A stretch of DNA of 64,000 nt from the IMG/VR virus record IMGVR_UViG_3300045988_006728; one strand, written 5' to 3'. Both the position numbers and the translations under genes were made by a program. Numbering within the stretch: the first letter of the stretch is position 1; each line of letters begins with the position of its first letter. Shown here piece after piece: positions 1 to 64,000 of this stretch. The notes beneath the pieces are model-generated. The model was not told where the DNA came from. It did not search any database and was given only the letters and a program-made list of their open reading frames with translations. This stretch comes from a virus. Taxonomy: Duplodnaviria > Heunggongvirae > Uroviricota > Caudoviricetes.

Positions 1-190
1 TTAAAAAAGTTGTTGACAAAGTACTTGACAAGGTGTAGGCTTCTAAATACTTAGAAGATAACTTAAAAGGTTCCTCTAAAAAGGCTATTTAAACAGATAT
101 CTTTCTGGATATCTATCTTTTATCTTAAAAGCCTTTTAAGAGGTCTTATAAGAGGCATACCAATGAAAAACAGAACAAACAAAGGCCAGT
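1..190. repeat. Tandem direct repeat, copy 1 (190-bp unit)
   Basis: Positions 1-190 are identical to 191-380; the unit carries two TTGACA hexamers, palindromes CTTCTAA-ATAC-TTAGAAG and AGATATC-N6-GATATCT, and the first 12 codons of the ORF at 353. Confidence 0.9.
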
Positions 191-389
191 TTAAAAAAGT
201 TGTTGACAAAGTACTTGACAAGGTGTAGGCTTCTAAATACTTAGAAGATAACTTAAAAGGTTCCTCTAAAAAGGCTATTTAAACAGATATCTTTCTGGAT
301 ATCTATCTTTTATCTTAAAAGCCTTTTAAGAGGTCTTATAAGAGGCATACCAATGAAAAACAGAACAAACAAAGGCCAGTTTAAAAAAG
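191..389. repeat. Tandem direct repeat, copy 2 plus 9-nt start of a third copy
   Basis: Exact repetition of 1-190; sequence diverges after ttaaaaaag at 381-389. Confidence 0.9.
203..243 (+). promoter_or_regulatory. Sigma70-like promoter with duplicated -35 (TTGACA-N6-TTGACA); identical copy at 13-53
   Basis: TTGACA at 203-208 and 215-220 inside the conserved 12-mer CTTGACAAGGTG; the -10 region is weak (TAGGCT/TACTTA). Confidence 0.4.
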
Positions 390-724
390 GCCAATCTGGA
401 AACCCATCTGGAAGACCAAAAGGCTCTCGTAACAAAAGCTCACTTGTAAAAGCTCAACTGACCATTGATAATTCTGCTGAGTTTGCTGCAAAACTGTTTG
501 AGGCGATTGTTACAAGAGATGCTGCTAAGCTTGCAGAGTTCGGGTTAAACACAGACGACGTAACCATCAAGAGCATGATTGAGGTCGGTAAAACTATCAT
601 GACTCACTCAGCAGGTGAGATGAAAGCGATTGCAGCAGACACTAAGAAGACACCTGATAATGGTGGTCAGTCTCAGACAGATAACAAACCAACGTTCTCT
701 GCTGTAGCGATTCTCAAAAAATAA
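353..724 (+). CDS. Hypothetical basic protein with N-terminal Gly/Pro/Arg-rich motif (GNPSGRPKGSRN)
   Basis: 123-aa ORF; its start codon and first 12 codons lie inside the tandem repeat. Confidence 0.5.
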   Translation: MKNRTNKGQFKKGQSGNPSGRPKGSRNKSSLVKAQLTIDNSAEFAAKLFEAIVTRDAAKLAEFGLNTDDVTIKSMIEVGKTIMTHSAGEMKAIAADTKKTPDNGGQSQTDNKPTFSAVAILKK

Positions 725-736
725 TTTTAAAAGGTG

Positions 737-771
737 TTGACAGACTCTACAAAGTTGCTCTAAAGTCTGTC
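737..771 (+). promoter_or_regulatory. Promoter overlapped by an 8-bp inverted repeat (GACAGACT-N17-AGTCTGTC)
   Basis: TTGACA at 737-742; perfect inverted repeat 739-746/764-771 spans the spacer and -10 region upstream of the ORF at 807. Confidence 0.45.
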
Positions 772-806
772 ACATCAACAAACAAAATGAGAGAAGAGAG
801 TAAAAT

Positions 807-2222
807 ATGAGCGAATTATTCAAACATGCGCACCTTCATGCAGGTCGAACTGAAAATGGTGCTGTAAACCATACTTCATCAATGTCTGCTCTTGTAGACT
901 TTTACAAAGCTGCTGGTTCAAGCCGTAGCAACGTAGAAATCTTACCAGACCTGTTCTACAAAGCTTTGCGTGAGGATGTTGATGTTGCAGTTCGTATTTT
1001 GCTTCATATGCGAGATGTACGAGAAGGTATGGGTGAGCGTAAAGCCTTCAGAACTGTTTTACTTCAAGCGATTGAAGACAAAGTTTTAGAGCCTACGCAG
1101 GTTCTTCGCATTATGGATAAGATTGCAGAACTTGGTCGTTTTGATGACTTCAAAATCTTCGTAGGTACTCGTTTCGAGACAGATGCCTTCAAACATCTAG
1201 AAGCAGCATTACTAGACCCTGCAACAGCAGGTTTGGCGGCTAAGTGGTTACCACGAGTCAAACCACGTCATAAGCAGTTTGTAAAACGTTTCTGCAAGTT
1301 TGCCAACTTGAGTGAGAAAGAGTACCGCACACTGTTGTCTGCACTATCTGATACAGTTGAGCAAAAAATCTCTGCTAATGAGTTTGGTAAGATTGACTAC
1401 AGTAAGATTCCTTCACTTGCTGCTGCACGTTACCAAAAACTGTTTAACCGCAAAGATGGAGAACGCTACAAAGCTTACATCGAGTCCTTATCAAAGGGTG
1501 AGGCTAAGATTAATGCTGGTGCTGTTTACCCATACGATGTAATTAAATCTGTTAAGCATGGTAATGCAGATGTTGCTAATGAGCAGTGGAAAGCACTACC
1601 AAACTGGATGGCAGAGGGTGAAAACATCTTGTGTATGTCTGATGTTTCAAGCTCAATGTCTTGGGTGAATTTTGGTTCAATTACTGCTCTTGATATTGGT
1701 GTTTCACTTGCATTGTATGTAGCAGAACGTAATACAGGTTGCTTTAAGAATGAGTTGATGGTTTATTCAACAAACCCTCACTTCATCGAACTGAGTGGTG
1801 ATTTACGAAACCGTAATCGTCAGGTGATGCGACACGTTGAATATGGCTCAACTAACTTACAAGCAGCTTTTGACCGCATTCTTGAGATAGGTAAGAGAAA
1901 CAACTTGACTCAGAAAGATATGCCAAGTAAGCTTATCATCTTCTCCGATATGGAGTTCAATCAGGTTGATGGGGCTAACGGTCGTACAAACTTTGAAGCA
2001 ATTCAGAGTAAGTACAAAAAAGCTGGATACGAAATGCCTCAACTGGTATTCTGGTACTTAGCAAACCGTAATGGTACTTGCGAAGTGTCTGTTAAGGATA
2101 ACGGTGTAGCAATGGTATCTGGTTTTTCTCCAGCTACTTTAAAAGCTCTGCTTGGTGGTGAGAAGTTTGACCCAATCAGCGTAATGCTCAAAGCAGTAAT
2201 GATTGACCGTTATATCTGGTAA
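807..2222 (+). CDS. vWA-domain protein with MIDAS motif (D-V-S-S-S); possible TROVE/Ro60-like RNA-binding protein
   Basis: 471-aa ORF; DxSxS at ILCMSDVSSSMS about residue 276 with hydrophobic beta-strand context; helical N-terminal domain beginning TENGAV...LVDFYKAAGS, loosely like the Ro60 N-terminus as recalled. Confidence 0.45.
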   Translation: MSELFKHAHLHAGRTENGAVNHTSSMSALVDFYKAAGSSRSNVEILPDLFYKALREDVDVAVRILLHMRDVREGMGERKAFRTVLLQAIEDKVLEPTQVLRIMDKIAELGRFDDFKIFVGTRFETDAFKHLEAALLDPATAGLAAKWLPRVKPRHKQFVKRFCKFANLSEKEYRTLLSALSDTVEQKISANEFGKIDYSKIPSLAAARYQKLFNRKDGERYKAYIESLSKGEAKINAGAVYPYDVIKSVKHGNADVANEQWKALPNWMAEGENILCMSDVSSSMSWVNFGSITALDIGVSLALYVAERNTGCFKNELMVYSTNPHFIELSGDLRNRNRQVMRHVEYGSTNLQAAFDRILEIGKRNNLTQKDMPSKLIIFSDMEFNQVDGANGRTNFEAIQSKYKKAGYEMPQLVFWYLANRNGTCEVSVKDNGVAMVSGFSPATLKALLGGEKFDPISVMLKAVMIDRYIW

Positions 2223-2237
2223 AAAGTTTTAAAAAGG

Positions 2238-2275
2238 GTATTGACAATGTGTTTGATACCCTTTAATATGTTCTA
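2238..2275 (+). promoter_or_regulatory. Sigma70-like promoter (TTGACA-17-TAATAT)
   Basis: Good -35/-10 match with 17-bp spacer upstream of the tRNA array. Confidence 0.5.
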
Positions 2276-2330
2276 CATAGAAACGAAACGAGAGCTTTTC
2301 TAAGATACTGAAAAATATTTTAAAAAAGTT

Positions 2331-2368
2331 CTTGACAATCACTAAAAAATAATGTTAAAGTGGTTACA
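2331..2368 (+). promoter_or_regulatory. Sigma70-like promoter (TTGACA-17-TTAAAG)
   Basis: Second promoter in tandem directly upstream of the first tRNA. Confidence 0.4.
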
Positions 2369-2387
2369 TAGAGTTTGAAAAGTTTAT

Positions 2388-2464
2388 CTCTGTTTAGCTC
2401 AGCTTGGTAGAGCGTTCCGTTTGGGGCGGTAAGGCCGGAGGTTCAAGTCCTCCAACAGAGACCA
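2388..2464 (+). tRNA. tRNA-Pro (anticodon TGG)
   Basis: Acceptor ctctgtt/aacagag, D-arm gctc-agcttggta-gagc, T-arm ggagg-ttcaagt-cctcc, anticodon loop tttgggg, encoded CCA. Confidence 0.7.
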
Positions 2465-2471
2465 AATTAAT

Positions 2472-2549
2472 GTTCCAGTAGACAAAATGGTAAAGTCACC
2501 ACTCTTTCAAAGTGGATATCTGAGGGTTCAAATCCCTTCTGGAACGCCA
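2472..2549 (+). tRNA. tRNA-Glu (anticodon TTC)
   Basis: Acceptor gttccag/ctggaac, anticodon stem ccact/agtgg with loop ctttcaa, T-loop ttcaaat, CCA. Confidence 0.7.
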
Positions 2550-2556
2550 GTTTTGA

Positions 2557-2628
2557 CAGAAGACCAATTACAGCAAACTTAATCTACTCATCTGACACGA
2601 AATCGGACAAAGAAGATATTTGGTCTGG
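2557..2628 (+). ncRNA. Structured inter-tRNA element, unit 1 (A box CAGAAGACC ... B box GGTCTGG); candidate Y RNA-like stem-loop
   Basis: AGACC of the A box pairs with GGTCT of the B box; conserved TaCAGCAA follows the A box; same framing repeated at three other sites. Confidence 0.35.
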
Positions 2629-2639
2629 TCATTGAGAAT

Positions 2640-2716
2640 TGCGGGTATAGAGAAAGGGCGTCTCACATGTCTCATTAGCATGGTATCGGCAGGTTCGACT
2701 CCTGCACCCGCCTCCA
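2640..2716 (+). tRNA. tRNA-Met (anticodon CAT)
   Basis: Anticodon stem catgt/gcatg with loop ctcatta, T-arm gcagg-ttcgact-cctgc, CCA; first acceptor pair mismatched and position 37 is T. Confidence 0.55.
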
Positions 2717-2722
2717 ATTTTG

Positions 2723-2782
2723 CAGAAGACCGTATTCAGCAACAAAATACTTTTTGCGGATAAAAGAAAAAACACGGTCTGG
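2723..2782 (+). ncRNA. Structured inter-tRNA element, unit 2 (A/B box framed)
   Basis: CAGAAGACCgtaTtCAGCAA at 2723 and GGTCTGG at 2776; the inner helix shows compensatory changes relative to unit 1. Confidence 0.35.
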
Positions 2783-2793
2783 CAATGTATTAA

Positions 2794-2870
2794 GGTTAGG
2801 AAGCACATAAGGTATGTGCGGTCGCCTGTTAAGCGAATGGCACAGGGTTCGAATCCCTGACTAACCGCCA
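2794..2870 (+). tRNA. tRNA-Asn (anticodon GTT)
   Basis: Anticodon loop ctgttaa, T-arm caggg-ttcgaat-ccctg, acceptor 3' strand actaacc, CCA. Confidence 0.65.
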
Positions 2871-2879
2871 AATTTAAAT

Positions 2880-2967
2880 GTGTCGTTATCCCGTAGATGG
2901 TAGCGGTGGGGACTGTAAATCCCTTGTCATTGAGACTCGGTAGGTTCGACTCCTACACGGCACACCA
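2880..2967 (+). tRNA. tRNA-Tyr (anticodon GTA), class II with long variable arm
   Basis: 88 nt; anticodon stem gggga/tccct with loop ctgtaaa; T-arm gtagg-ttcgact-cctac; CCA. Confidence 0.65.
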
Positions 2968-2972
2968 ATAAA

Positions 2973-3050
2973 GGTTATGTAGTTTAATTTGGTTAAAATA
3001 CTCCCCTGTCACGGGAGATGATGAGGGTTCAAATCCCTTCGTAACCGCCA
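2973..3050 (+). tRNA. tRNA-Asp (anticodon GTC)
   Basis: Anticodon stem ctccc/gggag with loop ctgtcac; T-loop ttcaaat; CCA. Confidence 0.65.
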
Positions 3051-3111
3051 ATTTTGAGAGGGCTATTTAGCCCCTCCCTTAAAGGGTTCTTACGAGTATC
3101 CTTTAAAGGAG

Positions 3112-3184
3112 CAGAAGACCAAATACAGCAAGAACGTATGAAATTTCAAGCCAATTTAATTTTGAAAATTTAAACTTGGTCTGG
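3112..3184 (+). ncRNA. Structured inter-tRNA element, unit 3a (A/B box framed)
   Basis: CAGAAGACCaaaTaCAGCAA at 3112 and GGTCTGG at 3178. Confidence 0.35.
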
Positions 3185-3197
3185 CTCAACAAATTTA

Positions 3198-3329
3198 CAG
3201 AAGACCGTTTACAGCAAAACTTAAACAATCTATTTCTCCGGTAAAGAAAAGGCGAAGGTTCGATTCCTTCACTCGGCAGATGTCGAGTTGGTGTAATGGT
3301 AGCACTTAAGATGATAAACAACGGTCTGG
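3198..3329 (+). ncRNA. Structured element, unit 3b, with internal tRNA-mimic domain; candidate YrlA-like Y RNA
   Basis: A box at 3198 and B box at 3323 frame a T-arm (gaagg-ttcgatt-ccttc, 3254-3270), a 7-bp acceptor-like helix closed by a 4-nt loop (actcggc-agat-gtcgagt, 3271-3288) and a D-arm (gtg-taatggtag-cac); there is no anticodon arm. Confidence 0.4.
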
Positions 3330-3330
3330 T

Positions 3331-3474
3331 AATTATCTTTGTAGATAAGTTATTAAGCTTACCTGTGAGTATGCGACCACAAAGGGTGAAAGGGTAAATT
3401 CTAGATTTAAACCCAAAAAGGCACATCGCTACAGACCTTAAGCAAGTCTGGGTAGCTTATCTACAAAGATAATT
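3331..3474 (+). repeat. Perfect 19-bp inverted repeat (AATTATCTTTGTAGATAAG) flanking a 106-bp structured segment
   Basis: 3331-3349 is the exact reverse complement of 3456-3474; the interior holds further hairpins (cagac-N8-gtctg); ends 4 nt before tRNA-Lys. Confidence 0.6.
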
Positions 3475-3478
3475 TAAT

Positions 3479-3554
3479 GGAAGTGTAGCAGAATGGTGAT
3501 GCGGCAGACTTTTAATCTGACAGGCGATGGGTTCGAATCCCTCCACTTCTACCA
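3479..3554 (+). tRNA. tRNA-Lys (anticodon TTT)
   Basis: Anticodon loop cttttaa, D-loop aatggtga, T-loop ttcgaat, acceptor ggaagtg/cacttct, CCA; paralog of the tRNA at 5201. Confidence 0.7.
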
Positions 3555-3558
3555 ATAT

Positions 3559-3635
3559 GGTTCAGTCGCAGATAAGGTAATGCAGGGGTCTCATAAGCCC
3601 TATGAATGTGGGTTCGATTCCCATCTGAACCTCCA
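3559..3635 (+). tRNA. tRNA with anticodon CAT (Met, fMet or Ile2)
   Basis: Perfect acceptor ggttcag/ctgaacc, anticodon loop ctcataa, T-loop ttcgatt, CCA. Confidence 0.7.
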
Positions 3636-3636
3636 A

Positions 3637-3712
3637 GCTGGTATAGTTAAGAAGGTTATAACACTCCCCTGATAAGGGAACATCGGTGGTTCGATTCCAC
3701 CTACCAGTACCA
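3637..3712 (+). tRNA. tRNA-Ile (anticodon GAT)
   Basis: Anticodon loop ctgataa, T-arm ggtgg-ttcgatt-ccacc, CCA. Confidence 0.7.
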
Positions 3713-3723
3713 ATTTCAATAAA

Positions 3724-3759
3724 GTTGTTGACATTGAGATGTGACTACTTTATAGTAAC
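3724..3759 (+). promoter_or_regulatory. Sigma70-like promoter (TTGACA-17-TATAGT)
   Basis: Strong -35/-10 match; followed by about 230 nt of structured non-coding sequence before tRNA-Arg. Confidence 0.5.
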
Positions 3760-3987
3760 CTTAGTTTTCGTTGCGTAGCGTCTATTTTGCAAATTTAAAA
3801 TAAATGCAAACGACAATGTTTTTCTGGCAGTAGCTTGATAGGCTAAACACCAGTGAGGTCTTCCAATCCCTCATCAAAGAATTTGGCGTACTCGCCCACG
3901 GTATGATTAATAATGTGGGCAACACTCTAAAGGGTATCCCTTATGGGTCTTGGCTTAAATGCAATAAGTACCCTTTAAAATGTTAAT

Positions 3988-4064
3988 GCACCCTTAGTTC
4001 AATTGGATAGAGCAACGGTCTTCTAAATCGTTAGTTACAGGTTCGAATCCTGTAGGGTGTGCCA
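3988..4064 (+). tRNA. tRNA-Arg (anticodon TCT)
   Basis: Anticodon stem acggt/atcgt with loop cttctaa; T-loop ttcgaat; acceptor gcaccct/agggtgt; CCA. Confidence 0.7.
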
Positions 4065-4207
4065 ATTTAGTTAGCAGATTGCTTAGACGACCTTATCGGG
4101 TCTCCGTGTAAGGAGGTGGTCTGTATCTCATGTTTTCCAGAACATGTAAATAATCTGAGAAGGTGCTTTACAGTGTTGAGATAATACGGTAAGCTTCGAA
4201 TTATAGT

Positions 4208-4290
4208 GTGGGACGATGTTAAGACTCTAAGGCATGAGCAACGGCCTCCAAAACCGTTTCAAAGTGGTTCAACTCCTCCGTCCCATGCCA
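4208..4290 (+). tRNA. Atypical tRNA-like gene, anticodon loop ctCCAaa (Trp?), 8-bp acceptor helix
   Basis: 8-bp helix gtgggacg/cgtcccat, discriminator G, CCA and T-loop ttcaact are present, but the D-region is about 8 nt too long for a canonical fold. Confidence 0.35.
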
Positions 4291-4303
4291 AAGTCTTATT
4301 AGG

Positions 4304-4393
4304 GGTAGGTAGCGGCTAATGGTAGCCAAACTGTCTTGAAAACAGTTGCCACTGTAGAGATACGGTGAGGGTTCGACTCCTTTACTTACCGCC
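4304..4393 (+). tRNA. tRNA-Ser (anticodon TGA), class II
   Basis: 90 nt; anticodon stem actgt/acagt with loop cttgaaa; long variable arm; T-loop ttcgact; discriminator G; only CC of CCA encoded. Confidence 0.65.
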
Positions 4394-4662
4394 TAATAAG
4401 ATTTAAAGCCAAGCTTCATTCGGATGTTGCTTTGGTATCCCTCGTGTATTGTCGTACACGCACAGTAAAGCACCTAGTAGGTGTCACGGAGAAGAGATAA
4501 TATCAAGCTCTCCAAAGGTTCTAGTCACCGGATTAAACAAGACTATGCAAAGACCTTTTTAGGTCTTTTTAGAGGGCTTCTAAGGTTATTACAGCTTGTT
4601 GTGGAACCTTGTTGCTTAGGTTCTTAGAAGTTCTCTAAAAAGATTTAATGGGAGATTGACAT

Positions 4663-5115
4663 ATGGCACGTAGCAGTTTGACTAAAGATATTCTTGAACC
4701 TTTAGTAAAGGGTTCAGTATCATTCAGAGAAGTGCTTATAAAGCTTGGGAGAAAACCATCAGGTGGTTCTCAGTCACATCTAAAGCGTGTTATAGAGAAG
4801 TTTGAAATAGACACTTCTCATTTCCTCGGACAAAAGGCTGGTAAGATTAAAACTGTACCAAAAAGAAAGCCTGAAGAAATCTTAATTCTACGTGAATCTG
4901 GTGAAAGAGCAAGGTCTTCACAACTAAGAAGAGCTTTAATAGCATCTGGTATCGAATACAAATGCTCTAAATGCGGTCAGTTACCGGAGTGGTTGGGCAA
5001 CCCTCTAACTCTTGATGTTGACCACATTAATGAGAACTGGTTAGATGATAGAAAAGAGAATCTTCGGTTCTTATGTCCAAATTGCCACAGTCAATTCTCA
5101 AGGCATTTGATTTAA
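4663..5115 (+). CDS. HNH homing endonuclease inside the tRNA array
   Basis: 150-aa ORF with C-terminal HNH signature DVDHINENW...RFLCPNCHSQ; stop codon lies 2 nt before the next tRNA. Confidence 0.7.
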   Translation: MARSSLTKDILEPLVKGSVSFREVLIKLGRKPSGGSQSHLKRVIEKFEIDTSHFLGQKAGKIKTVPKRKPEEILILRESGERARSSQLRRALIASGIEYKCSKCGQLPEWLGNPLTLDVDHINENWLDDRKENLRFLCPNCHSQFSRHLI

Positions 5116-5116
5116 T

Positions 5117-5193
5117 GCACCTATAGCCCAACTGGTAGAGGCAGCAGACTTAGAATCTGCTCAGTGTGAGTTCGAATCTCTCTAGGTGTACCA
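5117..5193 (+). tRNA. tRNA with anticodon TAG (decodes Leu CUA) but class I, short-variable-arm fold
   Basis: Acceptor gcaccta/taggtgt, anticodon stem gcaga/tctgc with loop cttagaa, T-loop ttcgaat, CCA; variable arm only 5 nt. Confidence 0.55.
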
Positions 5194-5200
5194 AATTAAT

Positions 5201-5276
5201 GCAGGTGTAGCAAAATGGTTATGCGGCTGACTCTTAATCAGTAAGACGATGGGTTCAATTCCCTCCACCTGTACCA
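5201..5276 (+). tRNA. tRNA-Lys (anticodon CTT)
   Basis: Paralog of tRNA-Lys(TTT) at 3479 with a compensatory change in the anticodon stem; loop ctcttaa; CCA. Confidence 0.65.
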
Positions 5277-5282
5277 GACATT

Positions 5283-5358
5283 GGGGATGTAGTTTACATG
5301 GTTAAAACATAAGTTTTGCAAACTTAAGTACAGGGTTCAATTCCCTGCTTCTCCACCA
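5283..5358 (+). tRNA. tRNA-Ala (anticodon TGC)
   Basis: G3-U70 wobble pair in the acceptor stem (ggggatg/cttctcc), anticodon loop tttgcaa, T-arm caggg-ttcaatt-ccctg, CCA. Confidence 0.7.
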
Positions 5359-5364
5359 ATTAGT

Positions 5365-5439
5365 GCATCCATAGTTTAAACGGGAAAATTACAGTCTTCC
5401 AAACTGAGGTTGAGGGTTCGAGTCCCTTCGGATTCTCCA
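5365..5439 (+). tRNA. tRNA-Gly (anticodon TCC), acceptor stem imperfect
   Basis: Anticodon loop cttccaa, T-arm gaggg-ttcgagt-ccctt, CCA; two mismatches in the acceptor helix. Confidence 0.5.
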
Positions 5440-5477
5440 AGTTATTTTACTCTCTCTCAATTAAAATAATAATAATG

Positions 5478-5528
5478 CCCTGCTATAAGTATTCTTCCTT
5501 TCGCTACCGAAGAGTATTTTTAGACAGG
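5478..5528 (+). terminator. Hairpin plus T-run at the end of the tRNA array
   Basis: gccctg...cagggc followed by tttttt. Confidence 0.35.
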
Positions 5529-5661
5529 GCTTTTTTACAGAGTTATACTTTATAGGAAGACTTATACAGTATGTCTCTGACGTACATTGTGGTTTCTCCT
5601 TGACGGTCTCTGTGCCGTCTTTTTTAAGGGGAAACATGGTTAATTATTTGGAGAAAACATA

Positions 5662-5862
5662 ATGAGTGAGACCGTTTACAAAGAACTTTATGAAGCTAAT
5701 AAAAAGCTAGAATTTATGCAGAACACTATCATGGCAATTGCAGATAGATTATCTGTAGCAACAGGTATTGATATTAAAGAAGCATCTATGGATGCACTTC
5801 TTGATGCTGTTGATGCAAAGTTCGAAGTTAAGAAAGAAGAGACTGCTACAGACTCTGAATAA
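5662..5862 (+). CDS. Hypothetical small protein upstream of the large terminase (small terminase role unproven)
   Basis: 66-aa ORF tightly coupled to the terminase gene. Confidence 0.35.
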   Translation: MSETVYKELYEANKKLEFMQNTIMAIADRLSVATGIDIKEASMDALLDAVDAKFEVKKEETATDSE

Positions 5863-5883
5863 TTCTATTTGCGGAGGCGCTTA

Positions 5884-7485
5884 ATGGACTTAAATGCTGT
5901 TAAGCAGAAGCGAGTGGAAGATGTTAGGAAAGTCCTAGCTGGAGAGTTGGGGCTTTCTGATGAAGTAAAAGAAATTATTAAATCATTCGGTAAAGACCCC
6001 TCTAAATTCCTTCCAACTCAAATTCTGACTTTATTAAGATACACACCAGACCAAGTTCGCCTTATCTTTAAATTGATGACTGATAAGAACTATGTAGCCC
6101 CTCAGCCGGGTTCTCAAGAGGTCTTTTTAAATACTAATGCTGACTTGGTTCTCTATGGTGGTGCTGCTGGTGCTGGTAAGACTGCCGCATTGTTAATGGA
6201 CTCTTTAAGATTTATTGAAGACCCTAACTATAATGCTGTATATTTCCGTCGAAATACAACACAGTTACAAGGTGGTTTATGGCCTGCTGCAAAGAAACTA
6301 TTTGGTAAGTTTGGTGGGATTCCTCACGAGCAGAAAATGACTATCACATTCCCTTCTGGGGCAACTATCAAGTTTACCTACCTAGAACTTGAAAAGCACG
6401 CTGAAGGTCATCAGGGTATTGAATACTCAGCTATTTACTTTGACGAAGGTACACACTTCTCTGCTTCACAGATTTCATACCTACAAACCCGTCTACGTTC
6501 TGGTGCTGAAGGCGATTCATACATGAAGATTTCCATGAACCCAGACAGAGACCACTTTATTTACGATTGGGTAGAGCCATTCTTAGATGAAGAAGGCTAC
6601 CCAGACCCTGAAAAATGTGGTCGTATTCGTTGGTATGTAATGAACGATGGCGTGATGGTTTCTGATTGGGAGAGAGACAAGATTCTTGAAATGTTCCCCC
6701 TTGAGATTCCTCAAACATACACCTTTATTTCTGGTACGATTGATGATAACCCAATCCTTGACTTCTTAGAGCCTAAGTACCGTGGTAAGCTGGAAAACAA
6801 CACTCCTTTAAACGTTGCAAGACTTCGTTTCGGTAACTGGAAGGCTCGTGCAGAAGGTTCAAACTATTGGCAAAGACAATGGTGTGAAATTGTTGATTCA
6901 CTCCCAGAAGATGTATTTGATGTTAGAGCATGGGACTTAGCAGCAACTTTACCATCTGAGATTAACCCTAATCCAGACTGGACAGCAGGTGTTAAGATGG
7001 GTAAATCTAAAAAAGACGGTTGCTATTATATCATTGATGTAGTAAGATTTAGAGATAGACCCTCTGGAGTCGAAACACAAATTAATTTGACTGCTGAAAG
7101 TGACGGTAAGCGAACTGGTATTTTTATCCCTCAAGACCCAGGCGCTGCTGGTAAATCCTACGCAACATCCCTCATCAGGAAACTTGCCGAGAAAGGTTAT
7201 CGAGCAAGAGCCAAACCAACAAATAAAGATAAAGTTACCCGCTTTGCGGGATTTTCTGCTGCTTCTGAAGCTGGACTTGTAAAAGTCTTGAGAGGTAGTT
7301 GGAATGAAGCTTACTTTCAAGAGCTTGAAGGCTTTTGTGGTGATGGCAAAACTAAAGATGACCAAGTGGATGCTACCAGTGATGCTTTCAACAGTCTTAA
7401 CGAAGTTAAATTATTCAAGCCACCATCAATGGGCGCTCACACAGACTTAGTGAGGGGAAACCCATATGAGGGGCTTAGACGTTGA
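5884..7485 (+). CDS. Terminase large subunit
   Basis: Walker A LYGGAAGAGKT and a C-terminal nuclease-like region; GGAGG RBS before ATG at 5884 (the track ORF begins at 5869). Confidence 0.8.
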   Translation: MDLNAVKQKRVEDVRKVLAGELGLSDEVKEIIKSFGKDPSKFLPTQILTLLRYTPDQVRLIFKLMTDKNYVAPQPGSQEVFLNTNADLVLYGGAAGAGKTAALLMDSLRFIEDPNYNAVYFRRNTTQLQGGLWPAAKKLFGKFGGIPHEQKMTITFPSGATIKFTYLELEKHAEGHQGIEYSAIYFDEGTHFSASQISYLQTRLRSGAEGDSYMKISMNPDRDHFIYDWVEPFLDEEGYPDPEKCGRIRWYVMNDGVMVSDWERDKILEMFPLEIPQTYTFISGTIDDNPILDFLEPKYRGKLENNTPLNVARLRFGNWKARAEGSNYWQRQWCEIVDSLPEDVFDVRAWDLAATLPSEINPNPDWTAGVKMGKSKKDGCYYIIDVVRFRDRPSGVETQINLTAESDGKRTGIFIPQDPGAAGKSYATSLIRKLAEKGYRARAKPTNKDKVTRFAGFSAASEAGLVKVLRGSWNEAYFQELEGFCGDGKTKDDQVDATSDAFNSLNEVKLFKPPSMGAHTDLVRGNPYEGLRR

Positions 7486-7492
7486 TAGCTAG

Positions 7493-8968
7493 GTGAGAAG
7501 AATGGCAGATATTACAGAAACACAAGAAAGCTTACCACCATTTAGGATGGGTGAAGTAGGTTCTTTGGGTCTGAAGGTTAAGAATGGAAGAATCTATGAA
7601 GAACCTCGTCAGGCACTAAGGTTCCCTGAAAGTATTAAAACTTTCCAATTAATGATGCGTGACCCCGCTGTAGCAGCATCTGTAAATATTATTAAGATGT
7701 TTGTCAGAAAAGTCAACTGGAGATTCGTACCTCCAAAGGGAAAAGAGCAAGACCCTAAAATGCTTGAAAGAGCAGACTTCTTTAATTCTTTAATGGATGA
7801 CATGGAGCATGATTGGGCAGATTTTATTAACTCTGTAATGTCATTCTGCACTTATGGGTTCTGTGTTAATGAAAAGGTTTATAAGAAGCGTCAGGGTAAG
7901 AAAGGAAAGTACCAGTCTAAATTTGATGATGGTCTAATTGGATGGGCTAAATTACCAATCAGAAACCAATCAACACTTGATAAGTGGTATTTTGACGAAG
8001 ACTTTAGAAAAGTTACTGGTGTTAGACAGAATCTGAGAAATGTTTCACATATTGCTGGAGCAATTAATCTTGGAGAAAGACCACTAACAAGAAAACTCCC
8101 ACGAGCTAAATTCATGCTGTTTAAGTATGACGATGAATATGGAAACCCAGAAGGTCGTTCACCATTACTTAATGCCTATGTGCCGTGGAAGTATAAAGTT
8201 CAGATTGAAGAGTACGAAGCAGTCGGTGTTTCAAGAGACTTGGTAGGTATGCCAAAAATTGGTTTACCACCAGATTATCTGGATGAAAATGCAGAACCTG
8301 AAAAGAAAGCTTTCGTACAATACTGCAAAACTGTTGTTAACGATATGATTGCTAATGATAGAGCAGGTTTAATCTGGCCTAGATATATCGACCCAGATAC
8401 TAAAGAGGATATTTTTGAGTTCTCATTAGTTTCTAGACAGGGTGCTAAAGCATACGATACAGGTTCTATTATTGACAGATATTCCAAGCAGATTATGATG
8501 GCATTTATGTCAGATGTTCTTGCTATGGGTCAGTCAAAATATGGTTCATTCTCTCTTGCAGATTCTAAGACAAGCTTACTAGCAATGTCAGTAGATATTC
8601 TGCTGAAGCAAATTAAGAACGTAATTAACCGTGATTTAGTTGCACAGACTTATGCTCTTAATATGTGGGACGATGAAGAACATGTGCAAATCACATATGA
8701 TGATATCGAAACCCCAGACCTTGAAGTAATTGGTTCTTATATCCAGAAGACTGTTGCAGTAGGTGCTTTGGAAGTTGACAAAGAGCTATCTAACAAGCTT
8801 AGAGAGCATATTGGTCTTCCTCCTGCTGATGAGTCTCAGCCAGTATCTGAAAAGCTTTCTCCAAATAGCCAAAGCCGTTCAGGAGATGGTTATAAGACCG
8901 CTGGAGAAGGTACTGCAAAGACACCTTCAGCGAAAGACCCAAGCACAGCAAATAAGGCAAATAAATAA
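7493..8968 (+). CDS. Portal protein
   Basis: 491-aa ORF immediately after the terminase, acidic/Gly-rich C-terminus; call rests on position and size. Confidence 0.6.
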   Translation: MRRMADITETQESLPPFRMGEVGSLGLKVKNGRIYEEPRQALRFPESIKTFQLMMRDPAVAASVNIIKMFVRKVNWRFVPPKGKEQDPKMLERADFFNSLMDDMEHDWADFINSVMSFCTYGFCVNEKVYKKRQGKKGKYQSKFDDGLIGWAKLPIRNQSTLDKWYFDEDFRKVTGVRQNLRNVSHIAGAINLGERPLTRKLPRAKFMLFKYDDEYGNPEGRSPLLNAYVPWKYKVQIEEYEAVGVSRDLVGMPKIGLPPDYLDENAEPEKKAFVQYCKTVVNDMIANDRAGLIWPRYIDPDTKEDIFEFSLVSRQGAKAYDTGSIIDRYSKQIMMAFMSDVLAMGQSKYGSFSLADSKTSLLAMSVDILLKQIKNVINRDLVAQTYALNMWDDEEHVQITYDDIETPDLEVIGSYIQKTVAVGALEVDKELSNKLREHIGLPPADESQPVSEKLSPNSQSRSGDGYKTAGEGTAKTPSAKDPSTANKANK

Positions 8969-9468
8969 TGGCTGAAGTTATCTCTATTTCAAATGCTACA
9001 CGAGTGCATTCGTATAGAGGTGTTCTTATTATCACTGACAAATTATCTGTAGAGGCTGGCTCAAGGGTCAGCCTTTCAGGTTATGTAAGTGATGGTGGAA
9101 CCTCTGACGTTTTCACTATTTGCAGGTTACTTGATGCACCAATGAGTGGAAAACCGTTTATTTTAGGAAATTGTAGTGAAATTGTTAAAATTCCATTTGA
9201 CAGTTCATGCCTTTTGGGTGTAAAGTTATATAACTGCGAGAATAAACGTATCAATGTTAATAGCATTGAAGCCGCTTTCATTACCCTCGACACTGCATTT
9301 CAATCTCCAATGACAGTTAATAAAGAAACAAACAGACTTGAATACATTTTTTCACAAAATGATTACAAAGTACTTGTCAAAGGCAAAGTATATGATATGA
9401 TTGTAAATGTGGTAGATGAATCTGGTAACCATTCAACAGTCCTTAAACAAAAAGTAAGGTTTAATTAA
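8968..9468 (+). CDS. Hypothetical head-module protein
   Basis: 166-aa ORF, start overlaps portal stop. Confidence 0.4.
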   Translation: MAEVISISNATRVHSYRGVLIITDKLSVEAGSRVSLSGYVSDGGTSDVFTICRLLDAPMSGKPFILGNCSEIVKIPFDSSCLLGVKLYNCENKRINVNSIEAAFITLDTAFQSPMTVNKETNRLEYIFSQNDYKVLVKGKVYDMIVNVVDESGNHSTVLKQKVRFN

Positions 9469-9800
9469 TGGGAACATTAACTATTGATGGTAAGAATAAA
9501 ATCCTCGCCACGCTAACCCCAACGACTATTATTTTACACAATGTAGACCCAACGGCAGACCCTACAGCAAATAAGGTTACTCAGCCAGTGGCTATTTATT
9601 TTTCTGAACCGGATAATGGCTTAATTGCCTCAGAAGATACAGTTAATATTACTGTTCCAGCTTCTGCAACGGTCTCACACTATAGCTTGTGGGATGCTAA
9701 CGATAAATGCGTGGCAACTGGTGCTCTTAGCAAACCTCAATTCTTCGCTGAAGAAGGTATCTATGTTATCTCTTCAGTCTCTGTAGATTTAAACAAATAG
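9468..9800 (+). CDS. Hypothetical head-module protein
   Basis: 110-aa ORF, start overlaps previous stop. Confidence 0.4.
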   Translation: MGTLTIDGKNKILATLTPTTIILHNVDPTADPTANKVTQPVAIYFSEPDNGLIASEDTVNITVPASATVSHYSLWDANDKCVATGALSKPQFFAEEGIYVISSVSVDLNK

Positions 9801-9811
9801 GGTGAGTAAAA

Positions 9812-11158
9812 ATGAGTTCGAATATCTTCAGACTTGCTGATAGATTATTCAACCAACCTTTACTAGCCACTGAATCATTAGCTCACTCAGCAGCAACTTA
9901 TGTGAATAACAGATTGCTGGGTGATGTCCAAGCAGCAGTAAACTTTGATAAACCCAAAGGTGAAGCAAGAAGTCTTTTAAAAGTGAAAGATGACATTGCT
10001 ATTATCCCTATTATGGGTGGTTTAACCCATCGTATGACATTCATTGATGCAATGTGTACAGGTGGATTAAGCTCTTATGAAGGTTTGCGTAGAGGCTTTG
10101 ACGAAGCTTTAGCAGATGAGTCAATCAAGACTATTGTTCTGCACATCGATTCTGGTGGTGGTGAAGCTTCAGGTTGCTTTGAATTAGCACGTCACATTAT
10201 GGCTTCAAGAGGCCAAAAGAAAATTATTGCTTATGTAGATGAGTTCGCTTGTTCCGCTGCATACGCTCTTGCATCTTCTGCTGAAGAAATTATTGCATCA
10301 CCAGATGCAGATGTTGGTTCTATCGGTGTAATCATGGTTCATCAGGAATTAACTAAGGCATTTGAAAAGAATGGCGTAACAATTAACGTCATCAAAGCTG
10401 GTGAGTTTAAAGGTATGGGTTCACCATTCCAAGCACTCTCAGAAGAAAGCAAAGAAAGACTTCAAAAGAGAATTAATGATACCTACGCAACCTTTACAGG
10501 TTTTGTAGCTGAATCTCGTAATCTCTCTGAAGAAGCTGTAAAGAATACTGAGGCGAATGTTTATTCTGCTCAGGAAGCTCTTGAACTTGGTTTAATTAAC
10601 TCAATCATGTCTCAAGATGATTTCTTAAATTACTTACAAGGTTCTGAAGAGGCTCCTGTAAGTTTAAACGTTAACAATTCAGGTGAAGAAATGACTGAAC
10701 AAGAAAAGCAAGAACTAGAAGCTTTGCGTCTTCAGGTTGCTCAAATGAAAGCTAAAGAACAGGAAGCTGCTTTGTCAGATTTGACTAATAAGATTTCTGC
10801 TTCTGCTGAAGCTTTTGGATTTGATGCAAAAGAAGCTGCAACGACTATTTTAGGTGCTGGTCTTGATAACCCTCTGAGTGTTCTGTTTATGAATGCTATG
10901 GAAGGTGCTAACCAGAAACTTAATGAAACTATCGCGTCCCATGCTTCTGCAATGGAAGAAAAAGAATCAGAAATTACCAAGCTGAAAGAAACTGCTGGTG
11001 CTGTTCTTGAACATTCTAATGCTATGGAAGAAATGGGTAATGACGGCGAAGCTGATTTGGTTGAAGAAGAAAAAGAACCAGCTAAGAATGCTTCCGAAGA
11101 CACCGCTGAACAACGCAAACTGGCTCTCCAGAATGCTCTAAAATCTCTTATCAAATAA
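9812..11158 (+). CDS. Prohead serine protease (S49/ClpP-like) fused to a scaffold-like C-terminal domain
   Basis: IVLHIDSGGGEASG motif in the N-terminal half; C-terminal 150 aa are Ala/Glu/Lys-rich and coiled-coil-like. Confidence 0.6.
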   Translation: MSSNIFRLADRLFNQPLLATESLAHSAATYVNNRLLGDVQAAVNFDKPKGEARSLLKVKDDIAIIPIMGGLTHRMTFIDAMCTGGLSSYEGLRRGFDEALADESIKTIVLHIDSGGGEASGCFELARHIMASRGQKKIIAYVDEFACSAAYALASSAEEIIASPDADVGSIGVIMVHQELTKAFEKNGVTINVIKAGEFKGMGSPFQALSEESKERLQKRINDTYATFTGFVAESRNLSEEAVKNTEANVYSAQEALELGLINSIMSQDDFLNYLQGSEEAPVSLNVNNSGEEMTEQEKQELEALRLQVAQMKAKEQEAALSDLTNKISASAEAFGFDAKEAATTILGAGLDNPLSVLFMNAMEGANQKLNETIASHASAMEEKESEITKLKETAGAVLEHSNAMEEMGNDGEADLVEEEKEPAKNASEDTAEQRKLALQNALKSLIK

Positions 11159-11169
11159 GGAACACAATA

Positions 11170-11547
11170 ATGGCATATCAAGGTTTTACTAAGTTAGGTA
11201 ACAGAGAACCTCTGAATGATATCATTCTTTGGGAACAGATTACCCCAACAGGCCACTCTCGTAAAGAGTACACTCCACAGGCATCTACAGAGTATCGTGT
11301 AGGTGAAGTTCTGAAAGCAGATGGTACTAAGGTACAAGCTGGAGAAGAAGCCCAAGCAGACTCTGTATGTATCGTTAATTTCTACGCAGACCTGCAACTG
11401 TCTTATCATGGTCAGTTGAAAGTAGTAGGTATCCACCGTGATGCAGAACTGAAAGACCTGCTAACTCTTGAATCAAGAGTTGATGCTACTAAAGTCAAGA
11501 AAGCTCTGGCTGCTAAAGGTATTGATTTCGTACCAACTGGCCTGTAA
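11170..11547 (+). CDS. Hypothetical head protein (decoration-like position)
   Basis: 125-aa ORF between protease and capsid genes. Confidence 0.4.
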   Translation: MAYQGFTKLGNREPLNDIILWEQITPTGHSRKEYTPQASTEYRVGEVLKADGTKVQAGEEAQADSVCIVNFYADLQLSYHGQLKVVGIHRDAELKDLLTLESRVDATKVKKALAAKGIDFVPTGL

Positions 11548-11580
11548 TAACAATAATAAGACATTCTGGAGAATTTTACA

Positions 11581-12687
11581 ATGTTGACTAATTCTGAAAA
11601 AAGCAGATTTTTCCTTGCTGACCTGACTGGTGAAGTCCAGTCTATCCCAAATACTTATGGGTATATTTCCAACTTAGGTCTGTTCCGTTCAGCACCAATC
11701 ACCCAAACTACTTTCCTTATGGACTTGACTGATTGGGATGTTAGCTTGCTTGATGCGGTAGACCGTGATAGCCGTAAAGCAGAGACTAGCGCACCTGAGC
11801 GTGTTCGTCAAATCAGCTTCCCAATGATGTACTTCAAAGAAGTTGAAAGCATCACTCCTGATGAAATTCAGGGTGTACGTCAGCCAGGCACTGCAAACGA
11901 ACTGACTACTGAAGCTGTAGTACGTGCTAAGAAGCTGATGAAGATTCGTACCAAGTTCGATATTACTCGTGAGTTCCTGTTTATGCAAGCTCTGAAGGGT
12001 AAAGTTGTTGATGCTCGTGGTACTCTGTACGCTGACCTGTACAAGCAGTTCGACGTTGAGAAGAAGACTATTTACTTCGACCTTGACAATCCTAATGCTG
12101 ATATCGACGCTTCTATTGAAGAACTGCGTATGCACATGGAAGATGAAGCTAAGACTGGCACTGTAATCAACGGTGAAGAGATTCACGTAGTTGTTGACCG
12201 TGTATTCTTCAGCAAACTGGTTAAGCATCCTAAGATTCGTGACGCTTATCTTGCACAGCAGACTCCACTGGCTTGGCAACAGATTACTGGTTCTCTGAGA
12301 ACTGGTGGTGCTGACGGCGTTCAGGCTCATATGAATACTTTCTACTACGGTGGTGTTAAGTTTGTCCAGTACAACGGTAAGTTCAAAGACAAGCGTGGTA
12401 AGGTTCACACTCTGGTTAGCATTGACAGCGTAGCAGACACTGTTGGTGTTGGTCATGCTTTCCCTAACGTAGCTATGCTGGGTGAAGCTAACAACATCTT
12501 CGAAGTTGCATATGGTCCATGTCCTAAGATGGGTTACGCAAATACACTTGGTCAGGAACTGTACGTATTCGAATACGAAAAAGACCGTGACGAAGGTATT
12601 GACTTCGAAGCTCACTCTTACATGCTGCCATACTGTACTCGTCCTCAGTTGCTGGTAGATGTTCGCGCTGACGCTAAAGGCGAATGA
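11581..12687 (+). CDS. Major capsid protein
   Basis: 368-aa ORF following the protease/scaffold gene; identified by order and size. Confidence 0.6.
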   Translation: MLTNSEKSRFFLADLTGEVQSIPNTYGYISNLGLFRSAPITQTTFLMDLTDWDVSLLDAVDRDSRKAETSAPERVRQISFPMMYFKEVESITPDEIQGVRQPGTANELTTEAVVRAKKLMKIRTKFDITREFLFMQALKGKVVDARGTLYADLYKQFDVEKKTIYFDLDNPNADIDASIEELRMHMEDEAKTGTVINGEEIHVVVDRVFFSKLVKHPKIRDAYLAQQTPLAWQQITGSLRTGGADGVQAHMNTFYYGGVKFVQYNGKFKDKRGKVHTLVSIDSVADTVGVGHAFPNVAMLGEANNIFEVAYGPCPKMGYANTLGQELYVFEYEKDRDEGIDFEAHSYMLPYCTRPQLLVDVRADAKGE

Positions 12688-12708
12688 TATTCTTAAGGAG
12701 GGTTATGA

Positions 12709-13158
12709 ATGTGTTATACAGGCGCCCCAGCCAATAACCCTCTTGATAGAGTAAGAATCCTCTGCACAGACACCAATAATGATGAAATTCTTATTGAACA
12801 GTCTGTGCTAGAGTGGTTCTATCTAGAATCTGGAAAGGATGAAAAGAAAGCAGCCATCAAAGCTCTTAAATATTTACTCTTTCAAGTAGCCAAGATGGGA
12901 GATGAGAAGGTTGGTGGTGTTTATTTACGTAATTCTTCCAGATTCAAATCTCTGAAAGCTGTTTATGACGACCTTGTTAAAAGCTCTGTTTCAGGACTAC
13001 CCTATGCAGGTGGTATTAATCAGTGTGATATTGACATGCGTCGTCAGAATCCTTGCTCTGTCAAGAAATACACAGAATATGGTGATGCTGCCAGATACGA
13101 AGGCAGAGATTACTGCAACCGTGTTAATGGCGTATTTATTATCGAGCGAGATGAATAA
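12709..13158 (+). CDS. Head-tail connector/neck protein (hypothetical)
   Basis: 149-aa ORF in the morphogenesis operon. Confidence 0.4.
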   Translation: MCYTGAPANNPLDRVRILCTDTNNDEILIEQSVLEWFYLESGKDEKKAAIKALKYLLFQVAKMGDEKVGGVYLRNSSRFKSLKAVYDDLVKSSVSGLPYAGGINQCDIDMRRQNPCSVKKYTEYGDAARYEGRDYCNRVNGVFIIERDE

Positions 13159-13640
13159 TGGTTAAAAGGGTTATTCACCCCGCGAGAGCAAAATTAGTCG
13201 GGGCTATGAAGAACTTGCAAACGGCTAATGCTCAAGTTGGGTATTTTCAAGAACAAGGTCAACATAGCTCTGGTTTTTCTTATCCTGCTTTAATGTATTT
13301 ACAAGAAGTTATTGGGGTTCCTTCAGCTTCTGGTAAAGTATATCGTAGGTTGTTTGAAATCACTATGATGCTAAACAAACAGACCTTGTTAGAGCAGACT
13401 AAGAAGAATCTATATAAGCAACTTAGCAGTCTCAACACAGACCCTTCAAATACCTTAGAAGCATTTGCAAAGAATGCTCAAAAGGCAATTAAAAGAGGTT
13501 TTGGTAATTCTGCTATCCTCCCTCCTAACGCACCTTCCACAGTCAAGAAAAAAGGCTTTAACGCACCTCTTGTTGAGACAGGTGACTTAAGAGATAACCT
13601 TGCTTATAAAATTTCTACTAAGAAGGGTATTAAAAAATGA
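13158..13640 (+). CDS. Head-tail joining protein (hypothetical)
   Basis: 160-aa ORF, translationally coupled. Confidence 0.4.
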   Translation: MVKRVIHPARAKLVGAMKNLQTANAQVGYFQEQGQHSSGFSYPALMYLQEVIGVPSASGKVYRRLFEITMMLNKQTLLEQTKKNLYKQLSSLNTDPSNTLEAFAKNAQKAIKRGFGNSAILPPNAPSTVKKKGFNAPLVETGDLRDNLAYKISTKKGIKK

Positions 13641-14038
13641 GACTCTTAAACAGACACAGCTTTGTAGTAAAGCGTAAAGTCTCTGAAGATGGTTATTATA
13701 ATGCTGATGGTGATTGGGTAGCTTCACAAGATATTGTAGAGGTTAACTGTAAAGGTAATATTCAGCCATATATCAAAGGTTCTGTAAAGAATGGTACACA
13801 GATTGCTTTACCGGAAGGTATTAGGCTTACCGATACAAGAATCCTGTATACCACATATAAACTTAGAACTTCAGATGATGTAGAGTGGAATGAGTCTGAT
13901 ATTGTTATGATTGATGGTCATGAGTATGAAGTATTTATGACTATGGATTGGTCACAGCAATTAGCCCATACGTCCCATTATGAATATATCATTATTAGAA
14001 GGGATAAAATGAATGCAGTTAGAAACAGCAGAACTTGA
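13637..14038 (+). CDS. Neck/tail completion protein (hypothetical)
   Basis: 133-aa ORF, overlapping stop/start. Confidence 0.4.
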   Translation: MRLLNRHSFVVKRKVSEDGYYNADGDWVASQDIVEVNCKGNIQPYIKGSVKNGTQIALPEGIRLTDTRILYTTYKLRTSDDVEWNESDIVMIDGHEYEVFMTMDWSQQLAHTSHYEYIIIRRDKMNAVRNSRT

Positions 14039-14612
14039 AAAAGGTCTAGTTAGAACCTTAGTGGATGTTATTGGTCACAGACTAGCTCGTGATAAAAATA
14101 ATAGACCAAATGTAATTAGAGCTTACCCTTCTGATAACTCAAATGACAAAGGTTTAAAACCTGACCAGCCATTTATTACCGTATATTGTCAAGATGCTGC
14201 AACACCTTATGGTTGGGTTCTTGATAAGTTTGTTGAGGATGATGTAGTTTGCTACAGAATTGCTTTTCAGATTCCAGTATTAATTACGGTGAATGGTAAA
14301 GGTGCTCACAGTATTATGCTTGAGCTTAAACAACGATTAGAGATGAGTTCAGTCAGGGATTTAATTCTTGAAGAGACAGGAGCTACAGTACTAGACACTG
14401 GAGCCATCCCAAATGACTACACTTATCTCAATACAGATTTCGAAAATTCTGCGCCTCTTGTTGTAACTCTTGTAAAAAATTCAGTCCTGAAAGATGAACG
14501 TGGAAGTATTATTGAGCGTGTCATTGTTGATGGTGAGTTGGTTTATGAAGAAGGACAAGAGCCACCAGAATATACTATCCATCTAGATGTAGACTCCAAA
14601 GGGGTAAAATAA
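14013..14612 (+). CDS. Tail completion protein (hypothetical)
   Basis: 199-aa ORF. Confidence 0.4.
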   Translation: MQLETAELEKGLVRTLVDVIGHRLARDKNNRPNVIRAYPSDNSNDKGLKPDQPFITVYCQDAATPYGWVLDKFVEDDVVCYRIAFQIPVLITVNGKGAHSIMLELKQRLEMSSVRDLILEETGATVLDTGAIPNDYTYLNTDFENSAPLVVTLVKNSVLKDERGSIIERVIVDGELVYEEGQEPPEYTIHLDVDSKGVK

Positions 14613-15965
14613 ATGTGGAATCCAATTGTTAATGTAGATATTACATTGAACACCGCAGGAACTACAAGAGAAGGTTTTGGTTTGCCACTATTCTTAGCTT
14701 CAACAGATAACTTTGAAGAAAGAGTCCGTGGTTACACTTCCTTAACTGAAGTTGCTGAAGATTTCGATGAAAACTCTGCTGCATATAAGGCTGCTAAACA
14801 ACTTTGGAGTCAGACTCCTAAAGTAACTCAGCTTTATATTGGTAGACGTGCTATGCAGTACACTGTATCAATTCCTAATGCCGTTGCTGAAAGTACAGAC
14901 TACTCAATTACTGTAGCTGCTGGCGGTGGAATTTCTCAACCATATCAGTATACAGCGCAAGCTGAAGACACTGCTGAAAACGTGTTGCAACAGTTTAAAA
15001 CACAGATTGAAGCTGACCCAACAATCAAAGATAAGGTTTCTGTGAACGTAACTGGTAGCAATGGCTCTGCCACAATGATTATTACCAAAGCTGGTGATAA
15101 TGACTTTGTGAAAGTAACAACTACAGCACAGACTGTGTATATTGCAAGTACAACTGCCGATACAGCATCAACTGCTCTGGCAGCTATCGAAGCTTACTCT
15201 ACTGACTGGTATTTCATTGCAGCAGAAGACAGAACTCAACAGTTTGTCTTAGCAATGGCTTCTGAGATTCAGGCTCGCAAGAAAATCTTCTTTACAGCTA
15301 ACTCCGATGTAACAGCCCTGCAAGGTACAGAATTAGCCAGTGCAAATGATGTTCCAGCACAGCTTGCTAAGAGTATGTACACTCGTACAGTTTGCTTGTG
15401 GCATCACGCAGCAGCAGAAGACTACCCAGAGATGGCATACATTGCTTATGGTGCTCCATATGATGCAGGTTCAATTGCTTGGGGTAATGCTCAGCTAACT
15501 GGTGTAGCAGCTTCTCTACAACCATCTAATCAGAGACCTCTGACAAGTATTCAGAAGTCTGCTTTAGATGTACGTCACTGTAACTTTATTGACCTTGATG
15601 GTGGTGTTCCAGTGGTTCGTAGAGGGATTACTTCTGGTGGGGAATGGATTGATATCGTCCGTGGCGTTGACTGGTTAGAATCAGACCTGAAAACTTCTCT
15701 GAGAGACTTGCTAATTAACCAGAAGGGTGGTAAGATTACTTATGATGATACTGGTATTACCCGTATTCGTCAAGTCATTGAAACCTCTCTACAAAGAGCA
15801 GTCAACAGAAACTTCCTGTCATCTTACACAGTTAATGTTCCTAAAGCCTCTCAAGTTGCTTTGGCAGACAAGAAAGCTCGTATCCTGAAAGATGTTACCT
15901 TCGCAGGTATCTTAGCAGGGGCTATCTTGGATGTTGACTTGAAAGGTACAGTGGCTTACGAATAA
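14613..15965 (+). CDS. Tail sheath protein (putative)
   Basis: 450-aa ORF directly before a 148-aa tube-sized gene; a P2-like baseplate set downstream supports a contractile tail. Confidence 0.5.
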   Translation: MWNPIVNVDITLNTAGTTREGFGLPLFLASTDNFEERVRGYTSLTEVAEDFDENSAAYKAAKQLWSQTPKVTQLYIGRRAMQYTVSIPNAVAESTDYSITVAAGGGISQPYQYTAQAEDTAENVLQQFKTQIEADPTIKDKVSVNVTGSNGSATMIITKAGDNDFVKVTTTAQTVYIASTTADTASTALAAIEAYSTDWYFIAAEDRTQQFVLAMASEIQARKKIFFTANSDVTALQGTELASANDVPAQLAKSMYTRTVCLWHHAAAEDYPEMAYIAYGAPYDAGSIAWGNAQLTGVAASLQPSNQRPLTSIQKSALDVRHCNFIDLDGGVPVVRRGITSGGEWIDIVRGVDWLESDLKTSLRDLLINQKGGKITYDDTGITRIRQVIETSLQRAVNRNFLSSYTVNVPKASQVALADKKARILKDVTFAGILAGAILDVDLKGTVAYE

Positions 15966-15980
15966 TAGAGGTAAATTGGA

Positions 15981-16427
15981 ATGGCTATGTATCAGCAATA
16001 TTCCCCTAAAGACGTTGTATGTAGCTGGAATGGTATTGCCATTGAAGGCTTTGCCCCAGATTCATTCTTGCGTCTACAGAGAACATCACCGCTTGTGACA
16101 CCAGTTGTTGGTGCAGGTGGTCAAGTTGCTCTGACAAGAAATGCAGACAAGACAGGTACTATTGAGATTGAGTTAATGCAGACTTCTCTCTCTAACCAGA
16201 TGCTTTCTGCAATTCAAGCTAAACAAGACAATATGGAACTTGAAGAAGATATCTCTTCTAACTTCGTAATCTACGACCCATCAGGCTCTGTTCTGGCAAC
16301 TGGTATTAATGCTTGGTTGCAGGAATTACCACAGATTGAACTTGGTCGTGACCAGAACTCTAAAACTTGGATTTTTGGTTGTGAGAAGCTAGACTACACT
16401 TCTACAATTCCAGCGTCAAGTGTTTAA
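15981..16427 (+). CDS. Tail tube protein (putative)
   Basis: 148-aa ORF followed by a rho-independent terminator. Confidence 0.5.
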   Translation: MAMYQQYSPKDVVCSWNGIAIEGFAPDSFLRLQRTSPLVTPVVGAGGQVALTRNADKTGTIEIELMQTSLSNQMLSAIQAKQDNMELEEDISSNFVIYDPSGSVLATGINAWLQELPQIELGRDQNSKTWIFGCEKLDYTSTIPASSV

Positions 16428-16438
16428 TAAATCCTATA

Positions 16439-16476
16439 AGGGGGAGACTTTAAAAGGTCTTCCCCTTTTTTGTTTC
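16439..16476 (+). terminator. Rho-independent terminator
   Basis: ggggagac-tttaaaag-gtcttcccc hairpin followed by tttttt. Confidence 0.6.
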
Positions 16477-16500
16477 TTTTAAAAGTATTAAGGAATCACA

Positions 16501-16899
16501 ATGAAAACAGAATCTAGAGTAATTAATGGTAAGAAAGTAAATATCGTTCTGCTTGGGGCAAGAGATGGTATTAAGATGTCTATGAAGTTGGGTAAAATTG
16601 TTGTTCCAACTTTTGCACAGATGCTGTCAAGTCTGACTGACAAGGGTAAGAAAGAAGCTCCAATGGTTCCATTTAAAGAACTTGTTGAAGCTTGTTTTGA
16701 CAGAATTGAAGAAATTAACCTTGAAGAAATGGCTACCCTGTTATTTCAAGGAGCAACTGTTGATGACTTCCCACTTAATATTGATACATACTTCCAAGCA
16801 AACTATGGTGAATTTATTGATTACTTAGCATTTGCGCTGGAGGCAAACTTCGGAAGTTTTTTCGAAGCAAGCATTTTCAAAAGCCTAACTTCTCAGTAA
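16501..16899 (+). CDS. Tail assembly chaperone (G-like), upstream frame
   Basis: 132-aa ORF immediately before the tape measure gene; contains the slippery heptamer near its 3' end. Confidence 0.6.
   Translation: MKTESRVINGKKVNIVLLGARDGIKMSMKLGKIVVPTFAQMLSSLTDKGKKEAPMVPFKELVEACFDRIEEINLEEMATLLFQGATVDDFPLNIDTYFQANYGEFIDYLAFALEANFGSFFEASIFKSLTSQ
16857..16863 (+). promoter_or_regulatory. Programmed -1 ribosomal frameshift slippery site T_TTT_TTC
   Basis: Heptamer sits in the zero frame (agt ttt ttc) 12 codons before the stop; a -1 shift reads into the 16902-17141 ORF. Confidence 0.6.
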
Positions 16900-16901
16900 A
16901 C

Positions 16902-17140
16902 ATGGGTAACACTCTACAGACACCACTGACTGATGCTGCTGTAGAGGCAACCTATGAAGAAGCAGACGAGATGAAATTTGTGCTTGCTATTTATGGTATG
17001 GAAGGGTGTAAAGAAACACTTGACCAACTCTTTGCTATGACATTCTCTGATTTATTATCATTGAGACAATTTCTTGAAATTCAGAGGTCGTATAAAGAGG
17101 AAATTGCTTACAACGAACTTAGAAGAGCAGGAAAAATGTA

Positions 17141-17141
<1 letters not shown>
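16902..17141 (+). CDS. Tail assembly chaperone extension (GT-like), reached by -1 frameshift
   Basis: 79-aa ORF in the -1 frame relative to 16501-16899; ends at the tape measure start. Confidence 0.55.
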
Positions 17142-25157
<8,016 letters not shown>

Positions 25158-25159
25158 TA

Positions 25160-26347
25160 ATGGCGGTAGGTGAAATTCAAATTAGTGCCTTGCCTCAAGC
25201 AGCCTTACCAATTGACCTTAGTGATATCTTCCATCTTAAGCAGGGTATTGAGGATAAGAGATGTACTCTTGAGCAATTACTTGCTCCACACTCAAGCCTA
25301 AGAAATAACCCTCATGGTGTTACTAAAACACAAATTGGTTTAGATAACGTTATCAATGCTCTTCAGTTAGTTGCTGCAAATAACTTATCAGACGTTACTA
25401 ATGTAGCTCAGGCAAGAGCAAATCTACAGATTATGTCTTCAGAAGAGGTTAATAATCTTGTTCAACAGCATATTCAGGACAAGAGCAACCCACATAATAC
25501 AACTAAGGTACAGGTAGGATTGAGTAATGTTCAGAACTGGACAACATCTAACCTTTATAACGAAGATGCAGATAAGTATGCTACAGCAAGAGCAGTAAAT
25601 AACTTGTACAAGGCTGTTCAGGCTTCCTATCCAGTAGGTACTATCCATCTTTCCATGAACTCTGCAAACCCTTCTACATATTTAATTTGTGGAGGAACTT
25701 GGGAGTTAGTTTCAAAAGGTAGAGCATTGGTTGGTTATGACTCTGATACAAGACCAACAGGCTCTGTATTTGGTGCTTCAACTGTCACTTTGTCAGTTAA
25801 TAACATGCCACAACACTCACACTCTGTGTCTCTTAGTGGTGGTGGTCACACCCATAATGCAACGGTGTCAATTTCAGCTTTTGATTATGGAACTAAGACT
25901 ACCAACTCTTTTGACTATGGAACAAAGACCACTAACACGACTGGTAACCACAACCATGTGGGCAGTGGGTCAACAAATGCGGCTGGTGCTCACAACCATA
26001 GATTGACCTATGAAGCAGGTGGTGGTTTATCGGAAAGACCTGCAATGGTTTGGTCTACAAGGAATGACCAATCATGGTACTCAGCAGATGCTGTCTGTGA
26101 AGTCGCTGGTTCACACACTCACTCTTTCAGTGTTACCACTAACACGACTGGTAACCACAGCCACACGGTTGGTATTGGTGCTCACAGCCACACGGTTGGT
26201 ATTGGTTCACATACACACAATGGTACTGTAACAGTTTCTTCTTCTGAGCATACGCATAGCGGGAACACTAACAGTATTGGTGGTGGACAAGCTTTTAACA
26301 TTGAGCAGCCATCCTTCGTACTGTATGTATGGCAGAGAACAGCTTAA
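25160..26347 (+). CDS. Tail fiber protein with His-X-His repeat tip domain
   Basis: 395 aa; repeated HTHS/HSHT motifs and in-frame tandem DNA repeats; C-terminal motif shared with the next gene. Confidence 0.65.
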   Translation: MAVGEIQISALPQAALPIDLSDIFHLKQGIEDKRCTLEQLLAPHSSLRNNPHGVTKTQIGLDNVINALQLVAANNLSDVTNVAQARANLQIMSSEEVNNLVQQHIQDKSNPHNTTKVQVGLSNVQNWTTSNLYNEDADKYATARAVNNLYKAVQASYPVGTIHLSMNSANPSTYLICGGTWELVSKGRALVGYDSDTRPTGSVFGASTVTLSVNNMPQHSHSVSLSGGGHTHNATVSISAFDYGTKTTNSFDYGTKTTNTTGNHNHVGSGSTNAAGAHNHRLTYEAGGGLSERPAMVWSTRNDQSWYSADAVCEVAGSHTHSFSVTTNTTGNHSHTVGIGAHSHTVGIGSHTHNGTVTVSSSEHTHSGNTNSIGGGQAFNIEQPSFVLYVWQRTA

Positions 26348-26393
26348 TTTCTTTACAGGGGCTTGATAGCCCCTTTTAAGAGGAAAATTTATA

Positions 26394-28781
26394 ATGGCAG
26401 ATTACAAGTTGAGTGAATTAAACTCAATCAATACAATCCGTTCAGATGACCTTCTTCATGTCAGAGTTAAAAAGAGACCTGAAATGCTGGGTGATGAAGA
26501 CCGTCGAATGACCTATCAAGACTTCTTAGCATCTTTTAAACTTGAAAGGTTTGTTCAGATTGCTGGTAGCACTATGACGGGTGACTTAGGAATTGTTAAG
26601 TTACTTTATGGTGGTAAGGTAGTATTTAACCCAACAGGCTCTTCTGAGATTACTATTGGGGATGTTTTAAAGACTTTTAAAATCAACGCAAACGGCCTTA
26701 GATTAACTATTGCAGATGCTTCAAGGTCGGCAACTGTTTATCATACTCTGAATAAGCCAAGCCCTAATGAGCTTGGGATGAGAACTAATGAAGAGAATGA
26801 TGCAAGATATGCAAGGTTGGCTGTAAATAACACCTTTAGAGGCACTCAAGCTATTCTCTCTGACAATGAAGCTCTTATTGCTAAGAATATTACACAAGGG
26901 ATGCCACTCTATATTCGTGGTCAAGATGCAGATGGTACTAACAGGTGGTATCTAGGTAATGATAACAAGGGTACAGACAATCTTGTTTTAAAAAACGTTA
27001 AATCTGGTGCATATGTAGCTATTTTAGCTAACCTAATCTCCGTGAACAAATCAATCCAAATCACTGGGCAAGTTCAACCTTCTGATTGGACTAACTTAGA
27101 TGCTAGGTATTTTACTCAGACAGCAGCTAATCAGAGGTTTGCACAGTTAGCTGGTAATAATACCTTTAGAGGCGTGAATACATTTAATCAAATCCTATCA
27201 ATTAAGACGAATAGTGCAGCCTTAAGGTTAAAAAACACTGTAGCTAATGGTGCACTGTACATTAAAGCCGAAGCTAATGATGGCTCTGGTAAGTGGTATG
27301 TAGGTAATGGTGATAATACACCTGCTGTATTAATCCACAACTATACGTATGGTTCTAATCTTAGACTCGACAATGGTTATGTTGAGGTTAATAAGCAACT
27401 TAAAGTCGTTGGTCAAGTTCAACCTTCTGATTGGACTAACATTGACTCTAGATATATTCCGGCAGGAACTTTGAGTAATCTTGCCAAGCTGAGTGATGCA
27501 AACACTTTCAGGTCTACACAGGTTATCAATCTGAATGGCTCATTGTTACAGCTAAAGAACACTACACAAGACAGAGAGCTTTACTTTGCTGGCCATAATG
27601 CTGATGGTGTTAGAAGGTGGTACATCGGTAATGGGGAACCATCCAACCCAACAAGATTTACTATCCGCAACGACAGAACTGCAACTACGCTTTATATGCA
27701 AGACGATTTCTTGTTGGATAAAACTGTCAGAATTACTGGTCAAGTTCAACCTTCAGATTTCTCTAACTTAGATGCTAGATATTTCTTAAAAACAAAACTG
27801 TTAAACCAATCTTTAATGACAAGGACAGCTAATAGACTGGATGACCCATCATCATTCAACAAAGATTGTTCAGGGTTTGTAAGAAACAACGCTATTGAGC
27901 AGGGTCTGAAAGATTTAGCCATCCATGTAGCACATTCTGCTGGTATTGCTCATGCCAGAGGTATTGCTTTTACATATGGGTCTAAAGGTCTTGATGTCTT
28001 CACATACGCTTATGGGTCAGATGGAGCATATGTTGGAGAGGCACAGTTGTATTCAACGGCATTTAAACCAACCCCTTCAGGTATTGGTGCATATACTAAA
28101 GCTGAAACTGACCAGAAGATTGCACAGGCAGTAAGTGACTCTACAGACCTTAATAAAATCTATCCAGTAGGTATTGTGACATGGTTTAACAGCAATGTTG
28201 ACCCTAATACAGCACTTCCTGGTCTAACTTGGACGTACCTGAACAATGGTGTTGGTAGAACTATCAGAATTGCAGCAGCAAACGGTTCAGATGTTGCTAC
28301 AACTGGTGGTTCAGATTCTGTAACGTTATCTGTTGGCAACTTACCATCACACACCCATAGTTTCTCTGCTACCACTTCATCTTTTGATTATGGTACGAAG
28401 AACACTAATAGCACTGGTGGTCATACTCACTCTGTAAGTGGCACAACAAGTGCTGCTGGTAAACACGCTCACCACTTAGGTCTGCTATTGGTTAATGGTG
28501 GTGATGCTCAGTACGGTTATACAACTGTTAGCAATAACAAGACGAGAACTCTTGACTGGCTTGACAGAACTGATAACAAGTTCCCTAACACTAACACAAC
28601 TGGTAACCATACACACACATGGTCTGGTACTACAAGTAACACTGGTGCTCACACCCACTCTGTAGGTATTGGTGCTCACACCCATACAGTTAGGGGTAAC
28701 ACTGGTGGTACAGGTTCTGGTTCAGCATTTAGTGTCACTAACCAGTTCTACAAGTTGATGGCTTGGGTGAGAACTGCTTAA
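26394..28781 (+). CDS. Long tail fiber protein with three internal repeats and His-X-His tip domain
   Basis: 795 aa; three roughly 100-aa repeats each containing NTFR...DG..RWY.GN...QVQPSDW(F)...LD(A/S)RY; C-terminal HTHS repeats. Confidence 0.7.
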
Positions 28782-28792
28782 TCCTTGTTGAC

Positions 28793-28830
28793 TGATTGTT
28801 AAGATGGTGTTAATATTCTTTATGGGTATT
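28793..28830 (+). promoter_or_regulatory. Sigma70-like promoter (TTGACT-17-TAATAT) overlapping a 9-bp inverted repeat
   Basis: aagatggtg ... caccatctt flank the -10 region upstream of the gene at 28860. Confidence 0.45.
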
Positions 28831-28859
28831 CTCACCATCTTGGCTGATGAGGTGATTAA

Positions 28860-29057
28860 ATGCCTACAATCCTAGCAATTCTTCTAAAAAATCTAGGTAG
28901 CTTCTTCTGGAAACTCATTTTATCCCTTCTAAGTGAATACATGATTGAGAAAGTGTTCTTTAGGCTTGCAAGATACCTTGCGAGTAAAACAGACACACCT
29001 ATTGATGATGAGTTCGTAGATAACTTAGAAAAAGCTTTTAAGGGGGAGAATAAATGA
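28860..29057 (+). CDS. Small hydrophobic protein (holin-like candidate)
   Basis: 65-aa ORF with a hydrophobic N-terminal segment at the end of the late operon. Confidence 0.35.
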   Translation: MPTILAILLKNLGSFFWKLILSLLSEYMIEKVFFRLARYLASKTDTPIDDEFVDNLEKAFKGENK

Positions 29058-29425
29058 AGTGGCTAGAGGAAGCTTTTAAAAATAATATTGGTGCAATTGT
29101 AGTTGGTATTTTTAGTGTTATTGGGATGTTTACCACGATGCAAGTTTCAAGTGGTAAACAAGAAGTGTCTGTCACAACAAAGTTACAGCAGCTAGATAAT
29201 TATTCCAAAAGTAACTATTCAGCTATTCGTGATTTACAGTCTGACATGAGACTGATTCAGCTAGGGATGGAGAACCAGAAAGTTCAGTTAGAGAATGTTA
29301 AGGGTGAAAACGCAAAACTTACCAAAACTCTTGATAAATTCTCTGACAGTGTGAATAATCTGGCTCAATCAGTATCAGCCCTCCAAGCTATTACTGAAAA
29401 GAACACAAAGAATACTGAAAAATAA
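29054..29425 (+). CDS. Membrane-anchored coiled-coil protein (spanin- or holin-like candidate)
   Basis: 123-aa ORF with one N-terminal TM helix (IGAIVVGIFSVIGMFTT) and a helical C-terminus. Confidence 0.35.
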   Translation: MKWLEEAFKNNIGAIVVGIFSVIGMFTTMQVSSGKQEVSVTTKLQQLDNYSKSNYSAIRDLQSDMRLIQLGMENQKVQLENVKGENAKLTKTLDKFSDSVNNLAQSVSALQAITEKNTKNTEK

Positions 29426-29430
29426 AGTTT

Positions 29431-29461
29431 AAGGCTCCTTTTTACGGGAGCCTTTTTTGTT
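29431..29461. terminator. Bidirectional rho-independent terminator
   Basis: aggctcc-tttttacg-ggagcct with T-runs on both sides, between convergent operons. Confidence 0.6.
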
Positions 29462-29462
29462 T

Positions 29463-30362
29463 TTACTTGCCTACTGACAGAGGTGCTTCAATCTTTCCTG
29501 CATGTTGGTAGTTGTTAATGCCACCAATAAAATCACTTGCAGTAAGATGTTTCAGGTCACTTAAAGTATTAAGTGGTAGACCAATCTCAAAAGTTGGTGC
29601 ATGGAACTCTTCATTGTTCAGTAGTTCATAAACCTGTTTCATGTGGTTCTGATAAATCTGAGTATCTCCAAAGACACCTATCAAGTACCGTGGAGTGTAT
29701 CCAGTCATCTTACAAAGAACTTCCAGAATAAAACCATAAGATGCAATATTAAACGGGAGTCCTAAAAAGGTGTCTACTGAACGCTGATACCATTGTAAGT
29801 CAACTTCACCCTCGTTAGTGATATAAATCTGAAACAGAACATGACAAGGTGCTAAAGCCATTGAGTTTGCTGCAATATCTGCTGCATTCCAAGCATTAAC
29901 AAGCATGTAACGGTCTGTGATATCACCCTTCATCTTCGTTACTAAGGTCTCTAGTTGGTCTACAACACAGCCATTATGACCTTCAAAGTTTCTCCACTGA
30001 ACCCCATAGATTCTTCCACCTGCATCCTCTAACCAATCTTGTTCAGAAGAATAATTAGAGCTTAACCAGCGTTTAAAATCATCTGACCAGATAGTCCAGC
30101 GTTCTCCGTCATTTTCACCCCAAGTACGGTAACGAAGTTCACCAAGCTTATTCTCGCCATTCAGGAACCATAAAGCTTCCCCAATAACTTGCCGTGTAAA
30201 CACCTGTTTAGATGTTAAGAGCGGGAAACCAGTTCGCATATCAAAACGAAACTGAGGTGGAGCAAATGCAGATATAACATCTCCAGTTCGTGTAGTACGC
30301 AGTTCACCAACGGATAAAACATGGTTCAGGATATTTTTGTAACTTGTATCTGCTTGTGACAT
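29463..30362 (-). CDS. thyA: Thymidylate synthase
   Basis: 299 aa; N-terminal TRTGDV...FDMRTGFPLLTSK and active-site LAPCH motif. Confidence 0.85.
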   Translation of the reverse strand: MSQADTSYKNILNHVLSVGELRTTRTGDVISAFAPPQFRFDMRTGFPLLTSKQVFTRQVIGEALWFLNGENKLGELRYRTWGENDGERWTIWSDDFKRWLSSNYSSEQDWLEDAGGRIYGVQWRNFEGHNGCVVDQLETLVTKMKGDITDRYMLVNAWNAADIAANSMALAPCHVLFQIYITNEGEVDLQWYQRSVDTFLGLPFNIASYGFILEVLCKMTGYTPRYLIGVFGDTQIYQNHMKQVYELLNNEEFHAPTFEIGLPLNTLSDLKHLTASDFIGGINNYQHAGKIEAPLSVGK

Positions 30363-30363
30363 A

Positions 30364-30909
30364 TCAAAAGTGTCCTTTCACTTGTGGAACATAAATTTCA
30401 AAAGTTGCTTTACCATCCTCTGATGGTTTTGACTGTACCTTTGTAAATACACGGTTATCATACAGCTTCTCAAAGAAGTTTTCAAAAGGTAAATGCACAG
30501 TGGCCTCTTCAGTAACTTTATGGAAAACTGTATGGAAAACTACACCAGCATACGGTAAAGCATTGACAAGGACACCTGCACCACCAATTACAAAGACATC
30601 TTCATCAATAGAGCTATCAAGATAGTTCAAAAATGCTCCAAATGACTCTTTACTGGCTTTAGCATACATTACATCATCTTTGCCAAAGTCTATACCTAAG
30701 TATGGTACAGAATTTGTTAAGATGAGGTTTGCACGTTCTGGTAGAGGTTTACTACCCAGAGTCTTAAAAGTCTCATTACCCATGACTACTAAGTTATTTT
30801 TAGTGAGTCTCTTAAACTCTTGCATGTCCTGTTTATGTCGAGGCCACGGCATACCAGTTGGAGTACCAAACTCCCCATTTTCACCACTTGCAAAGATTAA
30901 TTTAATCAT
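30364..30909 (-). CDS. frd: Dihydrofolate reductase
   Basis: 181 aa; IFASGENGEFG...MPW...VVMGNETFKTL pattern; adjacent to thyA. Confidence 0.75.
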   Translation of the reverse strand: MIKLIFASGENGEFGTPTGMPWPRHKQDMQEFKRLTKNNLVVMGNETFKTLGSKPLPERANLILTNSVPYLGIDFGKDDVMYAKASKESFGAFLNYLDSSIDEDVFVIGGAGVLVNALPYAGVVFHTVFHKVTEEATVHLPFENFFEKLYDNRVFTKVQSKPSEDGKATFEIYVPQVKGHF

Positions 30910-31166
30910 TTTGTAAATCCTTTCTTAATGAACCAGTTGATAACATTCTTCACAGCTTTATTGCTATGGTAGATTAAGTGTGGTGTAGGTTGGTATGAAC
31001 CATAAGCCCAGAAAGCAATGATTTCATTACATCCTGTACACCTTGTACTCTCTTCAGCAATATGACCGTTGACTATTTCACTTACCTCGCCTTGTAAGTC
31101 TGTACACCCACAATGTGGACATCGGATAGGTGTTCCATCAGACTCATAGCAGTGTTCAATTTTCAT
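30906..31166 (-). CDS. Zinc-ribbon protein (CxxC...CxxC)
   Basis: 86-aa ORF with CPHCGC and CTGC pairs. Confidence 0.45.
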   Translation of the reverse strand: MKIEHCYESDGTPIRCPHCGCTDLQGEVSEIVNGHIAEESTRCTGCNEIIAFWAYGSYQPTPHLIYHSNKAVKNVINWFIKKGFTK

Positions 31167-31682
31167 CTATTTAACCTCAAAAACTGGCTCAAGAACCAAT
31201 ATAAAGTCTACACAGTCATCTTCTTCATCCAGAATACCATCAAAGTTCTTAGGAACGAAGTCGAAGAGGCTCATCACAAAGCAGTCAGAAGTGACCTTGA
31301 TAGTTCCTCCCATGTTCTCTACAGTTAACACTGTACGACTTTCTTTTACCTCCCTCAGAAGATTACCCACAAAGTCATCTAAGAAGTACTTCATCAGTGA
31401 CTTAAAACCTTTAGGATAATCTGTACCAGAGTATGTTTCAATCTGAGGCACAAGCTTAACATTTATACTAGTCTTTGTTAAGAACGTGTTAGAGAACATA
31501 CTATCAGGTAACTTACAAACACTCTTTCCAGTACCTTCATGTTCAATCTCAACAAAACCAGCTTCGTCGCCACATGTAACTATTTTAAAAGATGCTTCAT
31601 TCTCATACTGTGAAGCCATAAACTTTTTAAGCATCTCTTTAAGGAAATCTGCATGAGCATCTTGTAAGTAGATATCAATCAT
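31167..31682 (-). CDS. Hypothetical protein
   Basis: 171-aa ORF in the minus-strand operon. Confidence 0.4.
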   Translation of the reverse strand: MIDIYLQDAHADFLKEMLKKFMASQYENEASFKIVTCGDEAGFVEIEHEGTGKSVCKLPDSMFSNTFLTKTSINVKLVPQIETYSGTDYPKGFKSLMKYFLDDFVGNLLREVKESRTVLTVENMGGTIKVTSDCFVMSLFDFVPKNFDGILDEEDDCVDFILVLEPVFEVK

Positions 31683-31695
31683 AGTTAATCACCTA

Positions 31696-32055
31696 TTATG
31701 GGAACAAACACTTAATGTCATCGTTTTTGAAAACGAAACTTGTGTAGTTATGACCATCAACATCCAACCAAACAGCCTGAACATCTACACCATCAAGATT
31801 CTGGTAAAGCTCTTTGATGAAGTGGTCTTTCACAATCTGGCTACTAGTGGTTTCCAGCTTGATGTTTGAGATTGCTGAACCTACAGCCATATAGCCCATG
31901 ACACGTTTCTTCTCAGTATGCTTAATCTTACCATCTTTGTAAGCCATAATGAGATTGGAAAGAATCTTTACACCATAATACTTTTCAAGGTGAGTAGGTA
32001 CACCATAAAAGCCTAATGCGAAGTTTTCAGAGTGGATAATGTTTTCACGTTTCAT
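31696..32055 (-). CDS. Hypothetical protein
   Basis: 119-aa ORF. Confidence 0.4.
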   Translation of the reverse strand: MKRENIIHSENFALGFYGVPTHLEKYYGVKILSNLIMAYKDGKIKHTEKKRVMGYMAVGSAISNIKLETTSSQIVKDHFIKELYQNLDGVDVQAVWLDVDGHNYTSFVFKNDDIKCLFP

Positions 32056-32056
32056 A

Positions 32057-32386
32057 TTAGTCTGCCAACCTTAAATTGAAATTAACACCAAATTTTTCAC
32101 ATACTTCCAACATATACTCAAGGGAAACATTACCAGTGAGGTGGATTATGTTGGATACACGAGCCTGAGAGATACCACAAATTTTAGCAACTTGCTCTTG
32201 AGAAAGACCTCTGGATTTAATCTCTCTCTTAAAACGATGTGCAACGAAGTCTCTCATTTCGTCTACATCCATTGGACAAATATAACTCTCCATTTCAGCC
32301 TCTCTATCAGCCTCCCAATCATCTTGTGGGGCATAAGGGTCAAAAACCTCATTCATCTTTCTTCTTCCGTTTGCGTGAAGTGTCAA
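32057..32386 (-). CDS. Helix-turn-helix DNA-binding protein (XRE-like)
   Basis: 109-aa ORF with LSQEQVAKICGISQARVSNI. Confidence 0.45.
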   Translation of the reverse strand: MTLHANGRRKMNEVFDPYAPQDDWEADREAEMESYICPMDVDEMRDFVAHRFKREIKSRGLSQEQVAKICGISQARVSNIIHLTGNVSLEYMLEVCEKFGVNFNLRLAD

Positions 32387-32562
32387 TCAATGAATCTATG
32401 TTTGTAGCCCTAACCTTTTCACGTTCATCATTAAGATAATCATCAAGAGCCTTTTCAATCTGTGAATCATCTTGACAGATAACTGTAAAGACTGTAAATC
32501 CGTCTGTATCGTCAATTATCTTACCATAACCGCTTCTGGGATGTAACTTTTTAAGAGCCATA

Positions 32563-32946
32563 TCAAATACCTGTGCAGCTTCTGTTTTCTAAGAAATACT
32601 CCACACCATACATAGCTTTTTGCATCAAATCTTCTTTAAACTGGATACGGTGGTTGAGCATCGCCTGTACATCAATATCGTCATGGTGTTTCTCTTTAAT
32701 GTTTGCAGATTGCAGGAAATACTCTGCAAGAACACGATACTGGTAGTCAGTCACCTTATCAGTCATCTCTGTCAAAGACTCTTCAGAGATGGGTTTCAGT
32801 AGCTCACCATTAGCTAGAGCAACACCTTTTACAATCTGGCAAGTATCTTCTGGAACACCTGACAAGTCCACATTTGGGAGTTCTGTTGCATTGACTGGTA
32901 AATTCATTGCCATAACCATTGCAGCAGCTAATAAAATCTTTTTCAT
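32563..32946 (-). CDS. Secreted protein with N-terminal signal peptide
   Basis: 127-aa ORF; MKKILLAAAMVMAMNLPVNA followed by an acidic mature region. Confidence 0.5.
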   Translation of the reverse strand: MKKILLAAAMVMAMNLPVNATELPNVDLSGVPEDTCQIVKGVALANGELLKPISEESLTEMTDKVTDYQYRVLAEYFLQSANIKEKHHDDIDVQAMLNHRIQFKEDLMQKAMYGVEYFLENRSCTGI

Positions 32947-33039
32947 AATGACCTCAAAGTTATATTAAATTTTGTATTACATTGAGTATAAAAATAAGCT
33001 ATAACACCTGACTTGTCAACAGATTTTATAGCTTATTTG

Positions 33040-33300
33040 GCAGATTTTTTATAAGGCTACTGCCATCCTTCCATACCAAACCTCACCTGACCTCGCCTAA
33101 CCCTACCTTACCCCACCATACAGCACCTTATTAAAACACCCTGTTTAAAGACCTTTTAAAAAGGTAAGTCTCATTTTAATGTAGCTGAGACTAACTACCC
33201 ATACCGAACCTCACCGCACCATACTACACCTGACACCACCTTACACCACCGCACCATACCTGACCGAGCTACACATCACTTAAAAACCCTTTTCAAAGAC
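33040..33300. repeat. G-depleted, CA-rich non-coding region with two similar blocks of about 60 bp
   Basis: Plus strand 33061-33120 and 33191-33270 are almost G-free; blocks begin ccataccaaacctcacc and cccataccgaacctcacc. Confidence 0.6.
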
Positions 33301-33554
33301 TCTTAAGTGATGCTGGTGAGTACCCGTTGGTTTATGCTGCTCAGCATACTCACCAAATTTTCTATGTCAACAACTTTCTAATAAAGTTTTATGAAGATTT
33401 TGCTTAACAACCCGCCTCACATGCCTGTGCTCTTTCTTAATAAAGAGTGACCTCTTCTTGATAGAGCGCCTATTCTTGTAAGTATTACTAGGATACTTAT
33501 CATGAACCGGACAACAGCTACCCGGATTGGTAAACTTGATAATCTCTCTTTTCA

Positions 33555-34655
33555 CTATTCATAATCCCTAATAACTAACCCGACAGGGAACTGTAAAGAA
33601 CCCTTACGAGTCATCTTCTGAAACTGAACCGTTAAAGGCTTCCCGATAAACTCTTCAGGATGTTCAGCAAGATACTGTTTCTTCTCGTGTGTAGTCTTCC
33701 ATGAGACATCTACAAAGACGTTAGGAAGCGTCTCTACAACGAACTTACCATGACCACGTTTATCGGTCTTGACACCAGTAACTTTAAACTCTTCAGTGTG
33801 CATCTTCTTGTGCTTAATCAAGAAGTATGAACGGTGACTACACTCGTAGAAAGATTCTTCAGAGATTGAACGGTACATTGCACCTTCAAACTTAGCTTCA
33901 ACCCACTTATCATGGGCTTCATCAAACTCTTCCCAAGAATTTACACGGATAGTCTGTACAGGAACAACTCTACAGGTATCCCCAAGCTCAACAATTGGTG
34001 AATTATCAATAACTTCACGACGCTCAGGCCAAGTTTTTGAATTGTCGCAGATATCATACCAGTAGAATTTAAGAAGGTGACGGTCTGGATTGTCAGCATT
34101 CTTAATCATAGATACAATATCTTCTAAGTCCCAACCATGAGCATAAATCTCTCCATCAAAGTCTTCCACTTGCGGATGTAATTTAAGCAACAAAAGCAAA
34201 TCTGGGATTAGTTCTGTTGGAACGTTGTAAACAGTATTCTCACGAGAATAGGCTGTGAAACTAACTGAATCAGCATCTCTTGAAATCCTACAACGTACAC
34301 CATCAAGTTTTGGTTGAGCATCAGCAGGGAACTTCAGATACTTTGCATGGCTAACCTTTGCAGCATCATGAGCAAGCTGTACACCTACCTTCTCAGTATT
34401 CTGTGCAGATTCTTTTGTATAAGCATAACCTTTACGGTCAACTTGCTTTTTATACTTAGCAGCAACTTCAAAGAGAGCTTGCTGTTCAGCGTTACGCTCA
34501 TTCTTTTTACCGATGTTCTTAGGCTCTGCTGTATACTCTTCAAACATCATCTTGCCATTCTCTTTACCGTAGGTTGTAATAACTTTGTCACCTACAGCAA
34601 CACATGACCAGACGTTAAAAGAGCCGTCTTTATTTTGTTTGTACAGAATTGTCAT
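33555..34655 (-). CDS. ATP-dependent DNA ligase
   Basis: 366 aa; adenylation motif I PKLDGVRC (KxDG). Confidence 0.7.
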   Translation of the reverse strand: MTILYKQNKDGSFNVWSCVAVGDKVITTYGKENGKMMFEEYTAEPKNIGKKNERNAEQQALFEVAAKYKKQVDRKGYAYTKESAQNTEKVGVQLAHDAAKVSHAKYLKFPADAQPKLDGVRCRISRDADSVSFTAYSRENTVYNVPTELIPDLLLLLKLHPQVEDFDGEIYAHGWDLEDIVSMIKNADNPDRHLLKFYWYDICDNSKTWPERREVIDNSPIVELGDTCRVVPVQTIRVNSWEEFDEAHDKWVEAKFEGAMYRSISEESFYECSHRSYFLIKHKKMHTEEFKVTGVKTDKRGHGKFVVETLPNVFVDVSWKTTHEKKQYLAEHPEEFIGKPLTVQFQKMTRKGSLQFPVGLVIRDYE

Positions 34656-34957
34656 TTTCTCTTACCACCAATCTCTACGTCGATAACTTGAACATCGCCA
34701 GCAACATCAAACTTATGTATGATGCTTTCCACAGTATAAGTCCAACCATCAATGCGAACCATCTCACCTTCTCGTGGAACTATTGGATTACGTTGAGCTA
34801 CAGTTGTAGTGGAGTGAACAACATCATAACGATAGATATAGTTTACTAGGACTTCCATCGTGAAAACCTCACTCAATAACCGTAGTATGTGATTGTCCAT
34901 TTTTGCCATAGCTGTAAGATGTTGTTGTTTGAGAGTTTGGACATCTGACAACAACAA
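34652..34957 (-). CDS. Hypothetical protein
   Basis: 101-aa ORF, start overlaps the next gene. Confidence 0.35.
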   Translation of the reverse strand: MLLSDVQTLKQQHLTAMAKMDNHILRLLSEVFTMEVLVNYIYRYDVVHSTTTVAQRNPIVPREGEMVRIDGWTYTVESIIHKFDVAGDVQVIDVEIGGKRK

Positions 34958-35105
34958 TATCTCTGCTTATAGCATCACCATGTAACTTGTATACTCTGCA
35001 ATCTTGCATCTCTGGTGGGAGGCTATAAGAAGCATTTTTATCTTCATAAGAAGGGTTGCAGCCAGATAGAAAAATAACACCAAGCGCAATTACCACTTTC
35101 CACAT
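34869..35105 (-). CDS. Small lipoprotein (signal peptide plus lipobox LSGC); candidate superinfection-exclusion protein
   Basis: 78 aa from the internal ATG preceded by an AGGAG RBS; MWKVVIALGVIFLSGCNP. Confidence 0.5.
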   Translation of the reverse strand: MWKVVIALGVIFLSGCNPSYEDKNASYSLPPEMQDCRVYKLHGDAISRDIVVVRCPNSQTTTSYSYGKNGQSHTTVIE

Positions 35106-35760
35106 AACACTACTCCTATTACTGTTCACGATGTTCTACTTCTCTGTACGTTCGTCGATAGTATATAATAAGCTGTGCTAACTCGTTGCTTTTAACATCT
35201 GAACGTAGCAGTTGCCAATCAAAACCTTTACCGACTCTTCCATATAAACTAAACAGTTTTACTTTGCGTTTCATTTTGGTATACCAATACTCAGAAGTCA
35301 ATATTAATACGTTCGCCCTTAAGGACTCCAGTACGGTCTCTTGCAATCTTGCCGTCAACAATAAGGATATGTGCAGCCCTTAAAGAGTCACTATTAAAAG
35401 CTTTTACGAACTTACTAGGCATCACTACAATGGGCATCTCCTGAATCAACTCTGGAGTATAGCAATTGTCGTGAAGTTGCTGAATAACGTCTGCAAGTGT
35501 CATTTTTGATGTCTCCAATACTCAATGTCAATAAGTTCTTGTGCAATGCTTTTAAGGTTACCTTTCAAGAAAACCTTCTCAGAACCTGAAAGAGATGAAT
35601 TGTCAATTAACCTGTTCATTCTCTCAAACAACTTCTGCTTACGATTTTTGATAGTCTCCTTTGAAGCACCTTTCATCATTGCTGCATGGGTTCTTCCACG
35701 ATGGCTCATAATCCCTCCTATACAAGATGTAGTATAAGGTACTCTTCCCTGAGCACCTTG

Positions 35761-36324
35761 TCAACTTAGTTTTGCAAACTCTCCGTGGAGTTTAATAGCA
35801 GCTTCACAGTAAGCTTTATGGGCTTCTTCTGGTGTGTCAAACATACCAAGATGATAGTTTTTACCTTGTAAACGTATCATTGCTCGAAACCTTTTACTTA
35901 TCTTCTGTACACCTTTTGGCAACCCAGATGGGGACTTTCTTGACCGATTGCAAGAGTTTTGTGAAGCTGTACAAACCCTTAAATTCAAGTACCTATTGTC
36001 CCAACCGTCCCCATTCTTATGGTCAACCTGTAAGTTTTTATCAGGCAGGTATCCATCCACATATAGTATTGCTAGACGGTTAGCTTGGTAGCCTTTACCA
36101 TCAAGCAATAACTGAACAGACTTGTGACCATCTGTGTTTATCCTATAATTTCCTGCCTTTTTACCTCCAAAACGAGAGTTGAAGTTCTTATTGCCTCGTG
36201 ATACCGGCTCTCTAAACTTCCAAGTAAAGACCCCTGTTTCGGGGTCGTAGTCCAATAGCTCCTTAAGACGAATTTCTGTAATCATTTCAACACCATCAAT
36301 GTACTTCCAACCAGCTCTTACCAA
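35761..36324 (-). CDS. HNH homing endonuclease with AP2-type DNA-binding domain
   Basis: 187 aa; HNH region QVDHKNGDGWDNRYLNLRVC...N.CN; overlaps the 3' end of the polymerase gene by 29 nt; paralog of 45864-46388. Confidence 0.7.
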   Translation of the reverse strand: MVRAGWKYIDGVEMITEIRLKELLDYDPETGVFTWKFREPVSRGNKNFNSRFGGKKAGNYRINTDGHKSVQLLLDGKGYQANRLAILYVDGYLPDKNLQVDHKNGDGWDNRYLNLRVCTASQNSCNRSRKSPSGLPKGVQKISKRFRAMIRLQGKNYHLGMFDTPEEAHKAYCEAAIKLHGEFAKLS

Positions 36325-38995
36325 CCTTACCTGTGCCAGTTACAAGCGTCTCACTCTTCAAACCTAAATTCTTAGATGCCTGACCATACATCCAGTCAGT
36401 TATGGCTTTCACTTCTTGAGTCATACTTTCTGGACATTCCCAACTGTTTTCATCGTGGTATGCCAGCAAAAGCCTAGCACCAATTGCTGGTTTTCGTCCA
36501 TTTAATTTTGTCAACCCTTCTTCACATGCTCTTCTACAAGCAAGGTTAATTGCCTCATTTTGAATCTGAGCCTCCGAACCCATGAGCAAATAATTCAATA
36601 ACTTATGTGGAGATTTACACCACAACCAAGCTCCAGCAACCTTTACAAAACCCCCTTTAGAGATTGCAGCAGTCTTACCAAACACCTCTTCAAGTGCCTT
36701 TTTAGTTGCTTTGTAGTCAGCTTCCAAGTCATCTAACAGCTTCTTAATTTTAGGCAAACGGATAAAGTAAGTCTGTTTAGTCAGCGCACCTTCCTGAGTA
36801 GTTGCAGCCTTAATCGTCTTAGCAAACTTCTCATCACCTGCACCGAACAGCAGTGCATAGATACCATTCTTAGCTTTCTTACGGCCTTTGCTAATCTCAT
36901 GAAGAAGATTCTCATCCTGAGTAGCTCGACAAGTCAAGATATCCTGCTCATCATTCAAGCTAAAGTAAATACTGTTCAATGTATGTGCATCAGTCCCTGA
37001 ATAGACAACGTACAGGTCATTCTCAGAGTCATAGCGAAGGTACTTATCAATCTCTGGGTTGAGGTACTCATCAAAATGTTTGCAGTAATAGCGTCCATCT
37101 TCTTGACGAATGAACTCAATTTCTTCTTTACCTTGCGTTACCGCTTTGGTGAAGTCTTTATCACCCATAAAGTTACAAAGAAGAACTAGCTGGGCTGAGT
37201 TCATATCTACAGAGACAACGTTAGTACCTTCCTCACAAATCCATACTGCCCTCATTGGTTCTCCATAGACAGCAGCACCAGACGGTACGTTTACAATACC
37301 ATACTGTGTCATACGTCCAGTTGAAGTACCAAACACCATTGCACCAGCACTAAGGCGACCATCAGGACGAATCTGGTTAAGCCAACCTTTTTCATCATCC
37401 TTTGAGTTCTCAATAGTTCTGCGTCGGTGCATCAAAGTATAGTACTTAGCAATCTTCTGTCCAAGCTCACCTTCAATCGTATCATAAGATGATTCAGTAA
37501 GTTTTGGTGAAGTACGGATTAAGCAAGGTTCAAGCAAATCTGTGTATTTCTTCACAGACCAGTTATGCTCGATGTACTGTACACCTTCATGTTCAACATA
37601 ACTCAAACCACACCGCTCAACCATTTCCTGCCACTTAGGATGCTTTGTAATCATCTTTTTATTGTCTTTGAAACGACAAACTTTGACAGGGCGACCATCT
37701 GAGTCTTTCTTGTAATTCCAGTCATCTGGAACCCAACCAACTGATTTCAAGTAGTCTTTAACAACTGCTACCTGAGTCATACGAGAAACTTCAAACTCAA
37801 TTGGTGTATATGGCGCATCAATCAAACCTGTGTAGCGACTTGACTCAAGTTCAAAGTGGTTAACAACGTGGCTGTTATAGTACTTCACAGTTTTGACTGT
37901 TTTTACTGGTTTCCAGTCTTTGCATTTCTTACCAATCTTTGCGTTCAACTCATTGCAAATTGCACGAGCATCCTTCATTGCTACAAAACCCTCCTTGTAC
38001 TCTTCACCAGTTACAGAGTTGGTTGGTGTATAGCAATTTCTCTTTTCAATGTTAAAAATCTTTGTAGTTGGCTTACCAAATGGTTTGATTTCATAAGTCT
38101 GCATCTCACCATTACGCACCTGCTGACGATACTTCGTCTTAGGGTACTTGGTAATTCTTTTCAGTCCATCTGCATGACCAAATGCTTCAACATACTCATT
38201 CCAAGCTTTTGCAAACTCTTCTCCAGTGACTTTACCTTTGGTCTTAATAGTTGGAGGTAGATGCGGTTCAACTTCTGAAGCAAGCTCATTAGTCAACTTG
38301 TCAAGTTCCTTTACATGGAACTCCATAAGCTCTTTATCAGCTTTCCAGCCATTGATAGCTTGTTGACTCATCCAGAAAGATGTTTCTTTAGCTCGCATGT
38401 AGGTTTCATAAGTGTCTATGCCACACTTCTTAAGCTTGAGATATTCATTATCAAGTGCCCGTTTAGTTTTGGCGTTAATACGGATATCTTCTACAACACG
38501 AGTGAAGATTTCTGCATTCCACACACCCCAATGTTCAATCTCTGGTTTACGAACACCAACACGAGCACCCCATGCAGCCAAACCATGAGCACCTTTATAG
38601 CCCTTTGGAGTTGGTCTATCCATCCACTGAACACGAGACTGGATAAGAGAATCCTGAAAGAAATTACTCCACGGTTTACACTTTGGATTATCAAAGTTCC
38701 ATAAATCAGGTGCAATGTGATTGAAAACCCACCAGTCATAACCGAGACCATTATGGATGCAAAGACGTTTTGCCTTTAACGCAAACTCAATGCCTTCACG
38801 TAAGCCACCCTTAATGTACTTGGTATACTTGTGACCGAGGATAGGCTCATCTGTAAAGACCCATACAGGCGGCTCTTCATCGTCAGATTTATAGTCTGCG
38901 AAAGCCATTACGTGCACTTTAGTGAACTCAAGGAGTAAACCATCAGTTTCTGTATCACCAACTAAATGTAAGTTTTTAAAATCTACGTTTTCCAT
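36296..38995 (-). CDS. DNA polymerase, family A, with 3'-5' exonuclease domain
   Basis: C-terminal motifs VVSVDMNSAQL (A), KKAKNGIYALLFGAG (B) and LLAYHDE (C); likely start at 38995 with a GAGGGAG RBS (track ORF extends to 39025). Confidence 0.8.
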   Translation of the reverse strand: MENVDFKNLHLVGDTETDGLLLEFTKVHVMAFADYKSDDEEPPVWVFTDEPILGHKYTKYIKGGLREGIEFALKAKRLCIHNGLGYDWWVFNHIAPDLWNFDNPKCKPWSNFFQDSLIQSRVQWMDRPTPKGYKGAHGLAAWGARVGVRKPEIEHWGVWNAEIFTRVVEDIRINAKTKRALDNEYLKLKKCGIDTYETYMRAKETSFWMSQQAINGWKADKELMEFHVKELDKLTNELASEVEPHLPPTIKTKGKVTGEEFAKAWNEYVEAFGHADGLKRITKYPKTKYRQQVRNGEMQTYEIKPFGKPTTKIFNIEKRNCYTPTNSVTGEEYKEGFVAMKDARAICNELNAKIGKKCKDWKPVKTVKTVKYYNSHVVNHFELESSRYTGLIDAPYTPIEFEVSRMTQVAVVKDYLKSVGWVPDDWNYKKDSDGRPVKVCRFKDNKKMITKHPKWQEMVERCGLSYVEHEGVQYIEHNWSVKKYTDLLEPCLIRTSPKLTESSYDTIEGELGQKIAKYYTLMHRRRTIENSKDDEKGWLNQIRPDGRLSAGAMVFGTSTGRMTQYGIVNVPSGAAVYGEPMRAVWICEEGTNVVSVDMNSAQLVLLCNFMGDKDFTKAVTQGKEEIEFIRQEDGRYYCKHFDEYLNPEIDKYLRYDSENDLYVVYSGTDAHTLNSIYFSLNDEQDILTCRATQDENLLHEISKGRKKAKNGIYALLFGAGDEKFAKTIKAATTQEGALTKQTYFIRLPKIKKLLDDLEADYKATKKALEEVFGKTAAISKGGFVKVAGAWLWCKSPHKLLNYLLMGSEAQIQNEAINLACRRACEEGLTKLNGRKPAIGARLLLAYHDENSWECPESMTQEVKAITDWMYGQASKNLGLKSETLVTGTGKVGKSWLEVH

Positions 38996-39054
38996 TTTTA
39001 CTCCCTCTAAAATCATTAACCTCATACATTACTGCAAAAAATTATAAAAAGCAA

Positions 39055-39095
39055 GTTGACAATGCACTTGACAAGGTGTTAATCTTTGCGAAGTG
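39055..39095 (+). promoter_or_regulatory. Promoter with duplicated TTGACA and conserved CTTGACAAGGTG 12-mer in a divergent AT-rich control region
   Basis: Same TTGACA-N6-TTGACA architecture as in the terminal repeat; ACTTAAAAGGTT motif follows at 39106. Confidence 0.45.
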
Positions 39096-39252
39096 GGTTT
39101 TTACTTAAAAGGTTACTTAACAGTTTAACTATACAGATACTTTAAAACTCTTAAAAGATTATTTAATAGCTTTTAAAAAGCTTTAAAGTATAACGTATAG
39201 AATACGTTAAGATAAAAGATTAAAACTTAATAGTTACTTAAAAGAGGCTTAC

Positions 39253-39675
39253 ATGCAGAAAATGTTTGTTCACCCAGACATAGCTGACTTTGTTAGAGCT
39301 TTGCAGAAGTTGGAAGAACTTGACATTGCTGCTCAACGGGAATATGCTCACCATCACAGGAGAATGGTTGATATACAACATGAAATAGAGTTGTCTGAAA
39401 ACTATGAAGATGACTTAAAATGCTCTGTATTTGAGCATATGAAAGATGTTGCTACAGCTAGACGTAAAGCTAAAGACACAGTTGCTTTACTAGATTCTCT
39501 TAAAAAGAGGTTGCAAAGTGGTACAGACTTGTGTAATCTAGCGTCACTGATTAACGATGTTGAAACTTCTTGGGATAGGCACTATTATCCACGTTCTGAA
39601 AAGACACTTGACTTTTCTTCATCAGAAAACTTAAAATGTTCTAGAAAGAAACTTAACCAACTGAGAGAGAAATAA
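39253..39675 (+). CDS. Hypothetical protein
   Basis: 140-aa ORF. Confidence 0.4.
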   Translation: MQKMFVHPDIADFVRALQKLEELDIAAQREYAHHHRRMVDIQHEIELSENYEDDLKCSVFEHMKDVATARRKAKDTVALLDSLKKRLQSGTDLCNLASLINDVETSWDRHYYPRSEKTLDFSSSENLKCSRKKLNQLREK

Positions 39676-39676
39676 T

Positions 39677-40477
39677 ATGAATATCAATGTAGAAAAGATG
39701 CTTGAAGAAAAAGGTATTAACGAAGCATTTTTAATCAATGCCGTAGAAAGCATGGCTATGATTCTTCGTGGGAACAACTACACAGAACAGTTTATGCCTG
39801 CAAGCTACAACTTGCCTGAAGACAAGTCTGATAACGGTGCTTTTGCAGAACAGGTCAACATGATGCTTTGTGACAAAAAACTTGCTTTAGCATCTATTGT
39901 TGTAGGTGTCGATGCTCTTGCAGAGTTCATTTTTTATGAGATGCAGAAAAATGACTATATTGCCATGACCTCTGAAGAAAAAGACTCACTACTGCTCTTA
40001 GATAATAATGAGCTAATTGACCTGTTAATTTCGTCAACGAGTGCTGTTATGGCTGCGCTTGAGAAGCGCATGGAAGAGAAACTTTCACGATATGAAAAAC
40101 TTGATTGGGGCGTAGAAGAATTAAACCCACGAATCAAAGAGATTATACAGCAAACTAAAGAGTCTTTGGAAGAAGCTGTTGAAAATGACTCTGTAGCTGA
40201 TATAGAACCACTTCAGGTGAAAGTTACACTGATGATTCCAGCTATCTCCACGATGATGAAAATCGTTGCACTAATCCAACTTTCACAGATGATGGGTGTG
40301 AGTATTGAGTTAATTGAGGAGATGACTGGTGGCGTTAGTATGCAAGCAATCAATGATGTTTTGGTGAACATTGGTGCTTCAATCATTGAAGAGAAACTAC
40401 GCATTAACTTCGGTGATGATTTTGTGAAGCAAATCTCAGCTATGGCTGAAAAAGAGTCTGCTGAGCAACTGCACTAA
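39677..40477 (+). CDS. Hypothetical protein
   Basis: 266-aa ORF followed by a terminator hairpin. Confidence 0.4.
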   Translation: MNINVEKMLEEKGINEAFLINAVESMAMILRGNNYTEQFMPASYNLPEDKSDNGAFAEQVNMMLCDKKLALASIVVGVDALAEFIFYEMQKNDYIAMTSEEKDSLLLLDNNELIDLLISSTSAVMAALEKRMEEKLSRYEKLDWGVEELNPRIKEIIQQTKESLEEAVENDSVADIEPLQVKVTLMIPAISTMMKIVALIQLSQMMGVSIELIEEMTGGVSMQAINDVLVNIGASIIEEKLRINFGDDFVKQISAMAEKESAEQLH

Positions 40478-40538
40478 GTCTTTATAAATCTTACAAGCCT
40501 CCTTAGTTGGGGGCTTTTTAGTAATTAAGGGAGATAAA

Positions 40539-41282
40539 ATGAGTAATATTATCGCATTTACTGGAAAGGCACGTTCTGGAAAAGACACCTCATGTTCTAT
40601 TGTGAAGAACATCTTAGAGGATGAGTATGGCTACAATGTTGCTGTAATGGCCTTTGCAGACAACCTTAAACTATCTGCATCAAAGATATTTGACTTGACT
40701 TGGAATGACCTGTACGGTGAAACTAAAGAGACTCCACAGGTTTTTGACTTATCATACTCTGAACTGATGTTTAAAGTTACGGAAGCTATGGAGTTCACCT
40801 TCAGAGATGAACGTTACCATATGGACTTCAAGCTTATGTCAGAGTTAACCGGACGATTAATCATGGAGCTTAAGAAGGTTGCTAAACCGACTCTATTGAC
40901 ACGTCTGGGGTTTAGTAAAAAGTATAAATTCTCATCAAGACAAATTCAACAGATTTGGGGTACTGAAGTTGTCCGTAAAGTAATGGGCGACAAGTTCTGG
41001 TCTAAAGACCTTGAAAAAAGAATGGTTAGATTCCATGAAATGTGCTCACTTAGAAATCAATATGGTTTTGTCTTAATCAGTGATTTAAGATTTGACTCTG
41101 AAGCTGAATGGCTGAGTAGATTTGCACACCAAACTATTGAAGTAAAAAGAGACAATGTGGACAAAGTTTCATCACATGTTTCAGAAAATGGGATTTCTAC
41201 AAAATATGAGCGTGACATTATTCATAATAATGGTACTCTTGCAGACCTTGAGAACAAGCTAAGAGCCATCATTAAAGTTTAA
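40539..41282 (+). CDS. Deoxynucleoside monophosphate kinase
   Basis: 247 aa; N-terminal P-loop AFTGKARSGKDT matches the phage dNMP kinase signature as recalled. Confidence 0.7.
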   Translation: MSNIIAFTGKARSGKDTSCSIVKNILEDEYGYNVAVMAFADNLKLSASKIFDLTWNDLYGETKETPQVFDLSYSELMFKVTEAMEFTFRDERYHMDFKLMSELTGRLIMELKKVAKPTLLTRLGFSKKYKFSSRQIQQIWGTEVVRKVMGDKFWSKDLEKRMVRFHEMCSLRNQYGFVLISDLRFDSEAEWLSRFAHQTIEVKRDNVDKVSSHVSENGISTKYERDIIHNNGTLADLENKLRAIIKV

Positions 41283-41477
41283 AAGAGAGAATGAAGATGA
41301 GAGTAAAAGACAATTTTAAAGTTATTGACCACCGTTTAGTGGAACTCTCATCTCTTTCCAATGAGGTAATGATTGAACGTCTTAAGAGAGTTGAATCACG
41401 AAGGAAAGAGATTGCAGATGAAATTCATGAACTGGACAAGATTGAAAATGGATTGAAGGCAGAACTACAACGAAGAG

Positions 41478-43469
41478 GTGCTAATGTCTAAAGGTCGTAA
41501 ATTGAAAGAGGCTGGTCAGTTTGTTGGTCATTGCGCATGTCCACGTTGTGGTTCATCAGATGCTGGTTCAATCTATCATCATGACGATGATTCTTATTCA
41601 ATGACTTGCTTTAGTTGTAACAAAGGTTTCCCAGAGTGGGATTTTGATAAAGGACAAATCGTGAGCACTTATTCTACTGGTTCAGACAATAAAAACCGTA
41701 CTTTCCGTGGAATGGATTTAGACGATGTGAAAGAAAACCTTGAAGCAATGGACTTAAAGGATAGGAAGATTCCTGCAAAAGTCCTTGAACGCTTAGGTAT
41801 CAAGGTTGACATTGACAGTGACGGTGAAATTGATGCGCACTTCTATCCAACTTACAAACGTAATGAAGATGGTAAGCTAGAACATGTTGGCTACCGTGTT
41901 CGTCACCGTTACCCAGAAGACCATCCAAAAGAGCACCTACGTGGTAAGTTAAAAGACTTTTCTGGTGGTGTTGGAGACATTAAAGGTGAACTAGCAATGT
42001 TCGGTTCATGGATTGCTCCAGAAGGTGGTAACCGTCTATTCATCTGGGAAGGTGAGATGGAATGTGCGACAGCAATCTATATGACTTCTCTTGCGATTAA
42101 GGACAAGTCTCGTCGTAAGAATTACTGTCACGTATCTGTTCCATCAGGTGCAAACATTAAGTCTATCAAAGACAACTATCAGTACATCACATCATTTGAT
42201 GAGATTTACTTGTGCTTTGATAACGATGAAGCAGGTGCTAAAGCTACCAAAGAGGCTGCTGGTATCCTACCTATTGAGAAGGTTCGCTTATTCCAGTATC
42301 CAGAAGGTGTAAAAGACCTTAACGAGTGGTGGACAAAGTTCTATAAAGAGAAAGATACAGTTCTGGAAGGATTTAAGCAGCGTATCTACAATGCACCTCG
42401 TTACTGTCCTGCTGGTATCAAGAACTTTGCAGACGGTTTTGAGGCAATGAAGAATCGTGGTCAGATTCCATTGATTCCTTTCCCAGAATCTTTCGGGGAT
42501 TTGAACAGGCTGACTTATGGTGGTTACGGTTTAGGTGAGATTACAACTCTGGCAGCACCATCTTCAGTGGGTAAATCTGCATACACTCGTGAAATGATTT
42601 ATACTGCTTGGAAGGAAACCGATTACAATATTGGTGTAATTCCAGTTGAAGATACCTATGAAGAGTTGATGGAGATGCTCTGTGCAATTCACCTGAGCAA
42701 GCAGATTTCTGAGATTCCTTATGACGAACGTGATTGGGATGAATTGAAGGAAGCACACGCAGAACTATCTAAAGGTCGTCGTATCCACATCGTAGACCAT
42801 CAAGGGGCAATTGACCAAGATAACTTGCTGGAGTTTGTTGACTATCTTGTTAATAGTTTAGACTGTAAGATTATTATTCTTGACCCTATTACATTGGCCC
42901 TGTCACGTTCAGATACGGATGAAGAGGAAGTTTTATCTGAGCTATTGCGTCGTTGCAAACGCTACCAGTACGCACAGGTGAACGTCTGTCACGTTCGTAA
43001 GAGTGCAGGTGGTCAGAAGGCTAACTCCGAAGGTGGAGATATCTCTGAAGAGGATATTAAAGGTTCTGGTGCGTATTTCCAGATTTCTATGAACAACATT
43101 CTGTTAATGCGTAACAAGGTTGACCCAGACCCTGTTAAGAAAAACTTGACAAAAATCAAGTTAACTAAGTGTCGTCGTCATGGTAAGTCAACAGGTATTG
43201 CTGGTCATACTTGGTACAATCCAGATACAGGACGTCTTATCAAAGCTTCTGGATGTGGTGTTGATATTGATGGTGCAGCAGAAAATATTCGCCAGCAGTT
43301 TGGTATTGGTGAAGCTGAAGACCATTACGATGACTCTTTGCCACATTATGAGGACGAAGTGTTTGACCGTGAGACTGGTGAAGTCTATACTGAAGAGCAG
43401 CGTCAAAGCTCAACGATTCCACCTGTATTAAGTGAGGATGCAGATGACTGCCCGTTCGAAACTGAGTGA
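41478..43469 (+). CDS. Bifunctional DNA primase-helicase (T7 gp4-like)
   Basis: Zn-binding CACPRCG...CFSCN, TOPRIM region (FIWEGEMECATAI, CFDNDEAGAKA), helicase Walker A APSSVGKS and Walker B IIILD. Confidence 0.8.
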   Translation: MLMSKGRKLKEAGQFVGHCACPRCGSSDAGSIYHHDDDSYSMTCFSCNKGFPEWDFDKGQIVSTYSTGSDNKNRTFRGMDLDDVKENLEAMDLKDRKIPAKVLERLGIKVDIDSDGEIDAHFYPTYKRNEDGKLEHVGYRVRHRYPEDHPKEHLRGKLKDFSGGVGDIKGELAMFGSWIAPEGGNRLFIWEGEMECATAIYMTSLAIKDKSRRKNYCHVSVPSGANIKSIKDNYQYITSFDEIYLCFDNDEAGAKATKEAAGILPIEKVRLFQYPEGVKDLNEWWTKFYKEKDTVLEGFKQRIYNAPRYCPAGIKNFADGFEAMKNRGQIPLIPFPESFGDLNRLTYGGYGLGEITTLAAPSSVGKSAYTREMIYTAWKETDYNIGVIPVEDTYEELMEMLCAIHLSKQISEIPYDERDWDELKEAHAELSKGRRIHIVDHQGAIDQDNLLEFVDYLVNSLDCKIIILDPITLALSRSDTDEEEVLSELLRRCKRYQYAQVNVCHVRKSAGGQKANSEGGDISEEDIKGSGAYFQISMNNILLMRNKVDPDPVKKNLTKIKLTKCRRHGKSTGIAGHTWYNPDTGRLIKASGCGVDIDGAAENIRQQFGIGEAEDHYDDSLPHYEDEVFDRETGEVYTEEQRQSSTIPPVLSEDADDCPFETE

Positions 43470-43943
43470 TAGCTATAAAAGAGAGGGGTTCACACCCTTC
43501 TTTGAAGAAAAAAGTTTAAATAAATTTCATGAAGAGTGTTTGACAAAGATTGATAGGTTCTATAGAATGCTCCACATGAAATGCGATGGAGAAGTTGAAA
43601 TAGAACAACAGTTCCATCAAAGTATGATTACAGTCATCATTACACTGCCTCAGCATAATATTGGTTGGCTGTTTATAATGAAAGAAAATGTGTTTGAATA
43701 TCAAGTATATCGGAGAATATCATGAAACACTCTAAAGCATTTGAAAAAGTTTTTGGGGATTCCTTAAAAGCCACTGCTGGAAAACCAGCAAAATACTATG
43801 AAGAAAAACGTGTAAGAACTGGAAAAACTGCACGTAAAGCAGCTTCTAAAGATAAGCACAACTTCCAGTAATTAGTATTTGACAATAGAGTATCAACAAA
43901 TTAGAATTGGTACTCTTCATAAATTGAGATAGAGGTTTAAATA

Positions 43944-44801
43944 ATGTCTAAAGTTGTTAAAATGAAAGCTCCGGTAGAGAAGTACAACGGTACTGAACGT
44001 CAAACTCTGCGTTACCTGCTGAAAGATGTCTGGTTTTATTACCTGAACACTTCACCACGTCCGGGTAAAGGTAAATCTATTGACAAGAAATTCCCAGGAA
44101 AAGATTGTAACTACAGCGTATCAATTCTGGCAGAAGACGGTAACAAACTCTTTAAAGAGTTTACTAAGTCTAAGAAGAACCCAGAAGGTTGGGATAAAGT
44201 TACTACTGAAGCAGTTGATGCAGATGACTTCGAAGAGAAGTTTGGTTGCAAACCACCTTTTGAAGCAGACACTTACTACATCTTGAAAGTAAGTCGTGCA
44301 GCAGCTTATAAAGATGGTGCTGTATGGACAGCTAAACAGTCATTCCCTGTTATGCTTATTGAAGAAGTAAATGGTAAGCGTGTAGCTGTTAAACAGCCGA
44401 TGAAGAAAATTAAAGCTCAAGCATCTGATAAACACGAAGATGACAAGAACTATGATGTAATTCATCCAGATATTGCAGTTGGTAACGGTTCTTTTGGTAG
44501 TGTGATTCTTTCTACTCACTTCTACACTTTTGAGAACAATGTTCTGACAAAACCTATTCAGGAACAGTTTATCATTGATACTCTTGTACCTTACACTGGT
44601 GGTAACGGTGCTAATGGTGAACCTGAACTGGATGAAGATGAACTGGCTATGCTTGGTCTTGATGGTGTTGAAGATAACGGTGAAATCACTGAAGAAGACG
44701 CAACAGACCATAAATCTTCGAATGATTCTGATGATGGTGATGATGAAGACTTGCCAGACCCAGATGACGAAGAAGATGAAGACTTCGATACAGAAGACTA
44801 A
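43944..44801 (+). CDS. Single-stranded DNA-binding protein (putative) with acidic C-terminal tail
   Basis: 285 aa; C-terminus DDGDDEDLPDPDDEEDEDFDTED; preceded by a strong promoter (TTGACA-17-TAGAAT). Confidence 0.45.
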   Translation: MSKVVKMKAPVEKYNGTERQTLRYLLKDVWFYYLNTSPRPGKGKSIDKKFPGKDCNYSVSILAEDGNKLFKEFTKSKKNPEGWDKVTTEAVDADDFEEKFGCKPPFEADTYYILKVSRAAAYKDGAVWTAKQSFPVMLIEEVNGKRVAVKQPMKKIKAQASDKHEDDKNYDVIHPDIAVGNGSFGSVILSTHFYTFENNVLTKPIQEQFIIDTLVPYTGGNGANGEPELDEDELAMLGLDGVEDNGEITEEDATDHKSSNDSDDGDDEDLPDPDDEEDEDFDTED

Positions 44802-44863
44802 TCTCTAAAAGTTACTTTAAAGCCCTGTACTTAGTATGGGGCTTTTTCATATGGAGAGCCATA

Positions 44864-45910
44864 ATGGAGAAGTACACATTAACAAAACTTCCCGATTCAG
44901 TTACACATGTTTTTATTGACTCTGACAGTATTGCCTATAAAGGCGCTTGTGTAGTTGAGAAAGCAAAATATAAATATGTCAATAAACTCACAGCAGAAGA
45001 ATCTGAATCATTTGATAATGCAAAAGATGCTGCAAGATGGTTAGCAGACCAGAGAATCCTTGTGGAAGAGCTTGGCCTGACATTTGATGAAGATGAATGG
45101 GAAAGACAGACTTGGAAAGAAGCTAAGAGTGAAAAAGAAGCTATCATGGCTACTCAACAGGTGCTTCAGGAATGGCTTAAGATTGTTGGTAAAGAGAGAA
45201 CTTGGGTAGGTTATTTAACAGAGAAAGGTGTGCATAAACATAAAGACATTAAAGGTCTTGAGCACCAATATCAAGGTAACCGCAAAGATGCTGTCACACC
45301 AACACACTTAGTTGCTTGTCGTGAGTATCTTCTGTCAAGACCAGAGTTTAAATTGATTCTTGATGGATTTGAAGCTGACTCTATCGTTATCGCTAAAGCT
45401 GAAAAGATGGGAAAAAAGGCTGCCTTAATGAGTATTGATAAAGACCTTCGCCAAGCTGAAGGTACTTACTGCATTGATATGACCTATGAAAAATCACCTT
45501 TAATTTTCATTGCTGATAACAACGTTGGTGAAATTTGGGATTGTCCAATAAAATCGACACCAAAAGCTAAGAAGACAGTTGGTGTAGGTTTTAAATTTCT
45601 TTGTTATCAAGCTGTGGCTGGTGATAATGCGGATAATTACTTTGGTTTAAAGGGTGTTGGCAAAGCTGCTGTGATGAAGGCTCTTGAAGGGAAAACAACT
45701 TACAAAGAGTGTCTTGATGCAATTTACGAGCTATATGCTAAGAAAGACTCCTACACTTATGTATCATGGGATGGTCAAACAATTACCAGAACACCTTTAG
45801 AATTAATGCAGCAACACTTTTTCTTAGCTTATCAGGAAAGAAATAAAAAAGACGATTTTACTTTTGATAAGTATGGGTGGACACCAAATGTTAACTCAAC
45901 AAACTCTTAA
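44864..45910 (+). CDS. RNase H / flap endonuclease-like 5'-3' exonuclease
   Basis: 348 aa; segments HVFIDSDSIAYKGA and GFEADSIVIA...MSIDKDL resemble the T4 RNase H acidic clusters as recalled. Confidence 0.5.
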   Translation: MEKYTLTKLPDSVTHVFIDSDSIAYKGACVVEKAKYKYVNKLTAEESESFDNAKDAARWLADQRILVEELGLTFDEDEWERQTWKEAKSEKEAIMATQQVLQEWLKIVGKERTWVGYLTEKGVHKHKDIKGLEHQYQGNRKDAVTPTHLVACREYLLSRPEFKLILDGFEADSIVIAKAEKMGKKAALMSIDKDLRQAEGTYCIDMTYEKSPLIFIADNNVGEIWDCPIKSTPKAKKTVGVGFKFLCYQAVAGDNADNYFGLKGVGKAAVMKALEGKTTYKECLDAIYELYAKKDSYTYVSWDGQTITRTPLELMQQHFFLAYQERNKKDDFTFDKYGWTPNVNSTNS

Positions 45911-46388
45911 AGAATACCTGCACTATGACCCCGAAACAGGGGTCTTTACTTGGTTAGTTGGTAGAAGAGGTAAGGCCAAAGCTGGCTCAGTAGCAGGTCT
46001 TAAACACCATAGTGGTTATATCTATATAAAACTCTTCGGAAAAAGATATGCAGCACACAGACTGGCAGTCTTGTATATGAAAGGCTACCTCCCAAAATTT
46101 GTTGACCACAAGAATGGTATCAGGCACGACAACTGGTTCGACAATTTGAGAGAGTGTAGCAGGTCAGACAACAACTGCAATGCAGTCAAAAGAAAAGATA
46201 ATAAGTCTGGTGTGAAGGGTGTATATTACCACAAGCAAAGAGGTAGATGGGCTGCACAAGTCAAGCATAATAAAGTATGCTACCATCTAGGTTTATTTGA
46301 CTCTATCACTGAGGCTGAATCAGTTGTCAAAAAGAAAAGAGAAGAACTACATAAAGAGTTTTCAAATCACGGAGAAGCTTATGAATGA
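45864..46388 (+). CDS. HNH homing endonuclease with AP2-type domain
   Basis: 174 aa; VDHKNGIRHDNWFDNLRECSRSDNNCN; shares the N-terminal motif YDPETGVFTW with 35761-36324. Confidence 0.7.
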   Translation: MISMGGHQMLTQQTLKEYLHYDPETGVFTWLVGRRGKAKAGSVAGLKHHSGYIYIKLFGKRYAAHRLAVLYMKGYLPKFVDHKNGIRHDNWFDNLRECSRSDNNCNAVKRKDNKSGVKGVYYHKQRGRWAAQVKHNKVCYHLGLFDSITEAESVVKKKREELHKEFSNHGEAYE

Positions 46389-46882
46389 AGATTAAAGGAT
46401 TTGGCAATTGCCCTACCTATGGTCATTGGGTGTCTTTATGTGGGGAAGTTGACCCCACTAAACATTTTGGCTTTGTCTATTTAGTGCACTGTAAGAAGAC
46501 TGGACAATATTATATCGGAAAGAAACAGCTTAACAGTGTGACCAAAAGAAAAGTTGCTGGGAAGACTCGGAAGAAGGTAGTCACTAAGGAAAGTGATTGG
46601 ATGACTTACGAAACCTCTTCTGAGTATATTAAAAAAGATATTGAGAGCTTTGGAAAAGAATTTTTTGACTTTTACATTATCCAAACCTACTACACAAAAG
46701 GTGGCCTAGTCTATGGTGAAGCAAACCTTCAACATAAATTCGATGTAATGACAAAAAGGATTGACTCTAAGCTCAGACTCTTCTACAATGCCAATATTGC
46801 AGCAATTAAGTTTATTACTAAAGAAACTTATGAAGATGCTGAAAAAAGAATCCATAAGGTAATGAAAGCAAATTGTGCTTGA
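46385..46882 (+). CDS. GIY-YIG-like nuclease (putative homing endonuclease)
   Basis: 165 aa; N-terminal FGFVYLVHCKKTGQYYIGKK fits the GIY...YIG pattern. Confidence 0.4.
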   Translation: MKIKGFGNCPTYGHWVSLCGEVDPTKHFGFVYLVHCKKTGQYYIGKKQLNSVTKRKVAGKTRKKVVTKESDWMTYETSSEYIKKDIESFGKEFFDFYIIQTYYTKGGLVYGEANLQHKFDVMTKRIDSKLRLFYNANIAAIKFITKETYEDAEKRIHKVMKANCA

Positions 46883-46888
46883 TAACTA

Positions 46889-47134
46889 TTGAGAGAGAAT
46901 AAAATGTTTAACAAAAGCAAAGCTGTGAGTCATGTAGCAAAAGTTGACAGTAAGATTGAAGAACTTGAGCGCATTCTTGCAAATGCTAGAGAGTCAATAA
47001 TTAAAGAAGTTGAAGCTGTTGAATCACAAATGCAGCATCTAATACTTAAACGCCAAGAGCTACGTGAGCATCTGGAATATATTGAAACACGAGAGCTAAA
47101 GGTTAACAGATTTTTAAGGAGTCCAAATGTTTAA
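46889..47134 (+). CDS. Hypothetical coiled-coil protein
   Basis: 81-aa ORF. Confidence 0.35.
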   Translation: MRENKMFNKSKAVSHVAKVDSKIEELERILANARESIIKEVEAVESQMQHLILKRQELREHLEYIETRELKVNRFLRSPNV

Positions 47135-47882
47135 CTCAAGAGAAGCAGTAAAAAACTGGAATCTTCGTTGTGGAAACACTCAAAAGCAACCTTACAGTGA
47201 TGAGTATTGGGAATCTTTAAAATCCCAGTCTCTGTGTATGCTGGAAGAAGCAAAAGAGCTTGTAAAAGCAATTGAAGAGAAAGACCCCATTGAGACACTG
47301 GATGCTCAGGCAGATTTGCAATATGTTCTTGACGGTTTGATTTACCTGTCACAACATGACCATAACGGTGCTATGAAAGCTGTTTGCCGTAATAATGACC
47401 TGAAGTACACAGATGACTATGAAGAAGCTTTAAAACGTCTTGCAGATATTGAGAAGCGTACTGGTCAAGAGTGTATTATCAGAATGTCAGTAGTTGATGG
47501 TAAAGAGTGGTATGCCATTGTTCGTGCAGCAGATGGGAAGATTATGAAGCAATCGAATCTCCCTAAAGTACAGCTTGGTGAATACATTGTAGAACTTGAA
47601 AGCCAAGAACTTTTTGTGGTAGTATCTGAGACATGCGTTATCTGCAAAGGTATTGTAGATAGTTTAAAGGATTTAGGTGTAGATGGTTTTGTAGAAGTTA
47701 ATCCAATTACCTCTAAAGCAGATAAAGACTTCTGTAAAGAGAATGGACTATGGATTGCAGACATTATCTACTATGATGGTGAGCAGTTCCATGTAACCTC
47801 ATACCCGAAACTGAATTATGATGCTAATAACCTGAAGTGCTGGTTAAAAGGGGTTGGTTATAATGGATTCACAGAACATTAA
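47127..47882 (+). CDS. MazG-like nucleotide pyrophosphohydrolase domain protein (putative)
   Basis: 251 aa; N-terminal helical EE..E...D motif cluster (LEEAKELVKAIEE...DAQADLQYVL). Confidence 0.35.
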   Translation: MFNSREAVKNWNLRCGNTQKQPYSDEYWESLKSQSLCMLEEAKELVKAIEEKDPIETLDAQADLQYVLDGLIYLSQHDHNGAMKAVCRNNDLKYTDDYEEALKRLADIEKRTGQECIIRMSVVDGKEWYAIVRAADGKIMKQSNLPKVQLGEYIVELESQELFVVVSETCVICKGIVDSLKDLGVDGFVEVNPITSKADKDFCKENGLWIADIIYYDGEQFHVTSYPKLNYDANNLKCWLKGVGYNGFTEH

Positions 47883-48186
47883 TAAAGAGGGTGTGGCTCA
47901 GAAGAGCCACTTCTCAAACTACAATATTTCTATGACGGTGTTTATGAATGACCCGTTACTAGAAAAATATGGTGAGACTCCAGATACACTTCTGGACAAT
48001 GAACAAGTTTTAAAAGCAGTCCTGTACAAATACGGGATTGATATTGAGAAAGAATATTCCTTTGAAATCTGCCAACACAGGAATACTTTCGGTAAAGTTG
48101 TGATGGCTCCACTCTTTATGGGTGTAGAAAGGACTGACTATGGTTGGTTGTATCTAAAAAGAAACTTGGAGAAATACCGTGTCTAA
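47854..48186 (+). CDS. Hypothetical protein
   Basis: 110-aa ORF. Confidence 0.35.
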   Translation: MVIMDSQNINKEGVAQKSHFSNYNISMTVFMNDPLLEKYGETPDTLLDNEQVLKAVLYKYGIDIEKEYSFEICQHRNTFGKVVMAPLFMGVERTDYGWLYLKRNLEKYRV

Positions 48187-48517
48187 AGCAAAAAAGCTAT
48201 CTTATGATGATATTGTCTCAGGTGCTAAGTTAGGCGTTGACAGCCTCGGACAAGATGTTAAGCACGGGGACACAGTTATGTACTGTGATGACCGAAGAGG
48301 TAGAAGTGCAATCTTGTTTGGAAGAATTGTTTGCAAGATGCGAGGCAATTACGTTGTTGCAGACATGGATGTGAACGTTACACAAAAACTTGAAACACTT
48401 ATGGATGATAATACATCATCATGGTTCTCCCTGAATTGTATGCACACTTCTTCAGTCACAAAAGTAAGTGATAAGTTTTACGATATGTGGCAGAATGAGC
48501 AAATTTTCAAGATTTAA
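48179..48517 (+). CDS. Hypothetical protein
   Basis: 112-aa ORF followed by a terminator (ggagcctc-ttcg-gaggctc). Confidence 0.4.
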   Translation: MSKAKKLSYDDIVSGAKLGVDSLGQDVKHGDTVMYCDDRRGRSAILFGRIVCKMRGNYVVADMDVNVTQKLETLMDDNTSSWFSLNCMHTSSVTKVSDKFYDMWQNEQIFKI

Positions 48518-48563
48518 ACTAGGGAGCCTCTTCGGAGGCTCTTTTCATCTGTAGGATTCAAAA

Positions 48564-50798
48564 ATGATTAAGACAATTAAAAAATCAAACGGTACAGTAG
48601 TAAGCTTTGACCCAGAAAGACTGAATAAGTGGGCATCATGGGCAGATAAACGTGGAATTATCTGGTCAGAAGTCACTATGGAAGCTATGAAACGTGTCTA
48701 TGAGGGTTGCACTACAAAAGAGATGCACCAAGCCATGATTGATGTTTGTGTTGATAAACAAACTCAAGAGTACTCAGATATGGCTGGACGGCTACTTCTA
48801 GGAATTATCTACAAAGAAGCCTTTGGAGGCTTTACTAAGGTTCCTACGCTGGTTACCTTCGTTAAAAATATGGAGAGAGCAGGACTTTGGGAGAAGATGG
48901 ACTATTCCCAGGAAGAGCTTGAATACCTGCAAGGGTACATTGTGCACTCAAAAGATATCTCTTATGGTTATGCAGTCCTGAAACAGTTCAGAGACAAGTA
49001 TGGTATCCGTGATATTAAAACGGGAAGACTTTTTGAGTCACCACAGTTTATGTTTATGGGTATGGCTATGAAAGCCTTTGAGAAGCAACCAAAGCACCGT
49101 AGACTGCAAGATGTTATCAAGCTGTACACTTACCTATCTGACCTGAAGATTAACGCTCCTACGCCTTATTTAAACGGTTTGAGGGCAACTAAATCAGGTT
49201 ATGCGTCATGCTGCTTGATTAAGGCAAACGATACTGCTGAATCACTTGGTATTGCTGCAAAGGTTGCTTATGATATGACTACAAAGCAAGCTGGTATCGG
49301 TATGCTGATGGAGACTCGCACTATTGGTGATGGTATCCGTCAAAACACTATCGAACACATGGGTAAACTGCCTTATTACAAGCTTGTACGTTCATCTGTA
49401 GAGGCAAACAAACAGAAGAGTCGTGGTGGTTCAGCTAATAACTTCTACACTGCTCTAGACCCGCAGATTGAAGATTTACTGCGTTTGAAGCACCCTACAA
49501 CGGTTCCTTCTAAACGTATTAATGAGATGGACTACTCATTCGGCACAAACGATTATTTCTGGCAGTGTGTTCAGTATGATACAGATTGGTTGCTATTCTC
49601 TTACAAAGATGCACCAAAACTCTATGACATGTTCTACACAGCATCTGCTGATGAGTTTGCTATGGCAGTTGGTCACGCAGTACATTCAGGAGTTAAGCAC
49701 AGACGAGTCAAGGCTCGTGAAATTGCTAAGCTGTTTATTCAACAGCGTTATGCTACAGGTCGTGTGTATCCATTCTTCACTAACAACGCAAACACACATA
49801 CACCATTTAAAGAACCATTGAAGATGTCAAATCTTTGTATGGAAATTGTATTGCCAGTGTATGGTTTTGAGAAAGAGACAGACCTTTACAGAGACGATGC
49901 TGTGAAAGAGGATGGTGAGGTGGCTCTTTGCTTCCTAGCTAGTTTGGTTGCAGGGAGAATTTCAGAAGATGAATACGCTGACGTTGCTTATTATGCTCTT
50001 GCAATGGTTGACTCCGTTATTGACCTTATGGATTATCCGTATCCGTCGATGCGTAACCATGTTCAGAAGCGTCGTTCTGTTGGGATTGGCCTTACAAATG
50101 TGGCTCATTACCTTGCGAAGAACTACGTGAACTACTCTTCACGAGCAGGTAAAACGAAACTCCATGAACTGGCAGAGATGCACTCTTACTACTTACACGA
50201 AGCTTCTTTAAGACTTGCTAAAGAACGTGGTGTACCTGAGTATATGCAGTTCACTAAGTACCCTGAAGGTTGGGTTCCTCCAAAGACAGCCAACAAGAAG
50301 ATTGATGAGAAGCATGATGCAAAACTAAGATATGATTGGGATGACTTAGCACAACGTATCAAAGAAAATGGTGGAATCCGAAACTCTGTATTAGAAGCTT
50401 ACATGCCTAATGAGAGTTCTTCACTAGCAACTAATACGACAAACGGCTTGTACCCAATTCGTGACTTTATTTTAACTAAAAAGTCTGCAACTGGTAACGT
50501 GCTGTTTATTGTTCCAGATTATGAAGAGTTGAAGTATGTATATGAAATTGCTTGGGGTATTGACACCTTTGACCTGATTGATTGTTATGCAATTGTTCAA
50601 AAGTTCACTGGTCAAGCTATCTCTTCAGATTTCTATGTTGACTACGCAAAAGCTAAGAAGGTATCATTGGCTCAAGCTTTGAAGTACATGATTTATGCCA
50701 ACTCGGTAGGTATGAAAACCATGTACTACCTTAACAGTCGCATTGGTGTAGGTAAATCTGCACTGCAAGATGCTTATTGCGAGGGTTGTGGTGTTTAG
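48564..50798 (+). CDS. nrdA: Ribonucleotide reductase class I, alpha subunit
   Basis: 744 aa; N-terminal ATP-cone-like region, NLCMEI active-site segment, C-terminal CEGCGV redox pair. Confidence 0.85.
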   Translation: MIKTIKKSNGTVVSFDPERLNKWASWADKRGIIWSEVTMEAMKRVYEGCTTKEMHQAMIDVCVDKQTQEYSDMAGRLLLGIIYKEAFGGFTKVPTLVTFVKNMERAGLWEKMDYSQEELEYLQGYIVHSKDISYGYAVLKQFRDKYGIRDIKTGRLFESPQFMFMGMAMKAFEKQPKHRRLQDVIKLYTYLSDLKINAPTPYLNGLRATKSGYASCCLIKANDTAESLGIAAKVAYDMTTKQAGIGMLMETRTIGDGIRQNTIEHMGKLPYYKLVRSSVEANKQKSRGGSANNFYTALDPQIEDLLRLKHPTTVPSKRINEMDYSFGTNDYFWQCVQYDTDWLLFSYKDAPKLYDMFYTASADEFAMAVGHAVHSGVKHRRVKAREIAKLFIQQRYATGRVYPFFTNNANTHTPFKEPLKMSNLCMEIVLPVYGFEKETDLYRDDAVKEDGEVALCFLASLVAGRISEDEYADVAYYALAMVDSVIDLMDYPYPSMRNHVQKRRSVGIGLTNVAHYLAKNYVNYSSRAGKTKLHELAEMHSYYLHEASLRLAKERGVPEYMQFTKYPEGWVPPKTANKKIDEKHDAKLRYDWDDLAQRIKENGGIRNSVLEAYMPNESSSLATNTTNGLYPIRDFILTKKSATGNVLFIVPDYEELKYVYEIAWGIDTFDLIDCYAIVQKFTGQAISSDFYVDYAKAKKVSLAQALKYMIYANSVGMKTMYYLNSRIGVGKSALQDAYCEGCGV

Positions 50799-50853
50799 TT
50801 TTAACAATTATGAGGGTCGTAAAAGACCCTCTAAAAATAACTTTGGAGAGACC

Positions 50854-51111
50854 ATGAAAGATTTAATAGAAAAACATGAGCGACCTATATACTTGCTCCA
50901 CAAGCCTCGGAAAACGATGTACTATGTGAGTAGCACAGACATGATGATAAAACAAAATGATGACTCATGGGTTGCTGGTATCTCTTACATCTCTACAGCA
51001 GATGGTAAAATCTACGCAAGACCTTATGAGATGTTTAACAAAGAAAATTGGGAAGTTTTAGACAGAAAACAAGCCTTAGAAATGATAAAGAAAGGAGAAA
51101 TCACGCTATGA
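50854..51111 (+). CDS. Hypothetical small protein between nrdA and nrdB
   Basis: About 85 aa from the ATG at 50854 (track ORF 50770-51111). Confidence 0.35.
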   Translation: MKDLIEKHERPIYLLHKPRKTMYYVSSTDMMIKQNDDSWVAGISYISTADGKIYARPYEMFNKENWEVLDRKQALEMIKKGEITL

Positions 51112-52181
51112 TTAACCAGCACCCAATCTTTTTAGGTGGTGAGAGAAAAACTTTTGACTCACTTAATAAACACTACCCAAAAATCTTTGAACTTTATAAA
51201 CAACAAAAAGCACAAGACTGGTCAGAAGATGAGTTTCCTTTTGAACAATCACGTCTTGATTTTGAGAGTGTTCCAGCATCAATGTCAGGTGTAATGCTTG
51301 AGATTCTTAAGTGGCAATGGGAAGCAGACACTCAAGTTGCTAAGAGCTTGGCATTTGCCTTTGCACCTTTTATCTCTGATGACATTTATGCAACTGCAAT
51401 TATGAAGCAGTCTGAGATTGAAAACCTACATGCTCTTACTTACTCAGAGATTGTAAGACAATGTATTAAAAACCCTGAAACAATCTTAGATGAGATTAAC
51501 CAGAATGTTGCTGTGCAAGACCGATTAAAAACTGTGAATCGTGTTCTTGAAGAATTACTGGATGAAGGGATAAACTACCGACTGAGTTATGTCCGTGATT
51601 CACTTCTGGACAAAGACCCTTTACACTTCCATAAAGTGATTTTAAAAGGTCTATTTGCAGTGACTGCACTTGAAGGTATATCTTTTATGGCATCCTTTGC
51701 ATGTACTTTTGCACTTGATGCTCAAGATAAATTTCAGGGTATTGCTCAAGCTGTCCAGAAAATTATGCTTGACGAAATCCTTCACACTAAAATTGATATT
51801 GAAGTTTTAAAAGAAACTTTAAGAGATGATGAGTGGCAGAAAGCTTTTCAACAAATTCTTCCAGAGATTAAAGTAATCTTAGATGAAGTAGTTGAAAGTG
51901 AAGAGAAATGGTCGTATTATATCTTCTCCGAAGGACGTGCTGTAGTTGGCTTAAATACAAAGCTTCTCCATGAGTGGGTTTACTATAATGCTGCCCCACT
52001 GTATGACATGTTTGGCATTCCCAGAGATTTTGTAGCTCCTAAAGAACCACCTTTGAAGTACATGATTAAGAAGATGGAAATTGATAAAGAGCAGAATGCT
52101 AATCAGGAGCAACAGAACGGTGCGTACCTGTTGAATACTGTTGTAGATGATTTGAATAGTGGATTTTTAGAGGTTCCTTAA
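51108..52181 (+). CDS. nrdB: Ribonucleotide reductase class I, beta subunit
   Basis: Start taken at the ATG after AAAGGAGA RBS (track ORF starts at 51048); ferritin-like helices with E/H-rich metal-site segments. Confidence 0.75.
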   Translation: MINQHPIFLGGERKTFDSLNKHYPKIFELYKQQKAQDWSEDEFPFEQSRLDFESVPASMSGVMLEILKWQWEADTQVAKSLAFAFAPFISDDIYATAIMKQSEIENLHALTYSEIVRQCIKNPETILDEINQNVAVQDRLKTVNRVLEELLDEGINYRLSYVRDSLLDKDPLHFHKVILKGLFAVTALEGISFMASFACTFALDAQDKFQGIAQAVQKIMLDEILHTKIDIEVLKETLRDDEWQKAFQQILPEIKVILDEVVESEEKWSYYIFSEGRAVVGLNTKLLHEWVYYNAAPLYDMFGIPRDFVAPKEPPLKYMIKKMEIDKEQNANQEQQNGAYLLNTVVDDLNSGFLEVP

Positions 52182-52423
52182 TGACTTATGTAATTTACTC
52201 CAAAACTGGATGCCCTCAGTGTGAGACTGCAAAGAATTTTGCAAAAGCTCGTGGTATTGACCATGTTGTGAGAATGTTAGGGCAGGACTATGAACTATCA
52301 GACCTGATGGATATTGCACAGATGCCAGTTCGTCAGATGCCGTTCATCATGAAAACTGATGGACAAAACCTAAAACCTGTTGGGACGCTACAGAATTTTA
52401 TGGCAGAGGTGAATAATGCTTAA
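52181..52423 (+). CDS. Glutaredoxin/NrdH-like redoxin
   Basis: 80 aa; CPQC active site near the N-terminus; immediately downstream of nrdB. Confidence 0.65.
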   Translation: MTYVIYSKTGCPQCETAKNFAKARGIDHVVRMLGQDYELSDLMDIAQMPVRQMPFIMKTDGQNLKPVGTLQNFMAEVNNA

Positions 52424-52670
52424 ACGCATTTGGGAAGGTTTGGTTGTCGATGCACCAGCTATTGTGATTGGTATGCTGATTGTTAACCTATTTACTGATT
52501 TTGAACAAGGTTCATTGTTTGGGGCCATGTTACTATGGGTTATCTTTGAAATATTAGAGATACAGCTAGGCATCACTGAAAAACTGAGAAAACTCGTTTC
52601 TAAGTTTTCTAAAAAGATTTAAAATGAAAGGGTCTCTTCGGAGACCTTTTTAGCATGTAAAGGGGCAATA

Positions 52671-54815
52671 ATGAACAAAGTACAGATTATTAAAAAGAAT
52701 GGCTCACTTGAAGAACCTAATATCAAAAAAGTTTTAGCAGCAGTCACAAAGTCAGCTAACAGAGTTGGTTATAAAGAGCTTCCACCAGATGTTACTCAAG
52801 CTCTTGAGTCAGCATTTATGAGGATTCTGGTAAAGTCCACTAAGCAGAATAATTTGCTAATTTCGGTAAATGATATTCACAGTATTGTTGAGGGTGCTTT
52901 GGCAGAAGTCAATCACGAGATTTATGAGTCTTACTCAACATATAGAAATTACCGTAAAGAGGTTGCTCAAAATTGGGATGAGCTTTACAAAAAGACTAGA
53001 GACACGCTCTTCTTAGGTGACCGTGAAAACGCTAACTTTGACAGCAGTTTAATTTCTACAAAAGGTTCAATTATTCGTGGTTACCTGACTAAAGAAATCT
53101 TTAAGCAGTACCATTTAACACCAGAGGAACTTGAAGCCATTGAAAAAGGGTTTATCTATATCCACGATTTAAGAGACCTGATTTTTGGCGGCATTAACTG
53201 TTGCTTGTTTGACATTGGTAAAGTACTGAAAGGTGGCTTTGAGATGTCTGGCATCGAATACTGTGAACCGAAGTCTGTGCTGTCAGCCTTACAGGTTATT
53301 GGTGATGTAGTTCTTTCAGCAACTGCACAGCAATTTGGTGGATTTACTTTAGCAGAGATTGATAAGGTGCTTGTACCGTATGCTAAAAAGTCTCTACGCT
53401 ACCATGCTGAGAAAGCAGCATCTTACGGTATTCCTAAAGAACATTACCACAATTATGTCATGGAGCAGCTACAGCTTGAATTAACTCAGGGTTTCCAGTC
53501 ACTCGAAATGAAACTGAACACTGTACCTTGTAGCCGTGGTGATTTTGCATTTACAACTTTGACATTTGGATTACTTGACTCAGATATGTCTAATGAAGAC
53601 AACCGACTGCAATACATGATTGCAAACACCATTCTTGATGTTCGCATGAATGGACAAGGTAAGAGTAAGAAGCCTGTTGTATTCCCTAAACTGGTTTATA
53701 TTCATGACCAGAAGAGACACGATGAGAATATCTGTCAAGGCCAACTGTACAGCAAAGCTATTGAGTGTTGCTCTAAAGCGATGTATCCAGATTTCTTAAG
53801 TGTATCTGGTCATGGTGCTGTAGCAGAAGCTTTTGAGCGTTCTGGCAAGGTAATTTCACCGATGGGTTGCAGAGCTTTCTTATCCCCATATCTTAACGAG
53901 AATGGAGAAGAGTTCTACGTTGGTCGTGCTAATATTGGTGCTGTATCTTTGAACTTACCAATGATTTACCAGTATTCTAAAGAGAATGGTTTAGATTTCT
54001 GGAAAGAGCTTGATAAGTACCTAGAAATGATTCGCAGCTTCCATAAGAAACGTTACGAAATGATTGCCAATATGCCAGCAAGTTCTAACCCTCTTGCATT
54101 CACACAAGGTGGTCTGTATAAAGGGACTAAGAAGCCTACTGACAAGGTTGGTTGGGATATTGTGAAGTCCTTCACAGCTTCTTTTGGGGTTACTGCTCTT
54201 GATGAGTTATCTGTTCTTGCTGAAGGTAAACGACTTCATGAAGTTGGAAGTTCCAGTTTTGCATACGATGTTCTGGCATACATTAACATGAAAACTGAAG
54301 AGTTTAAGAATGAAGATGGCTTCCTGTATGCAGTATATGGCACTCCAGCAGAGTCATTGTGTGGAACTCAGCTAAAACAGTTCAGAGATATGTTTGGTGT
54401 TATTAAAGGCGTTTCTGACAAGGAATACTTTACAAACAGTTTCCATATGAATGTTGCAGCAAACATCTCACCATTTGAGAAGCAGGACTTAGAAGAGCCA
54501 TTCTTCCATATCTGTAGAGGTGGCAGAATCCAGTATGTAAGGGTAGCTAACCCAGAAAACTTACCAGCACTTAAAAGTTGTATTACCAGAGGGATGTTGA
54601 AGGGTTTTTATCAGGGGCTTAACTTTGACTTAGCAATCTGTGAACATTGTGGTAACAGACCAAAGGCTGATGTTGAAGAATGTGAGGTTTGTCATTCACA
54701 TGATATCTCTGTGATTAACAGGGTGTGCGGATATCTGGGATGGACTAAGATTAAAGGTGAATCCCGAATGAACGATGCAAAAATCGCTGAGATTCGTGAT
54801 AGAATATCTATGTAA
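52671..54815 (+). CDS. nrdD: Anaerobic ribonucleotide reductase (class III)
   Basis: 714 aa; C-terminal Zn site CEHCG...CEVCH and glycyl-radical motif RVCGYLG. Confidence 0.8.
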   Translation: MNKVQIIKKNGSLEEPNIKKVLAAVTKSANRVGYKELPPDVTQALESAFMRILVKSTKQNNLLISVNDIHSIVEGALAEVNHEIYESYSTYRNYRKEVAQNWDELYKKTRDTLFLGDRENANFDSSLISTKGSIIRGYLTKEIFKQYHLTPEELEAIEKGFIYIHDLRDLIFGGINCCLFDIGKVLKGGFEMSGIEYCEPKSVLSALQVIGDVVLSATAQQFGGFTLAEIDKVLVPYAKKSLRYHAEKAASYGIPKEHYHNYVMEQLQLELTQGFQSLEMKLNTVPCSRGDFAFTTLTFGLLDSDMSNEDNRLQYMIANTILDVRMNGQGKSKKPVVFPKLVYIHDQKRHDENICQGQLYSKAIECCSKAMYPDFLSVSGHGAVAEAFERSGKVISPMGCRAFLSPYLNENGEEFYVGRANIGAVSLNLPMIYQYSKENGLDFWKELDKYLEMIRSFHKKRYEMIANMPASSNPLAFTQGGLYKGTKKPTDKVGWDIVKSFTASFGVTALDELSVLAEGKRLHEVGSSSFAYDVLAYINMKTEEFKNEDGFLYAVYGTPAESLCGTQLKQFRDMFGVIKGVSDKEYFTNSFHMNVAANISPFEKQDLEEPFFHICRGGRIQYVRVANPENLPALKSCITRGMLKGFYQGLNFDLAICEHCGNRPKADVEECEVCHSHDISVINRVCGYLGWTKIKGESRMNDAKIAEIRDRISM

Positions 54816-54816
54816 A

Positions 54817-54862
54817 ACTTGACAAGGTGATGTAGGTCTTGATAGGCTTACATCACCTTTTT
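54817..54862 (+). promoter_or_regulatory. CTTGACAAGGTG promoter-like 12-mer followed by hairpin and T-run
   Basis: ggtgatgtagg ... cttacatcacc inverted repeat then tttttt, immediately after nrdD. Confidence 0.4.
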
Positions 54863-54969
54863 TATTGGATGTTAGATATGGCAGAGAGTATTATTGGATT
54901 GTTCATAGGTTCTGTCTTACTAGGGTTCTTTTTAGGACTCTCTTATTGTGAATTGAAAGGTAAGTTAAA

Positions 54970-55170
54970 ATGTTTAAGATATCAAAAGCGTTGATATACA
55001 TACTCCATATTCTAGTCTTCTTCTTTGGGGTTAGCGTTATGGTATGGGGCTTTTCAGACCCACAATGGGGTTTCTCATATCATGGTCAGATGGATTTATG
55101 GTCATGCTTCAAACCATTTTTAGGGTTAGCTATAGCATTCAGTGCATTACCAACTAAGGTGAAATTATGA
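54970..55170 (+). CDS. Small membrane protein
   Basis: 66-aa ORF with two hydrophobic segments. Confidence 0.4.
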   Translation: MFKISKALIYILHILVFFFGVSVMVWGFSDPQWGFSYHGQMDLWSCFKPFLGLAIAFSALPTKVKL

Positions 55171-55562
55171 TTAAGTTGAGCCAAAAACAGTTAGAGTGGA
55201 TTAAAGATTACGCCTCAGAGTGTGGCTCTTGCGAAAAGAATCACGTAAGATACTCAACATTCCACACGACCTTCACATTGTATATTGGCGACAATGTTCT
55301 AAGTGATTCTGTAGAAGATGGCGTAGCATTGCCTAACGAATTGCTTGACAAATTAGCTGTAGTCACTGGAACTTGGTCTGAAGAAGACGGTCATGAACTA
55401 TCTAATGATATTGTCTTCTACAGTCTTGAAAACATTATGAATCCAGAGTACATTATGCTAATGACTTGTGCACAAGACTGTGTGCCATTACAAAGCTTCA
55501 TTAAAGAGCACTGCGAAGAGTTTATTACTAAACAGGTTCCCTGTCAGGTGGTGTTTGAATGA
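55167..55562 (+). CDS. Hypothetical protein
   Basis: 131-aa ORF. Confidence 0.4.
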   Translation: MIKLSQKQLEWIKDYASECGSCEKNHVRYSTFHTTFTLYIGDNVLSDSVEDGVALPNELLDKLAVVTGTWSEEDGHELSNDIVFYSLENIMNPEYIMLMTCAQDCVPLQSFIKEHCEEFITKQVPCQVVFE

Positions 55563-55858
55563 GTAAAACAATTCGAAGAAAAGGTTTAAAGAACGTTCAT
55601 GGACTCTATGAGTGGAGAAATGAGGTACGTAACAGAGAAAATGCTTCAGATGTCTACTTCCATTCTGATATGATGTCCAGAAAAGGTGGCTCTTACGACT
55701 TCACAAGCCAGCCTTGTAGAGAGATTAAGAAGGCCACTAAACGTCTTACAAGAACACAAATAAGGCAGCTTTCTAAGACATCCTTCTTAGATGAAGACTT
55801 TGATATTGATAGCAAGTCTCCAAAGAAAGCCGCTAAGAACACTTATATGTATTGGTGA
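55559..55858 (+). CDS. Hypothetical basic protein
   Basis: 99-aa ORF. Confidence 0.35.
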   Translation: MSKTIRRKGLKNVHGLYEWRNEVRNRENASDVYFHSDMMSRKGGSYDFTSQPCREIKKATKRLTRTQIRQLSKTSFLDEDFDIDSKSPKKAAKNTYMYW

Positions 55859-55867
55859 GGTAACTAG

Positions 55868-56353
55868 ATGAATTACATGGAGATTAGGCCATTTGACACA
55901 GCTAATGGTGAAGGGGTTCGTGTAAGCCTCTTCGTAGCTGGTTGTAAGCATCACTGTGAAGGCTGCTTTAACAGGGAGTCTTGGAAGTTTAATGCTGGTA
56001 AAGTATTTACTTATGCAAACCTCTACGGCATCATTAAGCTAATGGATGATGAGGCCATCAGTGGGTTGTCAATACTTGGTGGGGAGCCTCTGGATGATAG
56101 AAACATTCAAGAGGTCACCAACATATGCAAGCGTATTAAAACTGTTTATCCAGAAAAGTCTATATGGCTTTGGACAGGTTTTCAACTGCACGAAAAAATC
56201 CACTTAGATGTGATGAAATATGTTGACGTGGTGATTGATGGTAAGTATGATTCATCTAAACCAACAGTTAAACCATATCGTGGTTCTGATAACCAAAACC
56301 TCTGGAGAAAAGAGTATGGGTGGCAAGGTGATTGCCAATGGCGAGCAGAATGA
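55868..56353 (+). CDS. nrdG: Anaerobic ribonucleotide reductase activating protein (radical SAM)
   Basis: 161 aa; CKHHCEGC cluster near the N-terminus. Confidence 0.7.
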   Translation: MNYMEIRPFDTANGEGVRVSLFVAGCKHHCEGCFNRESWKFNAGKVFTYANLYGIIKLMDDEAISGLSILGGEPLDDRNIQEVTNICKRIKTVYPEKSIWLWTGFQLHEKIHLDVMKYVDVVIDGKYDSSKPTVKPYRGSDNQNLWRKEYGWQGDCQWRAE

Positions 56354-56590
56354 TTATTCTGGTAAGTGGACTTATGACATCAACAAGTTAGATGCCTGGA
56401 TGATTTATACGAGAGAAAAATTTGGTGCACGTTCATTATGTGCTCTTGCAACGATGGTGAAGAACGTTACCTTTGAAATTCATGAATCAGATAAGTTTGG
56501 AGACTTCTACAGGATTCAAAACATCAGAGAAGGTATAACTCCAATCGGTATCACTGAAGAAGAACTTCATAAGTTCTGTATTAAACTTTA

Positions 56591-56872
56591 ATGAGAGAGA
56601 CTAAAATGGGAATTTTAGGCAATATTAAAGCTGGCTTTTTGAAGGCACTGGCAAAAGCAGCAGCAATCATTTCTATGACTGGGAAGCAGGTTGGTGTAGA
56701 TGCTTCAGCAATTGCACAGGTTCTTGCAAGCCAAATTGAACAGCAGCCTTACATCCACGTTGGACGTGGTAAAGGTGGTAAAAAACAAGCACATCGACCA
56801 ACTGGTGCAGCAGCAATTAAACGTGCAGCTAAGAAAGCTCGTAACCGTAAACGTAATAAGAAGGCTAAATAA
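56591..56872 (+). CDS. Small protein with highly basic C-terminal tail
   Basis: 93 aa ending RAAKKARNRKRNKKAK. Confidence 0.4.
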   Translation: MRETKMGILGNIKAGFLKALAKAAAIISMTGKQVGVDASAIAQVLASQIEQQPYIHVGRGKGGKKQAHRPTGAAAIKRAAKKARNRKRNKKAK

Positions 56873-56874
56873 TC

Positions 56875-57186
56875 ATGAGCAAAGTTTATAACACTCGTAA
56901 GATTCAGATTGCAGTTCTGTGTCAGTTTATGGTTGAGCAACATAACGCACATTATTGTGGTACGGGATTTCTAACCTTTGGTGGCGAACACATCCCATTT
57001 AAGAAAGCTGTGAAGATGTACAACGAATCTCTTGATGGTAGTAAAGAGCTAGAACAGCTTAAACTAACTTACAATAAGAAAGACAAGAAGATTGTATGTC
57101 TAAACCACTCTATTAAACCTACAAATTACATTATAAGCAACATTGGCGAAGAAGGCTTCCTCAAAGTGTTGAAAATCTCACAGTAA
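56875..57186 (+). CDS. Hypothetical protein
   Basis: 103-aa ORF followed by a terminator (gggaac-tgtaaag-gttccc). Confidence 0.4.
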   Translation: MSKVYNTRKIQIAVLCQFMVEQHNAHYCGTGFLTFGGEHIPFKKAVKMYNESLDGSKELEQLKLTYNKKDKKIVCLNHSIKPTNYIISNIGEEGFLKVLKISQ

Positions 57187-57237
57187 TATTATATGATTAG
57201 GGAACTGTAAAGGTTCCCTTTTTATTTTGGAGATAAC

Positions 57238-57753
57238 ATGTATCTGTCAAACCTGAAACGTTCGGCTGCAATGTCAGTTCTAAGACTCAGCTTTGAGGAA
57301 CGTCAAGAATTTATAGACTCCCACAAATATGACCCTTCAAATTCTAATCACATGGTTCTTTGGAATCGTGATAACTTCCGTGAAAGAGCACTTGTCCGTT
57401 ATTACCCACACTACACAATAGATAACCTGTATGAATGGTGTGTTGTGAAGAACACCATTGCAACACTGAACAATCTTTGCAGGTATACGGGTAAGCAAAC
57501 ATTTACACTAGGCCACCACAAACCTGTTACAAAAGGTGGTGAACATCACTGTGCGAACTGGTTTATCCAAACTAAAGCTGATAACCAGAAGCAAGGAGAT
57601 AGCCTCCTAAGTATCCCTAAGATGACCTATGAAGAGCAAGAGAAATATATCAAAAATAATATGCCAGATGTGCTTGACAACAACTATACAGATTTGGCAA
57701 TATCTCTCCTGTTGAAGTTCGAGACAGTTTATAGGGCAACTTATAATGGCTAA
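57238..57753 (+). CDS. Hypothetical protein with possible HNH-like His/Asn cluster
   Basis: 171 aa; GHHKPVTKGGEHHCANW segment; weak. Confidence 0.3.
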   Translation: MYLSNLKRSAAMSVLRLSFEERQEFIDSHKYDPSNSNHMVLWNRDNFRERALVRYYPHYTIDNLYEWCVVKNTIATLNNLCRYTGKQTFTLGHHKPVTKGGEHHCANWFIQTKADNQKQGDSLLSIPKMTYEEQEKYIKNNMPDVLDNNYTDLAISLLLKFETVYRATYNG

Positions 57754-58020
57754 AGAAAAGTGGGAGATTTTACCATTAGTCAGTGAAGGAGGTAATGGTT
57801 GTGAAATGTACATGATACGTGGTCATGTTCCAGAGCCAATTGCACTTGAGATGGTAAACAACTTTACAGATGGTTCTTACAAAGACTTAGGCGAACCAAC
57901 TGTCAAGCAACAATGGGTTAAACCTGTACCAGACAGCACAGGTAACTGTAGTGTACTTTATCACGTTGTAGACCCTGCAAAATGCAAATCTGCAATGGCA
58001 GTAACAAACGTAACTTTTGA

Positions 58021-58371
58021 TTGAGAGAGAAAACTATGAAAATCAAAGAGATGAACATCAACATTGTCTTAGAAGAACGTTGGGAGAACATCAAGAAGCC
58101 TGAAGATGGCCATAAGTTTCTTAACAAAATTTTAGTAGCAGCTAAAGAAGAACTAACTGGCAAGGTCGCAGCAGCAATTACAATAAAGGTCTGTGTAAAA
58201 GGTCTTCCAGATAATCACCAATTTGCACTTGACGAGTTTAAAGAAAGCTTCTACAATCCAAACAAACAGATGCTTGAAAGTAACTTTGCAGTGTCTACAA
58301 GTATCGTCCATGACAGAAGCTTTATCCTTTACAAGAATATGAGAGGTGAGTCATGCAAGCATATTGGATAG
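58021..58371 (+). CDS. Hypothetical protein
   Basis: 116-aa ORF. Confidence 0.35.
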   Translation: MREKTMKIKEMNINIVLEERWENIKKPEDGHKFLNKILVAAKEELTGKVAAAITIKVCVKGLPDNHQFALDEFKESFYNPNKQMLESNFAVSTSIVHDRSFILYKNMRGESCKHIG

Positions 58372-58557
58372 AAATTTTACTGTCACTTGGTAGTGTAGCA
58401 GTATTTGTCTACCTCCTTTGTAAGTACTTTGCAGAGCACAAAAAATGTGACTACTGTAATGGAGAGGGGTACATAAGGGCAGGTTGTTGCCCTATGTGTG
58501 GTGGTTCTGGTAAAATGTTTAATAAGTAATTTAACAGTAAACTAAGAGGAAAGTATT

Positions 58558-60924
58558 ATGCGCATGGTAAACGACCACGCAGAAGTGATTAAGAGTTCAA
58601 CTTCTTTAGAGACGTCTCAAGCACAGATTACAATGACACCTGAAATGTTCAGCCTTTTGAGTTCCGGTGTATACACATTTAAAGAAAGGGCAGTGATTCG
58701 TGAACTGTCATGTAACGCAGTAGATGCTCAAAAAGAAGCTGGAAAAGAGAACATCCCGTTCCATGTGCATTTACCTACTCGATTTGAGCCTTACTTTGAA
58801 GTCCGTGACTTTGGAACTGGTTTAACCCATGACAAAGTAATGAGTTTGTATCTGAACTATGGGGCTTCTACGAAGAATGACTCTAATGACTACATTGGTG
58901 CAATGGGTATCGGCTCAAAGTCACCGTTTGCGATTGCTCAGTCATTCACAGTGTCTAGCTATGTTGATGGTGTTGTTAATAAGTACTCTGTTTACCTTGA
59001 GAATGGTATTCCTCAAGTAACTAAGCTTACTACTAACCAAACAAATGAACCTAATGGTTTAGCTGTACGTGTGGCAGTTGCTGACCACCGTATTTCAAAG
59101 TTCTTTGAAGAGGCTGGTAATGTATACTCATACTTTGCTGTAAAACCAGAGAGTAATGTGGAGTATAATGATATATTAGCAGATATGGATGTGATTGCTC
59201 GTGAAGAAGGTGTCTATGATGCCATGACTCATAAGCATAGCTGGCGTTCAAGCAGCAATAGAACAGAGTTTAACGTGGTTATGGGTAATATTGCCTACCC
59301 AGTTAATATGGAGGTATTACTTGGTGATGATTTCTTCAAAGTATTACCAGAATTTTTCCGCAGGAGCATAGACCTTGTAAACATCTACATGCCTATTGGT
59401 TCAGTTGCTTTTGCAGCTTCTCGTGAAGCATTGCAGATGAATGACACGACAAAAAATGTTATCATCGAGGCTACTAAAAAGATAACTGAAGCAATTACAA
59501 AGGATGTTATCAAGAAAGTTAATAGTCAACCTACACTCATGGATGCTGCACAGGCTTATGCTGAGTTACGCTTGAACTCACGAGAGATGTTTAATGTTGT
59601 GTGTCCAAAGCTAGAGTGGGGAGGTGTTAAGCTTGATTCTCTGGAAGAAGAATTACTAAACATTCGTTGTGGAATTATCTACGCAGAGGACGGCTCAGTC
59701 ATCTATGAACGTGACGGCAAAGGTAATATTAAGGTTGACAGTAAAGGAAACAACATTCCTAAAGTGGACTACCTATACAATCCAGTTGCTTATGTTAAGT
59801 TCAACTCTTTAGAGAGTAAGATTCGTGCAACAGCACTTTCCTACACTCAAGAGGCGAGCATGTTCAATATCTTTGGTGCAATGCGTAAAAGCCAAATTGA
59901 ACAGTTTTTGTTCGTGATTAATGACCGTCGCAATAAAAACGGTACTGAAAAGACTGTAGGCCGCAATCAGATTCTGCGTGATGCATGTCGAGACTACGCC
60001 AGTGAGTCAAGTCTGTTTCACAGATATAATGGTATTGTGTTTGTATTCTCGACTGAAAAAGAGTTAGACGACCTAATCAATCTACACAAACTTGATAAAA
60101 GCTTGTTAAAGATTGTGAAGATGTCTGATAAGGAACATTACTATCAGCGTAAAGAAGCTGTAAGGGGTGTTGTAAAACTCTGGAAAGCTGTTCCAGCAGA
60201 AGGTGTAGCTTCCTATAAAGAGGTTTCAGAGGACTTCGATACAATTGAAGAACCTCAGCTTTACATTAAGGCAGTTGGTGATACAGTTGATGGCGAATGT
60301 TTTTGCTCATCTCCAGAAGATGTAGCCAAGTCAGTTGCTAATGTTACAGGGAAGACAGTCTATGTTTTCCGAAAAGCAAATTGGAAAAAGATACCAGAAG
60401 ACTGGATTGAAGTAGATGAGAAGCTCTTGAACGACAGCTTAACTGATGTTCACTGGATTAATCATAACAGGTATATGACACGTATCTATATGAATGGTGT
60501 TCTTGACCTTACAAGCAGTTGGATTATCGCCAGAAACTTTACATTCAATAACAGGAAGATTTCTCGTGGTTATTGCTATTCACGAGATACTAACAAAACT
60601 ATCTTCCTAGAAGGCAATGAAGATGCTGTAGAGGCAATGTTCGGTAAAATCCAATACGTTGCTGCACCATTTGCATACACTTATACTGTTAGTGTATTGA
60701 AAACTTTGAAAGACTGTCTTGACAATGATACAAAGCTTTACAAGAAAATTAAGAAAGCTGGTGACCGCATGGTCATTAAGGTGACAAACTACCTTTCAAA
60801 AAGAAAACAAGAAAACTTCTTGCTTTCTCATTTAGATTGGAATAAAGTGTCACCTATCGAAGTGAGTAAGTTCTTAGGCTTTGATGTGAAGTGTGTTCCA
60901 GAAGGGACTACAATTTTCGATTAA
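58558..60924 (+). CDS. rIIA: rIIA-like protein (GHKL ATPase fold)
   Basis: 788 aa; N-terminal block RELSCNAVDA, RDFGTGL, DYIGAMGIGSKSPF...SY closely follows the T4 rIIA N-terminal pattern as recalled. Confidence 0.8.
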   Translation: MRMVNDHAEVIKSSTSLETSQAQITMTPEMFSLLSSGVYTFKERAVIRELSCNAVDAQKEAGKENIPFHVHLPTRFEPYFEVRDFGTGLTHDKVMSLYLNYGASTKNDSNDYIGAMGIGSKSPFAIAQSFTVSSYVDGVVNKYSVYLENGIPQVTKLTTNQTNEPNGLAVRVAVADHRISKFFEEAGNVYSYFAVKPESNVEYNDILADMDVIAREEGVYDAMTHKHSWRSSSNRTEFNVVMGNIAYPVNMEVLLGDDFFKVLPEFFRRSIDLVNIYMPIGSVAFAASREALQMNDTTKNVIIEATKKITEAITKDVIKKVNSQPTLMDAAQAYAELRLNSREMFNVVCPKLEWGGVKLDSLEEELLNIRCGIIYAEDGSVIYERDGKGNIKVDSKGNNIPKVDYLYNPVAYVKFNSLESKIRATALSYTQEASMFNIFGAMRKSQIEQFLFVINDRRNKNGTEKTVGRNQILRDACRDYASESSLFHRYNGIVFVFSTEKELDDLINLHKLDKSLLKIVKMSDKEHYYQRKEAVRGVVKLWKAVPAEGVASYKEVSEDFDTIEEPQLYIKAVGDTVDGECFCSSPEDVAKSVANVTGKTVYVFRKANWKKIPEDWIEVDEKLLNDSLTDVHWINHNRYMTRIYMNGVLDLTSSWIIARNFTFNNRKISRGYCYSRDTNKTIFLEGNEDAVEAMFGKIQYVAAPFAYTYTVSVLKTLKDCLDNDTKLYKKIKKAGDRMVIKVTNYLSKRKQENFLLSHLDWNKVSPIEVSKFLGFDVKCVPEGTTIFD

Positions 60925-61003
60925 AGTGTTTGACAAGGGGCTTCAAAACCCCTTAGAATAGCATCACAAAATGATTTATTAACTAACAAGAGAGAGTAAT
61001 AAG

Positions 61004-62113
61004 ATGACTACCAAAACTAAAGCACAGATTGACGCAGAAATTTACAAACTGGTTAAAGAAGGTAAGTTGACTAAAACAGCTATTGCACAGAAATTTAATA
61101 CTTCAACCCGTTCAGTCGGTCGTGCTGTAGAGCGTCATGAAGCAACCTTAAAAGGGAATAAGAAGGCAACTTCTACACCAGCTACGAAGACTTTGAAGCA
61201 AGTTGCTAAGACCTTTAAAAAGAAAGCTGACAAACCAGTTGAAAAGGTTGTTAAAGATGCTGTACAGAAAGCTCCGGTAAATAAACTGCATGAAGCTATG
61301 CAGAAAGATGACAAGATTGAGTACATGATTACTGGTGACTCTGTAATTATGACTTATGGTTCAGAATCTGAAATTGTTGAGTCTACTCATCCGAACTATC
61401 AAGAGATTGTAGTTCATGTTGTGAAAGGTGAGTTCAAAAAAGCCTTTGAATTGATGAACATTCGTAAGTCTATCGAAAACTTCACTCAGGGCGCTATCAC
61501 AATCAAAGGTGACAAGTTATTCTACGGTGCTGTTGAGATGCGTTCTACTCTGGTTGACCGTATTCTTCACATGATGAAGACTGGAGATAAAGGTTTCGAA
61601 CGCCTTGTGATGTTCTTCGAAAAACTGATGGAAAACCCATCTAAAGACTCTGTAGAGCAACTTTGGGGCTTCGTATCTCACCTTGATGTTGAAATTGATG
61701 AAGAAGGCTACATCATTGGTTGGAAGAAAGTATCTACTCGTGAAGGCAAGCTGGTTGACTCCCACACCTACAGAGTACCTAATGATTTGGGTAACATTGT
61801 AGAAATGCCACGTTGGATGGTTGATAATAACCGTAACGTGACTTGCTCTCAAGGTCTTCATGTTGGTGCTTGGGATTATGTTCGTTGCTTCTCAGGTGAT
61901 ACAATTCTGAAGGTTCGTGTCCATCCACGAGACGTTGTATCCGTACCAACTGATTACAACGATATGAAGATGCGCTCGTCTCGTTATGAAGTTGCAGCAA
62001 TCGTTGATAATCAACGTAAAGTACTGAAAGCATGGGATGGCAAGACTGAAGCTTTGCATGTCATCGTTGGCACTGCTGGGGAACTTATCTCTCAGCGTAA
62101 ACGTGAAATCTAA
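61004..62113 (+). CDS. rIIB: rIIB-like protein
   Basis: 369 aa; blocks LFYGAVEMRSTLVDRIL, FEKLMENPSK, CSQGLHVGAW, KVRVHPRDVVSVPTDYNDMKMR match the T4 rIIB pattern as recalled; directly downstream of rIIA. Confidence 0.8.
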   Translation: MTTKTKAQIDAEIYKLVKEGKLTKTAIAQKFNTSTRSVGRAVERHEATLKGNKKATSTPATKTLKQVAKTFKKKADKPVEKVVKDAVQKAPVNKLHEAMQKDDKIEYMITGDSVIMTYGSESEIVESTHPNYQEIVVHVVKGEFKKAFELMNIRKSIENFTQGAITIKGDKLFYGAVEMRSTLVDRILHMMKTGDKGFERLVMFFEKLMENPSKDSVEQLWGFVSHLDVEIDEEGYIIGWKKVSTREGKLVDSHTYRVPNDLGNIVEMPRWMVDNNRNVTCSQGLHVGAWDYVRCFSGDTILKVRVHPRDVVSVPTDYNDMKMRSSRYEVAAIVDNQRKVLKAWDGKTEALHVIVGTAGELISQRKREI

Positions 62114-62122
62114 TAAGTAATT

Positions 62123-62148
62123 TCTTAAAAGGCTGCTTCGGCGGCCTT
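62123..62148 (+). terminator. Rho-independent terminator
   Basis: aggctgc-ttcg-gcggcct followed by tttttt. Confidence 0.55.
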
Positions 62149-62213
62149 TTTTATTTGTATTTTGTGCAGAGTGCTGTATAATTGTTTTCACGATAAACTA
62201 AACAGGAGAACCA

Positions 62214-62762
62214 ATGAAGAAATTGATTCTAGGTTTGTGCTTAATGTTTACAGCACACTTATCTTATGCAGTTGACTGCCCAGAGCTATCAATTAGCCAA
62301 AAAGTAAACATGTTAAAAGCTTACCAGTATGGTGAGAATAACATGGGTAAAGGTTGGGGTATCACTCTAGCTGCTATAGCCTTACAAGAGTCAGAGTTAG
62401 GTCTGAAGGTAGAGAATAAAAAGACCCATGACTATGGTATCTTCCAGAATCACTTGAAGACTGTTGTAAAGCGTAACAAAATTAGTCCTAATGTGGCTAA
62501 AAAGAAACTCTTAAAAGACTTTGACTATGCTGCGAAGGAAACTCACAAAGAGCTTGAGTTTTGGACAAAGGTGCATGGTCAGCCAAAGTCAAAGAAGACT
62601 TTACAAAAAGTTTTAGCATCATATAATGCTGGGTATTCGTACAGAATCCCTAAAGCTAAGAAATATTCTCAAGATGTCTATAACAACATGAAAGTTATTG
62701 CTCAATGTGAATTTGCAACAAACATTTCTAAGGTAAACCATGAAAAAATTAAAAAAGTCTGA
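62214..62762 (+). CDS. Secreted lytic transglycosylase (SLT-domain muramidase)
   Basis: 182 aa; signal peptide MKKLILGLCLMFTAHLSYA; catalytic E-S (ALQESELG), YGIFQ and SYNAGYS motifs. Confidence 0.5.
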   Translation: MKKLILGLCLMFTAHLSYAVDCPELSISQKVNMLKAYQYGENNMGKGWGITLAAIALQESELGLKVENKKTHDYGIFQNHLKTVVKRNKISPNVAKKKLLKDFDYAAKETHKELEFWTKVHGQPKSKKTLQKVLASYNAGYSYRIPKAKKYSQDVYNNMKVIAQCEFATNISKVNHEKIKKV

Positions 62763-63435
62763 TGAAGTACTGTGTCATGCTTACGACTTACATCCTCATG
62801 AGTTAGGTCTTGATTCCTGTGTATGGACTCCAGAACAGTGTAGGGATTTTGAAGACACTGCAAGAGAAGTTGTATGTTCACTCGAAGAGTTCCACACATC
62901 AGAACCAATTGTGAATGTTGTAGATAAAGAGACTGGACAAACTATAGGTGTAAGTCGTGATAGCTTAGTCATAGTCAATAAAGACCTTGTAGAAAAAGGG
63001 AATCTCATCTTAGCAGATATTGATGGTGTTCTTACAAATTTTAATCACGAAGATTGTTCAACGGAATTGACTGACGGTTCATTCTCGCAGTACACTAATC
63101 TTCTTGACTCTGTAAGAGCAAAACCAACGTATGTTTTCAATATCATTGATGCAATTGCTAATCATGCTGCTGTTGGACTCTTGACAGCGAGAGGTGAATC
63201 TCAGAGAATACCTACTGAGATGTTTTTAAGGCATAACACAGAGCATGACTACATGCTTTTTATGCGTGGTTTTGGGACTAACTCTATAAGCGCAGAAAGT
63301 TTGAAAGTGAGGATGATTCAGTCTTGCATTCTGCCTTACTTTAATATAGTATGTTTTATAGAAGACACAGAGAAGAATGTGCAGAAGGTGAACAGAATCC
63401 TTCCACACATTAAAACCATGTTAGTTAAACATTGA
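62740..63435 (+). CDS. HAD-family hydrolase (putative nucleotidase/phosphatase)
   Basis: 231 aa; HAD motif I LADIDGVL. Confidence 0.4.
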   Translation: MKKLKKSDEVLCHAYDLHPHELGLDSCVWTPEQCRDFEDTAREVVCSLEEFHTSEPIVNVVDKETGQTIGVSRDSLVIVNKDLVEKGNLILADIDGVLTNFNHEDCSTELTDGSFSQYTNLLDSVRAKPTYVFNIIDAIANHAAVGLLTARGESQRIPTEMFLRHNTEHDYMLFMRGFGTNSISAESLKVRMIQSCILPYFNIVCFIEDTEKNVQKVNRILPHIKTMLVKH

Positions 63436-63445
63436 GAGAAAACTT

Positions 63446-63910
63446 ATGAACAATATCATTACGGTAGCACTGGACGATACGGTAAACAAATCTGCAATAG
63501 TTCGTAAAATGATTCAAGGTAACTTTGAAGGTAAAATTTTTCGTGCTGTTAATGTAAAAGCTGATGGCAGCATTCGTGAATATCGTGCATTATTGAATGT
63601 TAAAAAACACGTAAAAGGTGCTGGTTCAACGACTGCACACAAAGAAAACCTGATGACTATCTATGATATGGGTAAGGCTTCAGAGTTAGGTGCTGAAGGT
63701 ATCGTTAAAGAAGGTGCTCCGTATCGCTCTTTCAATCTGGAAACTACTCTTATGCTTTCCTTTACAAGTGGTTCTAAAACAATCACTTATCTCTTTACTG
63801 ATGCTGCAACGGTATCTGCTATTAAGGATAGCACTGTCAAAGCTGGCGTAGTTGCTGCTGCAAAAGCTTCTTCGATGGCTGCGAATATCCTTGCTAAAGT
63901 CCTCGGTTAA
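63446..63910 (+). CDS. Hypothetical protein
   Basis: 154-aa ORF followed by a terminator (ggctcc-ttcg-ggagcc, T-run). Confidence 0.4.
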   Translation: MNNIITVALDDTVNKSAIVRKMIQGNFEGKIFRAVNVKADGSIREYRALLNVKKHVKGAGSTTAHKENLMTIYDMGKASELGAEGIVKEGAPYRSFNLETTLMLSFTSGSKTITYLFTDAATVSAIKDSTVKAGVVAAAKASSMAANILAKVLG

Positions 63911-64000
63911 GGTTAAGATACAGGCTCCTTCGGGAGCCTTTTTCATTTTAGGAGATTGTTAAATGACATTTAAAGAGTTCTGTCAAGCTACTTTCATAAT

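Follow-up and report, generated by a model that had tools for sequence, protein, structure and literature searches.

Probable free-standing HNH-AP2 homing endonuclease genes beside the polymerase and exonuclease genes of a Felixounavirus, and a conserved hairpin within their coding sequence

Our results indicate, with a probability that we put at about 0.8, that two HNH-AP2 ORFs lying after the DNA polymerase (pol) and 5'-3' exonuclease (exo) genes of a Felixounavirus are free-standing homing endonuclease cassettes, that the hairpin carried within their coding sequence is most likely a weak terminator or attenuator, and that the GIY-YIG nuclease gene next to the exo-site cassette lies outside the mobile unit. 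The window, that is, the whole 64,000-nt stretch of viral DNA analysed here, belongs to a FelixO1-like genome with 98% identity to sequenced isolates. It was compared with 27 related genomes or loci, and allele frequencies were counted among about 260 related phage records. The features discussed are collected in Table 1.

Table 1. Features of the pol and exo sites (positions counted from the first nucleotide of the window)
Feature	Position	Strand	Basis
Intergenic conserved element, TTGACA at its start, RBS of the next gene at its end	35710..35764	-	
Pol-site HNH-AP2 homing endonuclease gene, 174 aa from ATG 36285	35761..36285	-	HNH_3, AP2, phrog_99 1e-59; longest ORF to TTG 36324
Pol-site inserted cassette, 531 nt	35765..36295	-	Junctions of occupied versus empty loci (e.g. 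L008, L009, L014, L022)
Hairpin GACCCC-GAAACA-GGGGTC then TTTACTT, pol site, codons 14-19 of the HNH gene	36229..36246	-	
Family A DNA polymerase gene, host gene upstream of the pol-site cassette	36296..39025	-	DNA_pol_A 1e-15, phrog_17 4e-113
5'-3' exonuclease/FEN-like gene, host gene upstream of the exo-site cassette	44864..45910	+	phrog_107 8e-66
Exo-site inserted cassette, 499 nt	45881..46379	+	Junction comparison
Exo-site HNH-AP2 homing endonuclease gene, 166 aa from ATG 45888	45888..46388	+	HNH_3, AP2, phrog_99 9e-75; longest ORF from TTG 45864
Hairpin GACCCC-GAAACA-GGGGTC then TTTACTT, exo site	45927..45944	+	
SegE-type GIY-YIG nuclease gene, 165 aa	46385..46882	+	PF19835 9e-28

The HNH-AP2 genes, their starts and their known relatives

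An earlier note on this DNA had listed three ORFs (35761-36324, minus strand; 45864-46388 and 46385-46882, plus strand), all of which are present, and its view of the two HNH-AP2 ORFs as paralogs sharing the motif YDPETGVFTW is borne out: the proteins are 40% identical over 179 aa (E = 3e-33) and both contain the motif. No third HNH-AP2 paralog was found by tblastn within the 64 kb. Both proteins match Pfam HNH_3 (2e-12 for the pol-site and 4e-12 for the exo-site protein). The C-terminal AP2 match of the exo-site protein is just over the cutoff (4.9e-8; 33.6 bits, with a cutoff of 33.3), while that of the pol-site protein falls under the gathering score (2.8e-6; 28.0 bits); HNH_3 and AP2 were also found in three further alleles tested, and AP2 reaches 1e-9 and 1.6e-9 among other alleles. 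The HNH motif residues D88, H89, N97, N101 and N113 are invariant in an alignment of 12 diverse homologs. By sequence, the nearest solved HNH homing endonuclease is I-HmuI from Bacillus phage SPO1 (PDB 1u3e), a weak match (E = 0.018) in the HNH core. It differs from the Felixounavirus genes in being intron-encoded and in its DNA-binding region. I-HmuI is a nickase.

The 29-nt overlap with pol claimed previously appears to be an artefact of choosing the longest ORF, which begins at TTG 36324. The likely start, ATG 36285, is preceded by GGTG and aligns with the start of the exo-site paralog and with those of other alleles; in one relative (L017) the homologous ATG is the sole possible start, because the pol stop codon lies in frame upstream. 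As ATG 36285 is located 10 nt past the pol stop at 36296, the pol-site HNH gene probably does not overlap pol. The overlap with exo, on the other hand, stands whichever start is used (47 nt from TTG 45864, 38 nt from ATG 45873 and 23 nt from ATG 45888), and the GIY-YIG ORF does directly follow the exo-site HNH gene, whose stop overlaps the GIY-YIG ATG (ATGA).

The presence of HNH homing endonuclease genes by phage replication genes is already known, since six free-standing HNH copies, not inteins, were reported in Felix O1 (Whichard et al. 2010, PMC3185647) and HNH-AP2 genes beside polymerases were reported in 2023. In Felix O1, ORF106 (HNH) and ORF107 (GIY-YIG) follow exo (ORF105) at orthologous positions with about 96% nt identity to the window, and ORF95, an HNH gene right after pol (ORF96), is orthologous in position to the pol-site gene; ORF95 is, however, a different allele (g23 type, about 44% aa identity) that genuinely overlaps pol, by 19 nt. 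Empty sites, allele replacement and the hairpin were not reported in that paper, the hairpin because terminators were considered only in intergenic regions (PMC3185647). The 'IPA-HNH' proteins of ICP1-like phages have the same layout, with HNH at the N terminus and AP2 at the C terminus (Barth et al. 2023, PMC10448857); their genes lie beside DNA polymerase genes in 29% of cases and bracket essential modules ('HEG-islands'), with an unstable content of homing endonuclease genes at fixed positions. The paper makes no mention of felixounaviruses, the string 'Felix' occurring 0 times. The two cassettes of the window similarly flank a divergent replication module running from pol to exo (36296-45910), but joint inheritance of the bracketing genes with their cargo, as in HEG-islands, was not found: the site occupancies described below are independent, and there is no sign of the 9.6-kb module moving as one.

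Occupied and empty sites

The comparison with relatives lacking these ORFs, which the earlier note had proposed, turned up clean empty alleles at both HNH sites. At the pol site the HNH gene is absent from 12 of the 27 loci, nine of them cleanly empty, and the occupied loci carry at least six allele classes, 41-88% identical to the window's allele; the exo site is empty in 16 of 27, with three to four allele classes, 55-59% identical to the window's allele, in the remainder. The window's own alleles are present in only 28 (pol site) and 43 (exo site) of the roughly 260 phage records. Occupancy of the two sites is independent (odds ratio about 1.1): 7 genomes have both HNH genes, 9 have the pol-site gene alone, 5 have the exo-site gene alone and 7 have neither. 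When occupied and empty loci are aligned, the insertion junctions are exact to the nucleotide at both sites. The pol-site cassette stands in place of 6 nt (TTAGTA) that in empty alleles lie between the pol stop and the conserved TTGACA, and the exo-site cassette in place of 8 nt (GAGCCGTG). The latter supplies the last 10 codons of exo (TPNVNSTNS and the stop) and retains at its 3' end a GGAG 10 nt ahead of the GIY-YIG ATG. The conserved TTGACA element downstream of the pol-site gene is kept in both empty and occupied genomes and includes the TGA stop of the HNH gene; it is promoter-like and might be a promoter, with a poor -10 hexamer, although the promoter scan did not detect it.

The flanks of both sites are mosaic. 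Towards the 3' ends of exo (final ~500 nt) and pol (final 300-1100 nt), identity to close relatives drops abruptly from 95-100% to 74-87%, and the GIY-YIG gene shows another abrupt drop in its first ~200 nt. The 3' tract of exo switches haplotype with the presence or absence of the homing endonuclease gene. These tracts are consistent with co-conversion, although they are not a direct demonstration of it. Taken together, the empty sites, the divergent alleles at the same junctions and the abrupt flank breaks support the assignment of the two HNH-AP2 ORFs as free-standing homing endonuclease genes, and to this extent the signature described in the earlier note stands; it does not extend to the fixed GIY-YIG ORF or to the supposed overlap with pol.

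We propose that each ~500-nt cassette inserted just past the last codons of its replication gene, pol or exo. In a mixed infection, a genome lacking the cassette would be nicked or cut by the enzyme close to the pol or exo 3' end, and repair would copy the cassette together with flanking sequence, leaving the mosaic tracts beside both sites; different cassette cores would have displaced each other at identical junctions. The same polymorphism might instead reflect decay, the HNH genes being ancestral residents that were repeatedly deleted; their products may lack activity or be of use to the phage. In one exo-site copy (L005) the CCCC run has lost 1 nt, and in L021 an empty exo site lies within a window-type flank and could be a precise loss; both would fit such a history. 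We consider it quite improbable, however. Distant genera (L015-L017, L019, L023) share exactly the same empty arrangement, an 11-nt overlap of exo and GIY-YIG, and this speaks for its being ancestral. The catalytic residues are intact, all four occupancy combinations occur, and alleles only 32-59% identical sit at the same junctions in 95%-identical flanks, which requires cassette replacement and not decay in place.

The hairpin within the HNH coding sequence

In both HNH genes the YDPETGVFTW motif is encoded by an identical 27-nt stretch that holds a 6-bp inverted repeat. Two occurrences of GACCCC-N6-GGGGTC were counted in the 64 kb, where 0.02 would be expected, and they rank first among the terminator-like matches of the region; the predicted hairpin (6-bp stem, five G-C pairs) has a folding energy of -12.8 kcal/mol (z = -3.8), spans codons 14-19 and starts 16 nt past the exo stop and 49 nt past the pol stop. 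The same stem codons (GAC CCC..GGG GTC) are used by 10 of 10 allele classes, which are 32-84% identical, and two of them are rare in the phage (CCC 2.7% and GGG 7.7% of their own codon families), while the loop varies among alleles, including amino-acid changes. A single codon is used at only three of 26 conserved columns with at least 3-fold degeneracy, all of them in the stem (1 in 2600). The stem is under constraint at the nucleotide level, and it is complete in 7/7 Felixounavirus contigs and in 0/71 other homologs. Neither the 27-nt identity nor the inverted repeat figured in the earlier note.

Most likely, in our analysis, the hairpin would act as a weak intrinsic terminator or attenuator within the coding region, as in mobE and segF of phage T4, which are likewise free-standing endonuclease genes located after an essential gene and bearing an intrinsic terminator in their 5' coding region (PMC2988022). 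In our proposal it would set the nuclease gene apart from the early replication gene upstream and keep its expression low or late. Directly behind the stem comes a short, interrupted U-tract (most alleles have UUUACUU, others UUAACAU or UUCUACA), weaker than those of the annotated Felix O1 terminators (5-6 U), so termination would be weak at best; the T4 mobE terminator is itself weak (~30% termination), and a promoter just downstream drives the next gene (Edgell, Gibb and Belfort 2010, PMC2988022). The Felixounavirus element differs from those of mobE and segF in being made of the codons of a conserved D-P-x-x-G-V motif, invariant across alleles of 32-84% identity, and its role as a terminator is a prediction. 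By RT-PCR in Felix O1, exo (ORF105) peaks at 5 min and the HNH and GIY-YIG genes (ORF106 and ORF107) at 60 min; at the pol site, the HNH gene (ORF95) peaks at 5 min, before pol (ORF96) at 25 min, which is at odds with simple attenuation (PMC3185647). Were the terminator at the exo site strong, the GIY-YIG gene and those after it would be starved of transcription, and no promoter was evident at this site.

The stem shows no compensatory changes, and the G-U-compatible codons that the phage prefers (GAT, CCT, GTT) are never used; this would be accounted for just as well if the constraint were on a palindrome in double-stranded DNA. GACCCC-N6-GGGGTC might act as DNA and not as an RNA terminator, for example as an operator for the HNH-AP2 protein (autorepression) or for another dimeric protein, which we regard as unlikely. 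The strict invariance of the stem without wobble variants, the two G4/C4 tracts of a perfect interrupted palindrome within a genome of 39% GC, and a U-tract that is weak and not conserved among alleles all agree with it; AP2 domains of this endonuclease family reportedly prefer GC-rich DNA (PMC10448857), and autorepression has a precedent in I-TevI (PMC2988022). Yet the element lies ~40 nt within the ORF and not at a promoter, the empty target sites have no similar GC-rich motif, the rest of the genome shows neither avoidance nor excess of GACCCC (7 occurrences) or GGGGTC (3), with ~4 expected, and both copies are on the coding strand right after the upstream gene, as expected of a terminator. 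A bolder version, which we hold a little more loosely still, is that the palindrome is a dual-coding cis element that every HNH-AP2 cassette needs to persist in Felixounavirus genomes through DNA recognition, its likeliest form being binding of AP2 to its own gene for autorepression or self-immunity; such recognition would explain the exclusion of even G-U-compatible synonymous changes. If true, this would be a second homing endonuclease regulating itself via an operator, unrelated to I-TevI and with the operator inside its own coding sequence. That the 18-mer has no function, and was kept by shared ancestry or by repeated gene conversion between HNH copies, is very unlikely: the window's two copies do share 27 identical nt, and the 3' ends of same-site alleles are nearly identical in DNA, so conversion does happen in these genes, but it would have evened out the loop too, whereas the loop and the neighbouring Y, F and T codons vary and the 12 stem bases never do. 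Synonymous sites are, moreover, saturated at all 23 other conserved columns with at least 3-fold degeneracy.

The GIY-YIG gene

The earlier note had counted the GIY-YIG ORF among the invaders, a claim that is not supported, and the absence of empty alleles, which it had itself named as evidence against its reading, is what was found for this gene. It is present in 27/27 loci and in 298 phage records, including Erwinia phages at ~70% nt identity, and no empty allele was seen in either set. It is also the most conserved gene of its neighbourhood (86-87% aa identity, with 75-80% for MazG), and its codon differences (55-59 synonymous versus 23-25 nonsynonymous) indicate purifying selection. In genomes without the HNH gene it overlaps the exo stop directly, by 11 nt. 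Its ubiquity and the purifying selection argue that, as judged from these sequences, the GIY-YIG gene belongs to the fixed core of the subfamily, where selection maintains it, is not a recent invader and lies outside the mobile unit.

The protein matches PF19835 (SegE_GIY-YIG, 9.4e-28) over residues 21-138. A separate DNA-binding domain was not found, with only 27 residues beyond the nuclease domain and no other Pfam match, and a single-sequence structure model was too poor to be informative (pLDDT 42). This gene could still code for an active homing endonuclease, having spread to fixation across the subfamily, and may continue to home into more distant phages, a possibility that we find doubtful but take seriously. 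T4 SegE is a homing enzyme, and the SegE-type domain is clear (9e-28); by eye, 18 distinct sequences all keep the putative GIY, YIG, Glu and Asn residues of the motif. Distant homologs (30-38% identity), some annotated as homing endonucleases, are scattered among cyanophages, Vibrio phages and others, and one frameshifted copy (L025) suggests dispensability. Set against this are the lack of any empty allele, the high conservation with its excess of synonymous differences, a tail too short for a recognisable DNA-binding module and, where the arrangement is ancestral, translational coupling to exo. Among T-even phages the occurrence of Seg genes is sporadic. The Felixounavirus protein, although of the same Pfam catalytic family as SegE, is by contrast fixed throughout the subfamily, and at 165 aa it is short and offers no identifiable DNA-binding domain.

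The two HNH genes and their neighbours

The DNA of the region that we analysed shares 95–99% identity with many sequenced genomes of Felixounavirus (top matches 98%), a group of FelixO1-like myoviruses of Escherichia, Salmonella and Shigella. Three records named for other hosts, Campylobacter phages A132 and A126 (MG065664, MG065668) and Staphylococcus phage SA1, share ~95% identity with it over 4.3 kb; these are probably mislabelled or contaminant sequences. In Felix O1, ORF96 corresponds to the polymerase (pol), ORF95 to its HNH neighbour, ORF105 to the exonuclease (exo), ORF106 to the HNH gene that follows it, and ORF107 to the GIY-YIG gene.

The earlier note had located three endonuclease-like ORFs here, and their positions were confirmed in the sequence (see the table). 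It had also described two of them as HNH-AP2 paralogs with the motif YDPETGVFTW in common, and both the Pfam domains and a protein identity of 40% (E = 3e-33) bear this out. HNH-AP2 is an established endonuclease architecture; HNH_3 is matched at 2e-12 by the pol-site protein and at 4e-12 by the exo-site protein, AP2 at 4.9e-8 by the exo-site protein and at 2.8e-6, under the gathering score, by the pol-site protein, and both match phrog_99 ('HNH endonuclease'; 1e-59 at the pol site, 9e-75 at the exo site). The two HNH genes adjoin those for a family A DNA polymerase and for a 5'-3' exonuclease (the latter phrog_107, 8e-66). A tblastn search across the 64 kb gave no third HNH-AP2 paralog, and a sequence search of the HNH protein against solved structures gave weak matches to I-HmuI and AP2 only. 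Another HNH ORF, which adjoins an apparent tRNA cluster, encodes a protein with a zinc-ribbon-like CxxC pair (PF01844, 7.6e-5) and is unrelated to this pair. A recent duplication was rejected, since the two window genes are so divergent and each clusters with the alleles of its own site; an intein or intron was rejected as well, the HNH ORFs being separate genes in other frames or past stop codons (see also PMC3185647).

Coordinates of the features in the window
Feature	Position	Strand	Size	Remark
Additional HNH ORF	4663-5115	+	150 aa	
Intergenic element downstream of pol	35710-35764	-	~55 nt	
Pol-site HNH-AP2 gene	35761-36285	-		longest ORF to 36324
Pol-site cassette	36295-35765	-	531 nt	in place of 6 nt
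Pol-site hairpin	36229-36246	-		GACCCC-N6-GGGGTC
Family A DNA polymerase gene	36296-39025	-		
Site of Endonuclease_7 insertion in relatives	~36853			uninterrupted in the window
5'-3' exonuclease gene	44864-45910	+		
Exo-site cassette	45881-46379	+	499 nt	in place of 8 nt
Exo-site HNH-AP2 gene	45888-46388	+		longest ORF from 45864
Exo-site hairpin	45927-45944	+		GACCCC-N6-GGGGTC
GIY-YIG gene	46385-46882	+	165 aa	SegE-type

The exo-site HNH gene overlaps the exonuclease gene with every candidate start, and the GIY-YIG ORF follows it directly, as had been claimed, the HNH stop and the GIY-YIG start sharing ATGA. The 29-nt overlap reported for the polymerase gene requires the longest ORF, from TTG 36324, a choice also made by the automatic annotation of the relative XTG1. 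We place the start at ATG 36285, 10 nt after the pol stop, because this codon, with GGTG ahead of it, aligns with the starts of other alleles and the paralog, and because in one related locus (L017) a pol stop in the same frame just upstream leaves the homologous ATG as the sole possible start. A real overlap with pol occurs in some other alleles, such as Felix O1 ORF95.

Empty and occupied alleles at the two sites

Homing genes beside replication genes are already known in FelixO1-like phages, and ordinary for this phage group, since six free-standing HNH homing endonuclease copies were reported in Felix O1 (Whichard et al. 2010, PMC3185647) and HNH-AP2 genes adjoin DNA polymerase genes in 29% of cases (Barth et al. 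2023, PMC10448857). A comparative study of the genus counted two or three HNH homing endonucleases per genome (PMC8300805), and Barth et al. also described turnover at fixed positions and the bracketing of essential modules. As far as we found, the exact junctions with their empty alleles, the fixation of the GIY-YIG gene and the conservation of hairpin codons are undescribed for these phages. They are refinements inside a known kind, and the hairpin is the sole element deserving experiment.

We retrieved 27 related IMG/VR loci spanning both sites and identified the genes on either side in every one. The earlier note had read all three ORFs as free-standing homing endonucleases that invade next to conserved genes, and proposed a search for empty sites among relatives. 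Such sites are present at both HNH positions, and together with several alleles and mosaic flanks they support that interpretation for the two HNH-AP2 genes; for the GIY-YIG gene it is not supported.

The HNH gene is missing from the exo site in 16 of the 27 loci; this and the pol-site count refer to these loci, a query of the phage collection with the empty junction having returned merged split matches in which empty and occupied sites are inseparable. Close relatives with empty sites include vB_EcoM_AYO145A and UAB_Phi87, whose match to the empty exo junction was a single piece. The empty exonuclease gene ends in ...TGG GAG CCG TGT ATG AAT GAA GAT TAA, carries TGGGAGCCGTGTATGAATGAAG and shares 11 nt with the start of the GIY-YIG gene. 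The cassette provides a new exonuclease tail, TPNVNSTNS and stop, and retains GGAG 10 nt ahead of the GIY-YIG ATG. Occupied exo sites fall into three to four allele classes, 55–59% identical to the window allele, which was found in 43 records among ~260 related genomes. In one exo-site HNH copy (L005, 11047-11100) the CCCC run within the hairpin described below is one C short, with a frameshift; the copy is a pseudogene unless the loss is a homopolymer sequencing error.

At the pol site, 12 of the 27 loci have no HNH gene. In nine of these a short spacer (mostly TTAGTA; TAGTG in two) and then a conserved TTGACA element come after the pol stop, and the empty pol end carries CACTAATTAGTATTGACA; in the window the HNH stop codon lies inside this TTGACA. 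Just 61 nt separate pol from the next gene in L008, L009, L014 and L022, a different gene lies downstream in L001, L007, L010, L024 and L025, and in L015, L018 and L027 the next conserved gene follows after 258–276 nt, again with no HNH gene. Occupied pol sites comprise at least six allele classes with 41–88% identity to the window allele (28 records among the ~260 genomes), and HNH_3 and AP2 were both found in the three alternative alleles tested. The intergenic element that begins with TTGACA (TTGACAAGGTGCTCAxGGAAGAGTACCTTATAC...TATAGGAGG) is kept in all 27 loci, cassette present or not, and the gene downstream of it varies by genome (a phrog_5180 gene, or an ORF starting MTLSD or MTISE).

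Within pol itself, L001, L005, L010, L014 and L025 carry an insertion of 780–805 nt, ~560 nt before the stop, that encodes a ~160-aa Endonuclease_7 protein (PF02945, 9e-20); because of it, phages like Mushroom and warpig have pol annotated as two genes, and in L021 a remnant of 268 nt survives. The uninterrupted window gene is thus a third, unoccupied endonuclease site.

Occupancy is independent between the sites (both 7, pol only 9, exo only 5, neither 7). Many related records share just the last 45–106 nt of the HNH gene with the window alleles, and site-specific C-terminal blocks (...EEAHKAYCEAAxKLHGEFAKLS at pol, ...REELHKEFSNHGEAYE at exo) surround divergent cores, which points to an exchange of cassette cores by recombination through their conserved ends. 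The flanks are mosaic as well. The last ~500 nt of exo are 74–87% identical to the window in most empty and allele-C genomes, close relatives with 95–100% identity over most of exo, and 85–100% identical in the majority of allele-A and allele-B genomes; L021 has an empty exo site yet a window-type exo tract. The first 100–200 nt of the GIY-YIG gene occur in two forms among relatives, identity in pol breaks 300–1100 nt ahead of the stop, and L011 and L026 have a pol 3' end 97% like that of the window with a different HNH allele. Such sharp boundaries beside nuclease genes would be expected from endonuclease-initiated gene conversion and are consistent with homing, in agreement with the general pattern in Barth et al. 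2023 (PMC10448857). These mosaic tracts are relevant to pol- or exo-based phylogenies in the Felixounavirus group. Both insertion sites are thereby mapped to the exact nucleotide, and natural empty alleles are available for each; homing crosses are directly feasible, given the many Felixounavirus isolates and their growth on E. coli K-12.

A hairpin within the HNH coding sequences

YDPETGVFTW is encoded by the same 27 nt in both window genes, with GACCCC-GAAACA-GGGGTC followed by TTTACTT. The pattern GACCCC-N6-GGGGTC occurs at two places in the window against 0.02 expected, its copies are the best terminator-like matches in 35000-47500, and it folds with -12.8 kcal/mol (z = -3.8). GACCCC and GGGGTC are neither avoided nor enriched in the genome as restriction-like sites can be, an Rfam scan of 35000-47500 (E<=1) gave no match, and the annotated 'terminator' of ASO1A lies upstream of exo and not at the hairpin.

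The four stem codons are identical in 10/10 Felixounavirus allele classes (codon alignment; 32–84% identity). In the phage's long ORFs CCC makes up 2.7% of Pro, GGG 7.7% of Gly, GTC 10.4% of Val and GAC 39% of Asp codons, a joint probability of 8e-5. Among 26 conserved columns with at least 3-fold degeneracy, which include nine other glycines and one other proline, three use a single codon and all three are stem codons (chance 1 in 2600); the others use 2–5 codons each. The loop varies (GAAACA, GACAAA, GATACA, GAAATA, TTAACA), amino-acid changes included. When 78 homologs were sampled by protein motif alone, the full stem was present in 7/7 Felixounavirus contigs and in 0/71 others, five other AT-rich phages among them, and a general property of the protein family was rejected on this count. 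The protein motif is a family property; the hairpin is a nucleotide-level feature under selection in the Felixounavirus lineage, because its stem codons are invariant, its loop is variable and its distribution is 7/7 against 0/71. It is a clear example of synonymous-site selection inside a selfish gene, and suggests that the cassette is constrained to limit its effect on the host's replication genes.

The stem is also found elsewhere. Six unrelated contigs of 27–32% GC (L028, L032, L033, L035, L037, L043) carry GACCCC-loop-GGGGTCTT at non-coding, terminator-like positions, which shows that GACCCC/GGGGTC is a generic terminator-type hairpin sequence. A few HNH genes in phages of 49–61% GC have the stem as well, according to a pattern-based scan. 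In five contigs of 49% GC and 30–47 kb (L041, L052, L059, L061, L064) an HNH-AP2 gene of an unrelated phage group has the full stem (TATGACCCCGTCACAGGGGTCTT), located, in the two contigs checked (L041, L052), 53 nt past the stop of an upstream ORF of 346–381 aa. This group may represent a second lineage that has the arrangement.

We give a probability of about 0.5 to the hairpin being an attenuator or terminator. In T4, ~30% of transcripts end at the mobE terminator, and the next essential gene is fed by a promoter directly behind mobE (PMC2988022); the pol site has the same layout, with an essential gene, an early hairpin in the HNH gene and then the conserved TTGACA at the HNH stop. By RT-PCR in Felix O1, exo peaks at 5 min and the two genes directly downstream, HNH and GIY-YIG, at 60 min (PMC3185647), timing compatible with a break in transcription at the hairpin. 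Three observations speak against a simple terminator: the U-tract is short and differs among alleles, the Felix O1 timing at the pol site is a misfit (ORF95 early, ORF96 middle), and no allele uses the preferred codons with which G-U pairing would be preserved. A role as a double-stranded palindrome, for example as a candidate binding site of the GC-preferring AP2 domain, seems to us rather unlikely, and other RNA roles or no function share the remaining probability. No transcriptome or Term-seq study of a Felixounavirus turned up in our search of the literature.

The GIY-YIG gene

The GIY-YIG protein matches PF19835 (SegE GIY-YIG, 9e-28) over residues 21-138, with no second Pfam domain in its 165 aa; a sequence search against solved structures gave no match, and its single-sequence AlphaFold model was of poor quality (pLDDT 42). 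The gene is present in 27/27 loci with 86–100% aa identity, and in more distant genomes it is better conserved than MazG (75–80%) and the small downstream gene (43–53%). It occurs in 298 phage records, including Erwinia phages (~70% nt identity), and its codon differences from distant relatives are 55–59 synonymous and 23–25 nonsynonymous; distant homologs (30–38% identity) are found in many T4-like cyanophages and other phages. The occurrence in all 27 loci and 298 records and the mostly synonymous changes speak against its earlier description as an invading homing endonuclease. We conclude that the gene is fixed, under purifying selection and not to be counted as a recent invader; it is either a nuclease that has been domesticated or a homing gene of long standing that swept through the subfamily. 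Whether annotated 'homing endonuclease' or 'NAD synthetase', this neighbour behaves like a core gene and calls for caution.

The label 'NAD synthetase' (Felix O1 ORF107, phrog_447) stands in RefSeq records, in PHROGs and in hundreds of cyanophage records. We doubt it because of the Pfam match to SegE GIY-YIG, and it looks like a misannotation copied between records. In L025 a frameshift splits the gene (11492-11990) and leaves an 86-aa product; this, too, reflects a pseudogene or a sequencing error in a homopolymer.

Follow-up and report, generated by a model that had tools for sequence, protein, structure and literature searches.

Does a phage that carries T7-like replication genes beside T4-like nucleotide-metabolism and rII genes replicate with a mixed replisome, and is such a combination new? 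The question was raised by positions 36296–45910 of the stretch of DNA analysed here (64 kb, hereafter the window), for which the original prediction proposed a mosaic replisome. All genes named in that prediction exist in the window by profile matches, and its description of a T7-type polymerase, primase-helicase and ssDNA-binding protein (SSB) beside T4-like rII and nucleotide-metabolism genes holds; the span itself contains only the core replication module, however, and most of the named genes lie elsewhere in the window.

Genus placement and origin of the gene combination

Felixounavirus genomes matched all three window segments at 94–97% nucleotide identity and 92–100% coverage among the matches listed, well within a genus by the ICTV demarcation of ~70% nucleotide identity. 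The Salmonella phage Felix O1 is collinear with the window and 94.5% identical to it across 95.5% of the window length (blastn), with the tRNA cluster, terminase and structural genes, td/frd, ligase, polymerase, primase-helicase, nrd genes and rIIAB in the same organisation, and gene order is that of VpaE1, Mushroom, Andreotti and Felix O1. The GC content is even along the window, at 37–41%. The 2010 Felix O1 genome paper gives 39.0% G+C for that phage (PMC3185647). The window thus combines the identity, collinear organisation and ~39% G+C that characterise Felixounavirus, and genus membership and gene identities can be read from it directly. We are highly confident that it covers roughly three quarters of a Felix O1-like myovirus genome from the genus Felixounavirus, subfamily Ounavirinae, and that the flagged region is the standard replication module of that genus. 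Members of the genus (Felix O1, VpaE1, Mushroom, Andreotti, wV8 and Bas63) are collinear with the window at 94–97% identity, and have in common with it the replication module, td/frd, nrdAB-grx, nrdDG and rIIAB, as well as the T4-type terminase and tRNA cluster. Among the matches listed, no phage record reached at least 98% identity to the window and none reached 99% over long stretches.

The window differs from its relatives in several places. Nothing in Felix O1 matches a tail-fibre segment (27478–28655) or several endonuclease-sized stretches. Neither polA nor nrdD is interrupted, in contrast to Mushroom, VpaE1 and Andreotti, which have an intron or endonuclease inserts; in the Andreotti nrdD, a homing endonuclease lies within an insert of 741 bp at window position ~53868. 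An Rfam scan found no introns in the window. The predicted large tRNA set exists as a cluster of 15 genes (2388–5439, plus strand; ARAGORN, with 13 confirmed by Rfam) but is reduced relative to the 22 tRNA genes of Felix O1, and its last member (5365–5439), a chimera of tRNA-Gly and tRNA-Cys, lies where the junction alignment with Felix O1 shows a 2.85-kb deletion. Unlike its Felixounavirus relatives, the window lacks both this tRNA block and the Adps-(HNH)-Namat NARP1 block (Adps and Namat, annotated as prs and NAMPT), whose deletion junction was placed at 58027–58042 by blastn against Andreotti, VpaE1 and Felix O1 and by the junction sequence. Two clean microhomology deletions account for the loss of nine tRNA genes and of the anti-defence operon NARP1, and they were not found in 50,697 phage records.

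Read without reference genomes, the gene content combines families known from T7 with families known from T4, as expected if a T7-like and a T4-like phage had recently recombined to give a novel hybrid, whose mosaic would then be new. We regard such an origin as extremely improbable, because the whole window is 94–97% identical to an established and characterised genus, its replication proteins are only 21–28% identical to their T7 counterparts, GC content is uniform and no blocks of high nucleotide identity to T7-like or T4-like phages were seen. Members of further Ounavirinae genera and relatives from metagenomes, with SSBs only 44–62% identical, also keep the module order, which argues that the arrangement is ancient. 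It was, moreover, in print in 2010: the Felix O1 genome paper places the polymerase and primase/helicase nearest those of T7/SP6-type podophages and lists aerobic and anaerobic ribonucleotide reductases, thymidylate synthase, dihydrofolate reductase, dNMP kinase, ligase, rIIAB and a tRNA cluster (PMC3185647). T7-style replication genes mixed with T4-style nucleotide-metabolism and rII genes are therefore the normal Felixounavirus arrangement, known since 2010, and the mosaic cannot be claimed as a novelty. Close identity to a characterised phage genus across the window, the outcome that the original prediction itself named as its refutation, is what the comparison shows.

Replication module

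Transcription of the module runs divergently from a 227-bp intergenic region (39026–39252, defined by the ORF layout), with the polymerase gene running leftward and the other replication genes rightward. GC-skew changes sign near 38–40 kb, and a promoter scan of the intergenic region found no enrichment over shuffles. The leftward gene (36296–39025, minus strand) is intron-less and encodes a family A DNA polymerase of 909 residues that has a 3'-5' exonuclease domain at its N terminus (BLASTP to T7 gp5; Pfam DNA_pol_A, 57.8 bits, cutoff 34.3), and its best PDB match is T7 gp5 (E = 9e-11). The catalytic motifs are intact, with Exo I and motifs A, B and C conserved relative to gp5 and residues D24/E26, D607, R715/K719/Y723 and H857-D858-E859 invariant; the window polymerase nevertheless exceeds gp5 by 205 residues, has large inserts both in the thumb region and behind motif A, and carries Gln in place of the motif-A Glu. 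T7 polymerase carries a thioredoxin-binding domain in its thumb, through which host thioredoxin acts as the processivity factor, whereas the larger thumb-region insert of the window polymerase has no recognisable similarity to the T7 segment. An HNH-AP2 homing endonuclease gene (35761–36324, minus strand; Pfam HNH_3 and AP2) overlaps the 3' end of the polymerase gene.

The rightward arm, all on the plus strand, opens with two conserved proteins, one a hypothetical homologue of Felix O1 ORF97 (39253–39675; PHROG 4039, of unknown function, and synteny) and the other (39677–40477; PHROG 4251) without a Pfam match and labelled 'minor tail protein' in relatives. This label is doubtful because the gene sits in the replication module; Gp98 is also missing from the Felix O1 virion proteins named in the abstract of the genome paper (PMC3185647). 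A T4 gp1-type dNMP kinase (40539–41282; Pfam DNMK, E = 2e-21) precedes a T7 gp4-type fused primase-helicase (41478–43469; Pfam Toprim_2 and DnaB_C), in which zinc finger, TOPRIM and SF4 helicase domains are combined and which may in fact start at 41484, going by the annotation of relatives. The primase-helicase is 28% identical to T7 gp4A over 592 columns (BLASTP, E = 5e-45) in an alignment that spans residues 15–587 and covers both zinc-finger Cys pairs; it matches T7 gp4 in the PDB (E = 2e-40), has a Walker A motif (APSSVGKS) at residue 360 and ends in an acidic C-terminal tail (CPFETE). A small conserved ORF of unknown function (43432–43725; PHROG 4982) and the SSB gene described below follow, and a T7 gp6-like 5'-3' exonuclease of the FEN family (44864–45910; PHROG 107, E = 8e-66) completes the arm, matching T7 gp6 (BLASTP, E = 1e-6) and the NCBIfam model for the 5'-3' exonuclease region of Pol I.

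Outside this module, a 366-residue DNA ligase (33555–34655, minus strand; Pfam DNA_ligase_A_M and OB_2) is short and ATP-dependent as predicted, but its description as T7-like is not borne out: it has no significant pairwise match to T7 gp1.3 (BLASTP, E = 1.2), and in the PDB it matches entry 6imj and Chlorella virus ligases best.

A predicted acidic-tailed SSB and a common C-terminal motif

None of the annotated public records sampled gives the gene at 43944–44801 (plus strand) more than the label 'hypothetical protein' or a gene number. Its 285-residue product has a folded core of about residues 1–220 followed by a disordered acidic tail, with 32 Asp/Glu among the last 60 residues, that ends in DFDTED. 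The protein alone has no Pfam, NCBIfam or PDB sequence matches and lies below the detection threshold of both PF10991 (Enc34 SSB/DUF2815, of Enterobacter phage Enc34) and PF21265 (T7 gp2.5), whereas distant members of its family match the Pfam and PHROG families of these SSBs. A Felix-only profile found 63 proteins; among 53 aligned sequences of the family, 38 match PHROG 112 ('Gp2.5-like ssDNA binding protein') and 6 match Pfam SBB_T7, and the combined (A2) profile matches PDB 1je5 (E = 3e-8). Since the direct hhalign comparison of the Felix-only alignment with T7 gp2.5 gave a weak match (probability 27%, 25 columns), the connection to known SSBs runs through intermediate sequences and through the model built with them. 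In a Foldseek search of the PDB with this AF2 model (pLDDT 85), the top nine matches were all gp2.5, Enc34 SSB or DUF2815, with probability of at least 0.97 and modest TM-scores (0.38–0.53 on target), and were followed by noise; a search of BFVD also gave fold matches exclusively to gp2.5/Enc34-class SSBs. The profile chain and the model together identify the protein as a predicted gp2.5/Enc34-class SSB, larger than Enc34 SSB or gp2.5, with a core of ~220 residues and a 60-residue tail.

An alternative interpretation is that the protein is not the replicative SSB but a gp2.5-fold protein confined to annealing or recombination, or a DNA mimic or decoy with an acidic tail, in which case the phage would use host SSB. 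The absence of sequence matches to the protein alone, the weak direct alignment, the modest TM-scores and a length ~50 residues greater than that of gp2.5 are in keeping with this interpretation, and gp2.5 itself has annealing activity too, going by the name of PHROG 112. We nevertheless consider it unlikely, as the gene sits between those for the primase-helicase and the exonuclease in all relatives examined, the fold matches point to a single class of SSBs, no other SSB candidate was found among the ORFs scanned, and the tail motif is common to the primase-helicase.

The predicted SSB and the primase-helicase have in common an acidic C terminus with an F-x-T-(E/A) motif in six of seven lineages, the exception being Hafnia phage SarahDanielle, in which the annotated primase-helicase lacks the motif and the SSB ends in WETN. 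Within the window, only these 2 of 236 frames carry it. In T7, gp4 and gp2.5 both end in Phe, whereas in the two window proteins the Phe lies 4–5 residues from the end (PFETE and DFDTED), so the tails appear analogous, not identical, to those of T7. The T7 gp2.5 and gp4 tails dock on the polymerase (PMC12339929), and by analogy the acidic tails of the window proteins would most likely dock in turn on the window polymerase. The T7 front basic patch counts against such docking, being only partly basic in the window polymerase (~3 Lys compared with 6 Lys/Arg, by eye from the BLAST alignment). The papers searched contained no binding or replication experiment on any Ounavirinae protein.

T7-type replisome and T4-like accessory genes

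The likeness to T7 comprises the family A proofreading polymerase, a zinc finger, TOPRIM and SF4 helicase in one polypeptide, a gp2.5-fold SSB, a FEN-type exonuclease and the Phe-containing acidic C-terminal motif common to SSB and helicase. It is limited to the replication module, as the virion is that of a myovirus and the RNA polymerase typical of Autographiviridae is lacking: no phage RNA polymerase was found among the window ORFs scanned, and Felix O1 encodes none according to its genome paper (PMC3185647).

The likeness to T4, in turn, lies in the gp1-type dNMP kinase, the T4-type large terminase, GIY-YIG and HNH homing endonucleases, and a series of metabolic and rII genes. Thymidylate synthase (td, 29463–30362; Pfam Thymidylat_synt, E = 3e-73) and dihydrofolate reductase (frd, 30364–30909; Pfam DHFR_1, E = 7e-22) are encoded on the minus strand; the remainder lie on the plus strand to the right of the replication module. 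There, an HNH-AP2 homing endonuclease (45864–46388; Pfam), a SegE-like GIY-YIG endonuclease labelled 'NAD synthetase' in RefSeq relatives (46385–46882; Pfam SegE_GIY-YIG, E = 9e-28) and a MazG-like NTP pyrophosphohydrolase (47127–47882; Pfam PRA-PH) are followed by both predicted classes of ribonucleotide reductase: class I NrdA (alpha, 48564–50798; Pfam Ribonuc_red_lgC, E = 2.5e-90) and NrdB (beta, 51048–52181; Pfam Ribonuc_red_sm) with a glutaredoxin (52181–52423; Pfam Glutaredoxin), and class III anaerobic NrdD (52671–54815; Pfam NRDD, E = 5e-114, and Gly_radical) with its radical SAM activase NrdG (55868–56353; Pfam Fer4_12, E = 4e-43). It is a reasonable and standard inference, already made for Felix O1, that NrdAB and NrdDG together supply dNTPs with or without oxygen. 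Farther right are rIIA (58558–60924; PHROG 612, E = 1e-186) and rIIB (61004–62113; PHROG 609, E = 9e-89).

None of the T4 replisome parts (family B polymerase, clamp, clamp loader, gp41/gp61 and gp32) was found among the window ORFs scanned, which means that the replisome itself is not T4-type. Because ~20 kb of the genome lies outside the window, a truly mixed replisome could in principle arise from a clamp, loader, separate helicase and primase, and gp32 encoded there. We judge this very unlikely: in the corresponding Felix O1 region (~5.4–21.5 kb) no replication genes are annotated, the products being small hypothetical proteins, a phosphatase, a tail protein and the endolysin, and the only Felix O1 replication enzymes named in the genome paper are ligase, polymerase and primase/helicase (PMC3185647). 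The replisome is thus not mosaic as had been proposed; every part that can be identified (polymerase, primase-helicase, SSB and 5'-3' exonuclease) is of the T7 type, and the T4-like genes are auxiliary.

By homology to T7, we infer that this replisome would operate much as that of T7 does, with a hexameric primase-helicase unwinding DNA and priming the lagging strand, the polymerase copying both strands, the SSB coating the lagging-strand template, and the exonuclease and ligase processing Okazaki fragments. The td, frd, dNMP kinase, nrdAB-grx, nrdDG and rIIAB products would act as accessories outside the replisome, with dNTPs supplied whether or not oxygen is present. The mix of genes in the window was already known for this genus, to which the present analysis makes two small additions: the assignment of the predicted SSB and the tail motif that it has in common with the primase-helicase.

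Gene content and relatives of the window

Downstream of fifteen tRNA genes (2388-5439), packaging and structural genes form a rightward block; the genes between ~29.4 and 39.0 kb then point leftward, and those from 39.25 kb to the window end rightward again. The sign switches of the GC skew coincide with the block boundaries. Pfam and PHROGs assignments in the replication module (36296-45910) comprise a family A DNA polymerase of 909 aa (36296-39025, minus strand), two conserved proteins with no function assigned (39253-39675 and 39677-40477), a dNMP kinase (40539-41282), a primase-helicase with Toprim and DnaB_C (41478-43469), a 285-aa protein without a family name (43944-44801) and a 5'-3' exonuclease (44864-45910); a small ORF lies at 43432-43725. 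All of the genes named in the original prediction are real, those for ligase (33555-34655), thymidylate synthase and DHFR (29463-30909), NrdA, NrdB, NrdD and NrdG (between 48564 and 56353) and rIIA and rIIB (58558-62113) lying outside the module; a glutaredoxin gene (52181-52423) accompanies the nrd genes.

Megablast against 50,697 phage records returned 244 that cover at least 80% of the module, the best ~96% identical and nearly all of them Felix O1-like phages of Escherichia, Salmonella, Shigella and Citrobacter. The three segments making up the whole window had 94-97% identity at 92-100% coverage among the matches listed. The window spans the conventional Felix O1 record start at rIIA and is collinear with that type phage (94.5% identity across 95.5% of the window length), and the annotated genomes of VpaE1, Andreotti, Mushroom and Felix O1 have a gene set and order identical to it. 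The original prediction had described the pairing of a T7-type replication core with T4-type rII and nucleotide metabolism as a mosaic replisome; reading it as noteworthy is not supported, given the 94-97% identity of the whole window to Felixounavirus. The genome paper on Felix O1 (Whichard et al. 2010, PMC3185647) lists an exonuclease, aerobic and anaerobic ribonucleotide reductases, dNMP kinase, ribose-phosphate pyrophosphokinase, nicotinate phosphoribosyltransferase, DHFR, thymidylate synthase, ligase, polymerase and primase/helicase. It reports a 906-aa polymerase closest to the podovirus polymerases of PaP3, SP6, K1E, K1-5 and T7, a primase/helicase closest to T7-like phage counterparts, a ligase whose nearest homologues are eukaryotic, and rIIAB with 22 tRNAs and no phage RNA polymerase (PMC3185647). 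For this genus, a T7-type core with T4-type accessories has therefore been known for 16 years; the phage is a typical Felixounavirus, and its gene combination was previously described. As gene content, the finding is a rediscovery that matters little, whereas the assignment of the 285-aa protein as an SSB and a tail motif that it shares with the primase-helicase are modest refinements and two deletions are strain-level features.

An old T7-type replisome

The top solved-structure match of the primase-helicase is T7 gp4 (E=2e-40), and alignment with gp4A spans residues 15-587 at 28% identity (E=5e-45), with both zinc finger Cys pairs aligned. For the polymerase, T7 gp5 is the top solved structure (E=9e-11; Taq 4e-4), and Exo I D24/E26, motif A D607, motif B R715/K719/Y723 and motif C H857-D858-E859 are invariant when the window polymerase is aligned four ways with gp5 and the polymerases of two other Ounavirinae. 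Compared with gp5, the window polymerase carries large inserts, both in the thumb region and following motif A. Within motif A (VDMNSAQLVLL), Q612 aligns with T7 Glu480, the 'steric gate' Glu of family A polymerases, and this Gln is conserved across all three Ounavirinae groups compared. Alignment of the exonuclease with T7 gp6 is weak but significant (21% identity, E=1e-6). The ligase, which had also been called T7-like, does not match T7 gp1.3 significantly in a pairwise comparison (E=1.2); its closest solved relatives are PDB 6imj, from African swine fever virus, and Chlorella virus ligases.

None of the scans of the window proteins turned up a T4-type replisome protein. T7-type parts do stand beside T4-like genes, as had been proposed, but the replisome itself is not a mosaic: it is uniformly T7-type except for a generic ligase, and the T4-like genes are accessory. 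Module order is the same in all relatives examined, with a leftward polymerase and then two ORFs, dNMP kinase, primase-helicase, small ORFs, SSB, exonuclease, GIY-YIG endonuclease, MazG and nrdA. Because this order is kept in relatives down to 44% SSB identity, the genus Kolesnikvirus included, the arrangement is long established and stable rather than a mosaic of recent origin. The low identity to T7 proteins (21-28%) and conservation of the module across genera lead us to reject a recent hybrid of T7 and T4.

Two annotations carried by relatives are doubtful. The ORF at 46385-46882 matches Pfam SegE_GIY-YIG (E=9e-28) and is called 'NAD synthetase' in the Felix O1, VpaE1, Mushroom and phiEa21-4 RefSeq records, a label that is probably a propagated misannotation. 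The ORF at 39677-40477 (PHROG 4251), annotated 'minor tail protein', lies between the polymerase and dNMP kinase genes in every relative, and its Felix O1 homologue Gp98 is absent from the proteomics-found virion proteins given in the abstract of the genome paper (PMC3185647); its function is probably a different one. A promoter and terminator scan of 38900-46000 gave 17 promoter-like sites compared with 19 expected from shuffles; in the absence of enrichment, the scan adds no evidence. Among individual sites, a near-consensus sigma-70 promoter-like sequence (TTGACA-17-TAGAAT, 43879-43907) lies 37 bp upstream of the SSB gene, and promoter P102, proposed for Felix O1 (PMC3185647), is recovered at 43363-43391 (TTGACC-17-TATACT).

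Two deletions and other local differences

The last tRNA gene of the window (5365-5439) is a chimera with the 5' part of a tRNA-Gly and the 3' part of a tRNA-Cys, the crossover falling in the shared T-arm GGGTTC; the parent sites in Felix O1 lie at 27224-27303 and 30105-30185. According to the Felix O1 annotation, the 2.85 kb removed held nine tRNA genes, one HNH endonuclease gene and two further ORFs, and the window has 15 tRNAs compared with 22 in Felix O1. Read by eye, the acceptor stem of the chimeric tRNA has 2 mismatches in 7 pairs. The junction is common to no database record.

At the second site, the NARP1 operon (Adps plus Namat, annotated prs and NAMPT in relatives) is cleanly absent. 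At the junction (58027-58042), the prs RBS with its ATGAAAA runs into the beginning of the following ORF through an 8-bp identity (TATGAAAA), and none of 218 matching phage records crosses it in one piece. Relatives differ in having both genes, in some with an HNH gene between them (9041-11749 and 32324-35504 in the sequences of two relatives, L002 and L006). Assembly collapse is rejected as the source of either deletion because the sequence shared at each junction is only ~8 bp. The same operon is the experimentally characterised NARP1 anti-defence pathway of Felixounavirus Bas63, and differing end points rule out identity with the engineered Bas63 NARP1 deletion mutant (bioRxiv 10.1101/2024.02.11.579819). 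A literature search for Felixounavirus together with nicotinamide phosphoribosyltransferase and NAD found nothing. From the absence of the operon, defence systems that deplete NAD+ are predicted to act more strongly on this phage than on its relatives, a predicted sensitivity that bears on phage choice for therapy or biocontrol; many of the 302 matching phages are used or proposed for biocontrol of Salmonella and E. coli.

The window polA (~36850) and nrdD (~53868) are uninterrupted, whereas Mushroom polA carries a 316-bp group I intron (Rfam score 62 bits, gathering score 50; compared sequence L003, 2105-2409). At this polA site VpaE1 has a 785-bp insert that contains an endonuclease VII ORF, and Andreotti nrdD has a 741-bp insert containing a homing endonuclease. 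HNH-AP2 homing endonuclease genes at 35761-36324 (minus) and 45864-46388 (plus) overlap the 3' ends of the polymerase and exonuclease genes, respectively, and the first of them (35867-36309) is without a counterpart in Felix O1 at the nucleotide level. Within the 795-aa tail-fibre gene, 27478-28655 matches Felix O1 weakly or not at all (gaps at 27478-28063 and 28442-28655), a stretch that is probably a swapped receptor-binding region determining host range.

A predicted gp2.5-class SSB and a shared C-terminal tail

In 45 records spread over the 302 matching public phage genomes, the gene for the 285-aa protein is a 'hypothetical protein' in 40 and is unnamed, numbered only (gp103) or unannotated in the other five; the Felix O1 genome paper makes no mention of an SSB (PMC3185647). 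Searched by sequence alone, the protein finds nothing meaningful in PDB, Pfam (down to E=10) or NCBIfam, and its last 60 residues, 32 of them Asp or Glu, form a long acidic tail. When 1.84 billion representatives were searched with a profile built from 13 Felix-type homologues, 63 proteins were retrieved, mostly of 200-245 aa. The window protein was then aligned with three of its close relatives and with 49 matches that are more distant, 53 sequences in all. PHROG 112 'Gp2.5-like ssDNA binding protein and ssDNA annealing protein' is matched by 38 of these, Pfam SBB_T7 by six and Enc34_ssDNA-bd by four, and the combined profile matches the T7 gp2.5 crystal structure 1je5 (E=3e-8, 106 residues). 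Compared directly with T7 gp2.5 by hhalign, the 13-homologue profile gives a weak match (probability 27%).

An AlphaFold model built on the 53-sequence alignment, which includes gp2.5-like sequences, has a pLDDT of 85.4, exceeds 90 over residues 1-220 and shows the tail as disordered; a first model from the 13 close homologues (pLDDT 43.6) was discarded. The top nine Foldseek matches in PDB are DUF2815 (4klk), Enc34 SSB (5odj/k/l), T7 gp2.5 (1je5) and 4jg2, at probabilities of 0.97-1.00 and modest TM-scores (0.38-0.53), with a tenth match at 0.04. A viral model library gave 47 matches at E<=0.001, some named 'DNA helix destabilizing protein' or 'ssDNA-binding protein'. Weighing the weak direct match and modest TM-scores with the profile chain to gp2.5-like families and the fold search, we accept the predicted acidic-tailed SSB-like protein and designate it a putative gp2.5-class SSB; that it is not the replicative SSB seems to us quite improbable. 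Literature linking Felixounavirus with gp2.5 was searched for and none was found; for Felixounavirus and single-stranded DNA-binding, two papers came up in which either term occurs once. The practical gain is a predicted functional name for a gene that lacks one in the 45 sampled records.

The SSB ends in …EEDEDFDTED and the primase-helicase in …EDADDCPFETE. The comparison of the tails took in six more lineages, of which four are metagenomic relatives and two are named phages from other Ounavirinae groups; across them, identity is 44-76% in the SSB and 66-89% in the primase-helicase. An acidic run followed by F-x-T-(E/A) ends both proteins in the window and in five of the six other lineages (6/7), the two tails being nearly alike in phiEa21-4 (IPFRTE and VPFKTE); the exception is Hafnia phage SarahDanielle, whose SSB ends in WETN and whose helicase, as annotated, lacks a tail of this kind. 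The window has 236 open frames of at least 60 aa, and only the SSB and primase-helicase frames end in an acidic run plus F-x-T. T7 gp4 and gp2.5 end in …DTDF and …DGDF, and in the lineages that share the motif F-x-T-(E/A) stands in place of the T7 terminal Phe. In T7, the gp2.5 tail anchors on the front basic patch of the polymerase, and structure 6P7E contains a bound DTDF peptide mimicking the gp4 tail (PMC12339929); titles cited in that paper describe the gp2.5 C-terminal Phe as essential.

By analogy, the most economical reading would be that Ounavirinae retain the T7 tail logic with a different motif. Judged by eye from the BLAST alignment, the window polymerase has only a partly basic counterpart of the T7 basic patch. 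We give about equal weight to the case for and against a joint model in which a T7-style replisome uses a lineage-specific docking motif of SSB and primase-helicase, their tails competing for one site on a polymerase with an unusual motif-A Gln. The by-products of this analysis, namely the SSB name, the tail-docking prediction and the two deletions, have modest practical value; if the shared docking is true, the T7 replisome paradigm would extend to a myovirus subfamily.

Follow-up and report, generated by a model that had tools for sequence, protein, structure and literature searches.

The intergenic stretch at positions 39055-39252 raises a simple question: why do two of its short motifs, CTTGACAAGGTG and ACTTAAAAGGTT, recur at the very beginning of the window, as we call the whole 64,000-nt stretch of DNA analysed here? 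The sequence-only reading that drew attention to this locus had taken positions 1-380 for a terminal repeat, and had postulated a common set of factor-binding sites shared by that repeat and a control region between a polymerase operon and an early operon. Our analysis retains the link between two control regions and replaces the identity of the partner, which is no terminal repeat.

The window is a segment of a Felixounavirus (Felix O1/wV8-like) genome: the 6 kb spanning the 39055-39252 locus displayed 90-97% identity to most of the 263 matching phage records, which were predominantly Felixounavirus. The locus is the polymerase/ORF97 divergent control region (region B), the counterpart of which lies at Felix O1 genes 96/97, and it does separate the minus-strand polymerase gene from the plus-strand operon, as had been claimed (Table 1). 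The polymerase belongs to family A, and the primase/helicase gene downstream is T7 gp4-like. Calling the rightward operon early was only partly apt, since Felix O1 ORFs 41, 42, 96, 97, 98, and 99 form one RT-PCR class with its maximum at 25 min (PMC3185647, Table 3). According to the genome paper, Felix O1 encodes neither an RNA polymerase nor a recognised sigma-modifying protein (sec. 2.5), carries exact 39-bp promoter repeats between early genes (sec. 2.1), and has very long operons crossed by many intrinsic terminators (Table 2); its authors noted the lack of an obvious promoter in the 96-97 region (PMC3185647). ORF97 codes for a helical protein of 140 aa with homologues only within this phage group: nine were found, and those with source names are Shigella and Yersinia phage proteins. 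We could not identify ORF97 as a regulator or single-strand-binding protein: it had no Pfam match, no PDB sequence match, and an assignment to PHROG 4039 (function unknown), and its AlphaFold model (pLDDT 72.5) is a generic helical hairpin with no Foldseek match at E <= 0.001. The sequence search with ORF98 returned no match.

Exact copies of CTTGACAAGGTG occupy 24-35, 214-225, 39067-39078, and 54818-54829, and those of ACTTAAAAGGTT occupy 61-72, 251-262, and 39103-39114. All copies listed previously are real; the starts given as 39073 and 54821 for the first motif are corrected to 39067 and 54818, and those given as 65, 255, and 39106 for the second to 61, 251, and 39103. A search of the 64-kb window allowing one mismatch revealed seven matches to CTTGACAAGGTG against 0.41 expected, a count reached in none of 100 shuffles, and six matches to ACTTAAAAGGTT against 0.86 expected, so the frequency of both motifs is non-random. 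The pairs at 24/214 and 61/251 are two copies of a single 190-bp duplication, which leaves three independent loci for CTTGACAAGGTG and two for ACTTAAAAGGTT.

The two motifs are pieces of one composite module of about 75 bp, made up of an A-tract, TTGACA, N4-7, a second TTGACA, N4-7, TAnnnT, N17-19 (28 in one variant), and ACTTAAAAGR. The full-length module is confined to two divergent intergenic regions, corresponding to Felix O1 genes 40/41 (region A) and 96/97 (region B). Within the window, a profile HMM of the module yielded full-length matches at 2-74, 192-264, and 39045-39114 only (E 5e-18 to 4e-16), and the pattern TTGACA-N4-14-TTGACA was found only in regions A and B, both in the window and in one complete relative. 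Searching IMG/VR for the composite pattern returned 61 matches, of which about 50 were A or B modules of contigs of ~85-93 kb.

Table 1 Window coordinates of the features of regions A and B and of related loci
Feature	Position	Strand	Description
Region A	1-380	+	Paralogous module in two identical 190-bp copies in tandem
Region A hexamers	13-18/25-30; 203-208/215-220	+	TTGACA; 13-18 and 203-208 are the exact predicted -35 elements
Region A -10	36-41; 226-231	+	TAGGCT (predicted)
Region A leader box	61-72; 251-262	+	ACTTAAAAGGTT
Region A palindrome	124-140; 314-330	+	CTTAAAAGCCTTTTAAG
Helix-turn-helix protein	32057-32386	-	Cro/C1-type, in the leftward operon; HTH_3, E 6e-10
One-mismatch 12-mer	35754-35765	-	GTTGACAAGGTG; intergenic, upstream of a minus-strand gene; TTGACA, N17, TACCTT
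DNA polymerase gene	36296-38995	-	True ATG at 38995, GAGGGAG ribosome-binding site upstream
A-rich upstream stretch	39042-39055	+	TTATAAAAAGCAAG; UP-element-like, adjoins hexamer 1
Hexamer 1	39056-39061	+	TTGACA; predicted -35 of rightward promoter P_B, 18 bp upstream of TAATCT
12-mer	39067-39078	+	CTTGACAAGGTG; holds hexamer 2 (TTGACA, 39068-39073) within the promoter spacer
-10	39080-39085	+	TAATCT (predicted), preceded by TGt
Initial transcribed region	39086-39102	+	TTGCGAAGTGGGTTTTT; nearly invariant in the compared genera
Leader box	39103-39114	+	ACTTAAAAGGTT; 17-19 nt past the -10, about +11 to +22
Imperfect AT-rich palindrome (~100 nt)	39112-39215	+	CTTTAAA/TTAAAAG boxes at 39140-39157, CTTTTAA/TTTAAAG boxes at 39170-39188
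Palindrome outer arms	39116-39121; 39206-39211		CTTAAC; GTTAAG
7-bp hairpin/palindrome	39192-39208	+	AACGTAT-AGA-ATACGTT; alternative partner of the same 3' arm
Last CTTAAAAG box	39237-39255	+	Overlaps Shine-Dalgarno AAGAGG (39242-39247); ATG of ORF97 at 39253; read from sequence
Plus-strand operon	starts at 39253	+	ORF97, then dNMP kinase and primase/helicase genes
Third 12-mer locus	54818-54863	+	TTGACA (54819-54824) is here the -35 itself, 18 bp from TAGGCT (54843-54848)

The spacing of these elements provided insights into their function. The distance from hexamer 1 to TAnnnT is 17-18 bp in 14 of 14 module variants (18 bp for TAATCT, 17 bp for TAGGCT), while hexamer 2 shifts inside the spacer (N4+N7, N5+N6, N6+N5, N6+N6, N7+N4) through indels that compensate each other. 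Such a constant length, kept by compensating indels, is characteristic of a sigma-70 promoter whose -35 is consensus and whose -10 is weak. Both hexamers are invariant across genera, and the 4-7 nt on each side of hexamer 2 are variable. The predicted -10 itself varies among orthologues and paralogues (TAGTCT, TATTGT, TAGGCT, TAGCCT, TAGTGT, TAAGTT, TACTCT, TACATT), with only T-A-n-n-n-T constant. A scan for sigma-70 consensus elements (at least 4/6 per hexamer) reported neither promoter, because the -10 hexamers match just 3/6 of TATAAT. In region B alone, the GTG of CTTGACAAGGTG provides the TG of a TGn extended -10. Upstream, AAAAGCAAG showed no variation among 17 distinct sequences drawn from several lineages, Felixouna-, Susp-, and Mooglevirus among them, and its region A counterpart is TTAAAAAAGTTG; this A-rich stretch may function as an UP element. 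Transcription of region B would start at about 39091-39093.

Downstream of the -10, the initial transcribed region remains recognisable in Hafnia region B (TTGCTACATGGGGTTTT) and in a relative's third copy of the module (TGTTCGAGGGGGTTTAT). The leader box occurs at equal distance in both modules of Felix, Moogle (TCTTAATAG in B), and Susp and in module A of Hafnia, despite unrelated sequences between the -10 and the box in the different modules. Its variant is AAAAGGTT in both A and B of Felixounavirus, and AAAAGACTC in both regions of the other genera (TAATAGACTC in Moogle B). Region A of other genera does not retain the exact 12-mer (CTTGACAACGTG, CTTGACAAGCTG) but keeps both TTGACA hexamers.

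The module is kept in Felixouna-, Susp-, and Mooglevirus and in Hafnia phage Zyzzx. Intergenic region B is 100% identical to that of Felix O1, with flanks at 93-96%; across genera, identity is ~80-85% for the intergenic region, 83-85% for the polymerase gene, and 59-66% for ORF97-98. Erwinia and Pectobacterium relatives display, at the orthologous place, a single TTGACA followed by N17-18 and TACATT or TACCCT, and it is hexamer 1 that aligns with the lone TTGACA of the Erwinia Kolesnikviruses. Predicted sigma-70 promoters are annotated at the orthologous positions of both regions in the GenBank records AYO145A and ASO1A, the AYO145A feature coinciding with the hexamer 1 site, and the Felix O1 promoter "P41" is that of region A (PMC3185647). 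We are dealing with an element of an ordinary kind that is partly annotated in relatives and has an undescribed architecture: the spacer-embedded TTGACA, the leader box, and the weak -10 are not described in PMC3185647, PMC4837284, or PMC4472883, the Bas63 PhageMaP preprint holds nothing on the intergenic regions A and B, and a full-text literature search found no mapping of Felixounavirus transcription starts.

Based on these findings, we postulate that region B is probably a conserved rightward sigma-70-type promoter with its 5' leader, serving the polymerase/ORF97 divergent region. Host sigma-70 RNA polymerase would bind hexamer 1 and the weak TG-extended -10, which lie 18 bp apart, with assistance from the upstream A-tract. 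Transcription would then start near 39092 and proceed into ORF97 and the dNMP kinase and primase/helicase genes, through an AT-rich leader of ~160 nt in which invariant CTTAAAAG/CTTTAAAG boxes form an imperfect palindrome. Hexamer 2 is a second invariant TTGACA inside the spacer, and the same module heads two long rightward units, those of A and B; ACTTAAAAGGTT would be a transcribed leader box at about +11 to +22. The sequence comparison establishes the motifs, how enriched they are, and a conserved architecture confined to A and B; the sigma-70 assignment and the start site are predictions, as is any part that hexamer 2, the +11 box, and the palindrome may play in regulation. The best reading of the two motifs is that both belong to a shared set of recognition sites, and the simplest candidate for the common factor postulated previously is the host sigma-70 RNA polymerase, since the 12-mer has the consensus -35 hexamer at its core.

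Other ways of reading the hexamers did not hold. Hexamer 2 is not the -35 of a second, overlapping promoter, as region B has no conserved TAnnnT 15-18 bp downstream of it, and the -10 candidates available to it in region A (AATACT or TACTTA) are missing from Suspvirus and from IMG/VR lineages L066 and L079. The minus-strand hexamers (TTGTCA) could not be assigned as the -35 of a polymerase promoter, with no -10 at the right distance when the sequence was read directly. A leftward promoter annotated in AYO145A, at window positions 39014-39046, is a weak candidate, and the control region contains no convincing candidate for the promoter of the leftward polymerase operon. A pause module like that of lambda PR' was also rejected, as the aligned modules have no conserved TAnnnT after the start site, and so was a boxA (GCTCTTTAACAA)-like antitermination signal, with 140 scattered matches at up to three mismatches (102 expected) and none specific to the leaders.

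The recurrence of the motifs at 1-380 is due to paralogy of promoter modules: the same module heads the other long rightward unit, comprising DUF5681, tRNA, packaging, and structural genes. What had been regarded as a terminal repeat is instead an isolate-specific tandem duplication in the divergent gene 40/41 region. Each 190-bp copy takes in the initial 12 codons of the DUF5681 gene, a truncated 21-codon ORF (163-228) is left by the first of them, and the duplication is bounded by the 9-bp microhomology TTAAAAAAG. All top relatives listed, out of 253 matching records, have a single copy flanked by TTAAAAAAG, and a 1500-nt region A query aligned to ~1309 nt, in two pieces, in the top relatives among those matches. 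The terminal repeats determined in this group measure 581 bp in Felixounavirus Pr103Blw, where it is annotated at both record ends by PhageTerm (PMC8303462), and 608 bp in UAB_Phi87, from Bal31 digestion and run-off sequencing (PMC4837284). A blastn search matched no part of the Pr103Blw repeat (1-581, 87841-88421) to the window, and this repeat ends ~8.4 kb leftward of the position corresponding to the window start. Positions 1-380 lie in a divergent region and hold two adjacent copies, whereas a terminal repeat would be expected between the ends of the two converging transcription units, with one copy at each physical end.

The leader of region B is unusual in its own right. The intergenic interval had been called very AT-rich and full of CTTAAAAG-like repeats, and both descriptions were borne out: no other 150 bp of the 64 kb are as AT-rich as 39094-39243 (79.3% vs 60.8% overall), and CTTAAAAG/CTTTTAAG/CTTTAAAG occur four times in intergenic region B against 0.16 expected, a number reached in none of 2000 local dinucleotide shuffles. 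The corresponding figures are 3 vs 0.11 expected in region A, and 20 exact copies of CTTAAAAG vs 5.3 expected in the whole window. The least stable 100 bp of the window are 39141-39240 (-105.1 vs a mean of -128.5 +/- 5.0 kcal/mol; z about +4.7), and the imperfect palindrome, with a DNA fold of -15.2 kcal/mol (z -3.7), overlaps them. The inner boxes of this palindrome are invariant and polymorphism is confined to linkers of 2-3 nt, even within the genus, while the outer helix displays two compensatory pairs. In Susp-/Mooglevirus, two pairs of the alternative 7-bp hairpin (DNA fold z -3.3) have changed on both sides in a compensatory manner (A:T to T:A; C:G to T:A), representing only two evolutionary events. 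The best Rfam E-values over 38950-39350 were 1.4-5.7, far below gathering scores, and only tRNAs pass window-wide. A pairing between the mRNA 5' end and the Shine-Dalgarno, present in the single-sequence fold, was dismissed as it is not conserved in the Moogle sequence (by inspection). The sequence-level invariance of the leader suggests protein recognition, or an RNA or DNA hairpin, tuning both units together.

Which of these agents is involved depends on how the boxes are interpreted. A phage regulator that delays, shuts off, or co-ordinates both promoters would add a layer to the promoter reading, and we regard it as possible, if somewhat unlikely. Its operators would be hexamer 2, which sits in a 9-bp palindrome (CTTGACAAG), the +11 box, and the CTTAAAAG/CTTTAAAG palindromes; the candidate is the helix-turn-helix protein of the leftward operon. 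The contrast between invariant boxes and polymorphic 2-3 nt linkers is consistent with such sites, as are the palindromic nature of many of the boxes (for example CTTAAAAG-C-CTTTTAAG at 124-140, and CTTAAAAGACTCTTTAAAG in Hafnia phage, with 8 of 9 symmetric pairs matching) and the switch from AAAAGACTC to AAAAGGTT that A and B of Felixounavirus underwent jointly. Regulated promoters would also fit the weak -10 and the 25-min class. However, a rigid dimer in contact with RNA polymerase sits uneasily with the 2-3 bp by which hexamer 2 is displaced, from lineage to lineage, relative to hexamer 1 and the -10. The joint change happened once and could reflect gene conversion, CTT...AAG is a very short half-site, and it is availability alone that links the helix-turn-helix protein to the sites. 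Dimer-bound palindromic DNA would predict the same symmetric changes that might otherwise be credited to an RNA-level element, in which alternative hairpins or an AU-rich translational operator control the translation of ORF97 and downstream genes, or mRNA stability. The T4 gene 32 mRNA, with its UUAAA-rich translational operator, offers a comparison. RNAalifold returned a nested structure with 98% of cells paired, against 11-58% in slid controls; its two helices, with two compensatory pairs each, share one 3' arm, as in mutually exclusive pairings, one G-C to G-U change was seen, and the last box overlaps the Shine-Dalgarno. Still, this role is improbable in our view: the single-sequence RNA fold reached a z of only -1.6, no Rfam family matches, the stems are almost pure A-U, the inner helices have no variation and hence give no covariation evidence, and the covariation elsewhere amounts to two evolutionary events, with the count of pairs changed on both sides reached in 201 of 500 shuffles.

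Composition would also fit another role, one raised in the sequence-only reading: that of a transcription-activated replication origin in which the promoter fires into an unstable, palindromic unwinding element. The predicted promoter (39056-39085) is indeed followed directly by AT-rich, unwindable DNA that holds both the least stable and the most AT-rich stretches of the window and the imperfect palindrome of ~100 nt, the site lies between the polymerase and the T7 gp4-like primase/helicase genes, and its sequence is invariant beyond the needs of a promoter. Unwinding elements are usually conserved in composition and not base by base, whereas specific boxes are conserved here; moreover, the same module heads the less AT-extreme region A, and a long AU-rich 5' leader would explain the composition equally well. 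An origin is, on this balance, unlikely. GC skew was uninformative as an indicator, since it follows gene orientation only, and a literature search on replication origins in the Felix O1-like group returned nothing relevant. Finally, the motifs might be artefacts of chance or composition, or a terminal-repeat or packaging signal. The region is AT-rich, TTGACAA-type words are common in the window (33 vs 21.9 expected), the window begins exactly at the first repeat copy, and CTTAAAAG-like and CTGTTAAG-like 8-mers are dense in the true Pr103Blw terminal repeat. Such an origin of the motifs is nevertheless highly improbable, given exact 12-mers far above shuffled expectation, box enrichment that local dinucleotide shuffles never attained, an architecture conserved across genera, and the location of the relatives' terminal repeat and the absence of the duplication described above.

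Single elements of the module also occur elsewhere. A terminator hairpin, that of nrdD (AAGGTGATGTAGG / CTTACATCACCTT plus T-run), is interleaved with the third 12-mer locus, which is conserved in Pr103Blw with G.U-compatible stem changes and matched the module profile only in part (E 0.08). The TTGACAAGGTG of the one-mismatch copy at 35754 is also present in Pr103Blw, at 47543(-). Intergenic promoter-like sites of the same geometry were found at 737, 2241, 2332, 28788, 43879, 54819, and 60930, and a terminator hairpin is interleaved with a promoter at 54819-54863, 60930-60960, and 2233-2269.

A plain promoter explains none of three features: the conserved hexamer 2, the ACTTAAAAGR box at fixed distance, and ~150 bp of near-invariant AT-rich sequence. 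The module, the box, and the CTTAAAAG array might together constitute a dedicated control device shared by much of the subfamily Ounavirinae, in which a phage protein or a remodelled host polymerase reads the spacer TTGACA and the leader boxes. Such a device would time, co-ordinate, or make terminator-resistant the two units of 30-37 kb, possibly coupling the firing of region B to replication. We offer this as a rather doubtful suggestion.

Felix O1-like phages are classic Salmonella-typing phages, now widely used in biocontrol and therapy. Our analysis places likely promoters for two of the four Felix O1-like transcription units, both of which share an unusual conserved architecture of a -35-like hexamer in the spacer, a box at about +11, and an invariant AT-rich palindromic leader. 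It also sets right what is likely a mis-annotation, in which a tandem promoter duplication was taken for a terminal repeat, and supplies precise elements for mutagenesis, footprinting, and start-site mapping. If the plain promoter is the whole truth, the result is an ordinary one; a true control device would be the first handle on the programming of gene expression in Felix O1-like phages.

The features described here are reminiscent of several known systems. Sigma-70 early promoters (T7 A1-A3, T5 early, lambda PL) likewise combine TTGACA, a 17-18 bp spacer, TAnnnT, and an A-rich upstream stretch, and differ from the present modules in the weak -10 (3/6), the spacer TTGACA, and the box of the initial transcribed region at fixed distance seen here. 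The predicted promoters of Felix O1-like GenBank records are, like these, intergenic and facing downstream genes. In the primary origin of T7, the tandem promoters phi1.1A/1.1B precede an AT-rich region, and T4 oriF/oriG pair a promoter with a downstream unwinding element, forming an R-loop. By analogy, region B would resemble both in having tandem recognition elements directly upstream of unstable AT-rich DNA, although the T7 origin has two complete promoters for the phage's own polymerase and region B a single -10 for two -35-like hexamers. The PeSL cassettes of T4-type phages also display repeated early-type sigma-70 promoters and intergenic stem-loops, but modules A and B carry extra conserved elements, and the 190-bp duplication at a 9-bp microhomology is unrelated to hairpins. 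Lambdoid PR' has a Q-binding element between its -35 and -10, an extra -35-like TTGACT, and a sigma-dependent promoter-proximal pause, and it shares with our modules a second -35-like hexamer, a conserved element in the initial transcribed region, and very long operons. The extra element of PR' follows the -10 and directly adjoins a -10-like pause sequence, whereas that of regions A and B precedes the -10, with no conserved -10-like element after the start.

The 6 kb around the locus matched 263 phage records, mainly Felix O1-like (Felixounavirus) and most at 90-97% identity, and the first 1.5 kb of the window likewise gave mainly Felix O1-like matches, most of them in that identity range (253 matching records). 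According to the annotation of relatives, the locus, here called region B, is in Felix O1 terms the divergent region 'gene 96/97', and it lies between the minus-strand polymerase gene and plus-strand genes, where the sequence-only reading had placed it. The Felix O1 authors proposed this region as a transcription start site, yet by their account it has no obvious promoter (PMC3185647, sec. 2.5). Its intergenic sequence was 100% identical to that of Felix O1 (vs 93-96% in the flanks), and between genera it is as conserved (~80-85% identity) as the polymerase gene (83-85%) and far more so than ORF97-98 (59-66%).

At its 3' end the polymerase gene adjoins a minus-strand HNH endonuclease gene (35761-36324). 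Elsewhere, a 420-bp stretch between minus-strand genes (32947-33366) has no ORF in the ORF map; its plus strand is G-poor, with C/A-rich 10-bp periodic repeats (ACCCCACCTT five times at 33080-33130, CACCTGACAC at 33227-33250), and few segments of the window are as AT-rich or as unstable as its 5' part. A 174-aa ORF (45864-46388, plus) separating the exonuclease gene from the gene that comes next looks by inspection like a candidate homing endonuclease; the related phage Pr103Blw carries no gene at that position.

Coordinates of the features of region B and of related elements
Feature	Position (nt)	Strand	Details
Exact tandem duplication	1-190 = 191-380 (within 1-389)		9-bp microhomology TTAAAAAAG at 1, 191, 381
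Cro/C1-type helix-turn-helix protein	32057-32386	minus	leftward operon; Pfam HTH_3, E 6e-10
12-mer copy with one mismatch	35754-35765	minus	TTGACA, N17, TACCTT; upstream of minus-strand gene
Family A DNA polymerase gene	true ATG at 38995	minus	left flank; preceded by GAGGGAG ribosome-binding site
Intergenic region B	38996-39252		257 bp; relatives' annotation and ORF map
Imperfect palindrome	39112-39215		~100 nt; DNA fold -15.2 kcal/mol, z -3.7
Outer helix	39116-39121 with 39206-39211		two compensatory changes
Local hairpin	39192-39198 with 39202-39208		two compensatory changes
ORF97	39253-39675	plus	right flank
ORF98, dNMP kinase, primase/helicase	right of ORF97	plus	
12-mer copy	54818		its TTGACA is the -35 itself, 18 bp from TAGGCT; interleaved with nrdD terminator hairpin, whose stem uses AAGGTG
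Weaker third module copy	Pr103Blw (MW481326.1) 86010-86092, outside window		TTGACG, N7, TTGACA, N4, TACATT, GGGGGTTT-type initial region, ACTTAAAAGATTC

The two 12-mers noticed from the sequence alone are both present, a few bases from where they had been placed: CTTGACAAGGTG occurs exactly at 24, 214, 39067 and 54818, and ACTTAAAAGGTT at 61, 251 and 39103. Positions 24 and 214, like 61 and 251, reflect the two copies within the 190-bp duplication. Allowing up to one mismatch, a search of the whole window found both above expectation (7 matches vs 0.41 expected and 6 vs 0.86, respectively). The AT-rich interval was also confirmed, with the window maximum over 150 bp at 39094-39243 (79.3%) and the lowest stability over 100 bp at 39141-39240 (z about +4.7). 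The repeated boxes of the CTTAAAAG type proved enriched both window-wide (20 vs 5.3 expected) and against local dinucleotide shuffles (4 vs 0.16 in region B; 3 vs 0.11 in region A, the divergent region of Felix O1 genes 40/41 at the window start), and none of 2000 local shuffles reached the observed count in either region. The observation was essentially right, and the interpretation partly right.

Alignment of regions A and B of Felixouna-, Susp- and Mooglevirus, Hafnia phage Zyzzx and several IMG/VR lineages revealed that the two motifs belong to one composite module common to both regions, which agrees with the proposal of common recognition sites in a divergent control region. The shared order is A-tract, TTGACA (hexamer 1), N4-7, TTGACA (hexamer 2), N4-7, TAnnnT, N17-19, ACTTAAAAG(G/A) and a pyrimidine run, except that 28 nt separate TAnnnT from the box in Hafnia region B. 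Neither hexamer varies, unlike the nucleotides between and after them, so that in other genera region A does not keep the exact 12-mer (CTTGACAACGTG, CTTGACAAGCTG; CTTGACAAGGTA in Pr103Blw). Hexamer 1 always lies 17-18 bp from TAnnnT, in spite of the sliding of hexamer 2 within the spacer (N4+N7, N5+N6, N6+N5, N6+N6, N7+N4), and changes in the -10 are confined to its three middle positions (TAATCT, TAGTCT, TATTGT, TAGGCT, TAGCCT, TAGTGT, TAAGTT, TACTCT, TACATT). In evolutionary terms this combination is the signature of a sigma-70 -35/-10 pair. At the orthologous place, Erwinia (Kolesnikvirus) and Pectobacterium relatives have one TTGACA, aligned with hexamer 1, followed by N17-18 and TACATT or TACCCT. 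The 12-mer therefore corresponds to hexamer 2, within the spacer; in region B its GTG provides the TG of an extended -10. A consensus promoter scan reported the promoter of neither region, since the -10 hexamers agree with TATAAT at only 3/6 positions. GenBank records of relatives annotate predicted promoters at both spots, and 'P41' of Felix O1 is the region A promoter.

The module is restricted to few loci. TTGACA-N4-14-TTGACA occurs only in regions A and B, in the window and in the complete Pr103Blw genome, and full-length matches to a module profile HMM in the window were limited to 2-74, 192-264 and 39045-39114 (E 5e-18 to 4e-16). A composite-pattern scan of 2.9 million viral contigs gave 61 matches, about 50 of them A or B modules of ~85-93 kb contigs and the remainder unrelated chance matches. 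Given the third copy found in Pr103Blw, which is upstream of a gene of the right-end region, the family has at least three members per genome. The copies at 54818 and 35754-35765 have -35 geometry, making TTGACAAGGTG a recurrent extended -35 word at promoter-like sites of the phage. Terminator-promoter composites occur at 54819-54863, 60930-60960 and 2233-2269, where the upstream gene's intrinsic terminator hairpin falls within or across the spacer or -35 of a TTGACA-N17/18-TAnnnT promoter serving the genes that follow; these recall the promoter-early stem-loop cassettes of T4. A cluster of 13 tRNAs above the Rfam gathering score (2388-5436) lies downstream of strong promoter-like sites (2241, TTGACA-N17-TAATAT; 2332, TTGACA-N18-TAAAGT).

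The duplicated start of the window had been taken for a terminal repeat, which did not hold. Among the matches listed (253 matching records), the 1500-nt query 1-1500 covers ~1309 nt in two pieces in all top relatives, and the 190-bp unit is therefore single-copy in them. Bal31 digestion and run-off sequencing put the physical terminal repeat of UAB_Phi87 at 608 bp (PMC4837284), and PhageTerm put that of Pr103Blw at 581 bp (PMC8303462). The latter, annotated at each end of its record, ends ~8.4 kb left of the point corresponding to the window start and gave no match when searched against the window. The 190-bp unit spans a predicted promoter, a 5' leader and codons 1-12 of the DUF5681 gene. 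In the relative ASO1A, the lone unit is bracketed by the same 9-bp direct repeat TTAAAAAAG that forms the duplication joint, suggesting slippage or illegitimate recombination at this microhomology. The window begins exactly at the first copy, so an effect of assembly linearisation may be involved. The duplication leaves a truncated 21-codon ORF (163-228) whose stop codon coincides with the TAG of the -10 in the second copy.

Downstream of a predicted start near 39092, region B would carry an untranslated leader of ~160 nt. ACTTAAAAGGTT lies 17 nt past the -10 in region B and 19 nt in region A, with unrelated intervening sequence. This leader box (+11 box) reads AAAAGGTT in both regions of Felixounavirus and AAAAGACTC in both regions of other genera, except for TAATAGACTC in Moogle region B. 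The difference is a single joint change, for which either a common reader of the box or gene conversion between the two regions could account. Beyond the box, the palindrome has as its inner arms CTTTAAA/TTAAAAG and CTTTTAA/TTTAAAG boxes, invariant across 17 distinct sequences, with polymorphism limited to linkers of 2-3 nt. Another leader motif, AACAG(A/G)T(A/T)(T)CTTT, occurs in regions A (92-114 and 282-304, within the inverted repeat AGATATC/GATATCT) and B (39133-39147); Erwinia Kolesnikviruses have it in both regions too, at distances from the promoter that vary. The Pr103Blw terminal repeat (1-581) is rich in similar 8-mers (CTTGTTAG, CTGTTAAG, CTTAAAAG, CTTTTAAG), CTGTTAAG being the reverse complement of CTTAACAG, and CTTAACAG/TAAACAG repeats also crowd the leader of Pectobacterium phage Wc4-1. 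Conceivably, one factor reads CTTnnnAG-type words in both the control regions and the terminal repeat.

The sequence comparisons establish the motifs and their enrichment, as well as the order of the module, its conservation and its confinement to these loci. We infer that host E-sigma70 would use hexamer 1 and the weak -10 to start two long rightward units. This is supported by the single RT-PCR class (25-min) shared by Felix O1 ORFs 41, 42, 96, 97, 98 and 99, and by the report that Felix O1 has neither its own RNA polymerase nor a known sigma modifier (PMC3185647). For hexamer 2, the leader box at +11 and the array of palindromic boxes, three roles, each compatible with the promoter reading, are the best-supported options. 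These elements may form a putative operator set for a phage DNA-binding protein; the phage encodes an HTH_3 protein, the only recognisable DNA-binding regulator among eight proteins screened, with sub-threshold similarity to Sigma70_r4 (E 1.4e-4) and annotated in relatives as 'putative transcriptional regulatory protein'. They may also constitute a candidate RNA leader element. The outer helix and the local hairpin use one common 3' arm, and their covariation amounts to only two evolutionary events, which an RNA switch and palindromic protein sites would predict equally well; no Rfam family matched the leader, and its single-sequence RNA fold was unremarkable (z -1.6). Finally, by analogy with T7 or T4, region B could be a candidate promoter-plus-unwinding-element replication origin.

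The architecture of the module, which combines a second -35 inside the spacer, a box kept at a fixed distance, an AT-rich palindrome that does not vary and jointly changed paralogues, is not described in the literature consulted, and a phage-specific reader of hexamer 2 or the boxes, if true, would raise its interest from modest. As a kind, the element is well known, since it belongs with the sigma-70 phage promoters that carry a regulatory leader and lie in divergent control regions, and it is already partly annotated in relatives.

Follow-up and report, generated by a model that had tools for sequence, protein, structure and literature searches.

As judged from their conservation, three short open reading frames (ORFs) of a Felixounavirus genome, encoding proteins of 88, 58 and 49 amino acids (aa), are genuine conserved protein-coding genes. 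The wider reading – in which the stretch is a dispensable Felixounavirus accessory block, the three ORFs are genuine and non-virion, and the mechanisms proposed below also hold – is, on balance, probable. Because the ORFs are dispensable and more than 250 deposited phage genomes already contain them, their detection is an ordinary finding of low novelty: as flagged in an earlier note on this DNA, the small-ORF observation matters little, since it concerns near-identical copies of known hypothetical proteins that are expendable by published knock-out data. The unusual feature of the stretch is, rather than its small ORFs, a clean natural deletion of anti-defence genes that rebuild NAD+.

The window (the whole stretch of DNA analysed, 64,000 nucleotides) comes from a metagenome-assembled Felixounavirus – that is, a Felix-O1-like coliphage/Salmonella phage. 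Its source contig is ENA ERZ1742057 NODE_40 (100% identity along 8336 bp), and the Felixounavirus LF82P2 is 99.9% identical to the window across 56300–58042. The accessory block is flanked by anaerobic ribonucleotide reductase genes and by rIIA/rIIB, with the 49-aa gene lying apart, in the replication block. Direct orthologues are found in Felix O1 (ORF123 and ORF131) and in Bas63 (g75, g83 and g54), with 97–99% identity to the Bas63 proteins and with the same gene order and overlaps as in the window, except that the window's 111-aa/58-aa gene pair lacks the upstream NARP1 genes and terminator and directly follows the 92-aa gene. The features under discussion are the following:

43432–43725, + strand: 97-aa ORF, homologue of Bas63 g53, directly 3' of the primase-helicase gene; ends in an ATGA overlap of its stop with the 49-aa gene's start
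43722–43871, + strand: 49-aa basic protein (Bas63 g54, phrog_4424); Shine–Dalgarno (SD) sequence GGAG at 43712–43715
56316–56591, + strand: 91-aa ORF overlapping the end of nrdG (Bas63 g74, Felix O1 ORF122, phrog_5082)
56593–56600, + strand: (GA)4 Shine–Dalgarno-like tract, GAGAGAGA, differing in length among relatives
56606–56872, + strand: 88-aa protein, read as a 93-aa ORF in the earlier note (Bas63 g75, Felix O1 ORF123, phrog_4425)
56875–57186, + strand: 103-aa DUF7390 protein (Bas63 g76, only 52% identical; Felix O1 ORF124, phrog_4462)
57199–57229, + strand: intrinsic terminator, identical to Felix O1 t124
57238–57753, + strand: 171-aa HNH-like protein (HH..GG..N..N), 90% identical to Bas63 g77
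57746–58024, + strand: 92-aa ORF (Bas63 g78, Felix O1 ORF126, phrog_4726)
58027–58042, + strand: deletion junction with 16-nt microhomology, GAGAAAACTATGAAAA; Adps-HNH-Namat and a terminator are missing here
58036–58371, + strand: 111-aa ORF (Bas63 g82, Felix O1 ORF130, phrog_4262), with a 19-nt overlap with the 58-aa gene
58343–58346, + strand: SD sequence GAGG of the 58-aa gene
58353–58529, + strand: 58-aa zinc-knuckle protein, predicted to be membrane-anchored (Bas63 g83, Felix O1 ORF131, phrog_3931)
58558–60924, + strand: rIIA (788 aa), downstream neighbour of the 58-aa gene

Conservation of the three ORFs

All three ORFs singled out in the earlier note are present, at 56591–56872 (93 aa as first read), 58353–58529 including the stop codon (58 aa) and 43722–43871 (49 aa, basic as described, with a pI of 10.2). 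Their length does not rise above chance, as the same 7 kb contains 57 ORFs of at least 30 aa – among them spurious minus-strand ones of 68 and 81 aa – and it is conservation that marks the three as real. Each matches a PHROG family along its full length: the 88-aa protein phrog_4425 (E 5.5e-48; residues 6–93 of the longer reading onto 1–88 of 88), the 58-aa protein phrog_3931 (E 1.5e-33; 1–58 of 59) and the 49-aa protein phrog_4424 (E 7.4e-36; 1–49 of 49). Searches with tblastn matched them in 254, 264 and 263 phage records, respectively, belonging to the Ounavirinae, and 171 of the 263 records of the 49-aa protein are at least 99% identical. Direct measurement showed purifying selection on the 58-aa ORF (pN/pS = 0.10) and the 49-aa ORF (0.06), the range being 0.06–0.17 across those ORFs that have enough ungapped copies. 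For the 88-aa protein, selection is seen in its C-terminal module, where the amino acids stay invariant as synonymous changes occur. The 97-aa ORF upstream of the 49-aa gene has a pN/pS of 0.40 and is intact in only 15 of 19 unique copies. An SD sequence lies 5–6 nt 5' of the start of each of the three ORFs.

The contrary view, that the three are chance frames of an AT-rich genome and encode nothing, draws on the plentiful spurious ORFs of 30–81 aa on both strands of the region and on the frequent omission of the 58-aa ORF by gene callers. Yet chance frames would hardly form families with E values of 1e-33 to 1e-48, occur intact in about 255–265 phage genomes of several genera, combine pN/pS values of 0.06–0.10 with SD sites, or – in the case of the 58-aa family – hold a Cys/Gly pattern invariant at 44–59% overall identity; this conservation already effectively refutes the idea, which we regard as scarcely credible. 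In 7 of 10 public contigs carrying the 58-aa gene, it had been passed over by gene callers, which makes its reported absence from the ORF track plausible. The proteins are indeed uncharacterised, as had been stated, in the sense that they are deposited as hypothetical proteins, but they are not unlisted: GenBank relatives of the phage already annotate all three.

The two basic proteins

For the first gene, the tail RNRKRNKKAK pointed out previously is confirmed, but the proposed length and start are not. In most relatives, a TGA stop codon stands immediately 5' of a conserved MGI(L/W) start, which places the conserved start at the ATG at 56606 and gives a protein of 88 aa, in keeping with the start used in the annotations of the phages Meda and Bas63. 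Whether an in-frame upstream ATG exists at 56591 is decided by the length of the (GA)4 tract, which varies among relatives.

The 88-aa protein (pI 11.8; 20 Lys and Arg vs 2 Asp and Glu) consists of a variable N-terminal helical half, of which the family has four variants, and a single invariant, Gly-rich and very basic C-module, VGRGKGGKKQAHRPTGAAAIKRAAKKARNRKRNKKAK. Its AF2 model has helices at residues 3–25, 33–46 and 68–87 with a low-confidence loop between them; at a pLDDT of 63, it was dropped as too poor for a fold search. Sequence searches of Pfam, NCBIfam, PADLOC and the PDB returned no homologue of known function for the protein, and nothing for the 49-, 111-, 92- and 91-aa proteins either; a word-index homology search with the 88-aa protein returned Ounavirinae relatives only, and an Rfam scan of 55800–58700 yielded no RNA families. 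Its C-terminal helix, AAIKRAAKKARNRKRNKKAK, resembles H1-like and arginine-rich-motif nucleic-acid binders in composition only, with no detected homology to a solved or named protein. The heptad GRGKGGK, identical to residues 2–8 of histone H4, was set aside as most likely a coincidence.

The 88-aa protein is probably a polyanion – that is, nucleic-acid – binder, and the binding suggested earlier from its basic tail is compatible with these properties, the tail being located where the protein is best conserved. We propose that the invariant Gly-rich loop and the basic helix (net charge about +15) would engage a polyanion, RNA or DNA being the likeliest, and that the fast-diverging amphipathic helices of the N-terminal half may provide self-association or contact with a target or membrane.

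The second role suggested at the time, that of a packaged internal protein, found no support. A DNA-condensing virion protein injected with the genome could well show such extreme basicity and an H1-like AKKA/RNRKR tail, and tryptic mass spectrometry easily misses small K/R-rich proteins. Nonetheless, the 17 proteins that published mass spectrometry identified in Felix O1 virions do not include ORF123, whose gene is located outside the morphogenesis block, beside nrdG in the early/middle transcription unit 97–131/1–23; in the Felix O1 RT-PCR table, which includes ORFs 122 and 124–130 but not ORFs 123 and 131, expression of these neighbours is highest at 25 min instead of late. The Bas63 cryo-EM paper never mentions gp75, and g75 is dispensable, its knock-out being among the fittest mutants on every host condition analysed. 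On all these grounds together, we consider packaging very improbable.

The 49-aa ORF is joined by its ATGA overlap to the 97-aa gene downstream of the primase-helicase gene, so that it would specify a basic peptide co-translated with the gene that follows the primase-helicase. It is probably a non-essential accessory factor associated with the replisome or with nucleic acids.

The 58-aa protein: a predicted membrane-anchored zinc knuckle

The 58-aa protein has a hydrophobic helix at about residues 3–28, followed by the pattern C32xxC35xGxG...C46xxC49xGxG, and its AF2 model (pLDDT 80) likewise shows a helix at residues 3–28 and then a knuckle. Residues C32, C35, G37, G39, C46, C49, G51, G53 and K54 are invariant across Felixounavirus, Mooglevirus/Suspvirus-like and Krischvirus-like members; an extra cysteine, C45, is present in most members and replaced by Pro in P0010. 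The expected layout of an N-terminal transmembrane (TM) helix and a four-Cys zinc site is seen here, with zinc itself being predicted. What had been called a zinc ribbon, however, is by profile and structure matches a knuckle of the DnaJ/anti-TRAP type.

The family profile matches the Cys-rich domain of E. coli DnaJ (1exk) with an E value of 5.6e-9, and the closest structural matches of the model in the PDB are anti-TRAP (rmsd 0.9 Å over 28 residues), DnaJ and BSD2; the top Foldseek entries, 3ld0, 2bx9 and 3lcz, align at 0.9–1.1 Å over 28 residues (probability 0.99–1.00, E 0.08–0.4). The protein stays below the curated cut-offs of the corresponding models, including PF00684 (DnaJ_CXXCXGXG; 18.3 vs 32.7 bits), the anti-TRAP models PF15777 (11.7 vs 32 bits) and NF058604 (14.4 vs 65 bits), and the DnaJ model TIGR02349, matched at profile positions 179–212 only (18.6 vs 377 bits). 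Among 1.84 billion representative proteins, the family profile has 677 matches at E<1e-3, which include proteins of 52–60 aa sharing the TM-plus-knuckle layout; the others are generic DnaJ and multi-CxxCxGxG proteins, uninformative on function. A word-index homology search returned only close Ounavirinae or Krischvirus-like relatives.

From these matches and the model, we infer an N-out/C-in anchor carrying a single DnaJ/anti-TRAP-type zinc knuckle, with both the zinc and the topology predicted. The short N-terminus would lie on the periplasmic side, with a single TM helix next to it; the lysines beyond this helix would keep the last 30 residues cytoplasmic, and in that part the four invariant cysteines, arranged in two CxxCxGxG motifs, would bind one zinc ion to form the knuckle. 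Such a protein would offer a compact protein-binding module anchored at the inner membrane, its most likely task being to tether or sequester another protein. The 58-aa gene overlaps the upstream 111-aa gene by 19 nt and adjoins rIIA/rIIB downstream, and three genera of the Ounavirinae – Suspvirus, Mooglevirus and Felixounavirus – retain both the overlap and this location ahead of rIIA/rIIB; translational coupling may ensure that the 58- and 111-aa proteins are made in fixed proportion.

The best structural match, anti-TRAP (RtpA) of Bacillus, is alike in size (53 aa) and has one zinc site formed by two CxxCxGxG-like motifs, with 36% identity over the 28 residues superposed; it acts purely through binding another protein. 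Unlike the 58-aa protein, whose TM helix is N-terminal and whose chain stops five residues past the knuckle, anti-TRAP is a soluble protein that uses a C-terminal helix to oligomerise. To our knowledge, the enterobacterial hosts have no TRAP. With the cysteine-rich domain of DnaJ (Hsp40; PF00684, 1exk), the protein shares the CxxCxGxG motif, present in two copies that are invariant in the family alignment, but the DnaJ domain has four motifs forming two zinc centres against two motifs and one centre here, and the 58-aa protein lacks the J domain and the substrate-binding domains of DnaJ. Plant proteins of the BSD2 and LQY1 type are likewise small DnaJ-type zinc finger proteins, some with a TM anchor, and BSD2 is among the structural matches; with four motifs and a role in chloroplast protein assembly, they are akin to the 58-aa protein at the domain level only. 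The layout recurs in a 52-aa protein of Krischvirus (RB49-like) phages, with the same TM helix, KK and CxxCxGxG-x5-CCxxCxGSGK arrangement (about 44% identity, reciprocal matches). Its gene is coupled to the nrdH glutaredoxin gene instead of a 111-aa gene, and it does not adjoin rII.

This gene context bears on two other roles for the protein. The first, in which the 58-aa protein, together with the 111-aa protein, would work as a subunit of the module by which rIIA/rIIB protect the membrane, would fit the gene order 111aa-58aa-rIIA-rIIB conserved in Felixounavirus, Suspvirus and Mooglevirus, and the predicted membrane anchor, as rII proteins are membrane-associated. Against it stand the coupling of the Krischvirus analogue to nrdH rather than rII and the raw PhageMaP data for Bas63 under QatABCD, in which g84 (rIIA) and g85 (rIIB) are strongly needed (–1.0 to –2.5) while the g83 knock-out is fit (+0.66 to +0.81). 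For QatABCD, the idea failed – in Bas63, the 58-aa homologue g83 is not required for rII-dependent escape from this system – and we find it distinctly unlikely overall.

The second role would be that of a redox-active membrane thiol-disulfide protein, working with a glutaredoxin or the ribonucleotide-reductase redox network, rather than a structural zinc site. It is suggested by the overlap of the Krischvirus analogue with the 3' end of nrdH (in 66 phage records), by the nrd neighbourhood of the Felixounavirus gene and by the extra cysteine of most members; in addition, disulfide-isomerase activity has been reported for DnaJ-type Cys-rich domains and for plant LQY1/CYO1. But C45 is not invariant, the 111-aa partner has no CxxC motif and the structural matches are zinc-bound knuckles, so that a redox role is similarly improbable.

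The tethered zinc knuckle is, in our reading, the likelier arrangement. We found no functional study of these proteins in the literature on CXXCXGXG with bacteriophages and on Felixounavirus anti-defence, and gp75, gp76, gp82 and gp83 are not mentioned in the Bas63 cryo-EM paper. The analysis gives the 58-aa protein a precise description and places it within a recurring phage mini-protein layout.

Dispensability, counter-defence and the loss of NARP1

Of the published knock-out data for Bas63 (PhageMaP), which also span TerY-P, AVAST4, dsr1, ppl, RADAR2 and others, the analysis covered the empty vector, strain S17, Sir2-HerA, Ec67 and QatABCD, and for g54 it covered S17; g82 does not appear in the data. 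With the empty vector, knock-out scores were +1.0 to +1.3 for g75 and about 0 to +0.45 for g83; in S17, they were about +1.0 for g75, +0.1 to +0.5 for g83 and +0.5 to +1.3 for g54. The homologues g75, g83 and g54 are thus shown to be dispensable on laboratory hosts. The g83 knock-out scores below typical non-essential genes (about +0.2 vs about +0.8), which could mean either that losing g83 carries a genuine slight cost or that the knock-out is polar on rIIA.

The earlier suggestion that small proteins of this kind serve anti-defence holds for the neighbourhood but not, so far as these data go, for the three ORFs themselves. Nearby, Bas63 g77, the homologue of the 171-aa protein, has been validated by experiment as countering retron Ec67; NAD+-depleting systems are overcome by g79/g80 (NARP1), and QatABCD by rIIA/rIIB (g84/g85). 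Bas63 lacking g79/g80 loses 10- to 10^6-fold in efficiency of plating on NAD+-depleting hosts. The 171-aa protein itself carries an HH...GG...N...N/H motif, GHHKPVTKGGEHHCANWFIQTKADNQ, and matches phrog_2214, 'HNH endonuclease' (E 2.3e-6), with no Pfam HNH match at E<=1; its matches to B-domains of staphylococcal protein A were discarded as repeat-driven noise.

One or more dedicated anti-defence inhibitors among the three proteins would accord with the location of the genes among the proven counter-defence genes g77, g79/80 and g84/85, with their dispensability on laboratory hosts and with the swapping of N-terminal alleles in the 88-aa protein while its C-module stays invariant, as arms-race genes often show. 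Nevertheless, the three proteins match no defence or anti-defence model and are absent from the 10 counter pairs validated by the PhageMaP authors, and neither g75 nor g83 showed a clear conditional phenotype – that is, loss of fitness – under Sir2-HerA, retron Ec67 or QatABCD. We therefore regard such a function as unlikely, though less so than the other alternatives weighed here. A more specific conjecture is that the 58-aa protein and its 52–60-aa phage relatives are membrane-tethered anti-TRAP-like inhibitors that capture a cytoplasmic host protein – a defence sensor, or a chaperone or protease component – with the 88-aa protein as a second takeover or counter-defence effector acting on nucleic acid. 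We offer it as speculation of low probability; if true, tethered zinc-knuckle inhibitors would represent a previously unrecognised class.

The NARP1 operon (Adps-HNH-Namat), found in about 98% of relatives, is excised in the window. In intact relatives, the 16-nt microhomology occurs both at the start of Adps (prs) and at the start of the 111-aa gene, and the window lacks about 3.2 kb, made up of the Adps, HNH and Namat genes with their terminator; the Adps and Namat proteins of Meda have no tblastn match anywhere in the 64 kb. As read from the sequence at the junction, the locus is lost precisely through this repeat of a ribosome-binding site and start codon. A search of IMG/VR and JGI metagenome contigs for the exact 28-nt string across the junction gave no match; among the matches listed, the string occurs only in the window's source contig, with two further similar places reported.

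At least two other independent deletions fall within the same interval, and, together with the loss of NARP1, they indicate that this anti-defence island is readily shed. For the phage in the window, the loss of NARP1 predicts sensitivity to NAD+-depleting immunity.

Three small genes and their setting

The three ORFs lie where the earlier note had placed them. Length by itself says little about them, because the same 7 kb holds 57 ORFs that reach 30 aa or more, among them minus-strand ORFs as long as 68 and 81 aa. Nevertheless, chance ORFs are not a serious explanation: judged by conservation, all three are genes. Each matches a PHROG over its full length – the 88-aa ORF phrog_4425 (E 5.5e-48), the 58-aa ORF phrog_3931 (E 1.5e-33) and the 49-aa ORF phrog_4424 (E 7.4e-36) – and tblastn finds them in 254, 264 and 263 phage records, respectively. 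All have a Shine–Dalgarno sequence 5–6 nt upstream of the start. Compared across relatives from IMG/VR and GenBank, the 58-aa gene has a pN/pS of 0.10, with none of its 22 distinct nucleotide versions disrupted, and the 49-aa gene has one of 0.06.

43722–43871: 49-aa ORF, 13 kb upstream of the other two, directly after the primase-helicase gene
52671–54815, plus strand: nrdD, followed by nrdG and a 91-aa ORF
56606–56872, plus strand: 88-aa ORF
56875–57186, plus strand: 103-aa DUF7390 protein, followed by an intrinsic terminator
57238–57753, plus strand: 171-aa HNH-like protein, followed by a 92-aa and a 111-aa ORF
58353–58529, plus strand: 58-aa ORF, followed by rIIA

The surrounding DNA is Felix-O1-like: 56300–58042 shares 99.9% identity with Felixounavirus LF82P2 and 87–93% with many Felix-O1-like phages infecting E. 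coli, Salmonella and Shigella, and 8336 bp around the flagged ORFs match the ENA metagenome contig ERZ1742057 NODE_40_length_71408 at 100%. The 88-aa ORF corresponds to Felix O1 ORF123, Bas63 g75 and Meda_010; the 58-aa ORF to Felix O1 ORF131 (‘hypothetical membrane protein’), Bas63 g83 (‘putative membrane protein’) and Meda_002 (‘possible membrane protein’); and the 49-aa ORF to Bas63 g54. All three are thus annotated in relatives. That two of them are missing from the ORF track is plausible, as automated callers often skip the 58-aa gene (in seven of ten public contigs that carry it). Here nrdD runs without a break for 714 aa; the Meda and Bas63 annotations give two joined pieces, with an insertion bearing an HNH homing endonuclease between them.

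Architecture of the three proteins

The 58-aa protein (MQAYWIEILLSLGSVAVFVYLLCKYFAEHKKCDYCNGEGYIRAGCCPMCGGSGKMFNK) has a DnaJ-type motif and fold. Homologues in Mooglevirus and Suspvirus are 47–59% identical, and a 52-aa analogue in RB49-like Krischvirus about 44%; in an alignment including all three genera, M1, E7, S11, C32, C35, G37, G39, C46, C49, G51, G53, K54 and K58 are invariant, the cysteines and glycines making up two CxxCxGxG motifs, while C45, adjoining C46, varies. As a single sequence it stays below the cut-offs of Pfam and NCBIfam models; the family profile matches the cysteine-rich domain of E. coli DnaJ (PDB 1exk; E 5.6e-9) and, at E 0.035, anti-TRAP. The AlphaFold2 model (pLDDT 80) consists of a helix (3–28) and a small knuckle, with anti-TRAP (rmsd 0.9 Å over 28 residues), DnaJ Cys-rich domains and BSD2 among its best PDB matches; among predicted viral structures it most resembles small phage proteins that are themselves uncharacterised. 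Among 1.84 billion representatives, the profile has 677 matches at E<1e-3, of which about eight are 52–60-aa proteins with the same TM-plus-knuckle layout and the remainder DnaJ and multi-repeat CxxCxGxG proteins. As E7 is the sole charge before the helix and K24, K30 and K31 follow it, the topology is predicted to be N-out, C-in, with a cytoplasmic zinc site. The protein would most likely be a single-zinc, protein-binding knuckle facing the cytoplasm and anchored at the inner membrane. Several database copies, that of GenBank phage phiWec177 among them, have a frameshift close to an A6 run (58425–58430; P0003, P0005, P0006, P0007), so that an unrelated 63-aa tail takes the place of the zinc knuckle; this could reflect sequencing error or genuine loss.

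The gene is translationally coupled, its first 19 nt lying inside the 111-aa gene, and the two proteins are probably made together. The order 111aa–58aa–rIIA–rIIB is kept in three Ounavirinae genera. In the T4-type Krischvirus phages, the 52-aa analogue instead has its start within the 3′ end of nrdH, the glutaredoxin gene (phage FL04, locus L061 2736–3153, and 65 other records), which hints at a redox link for the TM-plus-CxxCxGxG layout. A redox protein linked to glutaredoxin is a serious, if less probable, alternative to the protein-binding knuckle.

The 88-aa protein, described in the earlier note as a 93-aa ORF, is present but starts at ATG 56606, as annotated in Meda and Bas63: in most relatives the conserved MGI(L/W) start comes straight after a TGA stop, and the two candidate starts are separated by a (GA)n tract of variable length. 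This tract is also the ribosome-binding site (56593–56600). It ranges from (GA)4 to about (GA)8 among relatives (loci L006, L012 and L020), its length making or abolishing the upstream in-frame ATG, and it may be slippage-prone, affecting translation.

The protein is modular. At least four different N-terminal halves occur among relatives (MGILGN.KAGFLKALAKAAAI..., MGIFSGMKSRMLAALAKVAAV..., MGIWNSFKSKVKAALASLGML... and MFKIISKALAKLA...), all joined to a common C-terminal module, Y.YVGRGKGGKK(Q/R)AH..(S/T)GAAAIKRAAKKARNRKR.K, whose codons show many synonymous differences with fixed amino acids, pointing to constraint on the protein. Together with the adjacent DUF7390 gene (52% identity to its Bas63 counterpart, versus 90–99% for flanking genes), the allelic N-termini suggest a local mosaic hot spot. 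Homology searches found no homologues outside Ounavirinae, and nothing similar in Pfam, NCBIfam, PADLOC or the PDB. AlphaFold2 (overall pLDDT 63) predicts helices at 3–25, 33–46 and 68–87 and a low-confidence Gly-rich loop. With a pI of 11.8, the invariant basic module would bind a polyanion, probably nucleic acid, and the variable amphipathic N-terminal helices may supply association or targeting. Packaging as an internal protein, which the basic tail had also suggested, is not a serious prospect: mass spectrometry of Felix O1 virions identified 17 proteins, none from the accessory block. Transcription of Felix O1 ORFs 122 and 124–130 is maximal at 25 min, in a table without ORFs 123 and 131.

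The 49-aa protein is basic (pI 10.2), and 171 phage records have it at 99% identity or more; conservation of residues 1–34 extends to Mooglevirus and Suspvirus and, weakly, to a Pectobacterium phage. The gene begins on the stop of the 97-aa ORF before it (ATGA), and its product may be a co-translated, non-essential accessory of the replication block. Just 3′ of the gene is a promoter-like TTGACA-N17-TAGAAT (43878–43906); strong sigma-70-like matches (TTGACA-N17/18-TAGAAT) comprise this one and another at 60930–60959, between rIIA and rIIB.

Dispensability and defence

In the PhageMaP barcoded knock-out screen, the 46–66 kb region of Bas63 is uniformly non-essential, and the homologues of all three flagged genes are dispensable.

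Raw PhageMaP scores (three replicates; positive, knock-out tolerated)
Host: g75; g77; g83; others
Empty vector: +1.02 / +1.31 / +1.33; +1.23 / +1.03 / +1.10; +0.45 / -0.01 / +0.17
Retron Ec67: +1.30 / +1.01 / +1.24; -0.29 / -0.63 / -0.51; +0.64 / +0.39 / -0.02
QatABCD: +0.60 / +0.93 / +0.65; +1.02 / +0.74 / +1.40; +0.77 / +0.66 / +0.81; g84 -1.26 to -1.61, g85 -1.05 to -2.46
Sir2-HerA: +1.53 / +1.57 / +1.42; +0.79 / +0.75 / +0.87; +0.04 / +0.12 / -0.68; g79 -2.1 to -3.0, g80 -3.0 to -3.3
Strain S17: about +1.0; about +1.06; +0.1 to +0.5; g54 +0.51 / +0.79 / +1.32

That the 58-aa protein is an rII subunit, as its position before rIIA might suggest, is not a serious reading, since rII-dependent escape from QatABCD does not need g83. 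The flagged proteins as dedicated anti-defence inhibitors, the role suggested in the earlier note, are a serious, if less probable, possibility; no clear conditional requirement for g75 or g83 appears on any of these five hosts. The observation in the earlier note is confirmed, and its interpretation is borne out only in part.

In Bas63, an anti-defence function does reside next door. The 171-aa protein is 90% identical to Bas63 g77, which counters retron Ec67 (clonal validation by the PhageMaP authors: a 10-fold EOP loss on knock-out, complemented). The preprint labels g77 a ‘GIY-YIG catalytic domain protein’, g76 ‘HNH’ and g78 ‘ribose-phosphate pyrophosphokinase’; as the 171-aa homologue has an HNH-type HH..GG..N..N motif and an HNH PHROG match, these labels look shifted or mis-assigned, which bears on the anti-retron mechanism proposed for g77.

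Loss of the NARP1 operon

Almost every relative has, between its 92-aa and 111-aa genes, the NAD+-reconstitution operon NARP1. Its genes are Adps, which carries the annotation ribose-phosphate pyrophosphokinase, and Namat, labelled nicotinamide phosphoribosyltransferase, frequently with an HNH gene in the middle; a terminator belongs to it as well. NARP1 DNA turns up in 259 phage records (the 58-aa gene in 264) and in every one of the 21 Felixounavirus loci from IMG/VR. In the window, about 3.2 kb (Adps–HNH–Namat and terminator; compare the intact locus L001, 5738–8968) are cleanly gone, the 92-aa stop at 58024 being followed 12 nt on by the 111-aa start, and neither Adps nor Namat is encoded elsewhere in the 64 kb. 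The junction (58024–58042) falls within 16 nt, GAGAAAACTATGAAAA. Intact genomes have this string twice, over the ribosome-binding site and start codon of Adps and again over those of the 111-aa gene; the exact junction string was not found in IMG/VR or JGI metagenomes. An independent deletion in the same interval, untidy and partial, is seen in Salmonella phages FM4b and FG1m (L002 3291–3538). A second, larger microhomology deletion, in the 8.9-kb Logan contig P0042, removes five accessory genes and NARP1, leaving a 131-aa fusion in which residues 1–71 of the 88-aa protein run into the C-terminal 60 of the 111-aa protein at GCAGCAGCAATTA, common to both genes (window 56812–56824 and 58166–58178).

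The analysis gave no sign of a new kind of system; the flagged genes are ordinary, dispensable hypothetical genes, already annotated, in a phage genus that has been sampled well. The NARP1 loss carries a prediction of its own: as plating of Bas63 without NARP1 genes on Sir2-HerA hosts drops 20-fold to 10^4–10^6-fold, the phage of the window would be expected to be sensitive to NAD+-depleting defence.
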